A DNA stretch of 45,930 nt, taken from IMG/VR virus record IMGVR_UViG_3300025600_000009. One strand, given 5' to 3'. Shown one piece after another: positions 1 to 45,930 of this stretch (within the stretch, counting starts at the first letter, position 1; every line of letters begins with the position of its first letter). The notes beneath the pieces are model-generated. The model saw only the letters and a program-made list of their open reading frames with translations, had not been told where the DNA came from and ran no database searches. Source of the stretch: a virus. The position numbers were made by a program, and so were the translations under genes.

Positions 1-127
1 TATTGGTTGTCAACGATCCTGTTATTTGGAAGGTTCTTCACTTCTTCCAGTTCACCATTCTGACCAATGACTGTTCTTTTCCTTCTTAAAATATCATGGT
101 GTCCATCATGGTATCTTTCACCATCAA
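1..127. repeat. Terminal redundancy, identical to 45804-45930; most simply a circular-assembly overlap
   Basis: Read by eye: tattggttgtcaacgatcctg...tcaccatcaa is present at both ends. It falls inside a continuous ORF (portal). Confidence 0.9.
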
Positions 128-266
128 ACATTTCTTTTCTTCTTCTTGAAGCTTTGAACCTTTGAATTTCAAGTTCAATAAACTGAACATCAGTAATTCT
201 TTCAGCAGCACCTTCTTTGATGATCTTGCTTACATCCTTCTTTCTTGCAAATAAGAATTCAAACAT
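1..266 (-). CDS. Portal protein, N-terminal segment; the ORF continues from 44558-45803 across the circular junction
   Basis: ATG at 266-264. Translation MFEFLFARKKDVSKIIKEG...ERYHDGHHDILRRKRTVIGQNGELEEVKNLPNNRIVDNQY joins in frame with the 44558..45844 ORF. Joined length 1512 nt (1246 + 266) is divisible by 3. Confidence 0.85.
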   Translation of the reverse strand, partial: MFEFLFARKKDVSKIIKEGAAERITDVQFIELEIQRFKASRRRKEMFDGERYHDGHHDILRRKRTVIGQNGELEEVKNLPNNRIVDNQ

Positions 267-283
267 GTTTTATTCACCCCCTT

Positions 284-619
284 TCATAGTGCATTTACTT
301 CTTCAAATGCCTTGGTTAGTTTTGGGAACTGTGCTGCAATCCAGTCCACCATTTCTTCATTAGCTGCCCAACTATTATTAGCAAGACCGCTTTCAAATAA
401 AAAAGCATGAATGATCTCATGCCTGAATACTTTCTTCTTATATTGATCCAGGTTTACCTTTGACATCAAGCTTGTATCTGTCATATCGTCAACAACACAA
501 AGTTTTATGGTATCATCACAATACCCATCACATTCTTTCAACTTTGGATCTGTACGATCATTTGCTTCTTTTACTGTGTAAGTTGTTCCAAGGACATTGA
601 TCTTCTTCATGCTGTTCAC
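284..619 (-). CDS. Small HExxH (zinc-metallopeptidase-like) protein between terL and portal
   Basis: 111 aa ORF. HEIIH motif (about 407-421) followed by FESGL. Function not recognised beyond the motif. Confidence 0.6.
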   Translation of the reverse strand: MNSMKKINVLGTTYTVKEANDRTDPKLKECDGYCDDTIKLCVVDDMTDTSLMSKVNLDQYKKKVFRHEIIHAFLFESGLANNSWAANEEMVDWIAAQFPKLTKAFEEVNAL

Positions 620-676
620 CCCTCATTCTATGACTTAATAAATTCAAAACCCCTTGAACACTGAACATTCAAGTGG

Positions 677-700
677 TTTTGTTACTAACATGATACTATT
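677..700 (+). repeat. 24-bp perfect direct repeat copy 1 (ttttgttactaacatgatactatt), abutting the terL stop codon
   Basis: Identical to 2012-2035. The terL stop (700-702) overlaps the end of the repeat. Confidence 0.9.
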
Positions 701-1956
701 TAATCAAAACTGAATGTTTCACCCTTGATAAATTCTTCCATTCCATAACGCATTGCATCAAGTAAATGGTTGAAGTCATCTATTGGTTTATTGATCTTTT
801 TACCAAATTTATCTGTGTCCCAGGTGTAATTGCTGATTTCAGTCAGGAAGTTGACACACCTTGGATGGACTATGATCTTGAAGTCCTGGATGTAGTCAAT
901 GCCATTATTGACTGAATCTTTTCCTTTTCGTGCTGCCTTTATATTGGACATTCCAAGTTCACGCAGCCTGTCAATGGACTTTGGTTCAGCACTGTCTGCC
1001 CTGATCCGTTCTTTCCTATATCCCATCTTTGTGATGTCCTGGTGTATAGCTTCATTTGACATGCCTTGCTTGTACATTTCATCAAACACATAAATGATCT
1101 TTGCTTTGACATCAACCATTCCACACCATAGGGCAGAAGGGTCATTGGTATAACCAAAGTCAAGACCAAATGCAGATCTGATTGCAGCAATCTTCTTGAT
1201 CACTTCAATGTCAAATTCTTGTTCTTCCCAGTTCTCATATACAAGACCTTCAACAATACCCCATTCACCAAGACCTGCAACCCTGAACCTTCTTGGGTTG
1301 TTTTTTCTCATGGTTTCAAAGACTTTCTTGTCAGCAGCATCCAACCATTCATTGCACATAAAGTTTGTTGTCAATGCAAGAATATCAACATCAGGTGCAG
1401 CATCAAAGAACCGCTTCTTGATCCAGTGATGTTCATTCCAGGGGTTGAAGGTAAGTGTGATCTGTTTGAACAGTCCATCAGCTACCTGACCACGAATAGA
1501 TTCATCCAGGATGTCAAAGTCTGCTTCCTTCATGATCTCATAAGCTTCTTCAATCCACATCCAACAAAGATAACCAACATCAACTGTAATGGATGTTACT
1601 TTCAATGGATCATCAAGACCCCTGAAATAGATTGTTTGACCAGTAGGGATGTATGTCATTTGAAGTGGTGATTCAGTGATCTTCCAATGATCCTGAACAG
1701 CAAGCCTTGTGATTGCCCATTTCAATTCAGTGAAGCAACTGTCCTTCAAAGTTCTGAATGTCTTTCTTACAACTAATAAATTTGATTCAGGATATTCCAT
1801 CATCCGGGTTATGAAGTTCAAAGCAGTTGTCTTTGACTTCTTGGATGCTCTTGATCCTTTTACAACTCTGTATCTACCTTTAAAATGCCAAAATCTATTA
1901 TAGTTTTTACCGACAACTTTTTTCAGTGATATTTCATGTTTAAGCATAAGCATCAC
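700..1956 (-). CDS. terL: Terminase large subunit (PBSX-type)
   Basis: 418 aa. Walker-A-like KGSRASKKSKTTA, Walker-B-like WMWIEEAYE, C-terminal RNaseH-like nuclease acidic motifs (GLDFGYTNDP, DSAEPKSI, LLDAMRY). Sits after terS and before the portal. Confidence 0.9.
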   Translation of the reverse strand: MMLMLKHEISLKKVVGKNYNRFWHFKGRYRVVKGSRASKKSKTTALNFITRMMEYPESNLLVVRKTFRTLKDSCFTELKWAITRLAVQDHWKITESPLQMTYIPTGQTIYFRGLDDPLKVTSITVDVGYLCWMWIEEAYEIMKEADFDILDESIRGQVADGLFKQITLTFNPWNEHHWIKKRFFDAAPDVDILALTTNFMCNEWLDAADKKVFETMRKNNPRRFRVAGLGEWGIVEGLVYENWEEQEFDIEVIKKIAAIRSAFGLDFGYTNDPSALWCGMVDVKAKIIYVFDEMYKQGMSNEAIHQDITKMGYRKERIRADSAEPKSIDRLRELGMSNIKAARKGKDSVNNGIDYIQDFKIIVHPRCVNFLTEISNYTWDTDKFGKKINKPIDDFNHLLDAMRYGMEEFIKGETFSFD

Positions 1957-2011
1957 CTGATTTTATTAGGTCATATAAATGAACTTGTTCAATTGCAGGA
2001 TCTTTCAATGA

Positions 2012-2035
2012 TTTTGTTACTAACATGATACTATT
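2012..2035 (+). repeat. 24-bp perfect direct repeat copy 2, abutting the terS stop codon
   Basis: Identical to 677-700. The terS stop (2034-2036) overlaps the end of the repeat. Confidence 0.9.
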
Positions 2036-2537
2036 AGTCATCATCTTCACCCAAATCATCTTTTATGACAATTGGGATCGAACCTTCAATTTTTAGTTTA
2101 TCATTGAACATTCCAAGATGCCTTCCTAACAAATCAAGTGCTTTTAACTTATCATAGGTCTTGATTTCTCTTTCAACTGAATCACCAGTTTCACTGGTTG
2201 ATCTTTTGATCTTAACACTTGCAATGCAGGACAAATCATCTTTGTTCGCATTATCTAAAACAGAAGCATTCTGCATGTTGATCACATCAGAAGGGTTCAG
2301 GAATGCAATCTTTGCAAGTTCCTGAATAACTCTGTCCTGATTTACCCCGGTTCTTTTGGATCTTGCAGCAAGTGCCTTATCTATTGCATTTTTGACATTA
2401 GGTTTTATAAGGTTTTCACACCCAATGACTGCTGCTGTTTCCGTTGAATACCCTGCTCTGATTGCAGCCTGTGTTGCATTCAGGTCAATCAGATATTCTT
2501 CAACAAATTTTTGCTGCTTGTCTGTAAGCTTTGCCAT
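2034..2537 (-). CDS. terS: Terminase small subunit (Terminase_2-like)
   Basis: 167 aa. N-terminus MAKLTDKQQKFVEEYLIDLNATQAAIRAGYS is the typical small-terminase HTH signature. Immediately upstream of terL. Confidence 0.85.
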   Translation of the reverse strand: MAKLTDKQQKFVEEYLIDLNATQAAIRAGYSTETAAVIGCENLIKPNVKNAIDKALAARSKRTGVNQDRVIQELAKIAFLNPSDVINMQNASVLDNANKDDLSCIASVKIKRSTSETGDSVEREIKTYDKLKALDLLGRHLGMFNDKLKIEGSIPIVIKDDLGEDDD

Positions 2538-2577
2538 AAATGCAACACCTTCCTTTCATTATAGTTTTAGGCATAAG

Positions 2578-2612
2578 AAAAGACCCTTGAACATATAGTT
2601 CTTGGGTCTTTT
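2578..2612 (-). terminator. Weak terminator-like hairpin upstream of terS
   Basis: aaaagaccc (2578-2586) pairs with gggtctttt (2604-2612), 17-nt loop. On the minus strand it is followed by a T-rich tract (ttttctt). Confidence 0.3.
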
Positions 2613-2711
2613 TGATTTTTACATAATATTAACTGTAATTAGTTTATCATGTATATAGGATGCCTACAAGACATATGATAGGACATTAAATGGACAAAAT
2701 ATTCCAAGTTG

Positions 2712-3005
2712 TCAAGCCTTCTTGTCAATGTTGATCCCTATTTCATCCAGGATGGTCTGCTTCATATCTTCAATTTTCAAATAATCATTATCAATGGAAT
2801 CGAACTGTTCATTGACCTGATCAAGTAACCTTTTGATCCTGGTCTGACCCCATCCCCATTTGTCATGAAGCACCAGTGCAAAGGAAGCAATCATTCCTGA
2901 AACTGCATAATCAATTGCTTTGGATGCAGAATTGTTTTCAATTACTTTCAGATCCTTTGCAGTAACACCTTTCTTTTCTAACCTTCTTCTTTCTGACCTG
3001 TTCAC
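2712..3005 (-). CDS. Hypothetical protein
   Basis: 97 aa ORF co-oriented between the late regulator and terS. No motif recognised. Confidence 0.55.
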   Translation of the reverse strand: MNRSERRRLEKKGVTAKDLKVIENNSASKAIDYAVSGMIASFALVLHDKWGWGQTRIKRLLDQVNEQFDSIDNDYLKIEDMKQTILDEIGINIDKKA

Positions 3006-3016
3006 AACCTCACCCC

Positions 3017-3559
3017 TTAACTGAATATTTGAAGAATATATTCATCACTGAACAATCTGATTTGCAGCAGGTTCACAATTCTGTTTTTATTCCTGGATAT
3101 AGTTCTGACATCAACATCAAAATATTCTGCAAGTTGTTCCCGGGTTTGTTCTTCAAAATATTTCATCCTGATGATCTCAAAGTATGGATCATCTTTCAGC
3201 ATATCAATTGCAGCATCAATCACCTTGATGAAGTTTCTTGTTGTCTGAATGCTGCCTTCAATGCTTTCAATCTTTTCTTCTGCCTTTTCATTATCGGTCT
3301 TGATTTCATATGAAGCATTACCTGCAAAGGATGTGATGCTTTTGCTTTTCCCTGGAAGTCCTTCTTCCTTGATCCCTTTGATCTGTTCATACTTATCATC
3401 AATTGCAGATTTAAAATTGTTATAATTATAAAGCAGGGTTTCTGTTTTCTGAAATGGTGATTGTCTATTATCTTTCAAAAGTCCTTGTCTTTTAAATTCA
3501 GAAGCGGTCTTTCTGACTGCTGCATCAATGTATTTTTCAATAATTTGTTCGTTATTCAT
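3017..3559 (-). CDS. Late-gene transcriptional activator, sigma-70 region-4-like (ArpU/RinA-type)
   Basis: 180 aa. C-terminal HTH QTREQLAEYFDVDVRTISRNKNRIVNLLQIRLF resembles sigma region 4. Located just upstream of the packaging genes. Confidence 0.65.
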   Translation of the reverse strand: MNNEQIIEKYIDAAVRKTASEFKRQGLLKDNRQSPFQKTETLLYNYNNFKSAIDDKYEQIKGIKEEGLPGKSKSITSFAGNASYEIKTDNEKAEEKIESIEGSIQTTRNFIKVIDAAIDMLKDDPYFEIIRMKYFEEQTREQLAEYFDVDVRTISRNKNRIVNLLQIRLFSDEYILQIFS

Positions 3560-3900
3560 AAATTATCCTCACTTTCTCTAATTTCACCTTGAACCTGGAA
3601 CTTTACCTTGAACCGATAAGAATATAGTAATATCAATGGTTTCAGCTTAAAAAATGCCTTTGCGGTTCAAGGTTCAAGGTGACTTCCCTATTATAGATTT
3701 ATTTTAAGAGTATATATAAAATTTTGATGATTTTTAAAATAATATAAGAAGTTATAAGTACCTTGAACCCCTTGAACCGATACCCAACAAACCCAGTGTT
3801 TTCATAAGGTTTCAGCGGTTCAAGGTGATATGATTTTATATTGAACCACCTTGAACCGAACCTTGAACCTCATTCCCACCACTACCACTAATTTATTGAA
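3560..3900. promoter_or_regulatory. Iteron-rich regulatory region A: about 10 GGTTCAAGG/CCTTGAACC boxes plus a 55-bp core (3662-3716) identical to 21076-21130 in inverted orientation
   Basis: Boxes at 3587-3595, 3606-3614, 3664-3672, 3671-3679, about 3761, 3770, 3818, 3841, 3849 and 3860. Perfect TATAAT on the minus strand at 3695-3690, pointing at gene 3559. Confidence 0.8.
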
Positions 3901-3912
3901 TAAAGGAACAAA

Positions 3913-4104
3913 TTATTTTATATCTTCACCTTGAATGATGATCCTGCCTTTCTTTGATGAAGCAAGTCTGTTCTTCAAAACCACTGCTTCATGCTTCAAA
4001 GAATTGTTTTCTTTCTTGATCCCCAGGAAGGACTTCACCATTGAAAGCTTTCCAATTGCAAACCCAACCAGGAAGAACAGTGTAAAGAATAAATATTGTT
4101 CCAT
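3913..4104 (-). CDS. Small membrane/coiled-coil protein, last gene of the early operon
   Basis: Internal ATG at 4104, just after the stop of the HD gene. MEQYLFFTLFFLVGFAIGKL looks like a transmembrane helix. The longer track ORF overlaps the HD gene. Confidence 0.45.
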   Translation of the reverse strand: MEQYLFFTLFFLVGFAIGKLSMVKSFLGIKKENNSLKHEAVVLKNRLASSKKGRIIIQGEDIK

Positions 4105-4108
4105 AGGA

Positions 4109-4693
4109 TCAGACCCCCTTGACCTTTGAAGCATACATGTCAGCCTGATGTGTCCATAATACTGTTTCATACTTTCTGATTGCTCTGTCATAATAATCCC
4201 AGTCTGCTTTTTCATAAGCACCCATGTGATACCTGATGCAAAGAATTTCTTCTTCTGTTAGGTGCATCCATGCTGCAAGCTTCATGATTGACTTATCACC
4301 ATGACCAGGGAACAAACTGTCTGTTGTATATTCCCAGTGACTTTCTTCGCCTTTGGGTGTGTCCAATCCCATCAACTGAATACCTTCAACATCAATGACC
4401 TTTTCATATAGATCAATCTTGCAAAGATCATGGAACATTCCAACTATGTAAGGGGATCGTTCCAGTTCCCATTTAATGCCCATCTTTTCAGTAAAGTTCA
4501 CCAGGGTTTCAGTTACTTCAAAACAGTGATCAAACAATCCACCTTCATAATTACCATGATATTTCCTTGAAGCAGGGGCAGTGAAGAAACCCTGATCCAT
4601 CAACCATGCTGTGAGATCTTCACTGATACCTGCATTCAACATGATCTTCATGAACATTTCAATTCTTTTATTTACTGTGATCATCTGTGTCAT
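4109..4693 (-). CDS. HD-domain phosphohydrolase
   Basis: 194 aa. H..HD signature: HGNYEGGLFDHCFEV, MFHDLCK, GHGDKS. Confidence 0.7.
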   Translation of the reverse strand: MTQMITVNKRIEMFMKIMLNAGISEDLTAWLMDQGFFTAPASRKYHGNYEGGLFDHCFEVTETLVNFTEKMGIKWELERSPYIVGMFHDLCKIDLYEKVIDVEGIQLMGLDTPKGEESHWEYTTDSLFPGHGDKSIMKLAAWMHLTEEEILCIRYHMGAYEKADWDYYDRAIRKYETVLWTHQADMYASKVKGV

Positions 4694-4946
4694 TAGTCAC
4701 ACCATCCTTTTCATATCTGATTGCTGATTCTGTTGCCAGGAAGCAAGGTTGAACAGTTCGACCCATAATGTAAAGATAGATCTTACCTGATGCAGCAAGC
4801 TGTTCTTTTTCCTTTTCATCCAATTCCCAAACTGTTTCAATCCCCGGGGTTACACCATCATCACACATATATCTTGTACCAGGTAGATCCTGACATCCTT
4901 CACTAACAAAGGTCACATTGCTTGTTTCTGATTTTACTGGTTTCAT
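4668..4946 (-). CDS. Hypothetical protein
   Basis: 92 aa ORF in the early operon. No motif recognised. Confidence 0.5.
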   Translation of the reverse strand: MKPVKSETSNVTFVSEGCQDLPGTRYMCDDGVTPGIETVWELDEKEKEQLAASGKIYLYIMGRTVQPCFLATESAIRYEKDGVTNDTDDHSK

Positions 4947-5239
4947 TTATAATATTCCTCCCACGCTTCATCTTTTAATTTATTAATTTTGTTCCTATCG
5001 ACATCAACTAAATGATCAATAATTTCTCTGTCAGCAATTTCAGTTCTATTTTGCTGTGAATTGAATTTACGAAGTACAATTAATAATTTTTTATAAGTTT
5101 TGTGCTGATTTTTAGCAATTTCTTTTGCAAATTCAGGATTTATGTCTTTCTCAATTAAATATTTCCATTGATCTTGTCTTATTGATAATCCAAGGAAACC
5201 AATATAATCAATACATTCATTATCCGAAACTTCAACCAT
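4943..5239 (-). CDS. Hypothetical protein
   Basis: 98 aa ORF. Its stop and start overlap neighbouring genes (translational coupling). Confidence 0.5.
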   Translation of the reverse strand: MVEVSDNECIDYIGFLGLSIRQDQWKYLIEKDINPEFAKEIAKNQHKTYKKLLIVLRKFNSQQNRTEIADREIIDHLVDVDRNKINKLKDEAWEEYYK

Positions 5240-5240
5240 A

Positions 5241-5477
5241 TTATCTGAACTCCCTTCCTGATTTCTTATCCCTGATTTGTATTCTTCCGATCATCTCAAA
5301 CCCTGCCAAGTCCACAATACACTTCAATGTATTGACCAGGTTGTGTGCCTTATTTTCAAGCACTGCATCTTCTTTGATGATTGGTTTCAGTGCTTCATAT
5401 GCTGTTGGATCAGAACAACCGCTGCTGTTAAACCTTGGGTTTTTATTTGCCACATTTATCACCTTCCTTTGCTGCAA
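5241..5477 (-). CDS. Hypothetical protein; the start may be an internal GTG near 5453
   Basis: 78 aa ORF. AAGGAAGGTGA ribosome-binding-like sequence precedes an internal GTG. Confidence 0.45.
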   Translation of the reverse strand: MQQRKVINVANKNPRFNSSGCSDPTAYEALKPIIKEDAVLENKAHNLVNTLKCIVDLAGFEMIGRIQIRDKKSGREFR

Positions 5478-5541
5478 CCATCAATGCTGCTGTGAAAAAT
5501 CCGATTACTGCACCAACCATAAGACAAATCACATATCCCAT
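5443..5541 (-). CDS. Possible 32-aa hydrophobic peptide, below the ORF-track size cutoff
   Basis: ATG at 5541, 5 nt after GGTGAT. Translation MGYVICLMVGAVIGFFTAALMVAAKEGDKCGK is one transmembrane helix. Confidence 0.3.
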   Translation of the reverse strand: MGYVICLMVGAVIGFFTAALMVAAKEGDKCGK

Positions 5542-5542
5542 G

Positions 5543-5749
5543 TTAATCACCAACCTTCAAGGGAACAAACATTTCATGAGTGGTGACTGTTGCCCCATTA
5601 CATTCAATAATGATCTTGGTATGTGGGCAGTAATTTTGAAGCATCCATTCTTGAACTGGTTTAACAAGTTCAGCGAACTGTTCAATCTTGTCAAACTTAT
5701 CATCTGTAAGCATTGAAACTTCTTTTGGTTCATCATTAATTATTTTCAT
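5543..5749 (-). CDS. Hypothetical protein
   Basis: 68 aa ORF in the early operon. Its start overlaps the stop of the upstream gene. Confidence 0.5.
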   Translation of the reverse strand: MKIINDEPKEVSMLTDDKFDKIEQFAELVKPVQEWMLQNYCPHTKIIIECNGATVTTHEMFVPLKVGD

Positions 5750-6165
5750 TTTTCATCATCCTTTCGTATTGGTATATCCTGCATTTCAGGGTGGTTCTTT
5801 TCCATATAAATTGCAAAAGCAATGTTCCAAAGTGCTGCCCTTAAATGGGGTTCATCTTTCATTCCTCTCAAATAGCATGAAAGATGCCTTATTCCTGAAT
5901 CTATTAAACTATGGATTGGAATGCCTTTTTCACAATTACGTTCACCATACTTCAATGCACCTTCTTCACAATGCAGTGCAAGTTCATGAATTGCATCCCA
6001 GGGGATCAAATCATATCTTCCTTTTCCTTGGTGCATATCACGAACAGCACCAGTTCCAAATTCCGTTCTGTTTCCACTGTCCTTGATACTGACCCTTTCA
6101 CATGAAGGGCAAACCTGCCTTCCTTCCGGGATGGTTTCCCCACAACATACACAAGTATCTTTCAT
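5746..6165 (-). CDS. dATP/dGTP pyrophosphohydrolase-like (MazG-like/DUF5664-type) protein with N-terminal zinc ribbon
   Basis: 139 aa. CVCCGETIPEGRQVCPSC zinc ribbon, then GKGRYDLIPWDAIHELALHCEEGALKYGERNCEKG, typical of the phage dNTP diphosphohydrolase N-terminal domain. Confidence 0.6.
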   Translation of the reverse strand: MKDTCVCCGETIPEGRQVCPSCERVSIKDSGNRTEFGTGAVRDMHQGKGRYDLIPWDAIHELALHCEEGALKYGERNCEKGIPIHSLIDSGIRHLSCYLRGMKDEPHLRAALWNIAFAIYMEKNHPEMQDIPIRKDDEK

Positions 6166-6181
6166 TTTTTCACCATCCTTT

Positions 6182-7198
6182 CTAATGTGGTATATTATTG
6201 AATTTTAAAATTTCATCTAATCCAAGTCCATTTTCTTCAAGTGGTTTCATACAATACTCATACAATTTTGGATGTGTTTCTTGCATCTGCTGAAACCTAT
6301 TTGGTTTCTTTTCAAGGTGACATCCGAACATACAAAACATGCAACCTGTTCTTTTGCAACCTGATGTTGTAAGCTGTTCATCAACTTCAATAATGTCACC
6401 ATACACACTTGCATATGGAATTTGATATATCTTTAAATAATTAAGTACATCCTGCTCAGTCCAAAATGACATTGGTTGTGATTTTGGATCTTTACTGTCA
6501 AATGAATTACATCCATTTTGCAACCATGCTTGCCTTCTTGCACTACTTTCACATGCCATTGTTCCAAGTATAGGCATTTTTCCTGATTCTTTTTGATAGA
6601 TCTTAATAGGTTTCTTCTTCATGATTTCACAACACTGATCAGAAACTTTAAATTTACTATCTATCATTGGAATCCATCTTTTTGATAGTTTGAATGATTT
6701 AGTTATCGTTCCATCTCTTTTAATTCCAGTCATGTATAAATTGACTGTTGCTTTATTATTTTCAGTTGGATTTTGACAATCACGAATCATTCTTGCTATT
6801 TTTTTACTTCCTATTGGATAACCAACTTTTAAAATAACCTCTTTAAAATTCATTTCAGGACTAACAGTTACAAGTTCTATTTCAATGTTGTATTTTAACT
6901 CTAAATACTTTGCAAACTGTGGAACGAATTTTCTTATTTCAGGATATTCCAGTCCTGTGTCTGAAAAACATAATGTTAATTTATTGTGACCGCATTCACT
7001 ACAATATTTTGCAACCATATCGGCAAGAACAGTGCTATCTTTTCCACCGCTAAAAGAAACATAGACTTCATTTTCAAATTTTTCAAAGAAAATTCTTAAT
7101 CTTGTTAAACTCATTCTTATCTTTAAGTCCAGGGGAAGTGATTGCATTTGATCTAATTCCCAAGGTTCGTGCCTATTCGGATTTTTATTTTCTGACAT
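6182..7198 (-). CDS. PAPS-reductase/DndC-IbrA-like PP-loop ATPase with C-terminal Cys cluster
   Basis: 338 aa. PP-loop SFSGGKDST. C-terminal CKRTGCMFCMFGC cysteine cluster. Confidence 0.7.
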   Translation of the reverse strand: MSENKNPNRHEPWELDQMQSLPLDLKIRMSLTRLRIFFEKFENEVYVSFSGGKDSTVLADMVAKYCSECGHNKLTLCFSDTGLEYPEIRKFVPQFAKYLELKYNIEIELVTVSPEMNFKEVILKVGYPIGSKKIARMIRDCQNPTENNKATVNLYMTGIKRDGTITKSFKLSKRWIPMIDSKFKVSDQCCEIMKKKPIKIYQKESGKMPILGTMACESSARRQAWLQNGCNSFDSKDPKSQPMSFWTEQDVLNYLKIYQIPYASVYGDIIEVDEQLTTSGCKRTGCMFCMFGCHLEKKPNRFQQMQETHPKLYEYCMKPLEENGLGLDEILKFNNIPH

Positions 7199-7213
7199 TA
7201 GTACTTCACCCCT

Positions 7214-9097
7214 TTACTTTGGAACAAATATTCTGTATTTTTTACCATTGATTTTCTTATCTGCAATAACTACTTCATAAAACTTTTTAACCTGCTTTGA
7301 GAACTCACCATTTGATAAAGCTTGCAAGCTATTTGACAAGCAGTATTCATGGTATGCCTTATAAACTTGATTTGTTGGTTCATTCTCAACCTGATCCTTG
7401 TCCAGTTCCTTGAAAAAACCAAGGATTGGATTGTTGTTTTCTTCAAATTCTTCAAGTTCTCTTTGAACCTTTTCCGATTCAGTAAAGTTCCTGTTGTTCA
7501 AAACCCTTTTCAATCCAACAAGTCCAACCTGGATCATATATTCAATTGCTTCCTGACTTTTCAGCAGATCACCGATAAATGGAACATAATCAGGATCAGT
7601 GGAAGTGAACTTTGCATTGAAGGGAACAATGATCAGCCTTCTAAGTATTGCAGTTGAATCCCTTCCTTTTCCGATCCTTGGAATGTTGTTTGCTGAAAAC
7701 AGCAGCTTCACATATGGTTCAAATTCAAACTTTGGTTGACCCTTTTGTTCAGCATCTATGGTTTCCCCGGTAACAATTTTCTTGAAGTCTGCTGCATCAG
7801 TGATGAATTCTTCTGATATATCATCACCAATGTTTGCAAGCTTTCCAAAGATCATGACTGTGCTGAACCTATCATTTAACTTTTTCAGATCCAGTGCTGA
7901 AACATTCCTTTTTCCAAGCATTGTTTTCAGCATATTCAATAATGTTGATTTTCCATTGCTTCCTGATCCAGTTAATATGAATGCTTTTCCAAGTTCATTT
8001 CTTCTGAACATGCAATATCCAATCATTTCTTCAAGTAACATTCTGATGTCCTTATCATCACATGCAATCTTGTCCAGGGTCTTATCTGTTAGATCATCAT
8101 GTGCATTTGGATTGTAATCCCAGTCAATCTTGTTTGTGATAATATGTTCATGTGAAAAGGGGATGAAGCTGTCATCATGTATGTTCAAAAGTCCATTCCT
8201 GAATGCAATCCAATTGGCATCTGTGGAAGGTGTGTTTTCTCTGATCATAATATCCAAGTATGACAAGACTTCTGTTCTCTTTGCTCTGTTCAGTTGTGGA
8301 ATGTGCTTGATCATTTCTGATTCGATTTCAGACAATCCACTGACATAAATTCCATCTTTGTATGAATGCAGTTGGTTGTTGATCCTTATAATGTGATGAT
8401 TGTTTTTTAAAAAGGTTGCAAACTTATCAAATAAAAAAGCTGTTCCCATAAAGAAGATAGGTTTTGCAAAAGCTTCATCACGAAGGATAATTTCAATTTC
8501 ATCATCTGATAAAGGATCTTTCAGGATATTTTTGTTGATGATCCTGATTGTTTCCCTTGCTTCTTCAACTTGAAAGTCACTTGATTGTAATGTTAATATG
8601 TAGTTGAACAAAGCTTGGTTTCTTCCATCACCTGCTTCCATGCTGATGAAGTCCATATTTGTTTTAATAGGGAACAGCCACTTTGGAAGATCTTGTGCTT
8701 CTTCATTTGTTGCAGTATCATAAAGGATCTTTCTTTCCTTATTGCCGAACTTCAAAATTGAATATGAATTTCTTTTTCCAATTTTGATGTCAGCAGTGAT
8801 TCCAATTGCAAGGTTCGCGTGGGTTCTGTTTGTTTCCACTGCTGAATTCTTAAATAAGAAGTGCTTTCCCCGGGTTGTTTCATATACTCTGCATTGAAGT
8901 TTCTTTTCTTGAACTATTTTGAACAATAGTTCACTTGGTTCAAATTCATCCACATCAATCAGAATTGTGTTTGTGTTCAATATTCCTGCAAATTCAGGCA
9001 GTGATTTCACTTGTTCATAGGATTTGAAATCAGTTCTTCCTTTGAATTTTTCTATGCATTTTTTATCTTTGGTTTCAACATATCCTTTGAAGAACAA
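7214..9097 (-). CDS. Bifunctional primase-polymerase / D5-P4-type helicase (replicative primase-helicase)
   Basis: 627 aa. N-terminal prim-pol motifs (LIDVDEFE, TTRGKHFLF). Walker A GSGSNGKST, with a P4/D5-like C-terminal region. Confidence 0.8.
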   Translation of the reverse strand: MFFKGYVETKDKKCIEKFKGRTDFKSYEQVKSLPEFAGILNTNTILIDVDEFEPSELLFKIVQEKKLQCRVYETTRGKHFLFKNSAVETNRTHANLAIGITADIKIGKRNSYSILKFGNKERKILYDTATNEEAQDLPKWLFPIKTNMDFISMEAGDGRNQALFNYILTLQSSDFQVEEARETIRIINKNILKDPLSDDEIEIILRDEAFAKPIFFMGTAFLFDKFATFLKNNHHIIRINNQLHSYKDGIYVSGLSEIESEMIKHIPQLNRAKRTEVLSYLDIMIRENTPSTDANWIAFRNGLLNIHDDSFIPFSHEHIITNKIDWDYNPNAHDDLTDKTLDKIACDDKDIRMLLEEMIGYCMFRRNELGKAFILTGSGSNGKSTLLNMLKTMLGKRNVSALDLKKLNDRFSTVMIFGKLANIGDDISEEFITDAADFKKIVTGETIDAEQKGQPKFEFEPYVKLLFSANNIPRIGKGRDSTAILRRLIIVPFNAKFTSTDPDYVPFIGDLLKSQEAIEYMIQVGLVGLKRVLNNRNFTESEKVQRELEEFEENNNPILGFFKELDKDQVENEPTNQVYKAYHEYCLSNSLQALSNGEFSKQVKKFYEVVIADKKINGKKYRIFVPK

Positions 9098-9104
9098 TTT
9101 TCAA

Positions 9105-9569
9105 TCACCGCCTTTCTTCTAAAATTTGCATATTCTTTTGCAGTTTCTCTTTCCTGCTGTGATAGTTATTGAATGATGTATTATAATAACTTTCCTTATT
9201 CTTTAACTGCCTGAATTCACTGTTTGCCTTTTTCAGATCTTCCCTTGCTGCCTTCAAGGGATCTTTTAATTTATCAGCTTTCATCCGAAGTATAATTTTT
9301 TTCAGGACATTGACCTTTGCTTCTGCTTCTCTGATCTTTGGTTTGATGTCCACATATTTATTTGCATATTCCCTTGAAAGATCATCACATTCTTTCTGTT
9401 CTTCTTTCATCCAGTCCAATATTGATTGAATAAGTTCATCCTGGTGCTGCCAGTCCAAAGTGATCACTGCAAGAACTTTTTTACAATCCTTTTGAGTGGA
9501 AGGAAAAAACTTGTCTAAATTTATAGTCATTTGACCATTTGTATATTTGATTTGAATTTGTTTTTTCAT
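9105..9569 (-). CDS. Coiled-coil hypothetical protein
   Basis: ATG at 9569 overlaps the polymerase stop (TAATG). Lys/Glu-rich helical sequence. Confidence 0.5.
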   Translation of the reverse strand: MKKQIQIKYTNGQMTINLDKFFPSTQKDCKKVLAVITLDWQHQDELIQSILDWMKEEQKECDDLSREYANKYVDIKPKIREAEAKVNVLKKIILRMKADKLKDPLKAAREDLKKANSEFRQLKNKESYYNTSFNNYHSRKEKLQKNMQILEERR

Positions 9570-11308
9570 TACTCCACCCCAAAGTCTGCAAGTCTTTTCT
9601 TTGCCATGTCGATATACCATTGTTTATTCAATTTGCTTGGAACTTTCACACCATTGACTTCATCATTGAAGATGAAGCAGCTTTCAGGGGAACTTTCCAA
9701 TTTTGCAGGTCTGCCAGTTTCAGCATGAAGTTTTTGAACCCCGGCATCATCAGGATCATTTGAAGCAAAGATCCTGATACACTTTTCCTTCACGATCTTA
9801 TCACCATGAAGAATATGGGTGTACTTGCTGCTGATCTTCTTGACCTGCTGAAATTCTTTCAGATCATTACATTCATTTACTGTTTTTTCAATTGGAATAT
9901 CCTTTACCATATAATCAATCAATGCTTTGTTTACTATTGGAAGATCATAGTCCAGGTTTCCAAGCTTCTTGACATATCCACCTTTTGATTTGTGCTTTCC
10001 TTTTGCATCAACTATGATGTAGTTGTTGACATCCTTCTGAAATACTCTTTTAAATTCATCAAATTCAAGTACCAGGTGGGTTCTTTGTTCCCATTCATAA
10101 CAAATGTCATCAATAACTTCATAATCTTCATACTTGTTCATTTTGATCAGAACACCATCTGTATTTGATTGGATGATCTGACAATGTGGTTCAAGCTTTT
10201 CAACCAGGTCAAGCAATAATAACTGCCCATATACACAAACCATGTTTGCTTGCCTTGGGTCAAATAGCTGATTGTTCTTGTCCTTCATTGCCCCATATGT
10301 ACCATTCAATACAAGTTTCAATGGAAGCTGCAAAGGGTTCTTTTCTGCTTTATATTGCAACCTGGTGTGATAGATTTCTTCATATTTCTTTGGATCTTTC
10401 ATGTTCCTGCTGCCCAGGTTATATTGGATCATCAGTGAAGGGTATAGTGAAGCAACATCCATGTTCAGGAAGTACCCTTCACCATGATATTTGCTTATTG
10501 CACCATGAACCCCACCCCAAGCAAATACATGGGGAACACCTGCAACCATGATGTTACATTGCATCTTTTTTGATTTTGGATTGTTGGGATCTTCATTGTA
10601 TTTTCTGTTTTCAGGGTTCATGTACCAATCAACAACTGATCTATATTTTTCAATGACCATAGTGGAAGGGAAGTCAATGTCAAATTCATCATCATGATCT
10701 TTTTTTACTGCATCCAGGATGATAGATGAAAGTTGAACTTTGGTCTTTGATAGTAGGAACAAATCAAGTGGTTTTCCTTTACAAGCAAGCTTCACCAAAC
10801 CCATATGTGCTTCAAAATCATCTTTTCTTTCCACGAACACTTCAACTGTTTGTTCCACATCATGTCTACAATATTTGACCGTTTCATCAAGTTCTTCCTT
10901 GGTCAACTTTCTATCAATATCAAAAGGAACTGAACTTTCTTTAATGTCGTTTCCCATGAACCCTTCAAATGTTTTCAAACCTCTGTCAATGCCAGTCATA
11001 ACATCATAGTTTATCAATTTTATATTTCTAAGAAGGGAAGAAAATTTCCATCCAGGATTGCCTTTTAAAATTATGAAGTCATTGATTTTTTTGGGTTCAA
11101 AACCACAAAGTATGCCCTTCAAGATATATTGGTCATAGTGCCTGGAATTGAACCCAACCCATATTTGATTGATATTTTCATTATGGATCTTTTCAAGTTC
11201 ATCAGGATCATTGATGATGACATATTCTTTTTTCTTTGTCATATCAATGACTACAACCAACCAATCTTCTTTGAAAACTTCAAAGTCATAGAACAACATT
11301 TCTTTCAC
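9569..11308 (-). CDS. DNA polymerase, family-B-like, with 3'-5' exonuclease domain
   Basis: 579 aa. Exonuclease motifs FYDFEV, NSRHYDQ, CRHDVEQT. Polymerase motifs DVASLYPSLM, LVLNGTYGAM, QSNTDGV. Confidence 0.75.
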   Translation of the reverse strand: MKEMLFYDFEVFKEDWLVVVIDMTKKKEYVIINDPDELEKIHNENINQIWVGFNSRHYDQYILKGILCGFEPKKINDFIILKGNPGWKFSSLLRNIKLINYDVMTGIDRGLKTFEGFMGNDIKESSVPFDIDRKLTKEELDETVKYCRHDVEQTVEVFVERKDDFEAHMGLVKLACKGKPLDLFLLSKTKVQLSSIILDAVKKDHDDEFDIDFPSTMVIEKYRSVVDWYMNPENRKYNEDPNNPKSKKMQCNIMVAGVPHVFAWGGVHGAISKYHGEGYFLNMDVASLYPSLMIQYNLGSRNMKDPKKYEEIYHTRLQYKAEKNPLQLPLKLVLNGTYGAMKDKNNQLFDPRQANMVCVYGQLLLLDLVEKLEPHCQIIQSNTDGVLIKMNKYEDYEVIDDICYEWEQRTHLVLEFDEFKRVFQKDVNNYIIVDAKGKHKSKGGYVKKLGNLDYDLPIVNKALIDYMVKDIPIEKTVNECNDLKEFQQVKKISSKYTHILHGDKIVKEKCIRIFASNDPDDAGVQKLHAETGRPAKLESSPESCFIFNDEVNGVKVPSKLNKQWYIDMAKKRLADFGVE

Positions 11309-11414
11309 ATCCTTTCTGTATAAGTATTATAATTCTTGGTTATACTAATAATGGGGAAGTATGGGATCAGGGATGCAGTAAAAAAATTTTTTAAAACATC
11401 CCTGCCCAAACTGA

Positions 11415-11879
11415 TTATTCTACTTCAAACACTTCTGTGATTGAATATGTGCTAAAATCCTTTTTGCCTTTTTCATACTTCAATCCAAATTCAAGCTTTC
11501 CATCAACTGCTTCCATAATATCCATCAAAAGATTTCCATATTGCTTGTAAGTCTTAAAAATATTTTGAGGAAGATCAATTCCACTATCCATTGATCTAAG
11601 AAGTTCATTGGCAATATGGATCTGAAACCCTTGTGTAATTACCTGATTGAAGAAAATCAAGCTGCCTTTGTATTCCCCGGAAACAATCTTGAACCAAATA
11701 CTGACCATTGGATCACCCTTCTTGGATGCAACCAATTCCAACTTTGTCACTGCCACTTCATATTCACCATGAGGAACTTCTTTAAAACTTCCAGTTCCGT
11801 TTTCTGCTGCTTCCTTAACATCATTTGCCAAACCCTCTGTATCAATTGCATCATCAAATTTATCCCAAATATTTGCCAT
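11415..11879 (-). CDS. DUF669-type phage protein (ssDNA-binding-like recombination accessory)
   Basis: 154 aa. The N-terminal D/E-rich segment followed by PHGEYEVAVTKLE...GDPMVSIWFKI resembles DUF669. Usual neighbour of Sak4-like ATPases. Confidence 0.55.
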   Translation of the reverse strand: MANIWDKFDDAIDTEGLANDVKEAAENGTGSFKEVPHGEYEVAVTKLELVASKKGDPMVSIWFKIVSGEYKGSLIFFNQVITQGFQIHIANELLRSMDSGIDLPQNIFKTYKQYGNLLMDIMEAVDGKLEFGLKYEKGKKDFSTYSITEVFEVE

Positions 11880-11952
11880 TTTAATTCACCTTAACCTTTC
11901 AAATTTTGATTTATTTTTTTTGTTTAACTTGTTCAATTCCTTTGAACCATTC

Positions 11953-12288
11953 TTATTTCTTGAAGATCTGTGTCACAAGTGCTTCTGCAATGGACTTTGC
12001 AAGCAAATCCTGTTCACTTGGTTTGAAGTCCTTGTCCTGTTTCAAGTCCAGGTCTTTGAATACCTTATCAAGCATCAGTTCACATGCAGCCTGATCAAAT
12101 GCTTCTTTGATTTCAGGATCTACTTTCAAAATTGTTGTGATAGAACTTGCAACACAACTTCTCAATACTGCCTGTTGTACTTCACCCGGGAAAACATTCA
12201 TCATTGGTGTGATATTGACTGCAACATTCATTGCCTTCACATGACCCTTGTCATGCATCAACTTCATAAATTTTTCATACTTTGCCAC
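11953..12288 (-). CDS. Hypothetical protein
   Basis: 111 aa ORF, co-oriented. No motif recognised. Confidence 0.5.
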   Translation of the reverse strand: MAKYEKFMKLMHDKGHVKAMNVAVNITPMMNVFPGEVQQAVLRSCVASSITTILKVDPEIKEAFDQAACELMLDKVFKDLDLKQDKDFKPSEQDLLAKSIAEALVTQIFKK

Positions 12289-12290
12289 TA

Positions 12291-14108
12291 TTATTCACCC
12301 CTCTTTTTTCTTGTTCTTGTTGGTGCTTCCTTTTCAGGTTCAGCAGCAGGTGCATCTTCCTTTGGTGCTGCATCAGCATCAGGTGCTTTTCTTGACCTTC
12401 TTGTCTTTGGTGCTTCTTCAACTGGTGCATCAGGTTCAGATTTAACTGGATCAGGAACATTTTCAGGTGCAGGTGCTTCCTGTTCAACTGGTTTGGATGT
12501 ACTGTCAGAAGTCATATTTCCTTCATCTGACCCTTCATCAACTGTTGGTGGTGTTTCTGTCTTGGTTCTTCCTTTTCTTCCACCAGTGGTCTTATTTGAA
12601 GTCTTGCCAGGTTCATCTTTTGCAGTTTCTTTTGGTGTTTCACCTTTGAGTTTTGCAACTGCATTTCTGTTTGCTTCTGCATAGACTTCAAGGAAAGCAT
12701 CATAATCAAGTGGAATTTCAGTTGTTGAAGCAGTAAGTCTGCCACCACCAAAGATGACTTCATTTGTTTTGAATGAAAGGACACGAACTTCACCATCAGC
12801 CACAACCCTTGCAACTATATCAACCAATCCTGCAACCTTGTTTGCTGTCTTTTCTTGAAGGTTTGGTTTGATTGCAGTGATCTTGTCACCGCCTTTTTTC
12901 GTGATGTCCTTGGAAGTATCTTCATGACTGATAAGGATAATATTTTCATAGTCCAGGTTCATCAGTTTCTTCAATGTTGAAAGGAATTCAGTTCTAACCT
13001 TATCCCATGCCCTGAAACTATCATCTGATTCATGGGTGATCCCCATTTGGTCATACATGTACAATCTGCACGATTCATAAGTATCTTCAAGTAAGTCAAC
13101 AATGATGGTCTTGAACTGGTTGTCCTTCTTTTCAAGTTCACCAATGACTTCTTTGAATGTTTCCCATGCAAGCTTTCTTTTGGTCATTCTACCTTCAACA
13201 GTCACCTGATCTTTGATTGCAACATAAGGTGCATCAACAAATTTGATGTTTCCATCAGTGTTCAGCATCAATGGTTCAGGAAACTTGTTTGCAAATGTGG
13301 TCTTTCCGCTGAATGGTGATCCATACATCCAAATCACCTTTTTATTAATTTTTTCAATATTTCTTCTTTCACTTTTTGGTAATAACATATAATCCACTCC
13401 CTTTTCACAATATTCTTGGTATTCACAATACCTGCATAGATAACTTGGTTCTTTTGGAAAGTCTGTTGCTTCCAATACATTTTTCACCTGAAACAAGAAC
13501 TGAATGACTTTTTCGTAGTTGAATTCAATCTTGATCAGTTGTGGTGACTGCTTGTCCAATTCACTTTGAATCCTTTTTCTGAACTGGAACAAATCTTCTG
13601 TCTTTTTCTGCTTGATGCTTACCTTGGGAACAAATAAGAAGTACATGTTTCTAATGATCTTTCCTGTTTGCTTTTCCCAAAAGTATTTGTACAAGTGAAG
13701 CTGTGGTGACTGTCTGTAATTTGAAACATTGTTGGAATACTTGAAATCATAAAGGTCAAATGTTCCATCTTCATTTGGTGTGATCAAATCAATAAACCCT
13801 TTGAAGTGTTCATTGTCGATCAGCAATTCATGTTCACCCTTTGGAAGCATTTCTGCTGCTCTTGGGATCACATGTTCCAACTTCATTGCTTCTTCAATGT
13901 GCCTGTCTGTAATTAGTGGATAAGCCATGAAGTATTCTTTAATTGCTGCATCAACACCCTTTTCAAGTCCTGTGTGCAATGCTTGTCCAATAATCAAAGC
14001 ATGTTCTGCATTATCAGGTGGAAGGGTCAGTATTTTGTCACCATATCGCAGCTTGTACTTGAATGGGCATTTCTCAAATAGTTCAATTCTTGAATGTGAA
14101 ACCTGCAC
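12291..14108 (-). CDS. Fusion protein: Cas4/RecB-like PD-(D/E)XK nuclease, then Sak4-like RecA-family ATPase, then a low-complexity P/E/A/K/T tail
   Basis: 605 aa. N-terminus SHSRIELFEKCPFKYKLRY, DLYDFKYS, QLHLY, CRYCEYQEYC. Middle Walker A GSPFSGKTT. C-terminal roughly 130 aa are Pro/Glu/Ala/Lys-rich. Confidence 0.7.
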   Translation of the reverse strand: MQVSHSRIELFEKCPFKYKLRYGDKILTLPPDNAEHALIIGQALHTGLEKGVDAAIKEYFMAYPLITDRHIEEAMKLEHVIPRAAEMLPKGEHELLIDNEHFKGFIDLITPNEDGTFDLYDFKYSNNVSNYRQSPQLHLYKYFWEKQTGKIIRNMYFLFVPKVSIKQKKTEDLFQFRKRIQSELDKQSPQLIKIEFNYEKVIQFLFQVKNVLEATDFPKEPSYLCRYCEYQEYCEKGVDYMLLPKSERRNIEKINKKVIWMYGSPFSGKTTFANKFPEPLMLNTDGNIKFVDAPYVAIKDQVTVEGRMTKRKLAWETFKEVIGELEKKDNQFKTIIVDLLEDTYESCRLYMYDQMGITHESDDSFRAWDKVRTEFLSTLKKLMNLDYENIILISHEDTSKDITKKGGDKITAIKPNLQEKTANKVAGLVDIVARVVADGEVRVLSFKTNEVIFGGGRLTASTTEIPLDYDAFLEVYAEANRNAVAKLKGETPKETAKDEPGKTSNKTTGGRKGRTKTETPPTVDEGSDEGNMTSDSTSKPVEQEAPAPENVPDPVKSEPDAPVEEAPKTRRSRKAPDADAAPKEDAPAAEPEKEAPTRTRKKRGE

Positions 14109-14443
14109 TGTATCACCCCTTTCATAATTTCTTTGAATTTTTCTAATCCATCAGGGAATAGGATGATCCCAATTCCATTTGATTGATTGATCCTTGCAGT
14201 GTTCATCTTCTGTAATTCAGAAGCATGTCCATTTGGTGCTTTCAGTTCAACTGTGACGAATATTCCATTCACACAAAGGATCAGATCAGGAATTCCGCTT
14301 TTCTGATAACCACCACCCCATATTTTAGTAAACCAACCAATCTGTTCCGTATGCATCTGCTGTGATGGTGTACCTGCCTGATAGACACCTATTGAATGCA
14401 GGTACTTTTCAACTTTCTTTTCAAATAGCTTTTCACTTGCCAT
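14027..14443 (-). CDS. VRR-NUC domain nuclease
   Basis: ATG at 14443 with GAAGGTG ribosome-binding site. GIPDLILCVNGIFVTVELK matches the D...ExK VRR-NUC core. Its 3' end overlaps the next gene by about 82 nt. Confidence 0.6.
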   Translation of the reverse strand: MASEKLFEKKVEKYLHSIGVYQAGTPSQQMHTEQIGWFTKIWGGGYQKSGIPDLILCVNGIFVTVELKAPNGHASELQKMNTARINQSNGIGIILFPDGLEKFKEIMKGVIQCRFHIQELNYLRNAHSSTSCDMVTKY

Positions 14444-14780
14444 GACACACCTTCTTTCTTTTGAAAAGTCCAGTATCCCATGCATGTTGAATATTTTCTG
14501 ACTGTGTGACCCATTCAAGTTGTGATGCTCTGCAATCTTCCTTTTTACCTTTCTTGTGGTTTACAATATTTCTAATACCAGGTTCAGGGTTTTCAATGAA
14601 GGTTTCTGCAACCAATCTGTGAAGTCTAAGCATTTGACCATCAAGTGTGACTTTCAAATAACCCCTTCCATCACTCCAAGGTTTCAGAATTTGTCCTGAT
14701 TTCCTGGAACGAACTTGACCCATCCTATTAAGTTCATAGTTTGGATGTTCGTCAATCACCTTCCAAACTATCCTGCACAT
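14433..14780 (-). CDS. HNH homing-type endonuclease (NUMOD4 + HNH_3-like)
   Basis: 115 aa. WKVIDEHPNYELNRMGQVRS, GYLKVTL, RLHRLVAETF, NHKKGKKEDCRASQLEWVTQSEN. Confidence 0.75.
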   Translation of the reverse strand: MCRIVWKVIDEHPNYELNRMGQVRSRKSGQILKPWSDGRGYLKVTLDGQMLRLHRLVAETFIENPEPGIRNIVNHKKGKKEDCRASQLEWVTQSENIQHAWDTGLFKRKKVCHGK

Positions 14781-14781
14781 G

Positions 14782-15243
14782 TTACTTCACTTCAACTTTT
14801 ACATAAGCTGACTTGTTTGAAACCTTGGAACATTCAGAAGCAATTTCAGGATACTTTTCTTTCAACTTCTTTGAATCAACACTGTTTGCTGTTGTAGCTG
14901 CAATATAAGTAATTTTGATCACTTCATTATTGAAAGACTTAATTCCATGTTGTTCCATTGCTTTTTGAAGCTGTGCTTTCATGGTCTTTTCTTTTTCTTC
15001 CAGGTCTTTTTTTTGAGTTACAATATCAGCTATGCTTTGAATGATTGCTGCTGATTTTGTTTCAAACACTTCAAGTTCTGTTGATCCTTCAACAACTGCA
15101 TCAGGACAAGTTCCTTCAAAATCTTCACCGGGAATTAGATCACAAGCACCATTGTCTTTGCAGCCTTCCAAATCCTCACATGATAAACAACAAATATCTT
15201 TTCCTTTTGGGCAACCCCCATTTTTACACTTAATCATTTTCAT
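14782..15243 (-). CDS. Cys-rich N-terminus / coiled-coil hypothetical protein
   Basis: 153 aa. About 10 Cys in the first 45 residues (CKNGGCPKGKDICCLSCEDLEGC). No family recognised. Confidence 0.5.
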   Translation of the reverse strand: MKMIKCKNGGCPKGKDICCLSCEDLEGCKDNGACDLIPGEDFEGTCPDAVVEGSTELEVFETKSAAIIQSIADIVTQKKDLEEKEKTMKAQLQKAMEQHGIKSFNNEVIKITYIAATTANSVDSKKLKEKYPEIASECSKVSNKSAYVKVEVK

Positions 15244-15922
15244 TCATCCTTTCATCTATATAATTTTTAAATGCTTGCATATTGCTTAAAACTTTGATGG
15301 TGTAGTTGGTTTCATATATTCCTTGCTTCCAAAGCTTTGCTGCACCAGTTTCACCCATGTTGTATGCCATCAATACTTTTTCAGGTGTTTCATATTTTTC
15401 AAATAAATTTCTTAATATGTAAACACCTGATCTGCTGCTTTGGTATGGATCAAGGAAATCTGTGATCCCAAGCTTTTCTTTCAACCATTCATGATTGATT
15501 TTATTTATCTGCATTAATCCATAATCATTTGTTGAACTTACTGTGTCAGAATCAAAACTGCTTTCTGTCTGTATTACACCCATAACGAATGCATAATCAA
15601 TGTTGTATCCATATGATAGGCAGTAAATAAATTCTTGAAGGTCTTTGTCCAAGCTAACTTCCAAAGGTATGAATCCAAGTTCAGAACCGCTTGTCCAATC
15701 TTTTGACATTCCCCAGGTGTAAGTTTTTCCATCAATAGTTCCATATGGTTGAACTTCTTTGAACTGTGCAATTGTTTCTGCACTTGTTGGTTCTTTGGTC
15801 ATTGCACTTGCAATGCTTGTGATTCCCCAACCAATTAGAATACCAATAACTAAGAGAACACCCCATGAAATCATGACCTTTTTAAACCTTTGCTTGTTTC
15901 TCAAATTCGTTGAATAATTCAT
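15230..15922 (-). CDS. Membrane-anchored lytic transglycosylase (SLT domain)
   Basis: 230 aa. N-terminal transmembrane helix (WGVLLVIGILIGWGITSIA). SLT catalytic motif IQTESSF...NDYGLMQIN. Confidence 0.75.
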   Translation of the reverse strand: MNYSTNLRNKQRFKKVMISWGVLLVIGILIGWGITSIASAMTKEPTSAETIAQFKEVQPYGTIDGKTYTWGMSKDWTSGSELGFIPLEVSLDKDLQEFIYCLSYGYNIDYAFVMGVIQTESSFDSDTVSSTNDYGLMQINKINHEWLKEKLGITDFLDPYQSSRSGVYILRNLFEKYETPEKVLMAYNMGETGAAKLWKQGIYETNYTIKVLSNMQAFKNYIDERMNEND

Positions 15923-17228
15923 CTGTATAATCCTTTCGCATTTCTAAGGTTTGAAGAATATCTTCTTCAATGCTGCCTTTGCATATTAATAAATAGTAGA
16001 AGCAGTTATTGGTTTGACCGATCCTGTGAATTCTTTTCTTGCTCTGTTCAAAGAGTTCACTTTTTTCAGTCAGGGTGAAGTATATGATCTTATTTGACTT
16101 TTGAAGGTTCAATCCCATTGCACCTGCCTGATACTGAATGAAGGTGATGGAATTATCTTCTGCATCATAGTTGGAAAGATCTTTGACTTGTCCACTTATT
16201 TCTGAAATAGGTTTTTCCAATCTCAATGCAATTTTTTTCAATGCAGCCAGTTCTTCATTGAAGTTATAAAAAACAATCAGTCTATCTTTTGTACTGGATG
16301 TTAAATCTTCAAAGGTTTTCAGCTTTTCTTTGTTGTACTGACCACACAACATCCTGGAATATAACCGCTTTGTCAATGTACTGTCACCGATCAGTTCAAC
16401 CCTTGGTGTGACATCCTGCCCACTGAAATCACTATCATCTTTGAATTCAACCAGGTTCATTGTGTCAATCGTGATGATTGAATTCTTTTGGAATTTCCTA
16501 TATTCTTTACTTGTCTTGATCTTCACTGGAATGATCGTTTGTTCAGGAAGATCAAAACATTCTTCTGTTTTCAGGAATACTGCACCATGATCACGCAGCT
16601 TTTGTTTCAGCCTGTCCACATTCTTGTATGGTTCATCTTTGTCAACAATCCACATTGGAAACCCACCAACATCAATCTTGTTCCAGTTCACATATTGTTT
16701 GTTGTATAGATCTTTGCTGATGTTCCATCCAATCAGGTGAATCTGTGACCATAGGTTTTCATACTTACCTGATGTTGGTGTTCCTGAAAGCAGGATCACA
16801 TTGTCAGGTTTCATTTGAAGCACAAATTTTGACCGCTTTGCATCTTCATTCTGTATCATGGAACTTTCATCCAGGATCATTGTGAAATGCTCTAATTGAA
16901 GGAAATATGACCTTCTGAATAGCAAATCATAGTTCACAACCAGGATGCACTTGCTGATGTCATTTTTGTTTTCCATGTAATACTTTGAAGCAGCTTTGGA
17001 TGTCATATCAACCACCACATATTGTGGATAATGGGTTTCAAAGTGTTCAATCCATGTTGGGATCAATGACTTCTGACATACCAGGATGTTGACTGCTGTT
17101 TCAAGGTGCATCATTTTTTCAGATCCAACAAATGTCTTTCCAAGTCCCATGTCCAGGTAGTATGCAACCCTTTTAAAATCCTTTGTTTGATCCAGTGCTT
17201 GTGCCTGGTGTGGATAAAGCTGCATCAT
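15882..17228 (-). CDS. SNF2-family helicase
   Basis: 448 aa. Motifs GLGKT, ILDESS, LSGTP, GAMGLNLQ, RIHRIGQ. Confidence 0.85.
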   Translation of the reverse strand: MMQLYPHQAQALDQTKDFKRVAYYLDMGLGKTFVGSEKMMHLETAVNILVCQKSLIPTWIEHFETHYPQYVVVDMTSKAASKYYMENKNDISKCILVVNYDLLFRRSYFLQLEHFTMILDESSMIQNEDAKRSKFVLQMKPDNVILLSGTPTSGKYENLWSQIHLIGWNISKDLYNKQYVNWNKIDVGGFPMWIVDKDEPYKNVDRLKQKLRDHGAVFLKTEECFDLPEQTIIPVKIKTSKEYRKFQKNSIITIDTMNLVEFKDDSDFSGQDVTPRVELIGDSTLTKRLYSRMLCGQYNKEKLKTFEDLTSSTKDRLIVFYNFNEELAALKKIALRLEKPISEISGQVKDLSNYDAEDNSITFIQYQAGAMGLNLQKSNKIIYFTLTEKSELFEQSKKRIHRIGQTNNCFYYLLICKGSIEEDILQTLEMRKDYTDELFNEFEKQAKV

Positions 17229-17245
17229 TCATCACCATCCTTTCT

Positions 17246-18115
17246 TTATGCCTTGATGCCAGTGATCTTCAAGAATTTATCTGCATCAAAGTTTGGAATA
17301 TTTCTGATGATGTTTTTGTTTCTTTCTGACATACCATTCCACCATTCAGTGCAGCAATCTGTGTTGTCACGAATCTTCAAATATCCACCAGTTGTTTCAT
17401 GTTCAGGATGATCAGCCTTTTCAGAATCAGTCATTTCATTTGTCCATATCCAGTCAGCAGGTCTGAAATCAATCTGATTCAGAAGGTATCTTGCATCTGA
17501 ATTCTGCCATTGATCAAATGTCATGTCTGCTTCCTGATCAAAGAATTTCAACTTCTGACTTTCAGTGTTGAAACAACCCATGGTTTGGGAAGCTTTGTTC
17601 CAATCACCGCTGTTCCGATTACCGCTGTTCCGATTACCGCTGTTCCGATTACCGCTGTTCCAATCACCGCTGTTCCGATTACCGCTGTTCCGATTACCGC
17701 TGTTCCGATTACCGCTGTTCCAATCACCGCTGTTGCAATCACCGCTGTTCCGATTACCGCTGTTGCAATCACCGCTGTTCCAATCACCGCTGTTGCAAAG
17801 ACCAGTGCAGGCTTTCCCTATATTGACCAGGGTCAGAACTTCCTGCCATGTGATTTCCCTTACAATTTGGATCTTGTTAGTGCAGCATTTGTCACCTTCT
17901 TCTGAAACTTCACCAAGTGTGAGAATTTCAGCAACTTTATTGTTAGGATCAAATCCATAATAGTTGAAACAATCTTTTGCTTCCTTGCAGAAGTGAAACC
18001 CTCTATCACATACACTTGGGTTGACCTTTTCTTCATAAGTCTGACCAATTTGATATTGAAACCCCCTACATGTCCAATCAGGGTTGAAAACTTTGAATCC
18101 CTTTATAGCTTCCAT
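17246..18115 (-). CDS. Pentapeptide-repeat protein with a conserved phage N-terminal domain
   Basis: 289 aa. N-terminus FKVFNPDWTCRGFQYQIGQTYEE...CDRGFHFC, then 13 NSG(D/N)(W/R/C) pentapeptides. Confidence 0.8.
   Translation of the reverse strand: MEAIKGFKVFNPDWTCRGFQYQIGQTYEEKVNPSVCDRGFHFCKEAKDCFNYYGFDPNNKVAEILTLGEVSEEGDKCCTNKIQIVREITWQEVLTLVNIGKACTGLCNSGDWNSGDCNSGNRNSGDCNSGDWNSGNRNSGNRNSGNRNSGDWNSGNRNSGNRNSGNRNSGDWNKASQTMGCFNTESQKLKFFDQEADMTFDQWQNSDARYLLNQIDFRPADWIWTNEMTDSEKADHPEHETTGGYLKIRDNTDCCTEWWNGMSERNKNIIRNIPNFDADKFLKITGIKA
17597..17791. repeat. 13 x 15-bp tandem repeat encoding the pentapeptide repeats, with a 60-bp higher-order unit duplicated exactly
   Basis: Units are gttccaatcaccgct, gttccgattaccgct or gttgcaatcaccgct. 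17597-17656 equals 17657-17716. Confidence 0.9.
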
Positions 18116-18138
18116 TTACATTTCCATCCTTTCTATTT

Positions 18139-19182
18139 TTAAATAAATAATTGTCCATCAGTATTAAATATTTGATAAAGAAGTTCTTCTGCAACATCAA
18201 CAACAATGCTATTTCCTGCCATTGTGTAAAGTTCAGTGCTTGTGAACTTTCCTTCAACCTTTTGAAATTCTTCTTCCTTGAAACCCATTAATAAGAAGCA
18301 TTCTTTTTCTGTAAGATTTCTTAAATCTCCATCATTTGTTCTTTTTAGTTCAAGTTTCTTTTTATAATCTGAAACTGTTATTGGACCTGGTTCAGAAACG
18401 CTTATTATGTTTGAAACACCAGCTCTTTGACCTTTTATTCCCCTAACTGAAAGGGTATGGGCAATAATTGGATTGATGAAATCATTGTTTGCTCTACCTT
18501 CCCATTTTGTACCTGCTTGTTTTTCTTCTAAATCAAGAACATAAGCGAACATCTTATCTGAAAGAAAATATCTTTCATCAACTTGGTTTTCAAGAAAATC
18601 TTTCATTTGAAGTCTTAATTCAAAAGGTTTTGGAAACTTAAATTTATGATGATCAAGATCTTTTCTTATTGAAACGATAAAGACCCTTTCTCTACTTTGG
18701 GGAACACCACATTGGTTTGCTTTCAAAATCGACCAGTAATTGTTGTACCCTGCATCATTTAATTCTGAAAGGATCATTGCAAATTCATTTTTGAACTTGT
18801 TTTGAACTAATGCTTTCACATTTTCAGCAATAGCAACCTTTGGTTGTGTTTCTTTAATTATTCTTAAAGCATCAAAGAATAGTCCACTTCTTGTCTTGTT
18901 TCCTTCTTCATCCTCAAAACCTTTCTGTTGACCTGCAACACTTATGTCCTGACAAGGAAACCCATATGTGATCAAATCAATTGGTAGTGGGATATTTGTT
19001 TCATTAACTTGTTCAATATCACCATAATTCAAATTTTCATCTACCGAATGCATTAATGAATATGCTTTACTTGGAGCTGGTGCATTTTCACAATAACCAA
19101 CCAAGTTATATTTAATTTCAAGATTTTTAAGTGCAGATTCAAATGCACCAATACCACTAAACAAACTTAAAAAATTTATCAC
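18139..19182 (-). CDS. DNA (cytosine-5)-methyltransferase, orphan
   Basis: 347 aa. Motif I FSGIGAF, IV GFPCQDIS, VI ENV, VIII QSRERVFIV, X GNSIVV. No adjacent restriction endonuclease gene. Confidence 0.9.
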   Translation of the reverse strand: MINFLSLFSGIGAFESALKNLEIKYNLVGYCENAPAPSKAYSLMHSVDENLNYGDIEQVNETNIPLPIDLITYGFPCQDISVAGQQKGFEDEEGNKTRSGLFFDALRIIKETQPKVAIAENVKALVQNKFKNEFAMILSELNDAGYNNYWSILKANQCGVPQSRERVFIVSIRKDLDHHKFKFPKPFELRLQMKDFLENQVDERYFLSDKMFAYVLDLEEKQAGTKWEGRANNDFINPIIAHTLSVRGIKGQRAGVSNIISVSEPGPITVSDYKKKLELKRTNDGDLRNLTEKECFLLMGFKEEEFQKVEGKFTSTELYTMAGNSIVVDVAEELLYQIFNTDGQLFI

Positions 19183-19276
19183 GTTGCATTTTCACATCCT
19201 TTCGTGTATAATCAGTTAAATAAATATTTTTGTAATCGCACCATTTGGAACTGCAATTCCTTTTGGTGTTTTTCGT

Positions 19277-19693
19277 TTATGCACCAATGTATTCATTTAG
19301 CAGCTTGGGTGAAATGTGATATGAATATCTGCTTGAAAGCTTCACTGCAAATCCAAATTTAACAATTCCCCTTTGAAGTGCCACCCTGATGAACTGTTCT
19401 GACTTATCAAGTCTTTTCGCTGCTTCTTTTATTGGAACATTCTTCAAACCTTGTGGATCATCAGTTGCATCACTGCATGTGGTCAATCCATTTAAGAAAG
19501 CAGGTGAAACATCAAGTGCTTCTGCAATCTTTTCTGTTGCCTTTGCTTTTGGTTCATTCTTGCCTGATAGATACTGACTAATTGAAGATTTTCCAATCCC
19601 GGTCAAAGCTGAAAGTTCAGCTTGTGACATGTTCCTTTCTTCCATTGCTTGTTTCAAATTATCTGAATAACTCATTTTCAACCATCCTTTCAT
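19277..19693 (-). CDS. XRE-family HTH regulator with a C-terminal extension
   Basis: 138 aa. LKQAMEERNMSQAELSALTGIGKSSISQYLSGKNEPK is a classic XRE HTH. Confidence 0.75.
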   Translation of the reverse strand: MKGWLKMSYSDNLKQAMEERNMSQAELSALTGIGKSSISQYLSGKNEPKAKATEKIAEALDVSPAFLNGLTTCSDATDDPQGLKNVPIKEAAKRLDKSEQFIRVALQRGIVKFGFAVKLSSRYSYHISPKLLNEYIGA

Positions 19694-19860
19694 TTCATTT
19701 TGTTATTGTTGTAAGGTCTTTTGACATGAAGGTTGTATTTTTGATCTTCAAAGCTTTCAACAACCTTCACATCCTTTGTTTTTCTAATGAAATCCTTTCT
19801 TTCTTCTTCTGAATCGAATTCAATAATCTGTTCGATCCAACCAAATAAGATCTTCTTCAT
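19690..19860 (-). CDS. Possible 56-aa acidic protein, first gene after cro (below the ORF-track cutoff)
   Basis: ATG at 19860. Translation MKKILFGWIEQIIEFDSEEERKDF... The stop overlaps the start of the HTH gene (ATGAAATGA). Confidence 0.4.
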   Translation of the reverse strand: MKKILFGWIEQIIEFDSEEERKDFIRKTKDVKVVESFEDQKYNLHVKRPYNNNKMK

Positions 19861-19875
19861 CACTTCACCTTCTTT

Positions 19876-20067
19876 TTAATTTTCTTCTAAAAAATAATCA
19901 ACAGTAACACCAAAAAAATTTGCTATTTTCTGCAATTTATCAATTTTAGGTGTGTAATTACCGTTCTTCCATTCTGATAAAGTTGATGTTGCTATACCTA
20001 TTTCCTTAGATACTTGATATGCAGTCATGTTATTCTTTTCCAATAATTCAGCAAATTTTTTATACAT
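19876..20067 (-). CDS. Cro-like XRE HTH repressor
   Basis: 63 aa single HTH domain, divergent from cI. About half of its residues are identical to the cI N-terminal 60 aa by eye. Confidence 0.8.
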   Translation of the reverse strand: MYKKFAELLEKNNMTAYQVSKEIGIATSTLSEWKNGNYTPKIDKLQKIANFFGVTVDYFLEEN

Positions 20068-20095
20068 AATATTCCTCTCCTTTCATATAAATATA

Positions 20096-20124
20096 TTGAC
20101 ACTACCTAAGATTTCTTATATAAT
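20096..20124 (+). promoter_or_regulatory. Sigma-70-type promoter facing cI: TTGACA, 17 nt, TATAAT
   Basis: -35 at 20096-20101 and -10 at 20119-20124. The spacer contains the palindrome taagatttctta. Confidence 0.6.
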
Positions 20125-20199
20125 ACAAGTGTCACCTTAAATAAATAAGAAACCGTAGGCAATGTGCTTGTGTAACTAACTTTTCTTAGCTACAATCAA

Positions 20200-20228
20200 A
20201 GTATAGCATAGCTTTCTTAGCGTGTCAA
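20200..20228 (-). promoter_or_regulatory. Sigma-70-type promoter facing cro: TTGACA, 17 nt, TATACT
   Basis: Minus strand: -35 at 20228-20223 and -10 at 20205-20200. The spacer contains a TTTCTTAG box. Flanked by the 14-bp inverted repeat 20176-20189 / 20239-20252. Confidence 0.55.
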
Positions 20229-20285
20229 TAAAAATATCTAAGAAAAGTTAGACATTTTTATTAAGGGTTTCAGAAAGGAAAAACT

Positions 20286-20945
20286 ATGTATGAAATATTT
20301 GAAAATCTATTGAACGAAAAAGGCATTACCACTTATCAGTTAGCCAAAGAAACTGGAATTTCTACTGCCACATTTTCAAACTGGAAGAATGGGAAATACA
20401 AACCTAAAGATGAAAAATTGCAGATCTTAGCAGATTATTTTGGTGTAACCCTTGAATATCTGAAAGGATCAACAAAATTTAATACCAAGGAAGAAGAACT
20501 TGCCAATATAATAAAAGAAGCAAAATATTGTGGTGGACTTAAAAAAGTCAAGTCCGTTCAAATTCCAGTTTTGGGGAAGGTTGTGGCAGGAATACCATTA
20601 GAAGCAATCGAAGAAATACTTGATTATGAAGAAATACCAGAAGAAATGACACTATTGGGACAATACTTTGCTTTGAAAGTGCAAGGTGATTCCATGCAAC
20701 CAAGGATTTGTGAAGATGATGTCCTGATAGTAAGAAAGCAAAGCACCGCAGAATCAGGTGAAATTGTTATCGCATTAGTGAATGGACATGATGCTACTTG
20801 TAAAAAATTGATTAAGCACCAAGAAGGCATAAGCCTTGTATCATTCAATTCTGCATTTGAACCAATGTACTTTTCAAATAAGGATATTATTGAAATGCCT
20901 GTGCATATCATTGGAAAAGTCATTGAAAACAGACAAAAGTATTAA
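20286..20945 (+). CDS. CI-like repressor: XRE HTH plus S24 LexA-type autopeptidase
   Basis: 219 aa. N-terminal HTH. C-terminal GDSMQP (catalytic Ser) and TCKKL (Lys), typical of RecA-stimulated self-cleaving repressors. Confidence 0.9.
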   Translation: MYEIFENLLNEKGITTYQLAKETGISTATFSNWKNGKYKPKDEKLQILADYFGVTLEYLKGSTKFNTKEEELANIIKEAKYCGGLKKVKSVQIPVLGKVVAGIPLEAIEEILDYEEIPEEMTLLGQYFALKVQGDSMQPRICEDDVLIVRKQSTAESGEIVIALVNGHDATCKKLIKHQEGISLVSFNSAFEPMYFSNKDIIEMPVHIIGKVIENRQKY

Positions 20946-21226
20946 GGGTTCAAGATAAAGTTCCAGGTGGTTCAATGTAAAGTTCAAGGTAAAAGCATTG
21001 ATATTGCTGAAAAGTTCAAGGGGTTCAATGTTACTGTGATTTATAAGTAATTAATAAAAAAATTTATAATTTACTTATATACTCTTAAAATAAATCTATA
21101 ATAGGGAAGTCACCTTGAACCTTGAACCGCTGACAATAAAAAAGAACCGCAAACCCTTGAAAATACAAGGTTGTCAGCGGTTCAAGGTAAGGGTTCATGG
21201 TTCAAGGTCAAAATTAGAAAGGAAAG
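20946..21226. promoter_or_regulatory. Iteron-rich regulatory region B, an inverted diverged copy of region A: about 10 boxes, 55-bp identical core 21076-21130, TATAAT at 21097-21102
   Basis: Boxes at about 20947, 20969, 20982, 21014, 21022, 21113-21121, 21120-21128, 21179-21187, 21192 (degenerate) and 21199-21207. 18-bp perfect inverted repeat 21119-21136 / 21171-21188. Confidence 0.8.
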
Positions 21227-21688
21227 GTGAATATTATGTTTGGAAAGAAAAAAGAAGATCAGAAAGTTTTACTTGGAAATTTGGTTGAAGGTTTACCAGT
21301 ACATGAAGGAATGGATCTTATTGTGAAGATGACACCTGATGGTGCAGCAATCATGATCCCAAGCAGCAAACAAAATTTTGATATTAACATTTCAAAATTA
21401 ACATCAGTTGAATCCTATTCTGAAACTGATGTTGAAAAGATCATCAGTCAGTCTGCCCCGGGAATGATTATTGGTGCTGCTGCATTTGGAATTCTTGGTG
21501 CAATGGTTGGTGGAAGGGTCAAGACTAAAGATAAGAAAGTGGTCACATACTTTGCTGTGATCAATTATGAATCTGATGGTAAGAAGCAAATTGTCATTGA
21601 AACAAAGGATTTCTTTGGTGCAGGTCAATTTGTTGATTATTTTAAGAAGTTGAAACCTTCCTTTGAACCAAGTTCAATTTCATTGTAA
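21227..21688 (+). CDS. Lysogeny-module membrane-associated hypothetical protein (moron candidate)
   Basis: 153 aa. AAAGGTGA ribosome-binding site. Gly/Ala-rich hydrophobic segment PGMIIGAAAFGILGAMVGG. Lies between cI and int. Confidence 0.6.
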   Translation: MNIMFGKKKEDQKVLLGNLVEGLPVHEGMDLIVKMTPDGAAIMIPSSKQNFDINISKLTSVESYSETDVEKIISQSAPGMIIGAAAFGILGAMVGGRVKTKDKKVVTYFAVINYESDGKKQIVIETKDFFGAGQFVDYFKKLKPSFEPSSISL

Positions 21689-21818
21689 ACAAAAAAATAA
21701 GACCCCTGGTGCAGCGAACACCAAGGATCTAAGTTGTAACCAAATCAGGGTTGAATGGTCACATTTGTCAGTAAAATTATATCATTTCAACCCTTGAAAT
21801 ACAAGGGGATGATTAAAA

Positions 21819-22835
21819 ATGAAAAATCCAAATGGATATGGAACTGTTGTCAAATTATCAGGTAATAGAAGAAACCCTTTTGCAGTTAGAAAAACAATAG
21901 GATGGAATGACAAAGGTCATCCAATATTTCTTCCCATTGGATATGCTGCAAGCAGGGAAAATGGAATGATTATGCTTGCTGAATACAATAAGTCACCTTG
22001 GGATATAGATGCAGAAAAGACCACCCTGGAAAGCCTGTTTGATCTATTCAAAGAAAAGAAGATGCTTAAAATGGGAAAGTCAACAAAAGGATCACTGACT
22101 GCTGCATTCAAGCATTGTTCCAAAATCAAGAAAATGAAATACAAAGACATGAAGTCCTTTCACATGCAGGATGTCATTGATAATTGTGGATGTGGGTATT
22201 CAACACAATGGGCAATCAAGAACCTATTTGGACACCTGGACAATTTTGCACTTGAAATTGATGTGATCAACAAATCATATGCAGTTTTGACAACAGCAGA
22301 ACCGATCCCTGAAACAAAGAAGCTGCCATTCACTGATGAAGAAGTGGATCAGGTATGGAAGATCAAAGATGATCCTTGGGTTGATTCAGTCCTGGTGTTT
22401 TTATACACTGGATTCAGGATCAGTGAATTGTTGGATATTAAAACAGTAAATGTGGATCTTGAAGCAAGAACCATTCAAGGTGGTACAAAGACCAAAGCAG
22501 GAAAAGACAGAATCATTCCGATCCATCCAAAGATCTTTGAAATTATTCAGAAAAGGGTTGATGAAGGAAATGCATATTTGTTCACCCTGGAAGGAAAGAA
22601 ATTGACCAGTTCAAAGTATTATGAGTTTTGGAATGTGATCATGGATGAACTAAAATTGAACCATACACCACATGAATGCAGACACACTTTCAGATCAAGA
22701 TTAGATTCAGCAGGTGCAAACAAAGTGTGCATTGACCTGATGATGGGACATAAATCAAAGGAAGTTGGGGAAAGAATTTACACACATAAGAAGCTTGAAG
22801 AATTGAAGTTTGCAATTGAACTAATATCACGTTAG
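21819..22835 (+). CDS. int: Tyrosine integrase with AP2-like N-terminal DNA-binding domain
   Basis: 338 aa. N-terminus GYGTVVKLSGNRRNPFAVRK. Catalytic region TGFRISE...HECRHTFRS...MGH...IYTH (R, HxxR, H, Y). Confidence 0.9.
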   Translation: MKNPNGYGTVVKLSGNRRNPFAVRKTIGWNDKGHPIFLPIGYAASRENGMIMLAEYNKSPWDIDAEKTTLESLFDLFKEKKMLKMGKSTKGSLTAAFKHCSKIKKMKYKDMKSFHMQDVIDNCGCGYSTQWAIKNLFGHLDNFALEIDVINKSYAVLTTAEPIPETKKLPFTDEEVDQVWKIKDDPWVDSVLVFLYTGFRISELLDIKTVNVDLEARTIQGGTKTKAGKDRIIPIHPKIFEIIQKRVDEGNAYLFTLEGKKLTSSKYYEFWNVIMDELKLNHTPHECRHTFRSRLDSAGANKVCIDLMMGHKSKEVGERIYTHKKLEELKFAIELISR

Positions 22836-22844
22836 TAACAAAAA

Positions 22845-22881
22845 ATGCCCCAAGCCTTGAAAAATCAAGCACTTGGGGCAT
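22845..22881 (-). terminator. Strong hairpin terminator at the int/lysin convergence point
   Basis: atgccccaag pairs with cttggggcat (10 bp), with an inner cttga/tcaag stem. On the minus strand it is followed by TTTTTGTT. Confidence 0.6.
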
Positions 22882-23017
22882 TAAAAAATATATTATATCA
22901 TAGATTTGTTCAAAAGTACACTGCTTACAATGCTGATGGTTCAAGGGTTTGTTCATTTTTAATGAACTATGATTTCACCTTAAAATGGGTGCGTTAGTAA
23001 CAAGATAGTAACACATT

Positions 23018-23989
23018 TTATTGTAAAATCAAGTTATCTTTATGAACCGCAGCAGTGATTGCTTTTCCAATTCCAATGACAATTCTGTCACCATTCACCT
23101 GGATCACATCATACATATTTTGATAAACTGAATTTGATAGTCCACCCCCAGTATATGAATTTGAACCTGACTTCACTTTGACTTTACTTCCAACCTGGAT
23201 TGTTTTACTTGCAGCAGGACTTGAAGAAACTGCTGATCCTGATTCGGTTGTAATGAAAGTGCTGAAACCTTTTGCTTTTAGTTTTGCAGCCATAGCATCT
23301 GCATTTGATTTCACACCGAATGCACCAACCTGGATCTTATATAACCCATCAGCCTGAATCATATAGGTGTCAAAACCTGCTGCTTTTACTTTTCCAAGTA
23401 ATGCATCCGCATTTGATTTGACAGAAAAAGCACCAGTCTGAACCCTGAATAATTCTCCAGGTGAAGGTGTCAATCTCTTATTTATTTCTGCTGCAATCTC
23501 ACCATGCTTGTTATACAGATAATCACCAGGGCATGACTTGTTTGCAAACCATCTGTGAACAGTCATGTTCTGCTTATCCACCTGACCAATTAAAGATTCA
23601 TCACCCTTCCAAAGAAGTTGATTGATACCATTTCTTTTGCAAATGTCAGTGACCAGGTTCAGAAGTGCAGCATAAGCTTTATCATTAACTGTATAAGGAT
23701 GTGTGGTATCACTTGCAACTTCAATGGTGATTGCTCTGTTATCATTGGAACTGGAAGAAGAACACCAAGACCTATCTTTTTCTTCACAATACATTCCAAT
23801 TCTGCCATCAGAACCAATGCCATAATTGCAAGAAGCCTGTCTTGAAGTTGGTGCAAATATATCACCAAGGGTTTCAACAGAACACTGACCAACCACACAA
23901 TGAATTGTGATGGTGTCAATCGCATGATTCCTTGGAATGGTTTTGTTTGGGGAAATTTTAGTGTAATTTACTAAAGGACTGTTACTCAT
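23018..23989 (-). CDS. Endolysin: N-acetylmuramoyl-L-alanine amidase (Amidase_2), two SPOR repeats and a C-terminal binding domain
   Basis: 323 aa. N-terminal amidase_2-like IDTITIHCVVGQ...NRAITIE. Duplicated FxVQxGAFxVKSNADA SPOR-like repeats. Confidence 0.85.
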   Translation of the reverse strand: MSNSPLVNYTKISPNKTIPRNHAIDTITIHCVVGQCSVETLGDIFAPTSRQASCNYGIGSDGRIGMYCEEKDRSWCSSSSSNDNRAITIEVASDTTHPYTVNDKAYAALLNLVTDICKRNGINQLLWKGDESLIGQVDKQNMTVHRWFANKSCPGDYLYNKHGEIAAEINKRLTPSPGELFRVQTGAFSVKSNADALLGKVKAAGFDTYMIQADGLYKIQVGAFGVKSNADAMAAKLKAKGFSTFITTESGSAVSSSPAASKTIQVGSKVKVKSGSNSYTGGGLSNSVYQNMYDVIQVNGDRIVIGIGKAITAAVHKDNLILQ

Positions 23990-24237
23990 TATTTTTCACT
24001 CTCACTTTCTGTTGTAGTTACTGCTGTGGTTGTTTCTGAATTGATCCTTGCAGCATCAACCATTCCTTCACCGATTATGTAAGCAATCAGCGTGGATGCT
24101 GCTGTGATCATTGCCACAACCTGTTCAATGGTCAGATTATTAACACCAAAAGCAACCATCATTGCAGTAATAAAACCAATCAATGCTGCCCAAAACTTCC
24201 TGCTTGTCAATTTCTGTTTCCAATTAATTTTGTTCAT
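23989..24237 (-). CDS. Holin (LL-H/phi-LC3-like)
   Basis: 82 aa. KLTSRKFWAALIGFITAMMVAFG plus a second transmembrane helix. Directly upstream of the endolysin. Confidence 0.7.
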   Translation of the reverse strand: MNKINWKQKLTSRKFWAALIGFITAMMVAFGVNNLTIEQVVAMITAASTLIAYIIGEGMVDAARINSETTTAVTTTESESEK

Positions 24238-24460
24238 TTATTTCACCTTTCCCTTCATCTTTTTTATTTACTTTACTTTTTTTAATGCTTGAAAGCATCC
24301 ACAATTCACCAGTTGTGAACCCAAACCAACAACCAATCAAAGTCATTGGTTCACTACCAACCTTTAAAAATACATAGAGAACAGCAACAGTAAAAAGCAT
24401 ATTTAAGAGGATCACTGTTGCCACGATTACTTTTGAAAATCTATTATTTTTATTCTTCAT
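24224..24460 (-). CDS. Two-TM membrane protein (holin/antiholin-like)
   Basis: ATG at 24460 with GGTGAAG ribosome-binding site. Two hydrophobic helices. Confidence 0.5.
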   Translation of the reverse strand: MKNKNNRFSKVIVATVILLNMLFTVAVLYVFLKVGSEPMTLIGCWFGFTTGELWMLSSIKKSKVNKKDEGKGEINEQN

Positions 24461-24764
24461 TAGCTTCACCATGTCTTTTGTAACTCTCAAAGGTATCAAG
24501 CCTTTTGTGTGCTTGTTTTGCTGATTCTTCAACCTTGATAATTCTTTCCCGGGTTTCTTTCAAGTCATTTTTCACATTGGTCATTTCTGCTTTAATTTCA
24601 GTAATACCATTACCAATGTTTTCAAGCTTCACAATAACTGTTGTCAACTGTGAAGCTTCATTTTTATCATCTGCCTTTTGATTTCTTTTCAAATTGGATA
24701 TACCTGAAAAGATGGCAAAGGCAAGTGAAATTCCTGAAATTAAAACTGCCACTTCAATTGTCAT
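24450..24764 (-). CDS. XhlA-like membrane/coiled-coil lysis-associated protein
   Basis: 104 aa. N-terminal transmembrane helix then a heptad-like coiled coil. Its position equals xhlA in PBSX order. Confidence 0.45.
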   Translation of the reverse strand: MTIEVAVLISGISLAFAIFSGISNLKRNQKADDKNEASQLTTVIVKLENIGNGITEIKAEMTNVKNDLKETRERIIKVEESAKQAHKRLDTFESYKRHGEANEE

Positions 24765-24886
24765 AAAAATAAATTCCCCCTTTCATGTGAGAACACATAA
24801 AACCCCTATCTGACAAGTCATATAACTGTCATATAGGGGTTTGTATTGTGTATTGGTATGTTTGTATGTCTTAATCTTTTGATTGT

Positions 24887-25015
24887 TTATTCTTCAATTA
24901 AATACTCACATTCCAGGTCAATCAAAACCTGTCTGACTTGATCTTTGATCCTGTCAGGAACTTCTGAAAAGGTTTTTACACCTTTAACAATTAAAGTTGC
25001 GTAAATAACAGCCAT
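24887..25015 (-). CDS. CD1375-like tiny protein (paralog 2)
   Basis: ATG at 25015. Translation MAVIYATLIVKGVKTFSEVPDRIKDQVRQVLIDLECEYLIEE. Paralogous to 25053-25166. Confidence 0.55.
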   Translation of the reverse strand: MAVIYATLIVKGVKTFSEVPDRIKDQVRQVLIDLECEYLIEE

Positions 25016-25052
25016 ATCTTTCACATCCTTTCTATAAAAAAATAATATAAAT

Positions 25053-25166
25053 CTAAGCAATTGGATCACTGTCCAATAATGCTTGAACTTCTGCCTTGAT
25101 CCTTTCAGGAACTTCATCAATTGTCTTTAATCCTTTACGGATTAGATCAGCATATACTTTTACCAT
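25053..25166 (-). CDS. CD1375-like tiny protein (paralog 1; below the ORF-track cutoff)
   Basis: Hand translation MVKVYADLIRKGLKTIDEVPERIKAEVQALLDSDPIA. TAG stop at 25053-25055. Confidence 0.55.
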   Translation of the reverse strand: MVKVYADLIRKGLKTIDEVPERIKAEVQALLDSDPIA

Positions 25167-25169
25167 TCC

Positions 25170-25430
25170 TTACACCATCCCTTCATATAGTTCAACCAAA
25201 GCAAGCTGTGTGTCTGTGACTTGTGCTTCCAAGCTTTGGTTCTTTTCAGCTATGATCTTGATGTATTCATCTTTTTCATACTGGATCATGTCATACTCAA
25301 AACCATTGAAAGCTTCTTCACCAACAACTTCTTCCACTGGAACAATGTTTGAATTGATCCAAACATTTACTTCATCAACCACCATTGGTTGGGGTTGGAC
25401 TGTGCTTCTTACTTTTCCATAATCTTTCAT
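25170..25430 (-). CDS. XkdW-like small acidic protein
   Basis: 86 aa. The start overlaps the RT stop. C-terminal TDTQLALVELYE and the position after the tail fibre resemble xkdW-type genes. Confidence 0.4.
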   Translation of the reverse strand: MKDYGKVRSTVQPQPMVVDEVNVWINSNIVPVEEVVGEEAFNGFEYDMIQYEKDEYIKIIAEKNQSLEAQVTDTQLALVELYEGMV

Positions 25431-26494
25431 TTGAACATTCCACCTTTCATATAAATATTTTTAAGATAATAATTGATTGCAAACTGTTGAATTGGTTCAA
25501 CATATTTCTTACTTAACCTATAACTATTACAATGGATCAACCATCCTTTGTATGAATTAAATGAACACCATTCAGAATAAGTCATTTCTATTCCTTCAAT
25601 CTGCTTTTTATTTAAAGCAATCATTTTTCTTTTGAATTGCTTGCAGGTTGATTTCCTAAGAAGTTTGTAATTCATGAATGTTCTGTATCCAACAAAATCA
25701 ATCCCACGAACATATGTGGGGAACACTTGCCAGTTTTCTTTGATTTTCAACTTTAATTTCTTTCTGAAATATTGATCAATTTCATTTTTCAGTTGATGAA
25801 GTTCTTCTTTGGTGCTTCCCAGGATCACAATATCATCCATGTATCTGAAATAATGCTTCACACGTTTCACTTCCTTGATCCAGTGGTCAAATTCTGAAAA
25901 ATAATAGTTCCCACTATACTGTGAAAGATAATTTCCAATAGGAATTCCTTTGTTCCCAGGTGTCGAATCAATAATTTCATCAAGCAACCAAAGAAGATCC
26001 GCATCCTTGAACAGCTTTCTGTATTTGGTTTTTAAAATATCATGATTGATAGATGGATAATACTTTTTACCATCTAACTTCAAACAATACTGTGATCCGG
26101 GAACATCATGCTGCACTGCATCATTTAATCTGTTCAAACAAAGATGAATTCCCTTTCCAGGTATTGCTGAATAGGTGTCATTAGTAAGATTTTTCAGCAG
26201 GATTGGTTCAATGATCTGTAATATTGCCCACTGACAAATTCTATCAGGGAAGTATGGTAATTTATATATTTCTCTATCTTTTCCACTATCGTGTTTTATA
26301 AAAGTTTCATATTTTGAAGTTTGGTATGTTTTATTGATCAACATTTCTCGAAGTAACCCAAAATAATATTCAGGGTTTTGATCAACCATTTTTACTTCTG
26401 TATACCATCCTTTTCCTTTCTTTGCATTTTGATGTGCAAGTTTTAGGTTGTCCATGTCGCAAATCTTCTCATATAAATGTCCGTATTTTTTCAT
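25427..26494 (-). CDS. DGR-type reverse transcriptase
   Basis: 355 aa. RT motifs LKLDGKKYYPSINH, GIPIGNYLSQ (the DGR-typical ...SQ), YMDD, GIDFVGY. An adjacent TR/VR pair is present. Confidence 0.9.
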   Translation of the reverse strand: MKKYGHLYEKICDMDNLKLAHQNAKKGKGWYTEVKMVDQNPEYYFGLLREMLINKTYQTSKYETFIKHDSGKDREIYKLPYFPDRICQWAILQIIEPILLKNLTNDTYSAIPGKGIHLCLNRLNDAVQHDVPGSQYCLKLDGKKYYPSINHDILKTKYRKLFKDADLLWLLDEIIDSTPGNKGIPIGNYLSQYSGNYYFSEFDHWIKEVKRVKHYFRYMDDIVILGSTKEELHQLKNEIDQYFRKKLKLKIKENWQVFPTYVRGIDFVGYRTFMNYKLLRKSTCKQFKRKMIALNKKQIEGIEMTYSEWCSFNSYKGWLIHCNSYRLSKKYVEPIQQFAINYYLKNIYMKGGMFK

Positions 26495-26640
26495 TTATGA
26501 ACTTCCTTTGTATGCACTATTAAACCGAACCTTCAACCTTTGAATAAATTTCAAAGTTTACCAATACAGTTCAAATTTATTTTTATGTTTTGCCAAGGGG
26601 CAGGGCAATCAAAGTTTCACATTTTGTTTGTATTCAATGC

Positions 26641-26760
26641 ATTTATCAAGTGACTGCTGATATTCCGATTACGATTAGAAGAAGAATTATTCACATTCCA
26701 ATAGAAACTACCACTATTAGACGAATTATTCCAATTACTGCCTAATTGAGTGATTAACTA
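26641..26760 (-). repeat. DGR template repeat (TR), about 120 bp, non-coding
   Basis: Aligns to 26863-26982 at a constant offset of 222 nt. Rich in AAT/AAC codons in the VR frame (..GSNWNNSSNSGSFYWNVNNSSSNRNRN..). Its first in-frame codon is TAG. Confidence 0.85.
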
Positions 26761-26844
26761 AAAATGGTTTGTTTTTAAGCTTCTTTTGTTGTATCAACAC
26801 CTTTGACTGCCCAAGATCTATTTCAATTTAATAATTATATTTGT

Positions 26845-28899
26845 TTATGCTGCATCAGGTACATACACCAAGCGACCGCCGAAACCCCGATGACGATACG
26901 AAGAAGAATTAATCACACTCCAACAGAAACCACCACCAGTAGACGAATAAGCCCAACTACCGCCCAATAGAGCGATAAACCAGGAAGCAGAAGTATGTGC
27001 TTGATATAAGTAATCACCAACTGGAAGTGCTGTATCACCTGTTGTTTCACTTGCAAAGAATAGCCAATCAAATTCTTCATTGTATGCAAAAGCTGAAATA
27101 TAACCATTTGCCCTTGAAATGGTTATTCCTGAATCTTTGTATGGATCAGCACTGATGTTATCAACAAATCCATGATCTGCAACATATAAACTGTTTTCGT
27201 TATATGCATAAATATTCAGACCATCAACAAACTTGTAAATATTCATCCAAAAGTTTTCTTCACCACGATATGAAACAGATCCATTTGCAACCGCACCTGA
27301 TGAATTACCAAGTAATGTTGTTGCACCAGTAGGTTCAGACATATTGGTTGTACCATCATCAGTTTTCATGACACCCATTCCAATCTTGGATTGTGTATTC
27401 ATGGAAGCATATTCAATTGTGAATAGAAGCTGTGTTGCTGCAACTGTTGCTGCATAAGCCTGATTCCATCCTGCACCACGATTGTTTGCAATGATCCTTG
27501 TCTTTGCCCTGGTCATGTCTTGAGTCACTCCACTTGCAGGTTTTGCATAAGCAATGGATGAAAGTATGTCACCAGTTGAAGCAGTGAAGTCTGCAATCTG
27601 TTCATCAGCTAATAAATAAGCAAGTGATGTTTTGTCATATACTGAACCTTCATATGCTGAAAGATATATGAAGTTCTTTTCTTTACCATTATGGATGAAA
27701 GCCGGGTGAAGTTTGAAGCCTGTTTTCTTCACATCAGAAACATAATATCTTGCTTTTCTCATGTGGAAGCCTTTTGCAACCTTACCTGAAAGGGTCTTTG
27801 TAACTGTTGCAGTCACACCTGTTGTTCCACCACTGAATGTTGCTGTGACCTTTTCACCAGTTGCAAGTGCTGTGAATGTTACTGATGCACCTGATCCACC
27901 AGTTGTCCAACCTGCAAATGCTGCTGCTCTGATCTTGGTTGCAACCAATGTTGTTGTGTTGTCTGTTGTAGCAACTGCCACTGTGAAATCTTTACCATCA
28001 AGATTTATTGTCACATTTCCATCTGCTGTTGGAACTGCTGTCACTGCAATTGTATTGACTTCTTTATATTCAATCTTTTCAAGCTTTAATGGTACAACCT
28101 TATAGTAAAATCTTGGTTGTTCAACCATAACTTGAACTGGATGATTTACTGGATAAGTCACACCATTTTTAATAACTGCTTGTGCCAGTTTTCCTATTTC
28201 CACATATGCTGCATCACCATAATAAGCAAGAACCTTTCCATCATCAGTGACATTGCATCTTTTTCTTCCACCAAATGCCTTGATATTATCAAACATTGCA
28301 CCTGCTGTTCTATTGACTGCACCTGCAAGCCTTGTGAATGTCTTACTTACAAAGTCAACTTCAACACCAAAAATGTCAGCATCAGTGTATCCAACATATG
28401 ATTGAAGATCTGAAATTTGATTCTGTAAGTCTGTAATATTTCCGATTGTCGCAACTGCACCTGGATCAACATTCAGTGAAACACTTGAAGCATTTGAAAC
28501 AGTTGTAACCAGTTTGAAGAATGCACCTGAAACTGTGATCCCATTGTATGGGGGCATGTAACCTGCAACACTTGCAATGGTAACTGCATAAAGAATTTCA
28601 CCATCCTGTGGATCAAGGGCAAAAAGTCCGATTGCTCTCATGTAGTAACCAGTCACAACACCAGTATTTGTGATTGCACCTTCAATCTGAACAGCAACAT
28701 CATTGGTTCTGATTACCTTGCTGACCAAAGTGGTTTGCTTTACTCCTGATAATGCTGTGAGTGCTTGAAGTTGTGCATCAGTGTATGTTGTATCTGAAAC
28801 ATTGATCTTTGTAAACTGAACATTTCCTGTTCCTGCAAGCATCTTTGCCATAAGTGCTTGACCTTTGTTTGTAATAATTAACTGCTTAAATTCAGCCAT
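26845..28899 (-). CDS. Tail fibre / receptor-binding protein with C-terminal DGR-diversified lectin-like domain
   Basis: 684 aa. N-terminus MAEFKQLIITNKGQALMAK...QFTKI resembles tail-fibre N-terminal domains. The C-terminus LLGGSWAYSSTGGGFCWSVINSSSYRHRGFGGRLVY is a typical DGR VR scaffold. Confidence 0.85.
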   Translation of the reverse strand: MAEFKQLIITNKGQALMAKMLAGTGNVQFTKINVSDTTYTDAQLQALTALSGVKQTTLVSKVIRTNDVAVQIEGAITNTGVVTGYYMRAIGLFALDPQDGEILYAVTIASVAGYMPPYNGITVSGAFFKLVTTVSNASSVSLNVDPGAVATIGNITDLQNQISDLQSYVGYTDADIFGVEVDFVSKTFTRLAGAVNRTAGAMFDNIKAFGGRKRCNVTDDGKVLAYYGDAAYVEIGKLAQAVIKNGVTYPVNHPVQVMVEQPRFYYKVVPLKLEKIEYKEVNTIAVTAVPTADGNVTINLDGKDFTVAVATTDNTTTLVATKIRAAAFAGWTTGGSGASVTFTALATGEKVTATFSGGTTGVTATVTKTLSGKVAKGFHMRKARYYVSDVKKTGFKLHPAFIHNGKEKNFIYLSAYEGSVYDKTSLAYLLADEQIADFTASTGDILSSIAYAKPASGVTQDMTRAKTRIIANNRGAGWNQAYAATVAATQLLFTIEYASMNTQSKIGMGVMKTDDGTTNMSEPTGATTLLGNSSGAVANGSVSYRGEENFWMNIYKFVDGLNIYAYNENSLYVADHGFVDNISADPYKDSGITISRANGYISAFAYNEEFDWLFFASETTGDTALPVGDYLYQAHTSASWFIALLGGSWAYSSTGGGFCWSVINSSSYRHRGFGGRLVYVPDAA
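26863..26982 (-). repeat. DGR variable repeat (VR) at the 3' end of the tail-fibre gene
   Basis: 28 mismatches to the TR by hand alignment. 27 lie where the TR has T on the plus strand (A on the coding strand). One is a synonymous non-A change (26677 vs 26899). Confidence 0.85.
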
Positions 28900-28942
28900 G
28901 TTTTATTTTCCACCTTTCGTTTATTTGATTTCATTTTAAATT

Positions 28943-29560
28943 TTAATAAGTTGTAACTTGTGCTGTTCCGATATATCCACCACCAATGATTGAAGATCCT
29001 TGAATATTGAATTCAGCTTTGAACGAATCCGATAATTCAAAGAGTTCACAAAATGCCATTCCTGCTGCAATTATTCCAAATCCAAAACTATTGCAATATA
29101 TTTCATTACTGGATGTTATTTCTAAGTTCCCAGGAATCATGAACCCAAATAAATACTGTAATTCATCAACCTGACCAGGAAGTTCAAGGTGGGTGATGAT
29201 CTCCATTTTGTATTCATTAAAATTTTTATTAACTGTGAAGTTGATCCCATTACACAAAATTATCATCTTTTGAATAAATGCAGTATAAGTGTAGGGAACA
29301 ACATCATTCCACCTGGTCAGAACCCTTGAAATTCTTGATTCAAGGGTGTCATCTGCCAGGGTATTAATATTTAATATACTTTCAAATTTTGCAATTCCAA
29401 TCAAATTGCTTGTTTCAATGAATTGGTTATTTTTAATAATTTCACTTTCATCTGCTGCCATTTGAAATTCAGGGTTTTCAGCATCCATGATCTGTTGAAT
29501 TTCCCTATATTCCTGAATAAATAGTGGAAGGTATTGAATCAAGTTTACATCCCTGATCAT
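28943..29560 (-). CDS. Baseplate/tail protein, DUF2313 (YmfQ/XkdU-like)
   Basis: 205 aa. N-terminus LIQYLPLFIQEYREIQQIMDAENPEF is typical of this family. Follows baseplate J. Confidence 0.6.
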   Translation of the reverse strand: MIRDVNLIQYLPLFIQEYREIQQIMDAENPEFQMAADESEIIKNNQFIETSNLIGIAKFESILNINTLADDTLESRISRVLTRWNDVVPYTYTAFIQKMIILCNGINFTVNKNFNEYKMEIITHLELPGQVDELQYLFGFMIPGNLEITSSNEIYCNSFGFGIIAAGMAFCELFELSDSFKAEFNIQGSSIIGGGYIGTAQVTTY

Positions 29561-30618
29561 GCAGTAACACCACCCATCACTGGAATTTGATATTCAGATA
29601 GAAGAAGGTTGGAATCCAAACCATTGATCTTTGTATCTGCAATATCAATGACCCCTTGAACCCCTAAGATCCTGGTGTCCATCTGTGCTGTTCTCACAAC
29701 AAGATTTGTTTGGGTTGACCAATCCTTTCTAAGTTCAAGAAGATAAGCTTCAATCACTGATTCAATCTGTGTTTTCAAACTCGCAAAGGAATATCCATCA
29801 TCAAAGGTTATTGTTGATGAAACATTCACTGTGATTTCTTCTGCTGTGTCAACTGTGACTATATGACCAATAGGGGCAACCCCAAGACCTTGACCATCTT
29901 GTGTTGGATCAATTTCATTTTGAACTGTTTCAATCAAAGTTGAACTTCCAATGTCGAAGTTTGAATTCAAGATTGTCAACTTGACCGTTCCACCCCCATT
30001 CCATATTGGTGTGACTTTGGTTGATCCAACACCTGCAATTGCATTTGTCTTTTCAACATAATCCTTTTTATTTCCACCATATGGTTTTGTATCGAATGAA
30101 GCAAAGTATCTGATCCGCAGATCTTCTGTTTCTTCTTCATCTTCACCCGGGATCAGAAGTTCAGTAAGCTGTGCAGTTTCCAGTCCATCAATATATTCAA
30201 TTGGAATAAGATCCCCAAAGTATTGATTTCCTTTCACACCAACTTCTTCACATTCAACCTGGTAAACACCATCAGAAATTTTTTCTTTCACATAATAGTT
30301 CAAATCATTCAAATTGAACCTTGAACCAATTGAAAGGTTGATGCTTGAAGGTGTGAATTCACCTTTCAGTAGGGCATAAGTTGCAGCATATGGTTTTATC
30401 CCTCTTTCCGCTGCCCTTCTGATCAGGTATTCCCTGGAAGCTGTGTCACCAAAAGTTTCTTTCAGGATGATGTCAAATTCTATATACATCAATTGAAGTT
30501 CAATAGCAGCAGGGGCAAGTGCATCATATATGATTGAACCTTCCCTTTTGTTTAAGTTGTTTGAAACCCTGTCAAGCATTCTTTGAAGTATAACTTCATA
30601 GGTTATTGATTCGTACAT
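29557..30618 (-). CDS. Baseplate J-like protein (XkdT-like)
   Basis: 353 aa. N-terminus YESITYEVILQRMLDRV...EGSIIYDALAPAAIEL. Position in the baseplate block. Confidence 0.7.
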   Translation of the reverse strand: MYESITYEVILQRMLDRVSNNLNKREGSIIYDALAPAAIELQLMYIEFDIILKETFGDTASREYLIRRAAERGIKPYAATYALLKGEFTPSSINLSIGSRFNLNDLNYYVKEKISDGVYQVECEEVGVKGNQYFGDLIPIEYIDGLETAQLTELLIPGEDEEETEDLRIRYFASFDTKPYGGNKKDYVEKTNAIAGVGSTKVTPIWNGGGTVKLTILNSNFDIGSSTLIETVQNEIDPTQDGQGLGVAPIGHIVTVDTAEEITVNVSSTITFDDGYSFASLKTQIESVIEAYLLELRKDWSTQTNLVVRTAQMDTRILGVQGVIDIADTKINGLDSNLLLSEYQIPVMGGVTA

Positions 30619-31022
30619 TAAATATTCACCACCTTTTCCAAATTAATATCACCAAATATTGTGTGTGCTGTGAAAGTCACTTGAACCTTCCTTTTCTTAC
30701 TTACATCAAAAGAAAAACCATCAACTGATATAATTCTTTCATCTTGGGTCAATGCTTCTGTGATCCTTCTTTCCAGTTCCGGGCATACATAAGTGACTGG
30801 TTCACCGAATAGATCAATTGTTTCAATTCCATAGTTCCAGGAATAAATTATATATTGATACCTTTCAGTGTTCAGGATCTTATAACTTTCTTGTTTCATT
30901 GCTTCCAGTTCATCAGCATATCCATTGATAAACTGTTTTTCTAATTGCATTTTATGTGTTTTGCTTGGTTGTAACTCAATTTCAAAATCTTCTGTTAGAA
31001 ATCCATTTATTCCAGGTATCAT
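30618..31022 (-). CDS. Baseplate wedge small protein (XkdS/DUF2634-like)
   Basis: 134 aa. Called from gene order in the PBSX-like baseplate block. Confidence 0.5.
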   Translation of the reverse strand: MIPGINGFLTEDFEIELQPSKTHKMQLEKQFINGYADELEAMKQESYKILNTERYQYIIYSWNYGIETIDLFGEPVTYVCPELERRITEALTQDERIISVDGFSFDVSKKRKVQVTFTAHTIFGDINLEKVVNI

Positions 31023-31420
31023 GTTATCACCCTATCCATTACAATATATCTTTGTCCACCTTGCATCTGTATCAACAAAACTTCATCACCGACAACCAAG
31101 CCATTATGAACAGTGAAAAGTTTTTTTCCTTGATATGCATGATTATGTGAAGCAAAGGAAGCTTCACCGCTGCCACCACTTGTATTTTCAGTTACATGGT
31201 CAACAGTCATTGAAACTTCATAATCTGTCACGTTCCTTGTCAGCACCAGTTGTGCAGAAGTCAATGTCAGCTTTTGTTCCACACTGATCTTCAATGGGGA
31301 AGTGCTGATGACCTTTCCATATACAACAGCAGTTGGTTTGGATGCCATAACTGCTTCAACTGATACTCTTTTTATGGTATTTAGTAGATCATTAAAATCA
31401 TGCAACAAATTCACCCCCAC
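31019..31420 (-). CDS. Baseplate spike/hub accessory protein (XkdR/DUF2577-like)
   Basis: 133 aa. Called from gene order. Confidence 0.45.
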   Translation of the reverse strand: MGVNLLHDFNDLLNTIKRVSVEAVMASKPTAVVYGKVISTSPLKISVEQKLTLTSAQLVLTRNVTDYEVSMTVDHVTENTSGGSGEASFASHNHAYQGKKLFTVHNGLVVGDEVLLIQMQGGQRYIVMDRVIT

Positions 31421-32366
31421 GCAAAGTCAAATCCATTAAGTGTTCATCATTATTGAACTTATGCTTGCACTTTTCAACAAGCATAAGATTGTTCAAGCTG
31501 ATGTCACCCAGGTTTAACTGAACCACAACCATTGAACCTGCTCTGACCCTGGTGTCACCAAGGGCATTGCTGATGGTCAAGTTTCTTGTTTTTTTGTTAT
31601 AAAGAGAAAGAAGGGCATCTGCTTTTGCTTTTCCATTTTCACCCTTTTCCAAAGTGTCATAGAATTGAAGAATGCCCCAGTTGTTCATATTATTTGTATC
31701 CTGTGCAATGTAAACATCCCTTTTTCCTGATTCCTCATTGTCAAATATAAGTTTGATCTTATTGTATGTTTCAGCATCAATGCTTGAAGTATAGTTGAAG
31801 TTTTCACCTGTTTCTTCATCAATCAATAAATTCACATACATGGATTGAATACTTTTCAAAGCAATCTTTCCAAAATCATCATATATAACAAACATTTCTT
31901 TTTTGTTATAAAGGGTCAGATCAAGTGCATTTTGGATCATGTCAACTAATGCAACATTATCTTCAACCCGGGATGCTATTTTATACCCTGTGTTTTCCAA
32001 AGTGCCTGTCTGCATATTGAAGTCAGAAGCAATCATTTGGATGAATTCACCTGCTGTCCTATTTGTATAAACATAGGTATCTTTATTCTTCAAATAACGC
32101 AACTGATCGTATGCTGTGACACTGATGATCCCTTCCTTTCCACGTTTTTTTATAAATACGAATCCATAAAAAATATTTTTACCATCCACTTTCAACCTAA
32201 CAGCATTTCCTTCTGTGAAGTTAATGATGGAATCTTTCAAAACATTGAAAGTAAGTTGACCAGGTGATCCCTTTCTTTCAGTTGACCAGGTGATCCCTTC
32301 TTCCACAATTGGAATATAGACCTTGTTTCCATTTTGAATTAATAGTTCAACATCCATTAAGATCAC
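31398..32366 (-). CDS. Baseplate hub, late-control-D-like (XkdQ-like)
   Basis: 322 aa. ITWSTERKGSPGQLTFNVLKD. Called from gene order. Confidence 0.55.
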   Translation of the reverse strand: MILMDVELLIQNGNKVYIPIVEEGITWSTERKGSPGQLTFNVLKDSIINFTEGNAVRLKVDGKNIFYGFVFIKKRGKEGIISVTAYDQLRYLKNKDTYVYTNRTAGEFIQMIASDFNMQTGTLENTGYKIASRVEDNVALVDMIQNALDLTLYNKKEMFVIYDDFGKIALKSIQSMYVNLLIDEETGENFNYTSSIDAETYNKIKLIFDNEESGKRDVYIAQDTNNMNNWGILQFYDTLEKGENGKAKADALLSLYNKKTRNLTISNALGDTRVRAGSMVVVQLNLGDISLNNLMLVEKCKHKFNNDEHLMDLTLRGGEFVA

Positions 32367-32369
32367 CCC

Positions 32370-33047
32370 CTAAACTGGAATGGTCAATACTTGACCGGGA
32401 TATATCAAATTTGGGTTCTTGACCTTATCCTTGTTTGCATTTGCAATTTTCATGTATTGACTTCCATTCCCATAATATTTCTTTGCTATTCCCCAAAGGG
32501 TATCACCTTTTACAACTGTATGTGTTTTTCCTGTTGTTTTAGGTGCAGGGGATGATTCCGCAGGTCTTGTTGCCTGAACTGTTGCTTTTGGTTTGGACTG
32601 TGTAAAGGTTACATTTGCAGTCTTTGTTCCATAATCTCTGAACTGTTTCAAGGTGATTGTAGCCAATAAGTCAAAACCTTCTTTTGAATCTTCCTTCACC
32701 TTGTAATCTTCCATTGAAACCTTCATGTTTGTGTCAAATAGCATTTTCCCATTTGGAAGGGTTCTTGTCACTATGAACTGGAATGGTTCTTGACTTGTTT
32801 TCAATGCTTCAAATTTTTCCATGTAGTATGAAGCTTTCTGAAATCCATCTTTGTATAATGCAAAGGGATATTGAACTTGTGGAATAAGAACATCAAAATC
32901 AACATCAGTCAATTTTGCTTTTTTTAAAATATTTATTTCCCCATCATTGATCAGGGTCAAAGTTTTGTTTTGGTTGTTGATCTTCAATTGCAGCTTGGAA
33001 GGTGCAATTGGCAACAACATTTTATCTAAGTAAAAATAATATGCCAT
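32370..33047 (-). CDS. LysM-domain tail protein (XkdP-like)
   Basis: 225 aa. C-terminal LysM HTVVKGDTLWGIAKKYYGNGSQYMKIANAN...IYPGQVLTIP. Confidence 0.75.
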   Translation of the reverse strand: MAYYFYLDKMLLPIAPSKLQLKINNQNKTLTLINDGEINILKKAKLTDVDFDVLIPQVQYPFALYKDGFQKASYYMEKFEALKTSQEPFQFIVTRTLPNGKMLFDTNMKVSMEDYKVKEDSKEGFDLLATITLKQFRDYGTKTANVTFTQSKPKATVQATRPAESSPAPKTTGKTHTVVKGDTLWGIAKKYYGNGSQYMKIANANKDKVKNPNLIYPGQVLTIPV

Positions 33048-35668
33048 TAACTATGCACCCCTTCCGCTGCTTTTTCCATAGCTTCATTTACACCTTCACC
33101 AAGGTAATTAATTACACCATCTAAATCCATTTCATTGTTTATAGTATTTTGCATTCCAGTCATATCCACCTTGATTTCCGCAGTGGTGAACCTGTTGATC
33201 ACTTCCATTTCAGCAAGATCACGCATATATTTAAGATCTTCTGATGAAATATCCACTGAATCTTTAATTGCACCAGTGTTTTCAGCAGTGTCAGCAATGT
33301 TGGATGGAATATTTGATGATGCATAGTCATTTGGATCAGGGATGTTTCCACCGCCACCAAATAAACTTGCAGGATCAAAGTTTGAAACTGCCTTATCAAT
33401 ACCTTCACCCACTGAATAACCTGCATCATAAGCATCACCATATTCAAATCTGTCCATGTGAAGTGATGCTGCATCCATCCTTGGAACTTTGATTTCTGCT
33501 TCACCAACTAAGTCAGTGACCATTCCTTTCAGGTCACTTCTCCAACCACTGACTGCATCTGCCAGGTGTGAACCAAACAGTGTGTCAATAGCTGATGCAA
33601 TACCTTCCAGGATTCCAAGCACTGTGTCTGCCATACCTGCAAATAATCGAACTATTGAACCAATTGGATCATTGAATACATTAGCAAAGAATTCAGCAAA
33701 GTTTGCAATGTGATTCCAAATGATTGCCACCAAATCAATGATTAAGTTTATCAGTACCACAAACAGATTTCCAATGAATGCTGCTGCAACTGCCAGGACA
33801 CCAACAATTATTCCAGTTGCACTGACTGATGTTCCTGCAAATTTATTGAATGCTGCCACCGCCAAATATATTGCAGCTATTACTGCAATGATAATAATTA
33901 AGATCCACACAAGAGGACAAGCAAGCAATGCTGTATTAAACCCATACTGTGCTGCTGTTGCTGCAAAGGTTGCACCTGATTCCATTGCCAGTGCTGCTGC
34001 ATGAACCCCTGCCTGGAATGCTGCAATTGCTTTTATTCCGTTTGAAATTCCTTGAACCACATTGTATGCCACCAATGCTGCTGTATATATTCCAAGTGCA
34101 GTTGCTACACCCAGGATAATTGGTGAAAGTAGTGACCAGTTGTCTGCCATGAAAGAACTTAACTGTGTTATTAGATTAAACATTCCAATAACCACCCCTG
34201 AAACAACAACCAGTGCATCTGTGATCCCTGAAACCATTGTTCCAAATGCATCACTGTTTGCGATCTCATTCAATCTGTCAAGGACTGGATCAAATGCCAT
34301 TAATGCATCATTTTGAATACTGGTTGCAATCTGACCAAAGGTCTTTGGCATTTTATCAAATTGTGCATTGACTTCATCTGTTGCTGATAATAAAGCATTT
34401 TTTACAATGCTTGCTGTGATCTCACCATCTGATGCCATATCCCTTATCTTACCAATTGGAACATCCAAATAATCTGCAATGGACTGAATCACGTTTGGAG
34501 CTGCTTCAAATACTGCATTCAGTTCTTCACCACGCAACACACCTGATCCCAAAGCTTGGGTCAACTGCAAACTTGCTGAACTAATTTCCTGTTGTGAAGC
34601 ACCTGCAATAACGAACATTTTATTCAAGTTTTCAGCAAATGCAATTGTTTCTTGATTAGATTTAAAAGCATCACCTGCCCTTTGACCTAACTTTGCAACA
34701 ACATCCGCTGTACCTGCATAAGATGATCTTGACCTTTCAGCAGATAAATAAATTTGATCTTGAAGTTGAGTGGTTGTTTGCAACCCATCATTCATCAAGT
34801 CCAACCTTGCAGTGGTTTGGGTCATTTGATCTGATATACCAAGAATCTTTCCTGCTGTTTGAAATGTTAAATATGCAGCAGCCATTGCAATTATTTTGCT
34901 TTCAAGACCACTTGCTGCACTTGTTCCATCCCTGATTTGAGTATTGAATTGACCTTGTGCCCCAACATTATCCCTGATATATCTTTCAGTTCCACCAATG
35001 GTTGTTGACAACCTGGTATATGCTTGATTTGCTTCACCAACATCCATTCTTTGGACTGCCTGGTTCAGATCATCTTGCTGCTGAACTGCCTGACTTAATT
35101 GATGCCTTAATTGTTCCAGTTCACTGTTTGCCAAATCAGTTCCCATGTTCATTGGATTGCTTTCAATTTGTTCAATTGTAGTTCTAATTCTTTGAATTCT
35201 TCCTTGCATTGCATTTAGATCATTAACCATGTTTTCCGGGAATATATCTGTGTTGCTTGCTTGAAGTGCAATTTGTTCTTGGGTATTGTTCAAGTTGTTC
35301 AACATTGAATTTGTTGATTGAACTTCTTGCTGAAATCTTTCAATTCCAGTGTTTGTGAATACTTCCATGCTGTCTGATTGCCAGGTGATGGGAACTGGAA
35401 CTGGTGCTTGGGTTGGAACACTTGATTGTGGAACATCAACATTTGGTGTAATTACTTGACTAAGGGAATCTGATAAATTATTAATTGCCATTGTTGCCTG
35501 ATTTGCTTGATCCCTTGCTGCTTCCAAACTGGAAGAATCGAAGGAATTATTTGCTGCTGATTGCATATCTTCAAAAGAACTGATAGTCAGGTTCAAAGCA
35601 TTGGTTATATGCATCAGTGGTGCTGAAATACTGTCCATAAGTTCAATCTGTGTTCTAATACTTGCCAT
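33047..35668 (-). CDS. Tape measure protein
   Basis: 873 aa. Long helical, Gln/Ala-rich protein with a central hydrophobic block. Lies after the chaperone pair. Confidence 0.85.
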
Positions 35669-35700
35669 TTTCTTTCACCTGCCTTTCATATTAAAATAAA

Positions 35701-35729
35701 AGAAATAGGGAAGAACAGACCCTATTTCT
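35701..35729. terminator. 10-bp-stem hairpin with T-rich flanks between the chaperone and tape-measure genes
   Basis: agaaataggg pairs with ccctatttct, 9-nt loop. T-runs follow on both strands. It overlaps the stop of the frameshift product. Confidence 0.4.
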
Positions 35730-36338
35730 TTTTAGATTTATTTTCTAATTCTTTTTGTTTTTTCTTTTCTGAATCAATTTTTATTTGAATAGAAGCAATA
35801 ATGAATGCTTTTTCATTTTCTTCCAGTTCAACGAATTGAGAAGGTAACATGTGAAATTTGTGAAGGCAATAATAAGCAATAGTTGAATCACTATCACCTT
35901 CACTTATTAGTTTTTTGCTTCTTCAACCTTGTCATCCAATGTAGTATTGAACCCATTAAACTTCTGAATGAATGAAGCAAGGTCATTGTATTCACCAGGA
36001 TCATCAATAATTTCCTTCAAAAGATCATCCGGGGTTTTCACACCATACGAATCTTGAAGGTCAGCATCATACAAGTTTGGTTCAGCAATTGAAGCAACCA
36101 TCATCTTTGAAAGATAATCACTTGTGTTCAATTTTGGTCTGAACATGTTTGGTTTTCCTTTGACTGGAACTTCCATTGTACAAGCTTCACGAATGGTTTC
36201 ATTTTCTTTTGTTGTTAGTGGTTTGATCTGCCATTCTAAAGGTTTCCCTGTTTCATCTAATAGGGATTTTGTTGCCGGGAAGGTTGTATTTTCTTTAACC
36301 TTTTTATTTTTCTTTAAAAATAGACTTAAATTTGACAT
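35722..36338 (-). CDS. Tail assembly chaperone, -1 frameshift extension product
   Basis: Slippery heptamer A_AAA_AAC at 35916-35910. The -1 frame stays open for 65 codons (..SEGDSDSTIAYYCLHKFHMLPSQFVELEENEKAF..) to TAG at 35724-35722. Confidence 0.65.
35907..36338 (-). CDS. Tail assembly chaperone (XkdN-like), zero-frame product
   Basis: 143 aa. Lies between the tube and tape-measure genes. Ends ...EEAKN on a slippery A AAA AAC. Confidence 0.75.
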   Translation of the reverse strand: MSNLSLFLKKNKKVKENTTFPATKSLLDETGKPLEWQIKPLTTKENETIREACTMEVPVKGKPNMFRPKLNTSDYLSKMMVASIAEPNLYDADLQDSYGVKTPDDLLKEIIDDPGEYNDLASFIQKFNGFNTTLDDKVEEAKN

Positions 36339-36415
36339 AGTGTTTCACCTTGTCCTTTCAAATTTTGGTATAAAAACCCCTGCCCACAATGAAGTTGGCA
36401 GGGGTTTTTAGTTTA

Positions 36416-36892
36416 TTAAAGCATTCCATTAAGATTTGCGAATGATTCAGGCATTTTGAAATCTTCAAAAGTACCTTCAATATCTTCATCCAGGTATTCA
36501 CCATCAGCATCAAACTTGGATAATACACCGCCATCAGTATTGCAGTCCATATATACAATGGTTTGTCTGCCTGCTGCTGATGCAGGGTCATCATTGGTGA
36601 TCTGAATTTCAAAGTAAGTATCAATACCAGTGTTTTTATAGTCAAGCATTGCCTGTCTAAAAATTGACTGGTTGTAATGTGCTGTACCTGAAAAAGTACC
36701 TGCAAGACCAACTGTTTTGTTTCCTTCCATGATCCTTCCAAGGATAGGAACTTTGGTCTTTGTTTTATCAAGCTTTCCTTCAAAGTCGATCATCTGCATG
36801 AAATTATATCTGTTACCATTGATGGTAACAAAACATTCAGCAAGTTTTGCTGAAACAGTATCTTTTGCTTTCATAGTTACATTATTGATCAT
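36416..36892 (-). CDS. Tail tube protein (XkdM-like)
   Basis: 158 aa. Directly downstream of the sheath gene. N-terminus AKLAECFVTINGNRYNFMQMIDFEGK is typical. Confidence 0.8.
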   Translation of the reverse strand: MINNVTMKAKDTVSAKLAECFVTINGNRYNFMQMIDFEGKLDKTKTKVPILGRIMEGNKTVGLAGTFSGTAHYNQSIFRQAMLDYKNTGIDTYFEIQITNDDPASAAGRQTIVYMDCNTDGGVLSKFDADGEYLDEDIEGTFEDFKMPESFANLNGML

Positions 36893-36909
36893 TTATTTTC
36901 ACCCCTTCC

Positions 36910-38217
36910 TTATGCTACAACTACTGTCATATAAAGTTGTGCCATTGTATTCACAACAGTCACAAAATCACTGACAACAACAGATTTCTTTGTATTTCCT
37001 TGATCAACAGTCACATCAGCATCACTGAAATCTTCAATTGCTCTGATTTCCTGCAACTGTTCATGATGTTTCACAATATCTGCCCAAAGACTAATTCTTC
37101 CTGCTGCATCATTTGGAACAGTGCCAAGATATTTGGTATTGAATAGGACTGCAATGTCATTTGCAATCTGATCCACAACCCTGACTGTTTGATTGTCTTT
37201 GAAAATCTCACCCTTGGTGTCTGAAACAGTTACCAGGGAATTGATGTCAGAAAGAACACGAATGTCAAATCCAACTTTATGAAGTGTAAATTCACCTGCA
37301 AGGATTGCTGCTTCAAGCTGTGCTTGGGTGTAGTCTGCTGCAATAGTAAATTCACCATCATATTTCTTGTTCAGGTTGGACTTGTTCACTTCACATCCGG
37401 CAATGATACCAGTTACCCAGTATACAAGGGATGCTGCATTTTCACCTGCATCACTGACTGTATTCTTGACATTGACAACACCTTCATAGTCAGCAGCCTT
37501 TACATGAACAACTGCTTGGAACTTCTGACCAACATCATCACGAAGTCTTTTATTGAAGTTGATGTATAATCCTTTGATTGTTTCATCTGTTGTAACAACA
37601 CCCATTGCATTGTAAGAAAATGCTTCAATCTTATCCAGGAAGTTCTGATGTGAAGTTCCATCAACTGTTCCATTTGTACCAGTTGCAAGTGGGGTTGAAG
37701 CTGTAACTGCAAGAACCGCAGCAGGTTTGAAAGTAACATAATCATTTGCGATCAGACCTGCTGCTGTTGCAACTGTTTGTGTATCAACCAATGTTGTTCC
37801 AATCAAAGTCTTTACATCAAAGTTTGCAGGAACATCAACATTTGCTGAAATAACAATTTTCAGATCATTTCCACGAATACCACAATACTTTGCAGTTGCA
37901 AAAGTATTTGTTGCCTTAACACCACCGCTTGTCAATCTGTAAGCGAATAATGTTTTAACATTTAAAAATAGATCTCTAAGACCTTTCAATTTATCATGTC
38001 CATAATCATAACCAAAGATCTTCAATGAATTCTTCTGAAAATCTGCCTTGGTTACTTCAAAGACTGCACTTTCAACACCCCAGTCAAGTTCCAGTGCCAT
38101 TGCTGCAACACCCCTGTTTGAAAGGGATGCACTTGCTCTTGCCAAAGAAACAAAGTTTATATAAGATCCTGGAAGCACTTTGTTCTGTGTGACGAATGTT
38201 CCACCACCTAATGCCAT
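36910..38217 (-). CDS. Tail sheath protein (XkdK-like)
   Basis: 435 aa. MALGGGTFVTQNKVLPGSYINF is a characteristic sheath N-terminus. Confidence 0.85.
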   Translation of the reverse strand: MALGGGTFVTQNKVLPGSYINFVSLARASASLSNRGVAAMALELDWGVESAVFEVTKADFQKNSLKIFGYDYGHDKLKGLRDLFLNVKTLFAYRLTSGGVKATNTFATAKYCGIRGNDLKIVISANVDVPANFDVKTLIGTTLVDTQTVATAAGLIANDYVTFKPAAVLAVTASTPLATGTNGTVDGTSHQNFLDKIEAFSYNAMGVVTTDETIKGLYINFNKRLRDDVGQKFQAVVHVKAADYEGVVNVKNTVSDAGENAASLVYWVTGIIAGCEVNKSNLNKKYDGEFTIAADYTQAQLEAAILAGEFTLHKVGFDIRVLSDINSLVTVSDTKGEIFKDNQTVRVVDQIANDIAVLFNTKYLGTVPNDAAGRISLWADIVKHHEQLQEIRAIEDFSDADVTVDQGNTKKSVVVSDFVTVVNTMAQLYMTVVVA

Positions 38218-38218
38218 A

Positions 38219-38431
38219 TTATTTCACCTTTCCTTTCATGAATTCATCCATCAAGGTGTCAGCCTGGTCAAAGGAATATTCTTTTCCTTCTTCAAGCAGC
38301 ACCCCAAGGATGTCTTTTCTATTTCTGTATTTGTTAGCTGATAGAAGCTGTTCTTTTGAAAAGGTTTGAACTTGTTCAACTTGTTCAACTTCAAGATCAT
38401 CAGCAGGTTTTAATTTTGCCATTTTTATCAT
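38219..38431 (-). CDS. Hypothetical small structural-module protein
   Basis: 70 aa ORF, coupled to its neighbours. Confidence 0.45.
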   Translation of the reverse strand: MIKMAKLKPADDLEVEQVEQVQTFSKEQLLSANKYRNRKDILGVLLEEGKEYSFDQADTLMDEFMKGKVK

Positions 38432-38859
38432 CCTTTCGCATCAGCATTGATTTCCATATCTTCCATAAGATCCTTTGATTCAACCTTGTAAACAAACATG
38501 TCATAGTTCACAAAGAAGTTCAAAACACCATCAACAACTTCACCTTTCATCTTTGATCCCCGGGTCAGATCATCTGTGACTGTGATCAGTTCCAAGCAAC
38601 CATATAATCTTTCAAGGACTGCATTGCATTCACTGTTTGCTTCATCAGTAGAAGGGAAGTATTGGATGCAAAACTGATTTGTCCTTAAATATCTTTTATT
38701 CAAGAAAAGTTCATTTGTTGGGTTCAGGCATAAAACAGAAAAACAAGGTTCTTTCAAACCCTGTTCCAAGCTTTCTGTATAAATTTCATAGCCATCACCA
38801 AATTCAGAATTGATGGACACACTGACTGCATCAATTATTTTATTTATCATTTGAAGCAT
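38428..38859 (-). CDS. Tail-completion/neck protein (position-based call)
   Basis: 143 aa. Position between the gp10-like protein and the sheath. Confidence 0.4.
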   Translation of the reverse strand: MLQMINKIIDAVSVSINSEFGDGYEIYTESLEQGLKEPCFSVLCLNPTNELFLNKRYLRTNQFCIQYFPSTDEANSECNAVLERLYGCLELITVTDDLTRGSKMKGEVVDGVLNFFVNYDMFVYKVESKDLMEDMEINADAKG

Positions 38860-39350
38860 TCCCCCAGTTTCTTCACCAATTTTCTTTCAAGGATGCCTGG
38901 TGCAGCAACTTCAAGTTCTTGTTCAGATATTGTCAGCATGAACCTTCCACTGACCCAACCTTCATGATTCCGGGTTCTGTGTCCAAATTCCACATAGGAT
39001 GCATAATTCAATGGGTTCACTATTTCAATAACATAAGTGTCACCATAATGGTTCACCTTCAATGTTTCAACATACTGTGAAGCACCCTTTGTTTTTCCAC
39101 CTTCTGAACCACTTCCACTTGCCTGTGTTGTCCATCCTCTTCTTAATGTACCACCTTTTTTTCCTGAACTTTTAGGGTACTGACCAACTGGTGTTCTTTT
39201 AATGACCTTTGCCAAAAGCCTTGCTGCAAGTTCTTTTGCACAAGCTTCAATGAAAGCATTAACTTCACTTTCGTTCAACTTGTTCAATTTCTCTTGAAAC
39301 TTTTTAAGATCACCAAAGTTGCACCCACCAAACCTTCCCATTATGCCCAC
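38847..39350 (-). CDS. HK97 gp10-family head-tail joining protein
   Basis: 167 aa. FIEACAKELAARLLAKVIKRTPVGQY... and ASYVEFGH are typical of the gp10 family. Confidence 0.6.
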   Translation of the reverse strand: MGIMGRFGGCNFGDLKKFQEKLNKLNESEVNAFIEACAKELAARLLAKVIKRTPVGQYPKSSGKKGGTLRRGWTTQASGSGSEGGKTKGASQYVETLKVNHYGDTYVIEIVNPLNYASYVEFGHRTRNHEGWVSGRFMLTISEQELEVAAPGILERKLVKKLGECFK

Positions 39351-39715
39351 CCCTTAAATAATTCAAGAACAATTTCTTGATGGGTATTGAATGGGGCAGG
39401 TTGACCACTGTTTTTATATTCAGTTGTGATGCCATTCTGTGTGATGGTCAGCTTTGATCCTGGTTTGATTTGGATTTCAGGTGCAATCAGGACTTTTGCA
39501 GTTTGAACCACCATTGCAGCAGCTTCACCCTGAATTGTGTTTGTTATTTTGGAAAAGGAAAGCTTGCAGGGTTGATCAGTAACAACTGGAACTTCTCTGT
39601 GACCAGTGGACTTATTTTCTTTTTTAAAAGATTGATATTCACTGATCGTACATTTTCCAGTGTAGGTCATTTCAATTGCTTGTCTGACCATTACCACTTG
39701 ATTTTCCGATAACAT
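39341..39715 (-). CDS. Head-closure / head-tail adaptor protein
   Basis: 124 aa. Called from gene order after the connector. Confidence 0.5.
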   Translation of the reverse strand: MLSENQVVMVRQAIEMTYTGKCTISEYQSFKKENKSTGHREVPVVTDQPCKLSFSKITNTIQGEAAAMVVQTAKVLIAPEIQIKPGSKLTITQNGITTEYKNSGQPAPFNTHQEIVLELFKGWA

Positions 39716-40143
39716 GCAAACTCACCCCTTCCTTTTGTTATCAAGTAGGAGAGAAGGGCATCCAACCTTTGTTCAGGTGTCATTGAACCTTGACCAACTG
39801 CAAATGTTACTGTTGTATCACCTGCCTGGACTGATTTCAATGCTGCATCCAAATTGAAGCCTTCTAATTTTCCACTTTGTTTCTTTAAGAATAAAAATTC
39901 ACCGCATATCATATCAATAGCTTCTTGATTTAAACCATCAGGGATTGAAGTGACATTGCATGAATTCTTGATATTGTTTTCTACCTTCTGAATTGCAAAG
40001 CTTATTGCCCAGTCATCTGATTCTGTTATTGCATAACCAAGTGATCCAAGTCTTTTATATACCTTATCAATGAATTCAGATCCAACAGTTGAAACAAGAC
40101 TTATGTTTTGTTGAAGTGCAGCAATTCTTTCTTCAATAGTCAT
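39691..40143 (-). CDS. Head-tail connector (gp6-like) protein
   Basis: 150 aa. First gene after the major capsid. Confidence 0.5.
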   Translation of the reverse strand: MTIEERIAALQQNISLVSTVGSEFIDKVYKRLGSLGYAITESDDWAISFAIQKVENNIKNSCNVTSIPDGLNQEAIDMICGEFLFLKKQSGKLEGFNLDAALKSVQAGDTTVTFAVGQGSMTPEQRLDALLSYLITKGRGEFACYRKIKW

Positions 40144-40166
40144 ACAACATCACCCCTTTCATTTGA

Positions 40167-41354
40167 TTAACCCCTTGAAACGATTCTTGCAATAGGGATT
40201 GCTTTGTGATCAAAATATTTACCATTGCCATCATTCACAAGTACCCAGTTTGCAGCAGTTTTCAGTTCTGCATCTGTTGGGGAATTGGTTGCTACTGATG
40301 ACTTTGTGAAGCTGATTCCATAAGGTGCAAAAACCTTTCTTTGTCTGCTGTAAAGATAAGTCTGACCACCATTGGTCTTTTCATCCCTTACCATAGCATA
40401 AGGAACTTCTGCACCAATATCTTCATAGTCAAATGCACCATTACCAAGAACATAAGTAGTGTATTTAGTGTAAGCATCAGCAGTTAATTCATAGTATGTT
40501 GCAATGTTGGCAACAAGAGGGGATGCAACAACAGTGTAAACATAAGATCCTGCTGATCCACTTCTTGTGTAATATGTTTTAGCAGCATCAAGTGCTTCAT
40601 CAGCAGTGATTGTGTAAACATCAGCAACATCAACTGTTGGCATACCATCATCAATTATAACTGCTCTACCATTCCAAGTTGCAAGTTCAAGCTGTCTTTC
40701 AATACCAAGTGCATCAGTGTATGTCATGTATGCAAGCAACTTCAAGTTTTCAAGGTTGGTTGCAATAGCTGAATGCATGATGGAAATAGTAAACTTGGAC
40801 TTCTTGTCACCTGATGCCTTCTGAATAGCAGTGTTCAATGTTGAAGCATTAACCACACCACCAACAGATCCGCTGATGTCATAGGTGTGACCAGTTACAA
40901 ACTTCAAGTTTGCAGCACCAGTCATTGAGAAGATACCTTCTAAGATTGCAAGCAATGTGTCCTGGTCAATTTCATCCCAGTATTCTGCAACCTGTCTTGC
41001 TACATTGGACATAAAACCTGCACCGCCTGTTGCATCTTCTGCAAAGTCATTTTCAACCCATGCCTTTGCTCTACCAATAACAATGACACCACGTTCATAT
41101 GTTACTGTGCTTGTTGCTGTGATGTCAGTTGCACCATCATAGTTCAATGGTGTACCATCAATTCTTCCATACATTGGAATGGTTGCAAATACAACCCCTG
41201 TCTGTCCACTGAATGCTTGTTTAATTTGACTATTGCTCTGCAATGCCTTGGACTTAATCAGTTCGTTCTTTTTAAGCTTTGGAACAATATCAACGTACTT
41301 TCCAAATGCTCTGTCATTAAATGTTTTTGAATCGAATTTTGCCATTTTTATCAT
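40167..41354 (-). CDS. Major capsid protein
   Basis: 395 aa. Immediately after the scaffold gene. Ala/Thr/Gly-rich composition typical of coat proteins. Confidence 0.8.
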   Translation of the reverse strand: MIKMAKFDSKTFNDRAFGKYVDIVPKLKKNELIKSKALQSNSQIKQAFSGQTGVVFATIPMYGRIDGTPLNYDGATDITATSTVTYERGVIVIGRAKAWVENDFAEDATGGAGFMSNVARQVAEYWDEIDQDTLLAILEGIFSMTGAANLKFVTGHTYDISGSVGGVVNASTLNTAIQKASGDKKSKFTISIMHSAIATNLENLKLLAYMTYTDALGIERQLELATWNGRAVIIDDGMPTVDVADVYTITADEALDAAKTYYTRSGSAGSYVYTVVASPLVANIATYYELTADAYTKYTTYVLGNGAFDYEDIGAEVPYAMVRDEKTNGGQTYLYSRQRKVFAPYGISFTKSSVATNSPTDAELKTAANWVLVNDGNGKYFDHKAIPIARIVSRG

Positions 41355-41381
41355 CCTTCCTTTTCTTCTTAAATTTTAGTT

Positions 41382-41987
41382 TTAGATTTCTGCATCAGGG
41401 TTTTCAGCCATGTAAGTGGCAAGTTCTTCATATGACATTTTAGTCACATCAACTTTTCCATCAGGATCTTCCTTGCCAGTTTCACCAGGTGTTGCACCCT
41501 TGATCTTTGTTTTTTTGGTTTCAGTGTCGAACAAGAACTTTGAATCCTCTGCTGCTGAAAGTTTCTTGATTTGGTCATCCAAACCTTTGATTGATCCATC
41601 ATCTGCAAGTTCTGCTTTTGTCAGATCAAGAAGTGCCTTAACTGCTTTTTCATTCTTTGCTTTTGAAGAACTAAGTGCAGCCGAAACAGCAGCATCAATC
41701 TTCAATTGTTTAAGTTCAGCAGCATGGGTTTCATCCTTGGTCTTGTTATCCGTTTGAAGGGTTTCAATTGTTTTTTTCATTGTTTCCACATCACCTGTGG
41801 AATTTTTCAATGTTTCAAGTTGGGTGTCCCTTTCACGAACATCAAGTTCAAGTTTCTTCTTGTCATTGTTGATTTCATCAAATCTTGCTTTTGGAATATA
41901 TCCCTTCAATTCTTCTGCCGAAGCATCAGCAACTTTCTTTGCATTTTCTTCATCAAGTCCTAATTTCAATAATTCATCTTTCTTCAT
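41382..41987 (-). CDS. Scaffolding protein (GP20-like)
   Basis: ATG at 41987. MKKDELLKLGLDEENAKKVADASAEELKGYIPKARFDE... is a typical phage scaffold N-terminus. The longer track ORF begins at a TTG. Confidence 0.75.
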   Translation of the reverse strand: MKKDELLKLGLDEENAKKVADASAEELKGYIPKARFDEINNDKKKLELDVRERDTQLETLKNSTGDVETMKKTIETLQTDNKTKDETHAAELKQLKIDAAVSAALSSSKAKNEKAVKALLDLTKAELADDGSIKGLDDQIKKLSAAEDSKFLFDTETKKTKIKGATPGETGKEDPDGKVDVTKMSYEELATYMAENPDAEI

Positions 41988-42200
41988 GGTTTTTACCATC
42001 CTTTCAAATTCATTTTTAACCTGGTTCAGTCCAGTTTTATTTGTCTTGTTCTTTAACGTCAACAATACCAAAATGACGATTGATGTTTTAACCCAAACAC
42101 CAGGGAGATAGTTGGATCACCGCCTTTCAATCATATTTTTGATTGATGCATTTCAACAATATCATTTAGTAATCATCACCTTCTTTTTCATGAAAAGTGC

Positions 42201-42248
42201 ATAAAAAATGACCTCATATAATGCCCATATAAGCATTATAAAAAGGTC
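42201..42248 (-). terminator. Intrinsic-terminator-like hairpin inside the head module
   Basis: gacct/aggtc and ataatgc/gcattat stems, 8-nt loop. On the minus strand it is followed by ATTTTTTAT. Confidence 0.5.
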
Positions 42249-42335
42249 TTTAATATGTTTGTACCCATTGATTTTACTGCATTTCTGAAAATTTCTTCAT
42301 TAAAAAAGCATCTTGCAAAATTGCAGGGTGCTTCA

Positions 42336-42554
42336 TCAATCCCATATGCCTTCCTTTGGCAAAAGTTCAAGAATATCATAATATTTTGGAATGTCCTTGA
42401 TTTGTTTTCCTTCTTTCAGTGCTGTAAGAACTTCAATCTTATCATCAAGCATTTCATCACTATTATCATCAAAGTATCTTCCAACAAGATCATCATCAAC
42501 TTCAATCAGCAGATCAAAGATCTGTTCTTTTTTATTGATCAATTCTTCATCCAT
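42336..42554 (-). CDS. Small acidic hypothetical protein
   Basis: ATG at 42554, just after the MuF stop, with a GGTGAT ribosome-binding site. 72 aa, Asp/Glu-rich. Confidence 0.5.
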   Translation of the reverse strand: MDEELINKKEQIFDLLIEVDDDLVGRYFDDNSDEMLDDKIEVLTALKEGKQIKDIPKYYDILELLPKEGIWD

Positions 42555-42555
42555 C

Positions 42556-44568
42556 TTAATCACCAACCCTTTCCAACATAGCTTGAATAAACTTATCAAG
42601 TTCTTCAACCAGTTCAGGTTTATCTGCTTTTAACAGTTTAACCAAATCAGGTCTTGTTATACTTAAAGCACCATAGTTTGCAACAGTTTCATGGATCTGT
42701 GATTCTGCTGATCTATAATATTTACTACCATGACCATATTTCACAATACCACTATCACGATATGAACCCTTTGATAATGCATCATAAATGTCTTGAAGGT
42801 TTCCAATTCCACCACCCATTGCATTCCTGGATGCATAGTCAATTTCATCAACCATGTTGGATCTAAGTTTCTTTGAAACCTTCTCATATTCTTTATATGC
42901 TTTAATATCAGAAAAAGCACTTCCATTTTCACCAAGGTGTGAGATACGTGAAGCAGTGATTTGTTCCTGGTACTTCTTGGACAACTCACCATGAACTTCT
43001 TTGTACTTCACATTATAGGTCTTAAATAGATCACTGACTTCATCTGACATTCCAGTTCCACTTTTGTTGAAAGCTTCAACCAATGACTTCTGTTCTGTAC
43101 TGAACCAATTACCTGATTTGGTTACATCCTTTCTGCAATATAAGTCCATCAAGTGCATTTCTTCATGTAATGTTGTATTTACTTGACCACTAAGATCTTC
43201 ACCATCTAACTTTGGAATGGTCAATTTGGATTGAACCAATTCACCCTTGTAATTATATGAATAATTGACTGAATATCCTTTTGCATGTGAAATGCTGAAA
43301 GGAATATTGTTTGATGTTAGGGTTTCCAATTTGCCTATGTTACTATATAATTTCACTGCATTTGGATCTGCACCATCAAGTCTATTAATAAAATCAATAA
43401 GTTTCTGTGTGTTATTAATTTCTGACTTGGTTGTGAATTCAGCAGGGAAGTTGGACAATTCCAATTGAACCCTTTTAACATTTTCTGTCTTATCCTTCAT
43501 TATATCACCAGGATCAACTTCTGCAAGTCCTTCTTTTGATCCACCTTCTGTGAAAGACTTCTTCCAATCCGGGTATTTCATATCACTTGGTACATAGTAG
43601 GTCTTTCCATCAGCACCCCTTGCTGCCCTTTCTGTGAAGTTATCTTCAAAGTAGGGAACAGTAGTAGTTCTACACCAAACATGGAAGGGTGGGGCAGTGA
43701 CCCCTGCTTCATAATCCTTAATGTCAAATACATGACCATCAAGATCCTGACATATTGCTGATGTGTGACTGTCCAGGGTTGCAACAATTTCAAACCTTTC
43801 AACATCAAGATCATTGAATGCATCCTTTTGTGAAGCTGATGCAAAGTAAGCTGATTCAGTCATGACCAACCTTCCTGCATTCTTATTGGATGTATTCATT
43901 TTTCCTGCTATATTTCTAATTGCATCATCAGGGGATCTTCCAAGTATAGTCATTTGGGTCAGTTCACCATGCAGTTCATTGACCAGTTTGGACTTGTTAC
44001 CCCAAAGTCTTTCACTGAAATTCTTTCCATCAACTGCCCAAGGTTTTGAAATTATCTTTTCAAGTTTATTCTGATCAATGGAAGCTATATCCCAACCAAT
44101 ATTGAAACCCTTTTGAACTTCATATACTGTATGATAATAACCATTGGTGTAAAGCTTTTTCATCAGGGTGTCCATTCCATCAAGTTGGTTTCCAAATAGA
44201 ACTTCCATTGAATTCTGTGTTTGCAGCTTCAAAGCTTCAAGTCTTGATATATGAAACCTTGCTGATGCATTTTCAAGTTCTGTCATCCACATTTGGTTCA
44301 GTTCATTTTGTTCACCATATTTGATGTACTCTTTGACATCCCATTTCAGTTCAGCCAGTTCCTTTGTAGAAAGAAGCTTTCTTGCTTCTGCCATTGTTAT
44401 ATTGTTATTGACTGCAAATCTTCCATACCAGGATTGGATCTGACCTTCAATAGTTCTTTGTGCTTTGGAATAATAACCTTCAACTTCACGATATAGGGAA
44501 GAAGCATCCTTGTTTTTAGCTTCTTCAAGCTGTTCAAACCGTTTCTTCCAATAGTTACTATGCTTCAT
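42556..44568 (-). CDS. Head morphogenesis protein (SPP1 gp7/Mu F-like) with an extra ~300-aa C-terminal domain carrying HExxH
   Basis: 670 aa. gp7 core ...TLDSHTSAICQDLDGHVFD...PPFHVWCRTTTVPYF. The C-terminal half contains LHEEMHLMD (43153-43167). Confidence 0.8.
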   Translation of the reverse strand: MKHSNYWKKRFEQLEEAKNKDASSLYREVEGYYSKAQRTIEGQIQSWYGRFAVNNNITMAEARKLLSTKELAELKWDVKEYIKYGEQNELNQMWMTELENASARFHISRLEALKLQTQNSMEVLFGNQLDGMDTLMKKLYTNGYYHTVYEVQKGFNIGWDIASIDQNKLEKIISKPWAVDGKNFSERLWGNKSKLVNELHGELTQMTILGRSPDDAIRNIAGKMNTSNKNAGRLVMTESAYFASASQKDAFNDLDVERFEIVATLDSHTSAICQDLDGHVFDIKDYEAGVTAPPFHVWCRTTTVPYFEDNFTERAARGADGKTYYVPSDMKYPDWKKSFTEGGSKEGLAEVDPGDIMKDKTENVKRVQLELSNFPAEFTTKSEINNTQKLIDFINRLDGADPNAVKLYSNIGKLETLTSNNIPFSISHAKGYSVNYSYNYKGELVQSKLTIPKLDGEDLSGQVNTTLHEEMHLMDLYCRKDVTKSGNWFSTEQKSLVEAFNKSGTGMSDEVSDLFKTYNVKYKEVHGELSKKYQEQITASRISHLGENGSAFSDIKAYKEYEKVSKKLRSNMVDEIDYASRNAMGGGIGNLQDIYDALSKGSYRDSGIVKYGHGSKYYRSAESQIHETVANYGALSITRPDLVKLLKADKPELVEELDKFIQAMLERVGD

Positions 44569-45930
44569 CTACAACACCGCCTTGACCAACAATCTTACCG
44601 GGAACAGCAGGTTGTGGAAAAGCAGCAGCATATTCATCCATTTCCTTTTTCTTTTCTTCTGCCTTCCTTGCAAGTTCTCTTTGTGGATCATCAACCCAAG
44701 GATGATTTTCCACAATGGTTTCATCAGATAGAATTCCAACTGACTTCTGACCATTTTCAATCACTTCTGTTTCATTGATCAGAATGTCACGATTGAATAT
44801 GACTTCAACTTCTTCCTGTTCAAAGTCACCAAGACTTGCATTGAACAAATGAACATTTACAAACCAAAGCAGTTCTTCAAAGGAAGCCTGAAATTCAGTT
44901 TCCATTTCATTTGCATCAAGATCAATGTCAGAATACATGGACTGAATGTTCATCTGATTTGGATTTCCTGACATTCTATCATCCTTTGCATCATATCCTT
45001 TGGCATTCTCAATGATTGCCTTCTTGAAGATTTCAAGGATTGACTTGTAATTCTCTGCATTGACTTCAACCTGCAATGTTTTAAGATCACCACCTGCACC
45101 ATCAACTGTCTTGACCTTAACTGCACCATAGGTTGCCAGGTTCTTTCTAAATTCACCAAGATTTTCACCATCATAGTTCACCAGGACAAGGATTGTGTTC
45201 CTTGCATCTTCTTCCATGTTGTTTTGGAAGTTGGAAAGAATAGTATTCAATCCATCCTGCAAGGTTTTAACTTTCTTGATCAAAGGGATCTCTTTTGAAT
45301 TATATTTCCATGGGATCAGTGGGATCTTTGACCAGTTCCAACCTTGTTCAACAATCTGATCATCTTCTTCATCAATAGTTGTGAAGTAGGTGCTGAAAGG
45401 AACATCATCAGGAACAATGTGACCACCTTCCATGACAAATCTATATATTCCAGTTTCATCATAGACTTCAACCTTCTCAATGACCTTCTCATGCTGTCCT
45501 TCATATGCAATGACTTCATATATCCTGATCACATAATCAAGTGTTGTATGCTCTGTATCTGACCAACCTGGTATGATTTCATAAGCTTTGAACCGCTTGA
45601 AGGTGAATTCACCATGTTCATCATAATACATGAATATCCAACCAATACCAGTGTTCAAAGCATCTTCACCAACATTCTTGATCAGCCTTTGGAACTTCTT
45701 ATTGAAGATCTGTTTTAGCAGCTTGTTGTATGGTTCATTTTCAGACTTGAAAACAATAGGTTGACCAAGTAGGTAGTTCTTTTTCTGATCCACCATCTTT
45801 CCATATTGGTTGTCAACGATCCTGTTATTTGGAAGGTTCTTCACTTCTTCCAGTTCACCATTCTGACCAATGACTGTTCTTTTCCTTCTTAAAATATCAT
45901 GGTGTCCATCATGGTATCTTTCACCATCAA
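44558..45930 (-). CDS. Portal protein (SPP1 gp6-like), main part; the N-terminus continues at 266..128 across the junction
   Basis: NLPNNRIVDNQYGKMVDQKKNYLLGQP is a typical SPP1-family portal motif. The ORF stays open to the window end. Confidence 0.9.
   Translation of the reverse strand, partial: DGERYHDGHHDILRRKRTVIGQNGELEEVKNLPNNRIVDNQYGKMVDQKKNYLLGQPIVFKSENEPYNKLLKQIFNKKFQRLIKNVGEDALNTGIGWIFMYYDEHGEFTFKRFKAYEIIPGWSDTEHTTLDYVIRIYEVIAYEGQHEKVIEKVEVYDETGIYRFVMEGGHIVPDDVPFSTYFTTIDEEDDQIVEQGWNWSKIPLIPWKYNSKEIPLIKKVKTLQDGLNTILSNFQNNMEEDARNTILVLVNYDGENLGEFRKNLATYGAVKVKTVDGAGGDLKTLQVEVNAENYKSILEIFKKAIIENAKGYDAKDDRMSGNPNQMNIQSMYSDIDLDANEMETEFQASFEELLWFVNVHLFNASLGDFEQEEVEVIFNRDILINETEVIENGQKSVGILSDETIVENHPWVDDPQRELARKAEEKKKEMDEYAAAFPQPAVPGKIVGQGGVVDEA
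45804..45930. repeat. Terminal redundancy, second copy of 1-127
   Basis: Exact 127-nt match to the window start. Confidence 0.9.

Follow-up and report, generated by a model that had tools for sequence, protein, structure and literature searches.

The window analysed here, a stretch of 45,930 nucleotides deposited as IMG/VR virus record IMGVR_UViG_3300025600_000009, is a circular phage genome (terminal overlap of 127 bp) in which two intergenic regions, A and B, are crowded with copies of one short repeat. What function could such a pair of regions serve? A preliminary description had recognised them as inverted, diverged copies bracketing the early and immunity region, and offered three explanations: duplicated promoter/operator arrays, a bipartite replication origin, or substrates for inversion of the segment between them.

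The 9-mer GGTTCAAGG/CCTTGAACC is found 17 times without mismatch in the window; shuffled sequences have 0.32 on average and never more than 2. Thirteen of the 17 fall inside the two regions (A has nine, at 3587-3869, and B four, at 21113-21207), which bears out the concentration of repeats there that had been supposed. When the 10-mer GGTTCAAGGT is sought in both orientations with up to two mismatches, A and B have 11 sites each, in agreement with the approximately ten copies per region first reported. Nine of the sites in A have at most one mismatch, while the left arm of B is degenerate, with one or two mismatches per site and no single inverted iteron. The overlapping tandem pairs of the earlier account were also found, ggttcaaggttcaagg occurring once in each region (3664-3679 in A and 21113-21128 in B). 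Element A occupies the whole of an intergenic gap; it begins at 3560, as first given, and runs slightly beyond the original end point of 3900, to 3912, upstream of ORF 3559..3017 (minus strand). Element B occupies 20946-21226, upstream of ORF 21227..21688 (plus strand), which is followed by int (21819..22835). Each copy does, then, sit directly 5' of an outward-facing gene, the late regulator in the case of A and orf153, then int, in that of B.

The two regions had been described as collinear when one of them is inverted. Element B can indeed be aligned from end to end with the reverse complement of A, save for a segment of about 19 bp, with one site, which is missing in B. Positions 3662-3716 are the exact reverse complement of 21076-21130, as had been claimed; this identity of 55 bp ends on either side, and lies in a wider inverted repeat of 74 nt (88%). 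Read toward the late regulator, the parts of A are, in order, outer iterons, a single inverted iteron, an inner pair, an AT-rich centre, an inner inverted pair, outer iterons and the ribosome-binding site. The coordinates are collected in the table.

Table. Elements A and B of the window, their parts, the neighbouring genes and the gene of the proposed initiator.
Feature	Coordinates	Strand	Remarks
Element A, complete element of the putative origin type	3560..3912	-	read toward late regulator
A outer left iterons	3838..3869	-	GGTTCAAGGT at 3869-3860, 3857-3848
A outer left, degenerate copy	3847-3838	-	GGTTCAATAT
A single inverted iteron, left arm	3817..3826	+	12-bp inverted repeat with outer iterons
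A inner left iteron pair	3760..3778	-	directed toward AT-rich centre
A AT-rich centre	3680..3760	.	81 bp, 84% A+T
A centre, TATAAT	3695-3690	-	
A centre, TATACT	3714-3709	-	-10-like
A inner right iteron pair	3664..3680	+	overlapping tandem, 7-bp spacing, orientation opposite to inner left pair
A outer right iterons	3586..3614	-	3614-3605, degenerate 3602-3593, 3595-3586
55-bp identical stretch	3662..3716	.	spans inner right iterons and right third of AT-rich centre
Late regulator	3017..3559	-	sigma-70 region-4-like, phrog_36; immediately downstream of A
D5/PriRep-type primase-helicase, 627 aa	7214..9097	-	Pfam D5_N, DUF5906, Pox_D5
Helicase C-terminal winged-helix domain, aa 520-627	7217..7540	-	β-hairpin wing DKKINGKKYRIF encoded at 7226-7261
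Element B, second copy, inverted	20946..21226	+	between CI-type repressor gene and orf153-int
B AT-rich centre	21031..21112	.	82 bp, 84% A+T
B centre, TATAAT	21097-21102		
B inner right iteron pair	21112..21128	-	overlapping tandem
B outer right iterons	21179..21208	+	21179-21188, degenerate 21192-21201, 21199-21208; just upstream of orf153
orf153 (membrane-protein-like) and tyrosine integrase	21227..22835	+	genes downstream of B

Both elements have approximate two-fold symmetry, with about ten copies of (C)GGTTCAAGGT arranged around a centre of 81-82 bp, which in A is presumed to be a DNA-unwinding region. The same layout, in an element of approximately 350 bp, was drawn in 86 distinct phage and prophage sequences of Clostridia and Bacillales, taken from IMG/VR, metagenomes and the genomes of these bacteria. 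They have a median of 9.5 sites and a median centre of 86 bp with 86% A+T, and in all of them, as in A and B, two iterons flank the centre on either side in opposed orientations. Counting the arrays alone, about 100 distinct sequences have them, as does one phage isolate, Paenibacillus phage Wanderer. The first pattern scans also picked up collagen-like coding repeats (GGT TCA AGG ...), which form same-strand arrays, and these loci were discarded. An AT-rich cassette which seems inverted in L003 and L004 relative to the window is so in appearance only, due to the two-fold symmetry of the element itself.

Several other searches were uninformative. Blastn of both regions against isolated phages gave nothing useful, and a literature search on the motif matched only unrelated primer sequences. 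A likeness of GGTTCAAGG to tRNA or its T-arm was followed up, and no tRNA genes were found. GC skew across the window follows gene orientation only, with no replication signal.

Duplication of the element is shared with other genomes, in which two outward-facing copies lie 16-17 kb apart (L044 with L021, L079 with L073, and further contigs), and one locus with GTAACA repeats has a second GTAACA cluster 10 kb upstream of its helicase gene. The 55-bp identity between A and B is peculiar to the window phage; the two elements of other genomes have 17-33 bp in common, mostly the iteron tandem. Conservation in relatives, which the preliminary description had proposed to check, exists for the repeat layout and not for the 55-bp core, which is probably a recent gene-conversion tract rather than a functional requirement. 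This bears directly on the proposal that the 17.4-kb segment with the early and immunity genes is flipped, as a switch, by recombination between the inverted cores. Perfect inverted identity over 55 bp and a tyrosine recombinase gene adjoining B would suit such an event, but among the 33 informative junctions in relatives, 23 join the end of the early operon to late genes, 10 join the immunity side to int, and the recombinant type (early end to int) was never seen. The only junction of immunity to late genes is that of L159, a distant genome with a different gene order. In addition, the attP site and a terminator apparently lie downstream of int, and no invertase was noticed among the approximately 45 ORFs run against Pfam or PHROGs, a set with most late-region ORFs outside it. 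Inversion finds no support here and is a highly improbable explanation.

The protein which draws attention to replication is a primase-helicase of the D5/PriRep type. It is related to PriRep5 of SaPI5 (PDB 7OLA; E = 4.6e-43 over residues 220-608), with an alignment that reaches into the C-terminal domain. A model of this domain shows a helix-helix-β-hairpin arrangement with a pLDDT of 81-86 in that part. Its best structural matches are to winged-helix DNA binders, namely RFX and the Orc1/Cdc6 initiators, at weak E-values of 0.07-0.2, and its Pfam matches are Pox_D5, RFX_DNA_binding and Cdc6_C. Relatives of the helicase occur in at least 549 IMG/VR stretches, and the most numerous of its distant homologues are in Streptococcus phages. 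Querying a protein database with the C-terminal domain yielded nothing but pieces of helicase genes from short contigs, which were used for the structure alignment and not for gene context. Small genes which specify the same domain as a stand-alone protein (104-151 aa) are directly beside the element in six of seven cases.

In relatives the element invariably lies on the downstream side of the helicase gene, 0.4-7.7 kb away. It adjoins that gene in L235 and in phage Wanderer, where it spans the interval from the helicase stop codon to a sigma-like regulator. Immediate adjacency is not seen in the window, the gap of 3.3 kb between the helicase gene and A being filled with about seven ORFs; this separation, unlike the adjacency in SaPIs, counts against an origin.

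Eighty helicase relatives were taken, and the array motif could be called for about 50. Among them the layout is constant and the repeat varies, with GTAACA, CATTCAAGTT and GGTACC classes in addition to that of the window. As a raw association which ignores kinship and which rests on a small number of independent switches (no fewer than those of the GTAACA clades, the CATTCAAGTT group and GGTACC), GTTCAAG-type arrays are accompanied by a basic wing of the window type in 37 of 37 loci, mostly DKKIxGKKYRIF, and GTAACA arrays by VKRIGNKTxRLF or KRxPGKGxxIVRVF in 7 of 7. Variants of the former include SKRIDKKVYRIF, DRRVNGKKCRIF and DKTINKKKYRMF. The wing DKWLNGKKHRIF is paired with CATTCAAGTT arrays and AQKKIDGKKYKIF with GGTACC arrays. 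In four of the seven GTAACA loci the N-terminal regions of the helicase are 76-80% identical to that of the window, and so nearer to it than most of the GTTCAAG class. A near-isogenic pair provides the sharpest comparison: the helicases of L198 and L200 are 99% identical over residues 1-590, their wings are DKKISGKKYRIF versus DKWLNKKKHRIF, and every site of the array shifts together, from GGTTCA(A/G)G to (C/A)ATTCAAGTT. In the sequences compared, therefore, the repeat class tracks the β-hairpin wing of the helicase winged helix.

Other candidate binders do not follow the repeat. Regulators of the Sigma70_r4-like and DUF1492 types both come after GGTTCAAGG arrays, DUF1492-like regulators also come after GTAACA arrays, and regulators of the window type after arrays with another repeat. 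With identical arrays preceding unrelated families of regulator, and one type preceded by different repeats, the late regulator cannot be what reads the arrays. XRE138 is 76% identical to that of the window in one GTAACA-class phage, so there is no covariation, and polymerase B does not covary with the repeat either. The operators of CI/Cro are another sequence, TTCTTAG-like, at 20096-20260. Arm-type sites of Int are likewise excluded: the likely attP, with a bidirectional terminator, is downstream of int and has a different repeat, GTTAGTAACAA, and elements of the A type are far from int. Finally, the small terminase subunit is 67-71% identical to that of the window in some GTAACA-class phages and approximately 33% in most of the GGTTCAAGG class. 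This last result is at odds with a role of the elements as packaging (pac or cos) sites read by that subunit, an idea suggested by the position of A about 1 kb upstream of terS and by the fact that pac sites often possess repeated boxes. The small subunits of L198 and L200 do differ, but so do those of many phages within one repeat class, and a copy beside int has no packaging logic. We regard packaging as the least credible function for the pair.

Could the arrays be operators? In the promoter/operator reading each centre is an outward promoter, serving the late regulator in A and orf153-int in B, and the repeats are operators for joint switching, to which the helicase winged helix or a stand-alone copy of it could bind. 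Both copies stand exactly before a gene, and in nearly all relatives the last iterons are 10-40 nt from a ribosome-binding site, a position that also fits a regulatory role; in A the outer right iterons are just upstream of that of the late regulator. The centre includes the perfect TATAAT, and TATACT with a -35-like hexamer, TTAAAA, 17 nt upstream (9/12 matches). The right end of the centre (TATACTCTAAAAATAA..TATA[A/G]N) is kept across iteron classes, unlike the left end, and such conserved asymmetric sequence with its -10-like hexamers would suit regulation too. Relative to the start site of such a promoter the inner right iterons would span approximately +1 to +17, which is a typical operator position. 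However, the promoter-like matches in A number 5, not above the 2.6 ± 1.7 of shuffled sequences, and -10-like hexamers are expected by chance because the centre is 84% A+T. As the preliminary description had remarked, the TATAAT of the core, which is present in both copies, has a poor -35; a good -35 and a TG extension are absent, whereas the proven-style cI and cro promoters of this phage are perfect TTGACA-17-TATAAT. A one-way promoter also leaves unexplained the two-fold symmetry, with a left arm facing the incoming convergent gene. The late regulator, XRE138 and CI/Cro either fail to covary with the repeat or have different operators, and the sole protein which does covary is a replicative helicase. 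We consider it unlikely that the elements are promoter/operator arrays in the first place, and the late regulator drops out as their reader; a promoter in the centre as a second function, added to an origin, is possible. Only as the sole function would it compete with the origin reading; an added one would be compatible with it, much as the T antigen of SV40 autoregulates at its own origin.

The inverted iterons could also act as RNA. Transcripts starting from the inner right iterons would possess a structured leader, whose 5' hairpin (CCUUGAACCUUGAACCG at the start, pairing with GGUUCAAGG 40-50 nt downstream) might serve as an mRNA stabiliser, an attenuator or a put-like antiterminator; the two leaders would face outward, like putL and putR of HK022. 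Stems of 10-17 bp can be formed, for example CCTTGAACCGCTGACAA/TTGTCAGCGGTTCAAGG in B, and the alternating orientations permit mutually exclusive hairpins. On the other hand every stem makes use of the same 10-mer, which is invariant across the 86 sequences without compensatory changes, so that it is primary sequence and not pairing that is conserved. Copies are also found upstream of any possible start site, on both strands and with DNA-level symmetry, the motif changes in step with a DNA-binding wing, and Rfam gave only chance matches to miRNA hairpins at A and B. A leader RNA is a very improbable account of these elements.

The reading with the best support takes A and B for iteron origins of the SaPI/P4 kind: helicase homology, SaPI-like anatomy and wing-repeat covariation all point to it. 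We would put at about 0.65 the probability that A and B are copies of an iteron-type replication origin whose iterons are bound by the phage's own D5/PriRep-type primase-helicase. Of the three proposals in the preliminary description the bipartite origin has thus fared best, with the same 10-mer in A and B; that the helicase physically binds and melts either copy, and that either acts as an origin, is what we infer from homology and covariation. Most likely this is a known kind of origin, unusual here in its duplicated form and common to many phages of gut and soil Firmicutes.

The C-terminal winged helix of the helicase would bind the iterons, with the β-hairpin wing DKKINGKKYRIF setting the specificity. 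If it works as SaPI Rep/PriRep and P4 alpha do, the helicase would assemble on both arms, melt the AT-rich centre, load itself and prime synthesis. Element A, which follows the helicase gene downstream and closes the replication module, would be in the ancestral position, and B, a second copy beside the lysogeny genes, may be either another origin or, as crr is in P4, a partner that acts in cis.

SaPI Reps recognise their iterons through a C-terminal winged helix, and in the SaPI origin an AT-rich centre divides 6-12 iterons, each side having two or more, in opposed directions (PMC9371898). As in the SaPI/PICI elements, the window codes for its own putative initiator of the D5 family, a homologue of PriRep5, the predicted iteron reader is the C-terminal winged helix of this protein, on the strength of fold matches and wing-iteron covariation, approximately ten iterons with inverted inner pairs surround a centre of 81-86 bp and 84-86% A+T, and the putative origin is downstream of the helicase gene. 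Unlike in those elements, the iteron is 10 bp (5-6 bp in SaPI/PICI), the layout is more elaborate and fixed, with a single inverted iteron per arm, accessory genes fill the 3.3 kb between helicase and origin, there are two inverted copies per genome, and the host element is not a satellite but a full temperate phage of Clostridia or Bacillales.

It is uncommon for an origin to be present twice in one genome, and the only analogue known to us is the ori/crr pair of phage P4. These are two separated clusters of one short iteron, the octamer TGTTCACC, found in either orientation; about 4.5 kb separates ori from crr, and the two are not alike in structure. Both are bound by the C-terminal domain of the P4 alpha primase-helicase, and the structure of its origin-binding domain has reportedly been solved. 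As in P4, the window has two separated clusters of one iteron, with the C-terminal domain of a D5/P4-type primase-helicase as the proposed binder. Unlike those of P4, the copies are collinear duplicates, inverted, 17.4 kb apart and bracketing the early and immunity region.

More distant parallels exist. The origins recognised by SV40 large T antigen and papillomavirus E1 have inverted short sites beside an AT-rich tract, on which two helicase hexamers are assembled; they overlap promoters, and the initiator also regulates transcription. The likeness to the window is mechanistic only, since the fold of the origin-binding domain is unrelated and the sites differ. Non-coding ori or 'phage-encoded resistance' regions have reportedly been described in Streptococcus thermophilus phages such as Sfi21. 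These too are repeat-rich and end the replication module after a P4-type primase-helicase gene, and they are not known to be present in more than one copy.

A bolder extension, which we consider rather doubtful, is that the A/B pair acts as a developmental timer, in which the helicase, bound at both elements, joins them across the 17 kb of early and immunity genes by a bridge or loop, and origin firing, or occupancy of the iterons over the promoter-like centres, switches on the late regulator on one side and orf153-int on the other. If this were true, the start of replication would have a mechanical link to late transcription and to excision, and the stand-alone winged-helix proteins would tune the coupling by competing for iterons.

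Hardly any temperate phage of gut or soil Firmicutes has a mapped replication origin, and the elements described here provide an origin candidate which can be recognised from its sequence. A practical consequence for annotation is that such repeat arrays should not be labelled as promoters, attP sites or the ends of invertible segments. The relatives also constitute a natural specificity series, in which four or five wing variants go with four or five iteron sequences, a near-isogenic pair included. With it the recognition code of the Pox_D5/PriRep winged helix becomes directly testable, and could be used in the design of orthogonal origin-initiator pairs. Lastly, two outward copies which bracket the early region, one before the late regulator and the other before the int operon, raise the question of a coupling between replication and gene expression in phages of this group.

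The window, a circular temperate phage genome, repeats its bases 1-127 at 45804-45930. The CI-type repressor and Cro-like genes are divergently transcribed, each from perfect sigma-70 promoters. On the minus strand the early operon continues from the XRE gene through a methylase, SNF2 helicase, recombination genes, SSB and a family-B polymerase to the D5-type primase-helicase (hereafter the helicase), its last genes, which serve nucleotide metabolism, ending at 3913. Region A, the first of two inverted repeat-rich regions, follows this operon and occupies the entire intergenic gap 3560-3912; past it lie the late regulator, terS, terL and portal genes. Region B fills the gap 20946-21226 between the CI gene and orf153-int, and a terminator and probable attP are both found downstream of int.

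Coordinates of genes and other features in the window
Feature	Position	Strand	Remarks
Late regulator, sigma-region-4-like	3559..3017	-	directly after A
HD phosphohydrolase	4109..4693	-	cluster between helicase gene and A
dATP/dGTP diphosphohydrolase N-domain protein	5746..6165	-	cluster between helicase gene and A
PAPS-reductase-like protein	6182..7198	-	cluster between helicase gene and A
D5-type primase-helicase	7214..9097	-	in early operon
Two-HTH XRE protein	19693..19277	-	first gene of early operon
Cro-like gene	20067..19876	-	diverges from CI-type repressor
CI-type repressor, S24 peptidase domain	20286..20945	+	diverges from Cro-like gene
Lysin	23018	-	lower limit of remaining minus-strand ORFs
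Reverse transcriptase ORF	25427..26494	-	Pfam RVT_1
RT-17 RNA	26508-26607	-	Rfam, 71 bits
Template repeat	~26640-26758	-	retroelement 25427-28899
Tail-fibre gene	26845..28899	-	carries variable repeat at 3' end
Variable repeat	~26862-26980	-	3' end of tail-fibre gene
Portal gene	45844..44558	-	reached across window ends

Several other features of the genome deserve mention. The segment 25427-28899(-) is a diversity-generating retroelement, the mismatches between its 119-nt template and variable repeats falling almost all at template adenines. The nucleotide/DNA-modification-type genes clustered at 4109-7198(-), between the helicase gene and A, may point to modified DNA bases in this phage. On the minus strand, 2538-2711 separates the late-regulator/orf97 unit from terS and holds a stem-loop with a T-run behind it (AAAAAGACCC...GGGTCTTTT), a TTGACA hexamer upstream and TATAAT just ahead of the ribosome-binding site of terS; the late regulator probably acts here. 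Repeats of the GTTAGTAACAA type flank the int stop codon and follow the bidirectional terminator (22846-22885) within 22832-23017, and complementary copies follow terL and terS (677-701 and 2012-2033); these may be Int arm-type sites/attP or a terminator-associated motif. Lastly, a 15-nt unit is repeated 14 times in tandem at 17536-17833, inside an ORF (17246..18115) with DUF7666 and pentapeptide-repeat domains.

The preliminary description had reported a 9-mer, GGTTCAAGG/CCTTGAACC, concentrated in A and B, and this was borne out: the window holds 17 exact copies where shuffled sequences average 0.32. Of these, nine fall in 3587-3869 and four in 21113-21207, and allowing one mismatch brings six more in B. 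Using the 10-mer GGTTCAAGGT at ≤ 2 mismatches, each region contains 11 sites, lying in both orientations. Four exact copies lie beyond the arrays (22938-22946(+), 29654-29662(-), 30319-30327(-) and 34050-34058(-)), one of them between the int and lysin genes and the other three within late genes. The proposed collinearity holds in that reverse-complemented A aligns with B end to end, apart from ~19 bp with one site that B lacks; the left arm of B is decayed. The 55-bp core is indeed exact (3662-3716 with the reverse complement of 21076-21130), identity stopping at either side. Relatives keep the layout of the iterons (the 9-10-bp repeat units). The 55-bp identity is confined to this phage; for element pairs within other genomes the shared stretch is 17-33 bp, and for pairs from different genomes its median is 14 bp. 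It is best explained by recent gene conversion between A and B.

Beside genes related to the late regulator and to orf153, the same repeats occupy the same positions. Pattern scans of IMG/VR, GTDB genomes and metagenomes, same-strand collagen-like coding repeats having been taken out beforehand, gave ~100 distinct examples of the element, its hosts including Clostridia MAGs, Evtepia, Candidatus Fimivivens and the isolate Chryseomicrobium palamuruense. A scale drawing of 86 examples revealed a single common layout: two or three iterons and one inverted iteron; a spacer of ~40 bp and two iterons; an AT-rich centre (median 86 bp, 86% A+T) and two inverted iterons; a 40-50-bp spacer and one to three iterons; and, in fully symmetric copies only, a last inverted set. 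The iteron consensus is (C)GGTTCAAGGT, with a median of 9.5 sites per element. In many examples the match around the centre holds in either orientation, so that the element is two-fold symmetric at the DNA level. Paired outward-facing copies 16-17 kb apart occur in IMGVR_UViG_2887388934_000006, the CASSLW010000003.1 prophage and several 43-45-kb metagenome contigs. The suggestion that A and B are substrates for inversion found no support: 33 informative junctions in relatives (23 early-operon end-late genes, 10 immunity side-int) included no recombinant type, and the single odd junction belongs to a distant genome with an otherwise different gene order.

An iteron origin for the primase-helicase, also among the earlier proposals, is the most likely reading; on homology and anatomy we give origin recognition a probability of about 0.65. 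The helicase matches SaPI5 PriRep5 (PDB 7OLA; E = 4.6e-43), the alignment reaching into the C-terminal domain, whose model shows a pair of helices and, after them, a β-hairpin, the wing (D613-F624, DKKINGKKYRIF). In structure this domain best matches winged-helix DNA binders, among them RFX and Orc1/Cdc6 initiators on origin DNA, and its Pfam matches agree. SaPI Reps recognise short iterons through their C-terminal winged helix; SaPI origins have six to twelve iterons divided by an AT-rich centre, the conserved feature being at least two per side in opposite directions (PMC9371898). The inner architecture of the window element is alike, with at least two oppositely pointing iterons on either side of its AT-rich centre. 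The iterons are very probably the binding sites of the helicase winged helix.

Sequence comparison indicates that the repeat class tracks the wing. Among 80 helicase relatives (62-81% identity) examined with 10-kb flanks, the array, where found downstream, was 0.4-7.7 kb from the helicase gene, and some loci seemingly without one had the same layout with another repeat. The GTTCAAG type (GGTTCAAGG; 37 loci, window included) accompanies the window-type basic wing, mostly DKKIxGKKYRIF, with variants such as SKRIDKKVYRIF, DRRVNGKKCRIF and DKTINKKKYRMF; GTAACA(GAT) (seven loci), VKRIGNKTxRLF or KRxPGKGxxIVRVF; CATTCAAGTT (four loci), (D/N)KWLN(G/K)(K/R)KHRIF; GGTACC(A/G)GAT (one locus), AQKKIDGKKYKIF; and GGTTCAAGA variants (two loci), DKTINKKKYRLF and SKRINGTIKRIF. 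Four of the seven GTAACA-class helicases are 76-80% identical to that of the window over the N-terminal 520 residues, most GTTCAAG-class ones being more distant. In the near-isogenic phages L198 (13150-13480) and L200 (12800-13130), ~95% identical overall, the helicases share 99% identity over residues 1-590, the wing being essentially their sole difference (DKKISGKKYRIF vs DKWLNKKKHRIF); in concert with it all array sites have changed alike, GGTTCA(A/G)G vs (C/A)ATTCAAGTT. The PolB (61% identical) and TerS (30%) genes are also swapped in this pair.

Other candidate readers of the repeats were rejected. Sigma70_r4-like and DUF1492 late regulators both occur downstream of GGTTCAAGG arrays, DUF1492-like ones also after GTAACA arrays, and a window-type regulator after the GGTACC array; the XRE-family protein XRE138 is 76% identical to the window's in one GTAACA-class phage, and TerS and PolB identities bear no relation to repeat class. 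The CI/Cro operators differ in sequence from the iterons. A leader RNA formed by the repeats is disfavoured because sequence rather than pairing is conserved, sites lie on both strands and the motif changes together with the DNA-binding wing; an Rfam search gave nothing at A or B beyond chance hairpin matches.

As an origin, the element would have the helicase assemble on both iteron arms, the AT-rich centre would melt, and the helicase would load and then prime synthesis. GC skew of the window was uninformative as an origin signal. A promoter in the centre is possible as a dual role, for which the SV40 origin is a precedent: -10-like hexamers are present and the right end shows conserved, asymmetric sequence in the different iteron classes, but scan matches are no more numerous than in shuffles and no -35 is evident. 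A holds the ancestral position, behind the replication module, accessory genes having been inserted between helicase gene and origin in many lineages; B is a duplicate beside the lysogeny genes, and may be either a second origin or a partner acting in cis, as crr does in P4.

Seven loci (L058, L083, L126, L161, L085, L154 and L066 (634-1035)) have stand-alone genes of 104-151 aa encoding solely a Pox_D5-type winged helix, with the wing of GGTTCAAGG-class helicases; six immediately adjoin the iteron element. Their products may compete at initiation or regulate it. The isolated Paenibacillus phage Wanderer (MH431930.1, L252), whose helicase is 50% identical, carries an element of GTAACAGAT iterons at 7845-8110, spanning the interval between the helicase ('DNA primase') stop codon and a sigma-like regulator gene; the phage record is annotated, the element is not.

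A search of a collection of papers for the iteron motif returned nothing relevant. Iteron origins served by self-loading D5/P4-type helicases are a known kind. New, as far as we can tell, are the fixed ten-site two-fold layout, the outward-facing duplication bracketing the early region with each copy directly before the late regulator or int operon, the occurrence of the element in a broad range of Firmicutes phages, the wing/iteron variants as a natural series, and the stand-alone winged-helix genes adjoining the element.

Follow-up and report, generated by a model that had tools for sequence, protein, structure and literature searches.

The window, that is, the whole 45,930-nt stretch of viral DNA that was analysed (IMG/VR record IMGVR_UViG_3300025600_000009), very probably carries a functional, accessory-free diversity-generating retroelement (DGR) of the 'target-TR-RT' type (architecture A1) in the late operon of a temperate, contractile-tailed Firmicutes phage. 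Its parts lie on one strand in the order tail-fibre gene with a 3′ variable repeat (VR), template repeat (TR), and reverse transcriptase (RT) (Table 1); the cassette occupies ~1.6 kb from the VR to the RT stop, and no ORF is found between the fibre gene, the TR, and the RT. The carrier is a 45.8-kb phage of the gut-type Firmicutes, and the neighbors of the cassette are tail and lysis genes.

Table 1. Features of the retroelement and its target gene (positions in the window).
Feature	Coordinates	Strand	Basis
DGR reverse transcriptase (RT), 355 aa	25427..26494	-	YMDD and IGNYLSQ; RVT_1, bRT and PHROG matches
Structured RNA, Rfam RF03020 'RT-17 RNA'	26508..26607	-	cmscan; comparative pairs
Template repeat (TR)	26640..26760	-	ungapped alignment; TR kept in relatives while VRs differ
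Candidate IMH*, 3′ block of TR, AGCAGTCACTTGATAAATG	26640..26658	-	block of fixed differences; analogy with BPP-1
Tail-fibre target gene, 684 aa	26845..28899	-	ORF; Pfam Phage_tail_fib; PHROG 5302; fold model
Variable repeat (VR), fibre-gene codons 640-680	26862..26982	-	alignment and repeat search
Candidate IMH, 3′ block of VR, GGCGGTCGCTTGGTGTATG	26862..26880	-	fixed differences from TR; analogy with BPP-1

The central evidence is the alignment of the two repeats. The best ungapped segment at an offset of 222 nt pairs TR 26760–26640 with VR 26982–26862 on the minus strand (121 nt), and a separate repeat search recovers the same pair (family D1, spacing 222). It contains 28 mismatches, 27 of them at the 39 adenines of the TR (Fisher exact test for enrichment at A, p = 1.4e-16), that is, 17 A>G, 7 A>T, and 3 A>C; the sole exception is a T>G at TR 26677, a synonymous TCT>TCG change in codon 667. 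The preliminary description of this DNA, aligning by hand, had reported the gapless match at a constant offset, the same two counts, and the synonymous exception; the computed alignment reproduces all of these and moves the coordinates by at most 1 nt. Because 27 of the 28 mismatches fall at one base of one copy, a plain duplication is rejected. The mismatches are distributed 14/11/4 over codon positions 1/2/3 and the TR adenines 20/15/5; the richness in AAT codons that had been pointed out holds, with 11 of them in the VR frame and mismatches at their first and second positions. Translated in that frame, the TR reads, as previously given, as a stop followed by LITQLGSNWNNSSNSGSFYWNVNNSSSNRNRNISSHLINA; since its first codon is this TAG stop, the TR is non-coding. 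The VR ends 5 codons short of the fibre-gene stop, and a search across the whole window found no second VR.

Comparison with related loci provides signs of homing. In 40 non-redundant TR/VR pairs of the family to which this element belongs there are 0–5 non-A mismatches per pair; across these relatives the VR varies only where the TR has adenine, and all four bases are seen at 26 TR-A positions (40 loci). Four loci (L001–L004) have TRs that are identical to this one at 117–120 of 121 positions and VRs that are distinct; the VRs of these loci and of the window differ among themselves at TR-A positions only. Because such near-identical TRs accompany distinct VRs, homing appears to have taken place since a very recent divergence, that is, the sequences point to recent mutagenic homing. 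The searches turned up no nearly identical phage that has a different VR: megablast of 25100–29000 against GenBank phages gave no match, and exact-match scans with the initial 38 nt of the TR returned three metagenome and four IMG/VR contigs, all of them already-known relatives (81–91% identity).

Relatives also bear on a different reading, in which the element is a fossil DGR, that is, a cassette intact in sequence in which homing has ceased, so that the TR/VR differences are relics. Loss of the system does occur in the family: prophage L075 keeps a diversified VR, while the segment equivalent to 25511–26844 of the window is deleted, so that no more than the final ~85 nt of its RT gene survive. 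In the window, however, the RT ORF is full length and has all of the catalytic motifs, purifying selection appears to act on the TR and the RT-17 RNA, both of which are conserved, and the distinct VRs found beside near-identical TRs are at odds with relics; we consider a fossil very unlikely.

The RT itself supports the assignment to a DGR. The ORF had been described as a 355-aa RT with YMDD and the DGR-typical IGNYLSQ, and this is borne out; the protein matches Pfam RVT_1 (E = 8e-19) and PHROG 1423 (E = 7e-121). DGR RTs are characterized by the signature [I/V/L]GxxxSQ, which replaces QGxxxSP (PMC7826257); in the phmmer alignment the IGNYLSQ of this RT is aligned to the IGSLTSQ of the Bordetella bRT, and the equivalents of bRT R74 and I181 are conserved. 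The best PDB relative is bRT (8ub7; phmmer E = 1.3e-33, vs 1.9e-15 for group II RTs), with a bit score of 119.9 as compared with ≤60 for group II or retron-type RTs; on the placement that had been suggested as a check, the RT thus groups with bRT and not with group II or retron RTs. That it belongs to some other retroelement (a group II intron, a retron, or a defence DRT) and lies near an unrelated 121-nt duplication is a negligible prospect: generic models do score (NCBIfam group_II_RT_mat, 95 bits; Drt3a, 64; PADLOC RT_UG17, 93), but the NCBIfam scores are far under their cut-offs (TIGR04416 for group II, 95 vs 300; Drt3a, 64 vs 200; retron_St85_RT, 45 vs 235; Drt2, 48 vs 390 bits), the bRT score is twice that of any PDB group II or retron-type RT, the motif has SQ in place of SP, and Rfam at E ≤ 1 in 25300–27100 found RT-17 alone and neither a group II intron nor a retron RNA. 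IMG/VR contains 74 relatives of the RT, most of them in a VR-TR-RT cassette; among GenBank phages the nearest RTs are those of Psychrobacillus phage Perkons (56.6% identity) and then of crAss-like phages (43–47%).

The TR-RT spacer contains the structured RT-17 RNA, which cmscan identifies over the full covariance model (1–95) with 71.1 bits (gathering score 40.4; E = 5e-14). The RNA occupies the equivalent position in 10 of 18 scanned related loci, all ten with an RT identity of at least 44%, and compensatory changes are present at 10 of 12 predicted pairs (28 spacers). RT-17 includes a conserved UGCC-loop-GGCA hairpin and an A-rich tract. Folding the whole TR-spacer RNA alone was uninformative (z = +0.3); the motif emerged only from the comparative and Rfam analyses. 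By analogy with BPP-1, the RT-17 RNA is the presumed counterpart of the Sp region (RT binding and priming); both systems have a structured RNA between TR and RT, of different families, RT-17 here and RT-10 in BPP-1, the latter assigned to the BPP-1 DGR spacer (PMC5737381).

No Avd was detected: all small ORFs of the complete 45.8-kb genome lack a bAvd, 23S_rRNA_IVP, or four-helix-bundle match in Pfam and NCBIfam, and the Pfam bAvd model has a weak match in a distant related locus (L063). Given how little Avd proteins are conserved, a helper that has diverged or is encoded by the host may exist. An 86-aa ORF that follows the RT and overlaps its stop (ATGA; PHROG 18126) was considered as a new accessory gene and rejected as an ordinary phage gene, because it is conserved (68% identical copy) beside the fibre gene in the RT-less prophage L075. 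With no avd or HRDC gene detected and no MSL or CH1 gene apparent, the architecture is A1 as read from the sequence. After the VR neither a hairpin or cruciform (as DNA, 26761–26900(−) folds no better than shuffled sequence, z = +1.6) nor a terminator-like hairpin was found, and no promoters or terminators were above chance. Elsewhere in the genome a MazZ-like dATP/dGTP diphosphohydrolase domain is located at 5746–6165; a 2-aminoadenine (Z) genome, considered from this domain, was dropped because the Pfam-scanned ORFs include no PurZ-type (adenylosuccinate-synthetase-like) match.

The relatives also separate fixed from randomised positions. The count of 27 differing adenines out of 39 is correct but, taken as ongoing randomisation, too high: in the 40 relatives ~12 of these differences never vary, being A>G or A>T throughout, and are not randomised, and ~26 TR adenines are truly randomised. 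The fixed set consists of a 3′ IMH-like block together with adenines that precede G or C, the latter being read as G at synonymous sites as well; because synonymous sites show the same behavior, protein-level selection does not suffice to explain the fixed A>G changes. In the 40 relatives, randomisation ends at TR position 100 and a 3′ block of fixed TR/VR differences starts beyond it, with the VR always G opposite TR positions 103, 106, 110, 115, and 117 and always T at 118 (23–36 loci each). From the IMH model for BPP-1 (PMC5758913) we infer, by analogy, that this 3′ block may represent IMH/IMH* and bound mutagenesis.

The published 'template re-use/slippage' model for bRT (PMC12875486) would account for AG>GG, but it predicts AC>CC and AC>GC is observed. 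We tentatively suggest, as a possibility that may well prove incorrect, that in the RT-17-associated, Avd-less lineage the RT randomises A before A or U and copies A before G (and, at several sites, before C) almost always as G; together with Avd independence, this would make the RT-17 RNA and the RT a mechanistically distinct variant of mutagenic retrohoming. If so, a template 'AGU' would in effect be a hidden glycine codon, template G>A drift at A-before-G sites would be neutral, and the template would be free to differ from the target at many fixed positions.

The target is a tail fibre. Its N-terminus is a tail-collar fibre domain (Pfam Phage_tail_fib, aa 6–149), the protein matches PHROG 5302 'tail protein' (E = 1e-138), and its gene directly follows the baseplate J and Gp48 genes. 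From sequence, no Pfam domain is recognised in the VR-bearing C-terminal region. In the AF2 model of the last 315 aa (pLDDT 80.6, pTM 0.83), residues 138–179 form a disordered 40-residue insert (pLDDT <50); the best Foldseek matches in the PDB are TaqVP (5vf4, E = 2e-9) and Mtd (1yu0), then FGE and TvpA, in agreement with the C-type-lectin/FGE-type scaffold that had been proposed from the VR peptide, and the model also resembles gut-phage tail collar fibres. As modelled, the VR-bearing C-terminal ~315 aa are a receptor-binding domain with the C-type-lectin fold.

Mutagenic retrohoming as in Bordetella phage BPP-1 had been invoked for this element; it is a DGR, but its composition is not BPP-1-like (neither Avd nor a GC-rich hairpin beyond the VR was detected). 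Like BPP-1 (mtd-avd-TR-brt), it targets a phage tail fibre whose C-terminal VR is carried by the C-type-lectin fold, shows adenine-specific mutagenesis, and has a homologous RT (E = 1e-33) with IGxxxSQ and both bRT residue equivalents. The differences are that Avd, without which bRT is inactive, is not detectable here; that the VR-TR distance is 222 nt, whereas in BPP-1 the avd gene lies in between; and that TR adenines before G or C nearly always correspond to G in the VR, unlike the bRT pattern. Also missing is the GC-rich inverted repeat after the IMH, a feature that is found downstream of the IMH in only 34% of DGRs (PMC5758913).

Accessory-free DGRs were documented as a class (75/372) by Wu, Gingery, Miller, Zimmerly et al. 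2018, who described architecture A1 (target-TR-RT) and named the avd-less 'Lineage 3' (PMC5758913). Compared with A1, the parts, their order, and the single strand are the same (VR at the target 3′ end, then TR and RT), as are a C-type-lectin-fold target and a candidate IMH-like imperfect repeat that ends TR and VR; no difference is essential, this lineage having AAT instead of AAC codons (its host is low-GC) and an RT-17 RNA as its spacer motif. In Perkons (MT325768.1, ORF176-ORF175), the source of the closest GenBank-phage RT, we located a VR (L107 2979–3110) and a TR (3201–3332), unannotated in the record, with the same 222-nt offset, 30/30 mismatches at TR adenines, and no Avd gene between VR/TR and RT; an RT-17 match at the gathering score was not found. 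Perkons differs in its genome size (137 kb), in its host (a soil member of the Bacillales), and in its target, a 354-aa protein annotated as hypothetical. The crAss-like gut phages (e.g., cr55_1) share, besides the related RT, a tail-fibre target of the same fold (BFVD A0A7M1RUR1, E = 2e-13), but are podovirus-like Bacteroides phages with another genome context; crAssphage LMMB is a described example of a crAss-like DGR (PMC7290462).

Transcription, RT-17 priming, Avd independence, and present-day activity are presumed in the mechanism proposed here. The TR would be transcribed, as would the RT-17 RNA downstream of it; the RT would bind this RNA, make TR cDNA, and misincorporate opposite template adenines; and the cDNA would take the place of the VR, at the fibre gene's 3′ end, with the IMH-like block setting the 3′ limit. 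About 15 codons, including 11 AAT codons, would be rewritten in the presumed ligand-binding face of the C-type-lectin-fold domain. Up to ~4e14 protein variants could result, and we therefore propose that receptor specificity is retuned.

DGRs have been catalogued by the tens of thousands, with gut phages contributing many, and an architecture without accessory genes was described before, so as a DGR this element adds little. Its compact, complete accessory-free cassette and many natural variants nevertheless make it a good substrate for questions about Avd-free retrohoming. The orphan Rfam motif RT-17 is now linked to DGRs, at the location of the BPP-1 priming spacer, and the AG>GG signature in natural variation bears on the selective infidelity of DGR RTs and on how synthetic templates are designed. 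For the phage that carries it, the element implies fast retuning of receptor specificity.

In the computed ungapped comparison of the template repeat (TR) with the variable repeat (VR), 28 mismatches occur in 121 nt at an offset of 222; 27 are located at TR adenines (17 to G, 7 to T, and 3 to C; 39 adenines in the TR; Fisher p = 1.4e-16 for enrichment), and the single exception is a synonymous TCT>TCG change. This tabulation by template base agrees with the preliminary description, which had proposed that a diversity-generating retroelement (DGR) diversifies the tail-fiber tip and had located both repeats to within one base; an independent repeat search recovers the identical pair, and no second VR-like copy is found in the genome. 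The VR is fiber codons 640-680; in the VR frame the first TR codon is a stop, 11 codons are AAT, and most adenines fall at codon position 1 or 2. Two small plus-strand ORFs (51 and 55 aa) are not genes but antisense images of the TR and VR, the only reason that they are mutually paralogous.

IMG/VR contributes 74 relatives of the reverse transcriptase (RT) and bacterial genomes 25, with hosts among Clostridia, Erysipelotrichales (e.g., Catenibacterium), and Lachnospiraceae; most of their loci contain the VR-TR-RT cassette, with an offset of 180-270 nt and mismatches at TR adenines only. Across five loci (the window and relatives L001-L004), the TRs are identical at 117-121 of 121 positions, the VRs differ from one another at TR-adenine positions only, and non-A polymorphisms in the TR (e.g., position 39) reappear in the VR of the same locus; this combination is the prediction of TR-to-VR transfer with adenine mutagenesis.

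On Pfam the RT matches the generic RVT_1 family and nothing more specific, and its scores on the NCBIfam models for group II, Drt, and retron RTs fall far short of the cut-offs. Its best match among all PDB sequences is bRT, the RT from the DGR in Bordetella phage BPP-1 (8ub7; 119.9 bits, E = 1.3e-33); group II and 'retron-type' RTs in the PDB score at most half as high. The IGNYLSQ motif aligns with IGSLTSQ in bRT; in the RTs of DGRs, the [I/V/L]GxxxSQ signature stands in place of QGxxxSP (PMC7826257). Equivalents of bRT R74 and I181, both of which promote adenine mutagenesis (PMC7826257), are also kept in the alignment. Thus, with bRT as best PDB relative and the SQ motif present, the RT is of the DGR clade, not retron or group II. 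Among GenBank phages, Psychrobacillus phage Perkons has the nearest RT (56.6%), and RTs of crAss-like phages come next (43-47%). Perkons, an isolated and sequenced phage, contains an unannotated DGR (MT325768.1, record positions 90877-93399): the 'hypothetical' ORF176 carries the VR at its 3' end, the TR is 222 nt downstream, the RT is ORF175, and TR adenines account for 30 of 30 mismatches (23 to G).

The C-terminal 315 aa of the fiber match no Pfam family; this domain has 757 homologs (E ≤ 0.001) in the protein collection, 69 of which were the input for an AlphaFold model (pLDDT 80.6, pTM 0.83). The best PDB match of the model is the DGR variable protein TaqVP (5vf4; E = 2e-9, probability 1.0), followed by Mtd, the tail-fiber target of BPP-1, and then by formylglycine-generating enzymes (FGE) and TvpA; the C-type-lectin/FGE fold is common to all of these. 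Against the viral structure library, the model hits numerous 'tail collar fiber' proteins of the gut virome as well as crAss-like tail fibers. The predicted structure is consistent with the C-type-lectin/FGE-type scaffold initially suspected at the fiber end.

In the late operon on the minus strand, baseplate genes lead into the 684-aa fiber ORF, whose N-terminus is Pfam PF12571 and whose whole length is matched by PHROG 5302. The TR lies 84 nt past the fiber stop and 145 nt before the RT start, and the 350 nt between the two ORFs contain no plausible gene. The RT stop codon shares ATGA with the start of an 86-aa ORF (PHROG 18126), which suggests translational coupling of the RT to the downstream late genes; a CD1375-like protein and lysis genes follow. 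The 86-aa ORF was rejected as an accessory gene because it is 68% identical to the post-fiber ORF in an RT-less prophage; it is an ordinary gene of the phage.

Positions of features in the window
Feature	Position	Strand	Remark
Exact terminal overlap	1-127 = 45804-45930		127 nt
Terminase genes	700-2537
MazZ-like dATP/dGTP diphosphohydrolase N-terminal domain	5746-6165	-	PF18909, E = 1e-20
PAPS-reductase-domain protein	6182-7198	-
DUF7666 + pentapeptide-repeat protein; C-5 cytosine DNA methyltransferase	17246-18115, 18139-19182	-	early region
RT/86-aa ORF overlap	25427-25430		ATGA
RT	25427-26494	-	355 aa
RT-17 RNA	26508-26607	-	RF03020
Antisense image of TR	26590-26745	+	51 aa
TR	26760-26640		121 nt
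A-before-G/C TR sites	26759, 26751, 26743, 26739, 26715, 26709, 26658, 26655, 26651
Antisense image of VR	26803-26970	+	55 aa
VR	26982-26862		121 nt
Tail-fiber target	26845-28899	-	684 aa; tail-collar-fiber N-terminus
Mu Gp48-like baseplate gene	28943-29560	-
Baseplate_J	29557-30618	-
ORF on the far side of the circle junction	42556-44568		670 aa
ORF on the far side of the circle junction	44558-45844		428 aa

No match to the bAvd (accessory variability determinant of BPP-1), 23S_rRNA_IVP, or four-helix-bundle models (E ≤ 0.1) was found among the small ORFs of the genome; in the distant locus L063 the bAvd model gives a weak hit. A hairpin 3' of the VR was also not found, so in both respects the window differs from the BPP-1 DGR. 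Accessory-free DGRs are 75 of 372 in Wu et al. (PMC5758913), where 'Lineage 3' is without avd and is proposed to home independently of Avd.

The TR-RT spacer matches Rfam 'RT-17 RNA' (71.1 bits; gathering score 40.4), and RT-17 is at the same place in 10 of the 18 related loci scanned, all with an RT identity of at least 44%. The Perkons DGR has neither Avd nor an RT-17 match that reaches the gathering score. Alignment of 28 spacers reveals an invariant UGCC-loop-GGCA hairpin, then an A-rich tract, plus a longer stem; of the 12 pairs predicted, 10 have compensatory changes. When described, motifs RT-1 to RT-19 were orphan RNAs located close to RT genes; one of them, RT-10, sits in the TR-brt spacer of BPP-1, and the authors speculated that other motifs serve other DGRs (PMC5737381). 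Because RT-17 occupies the exact place of RT-10, we infer by analogy that this DGR lineage uses it for RT binding and priming.

In a prophage (L075; GCA_029782595.1), the fiber tip is 81% identical to that of the window and the VR is diversified; of the RT gene only the final ~85 nt remain, 22 nt past the fiber stop (L075:8700-9100), followed by a homolog of the 86-aa ORF. The deletion corresponds to window 25511-26844 and removes RT-17 and the TR together with most of the RT, so this VR is frozen. The L001/L103 phage (Ga0314774_1000174, 56.6 kb) is 90.6% identical to the window over 25255-28415 only (the C-terminal two-thirds of the fiber, TR, RT, and start of the next ORF), and its remainder is unrelated or at most 78% identical; because high identity is limited to this stretch, the fiber tip and DGR form a mosaic module that is exchanged among phages that otherwise differ.

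Since its first 127 nt recur at the end, the window is a circularly closed, complete phage genome of 45,803 bp; it includes terminase genes, and the ORFs next to them that run the same way (670 and 428 aa) lie on the far side of the circle junction. A MazZ-like domain adjoins a PAPS-reductase-domain protein; the window ORFs covered by Pfam scans gave no PurZ-type match, and hence no sign of a 2-aminoadenine genome. In the early region, a DUF7666/pentapeptide-repeat protein adjoins a C-5 cytosine DNA methyltransferase; these may be an anti-restriction or DNA-mimic pairing.

Forty nonredundant TR/VR pairs of the family separate the template adenines into two classes. At 26 randomized positions (in AAT codons, with a small number in TAT or TAA contexts), all four bases occur in the VR and A is retained in ~42%; over 15 codons in the window, the number of possible variants is thus 4.5e15 for DNA and about 3.7e14 for protein. 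Another twelve show practically no variation in the VR: positions 2, 10, 18, 22, 46, and 52 are always G, and in a 3' block positions 103, 106, 110, 115, and 117 become G and 118 becomes T. By analogy with BPP-1, this block fits the difference between IMH and IMH*, the imperfect repeats at the 3' ends of the VR and TR. The initial count of 27 differing adenines among 39 is correct, but only about 15 of the 27 therefore reflect randomization.

Outside the 3' block, the VR has G in place of a TR adenine that precedes G in 95% of 152 cases, and in place of one that precedes C in 83%; adenines before A or T are randomized. bRT, too, is influenced by which base stands 3' of a template adenine, as recently published, and the authors' model is 're-use of the preceding template base' (PMC12875486); this model yields AG>GG but predicts AC>CC, contrary to the AC>GC found. 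Selection on the protein is insufficient as the cause of fixed A>G, since synonymous third-codon sites (GCA, TCA, TTA, GTA, ACA before G) behave alike, with G in 31 of 34 (p-values ignore locus relatedness) and, in the regularly rewritten central part, in 9 of 9 vs 30% G at randomized sites. In distant DGRs with a VR-TR distance of 1-2 kb, A before G remains A in 83%, and the AG>GG pattern is absent. We leave the AG/AC to G pattern as a putative lineage-specific read-out rule.

The RT, the fold, the adenine mismatches, and the relatives with the same TR and different VRs agree, and they support the identification of a phage-borne DGR of the accessory-free type, whose target is a CLec-fold tail fiber; the kind is already known. 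The DGR itself is no surprise to the specialist; interest lies in the AG>GG rule and in the assignment of RT-17. Reading of AG as GG would make G>A drift in the TR neutral at these sites, which would explain why TRs of the family are polymorphic there for A versus non-A (presumably G) while the VR is constant.
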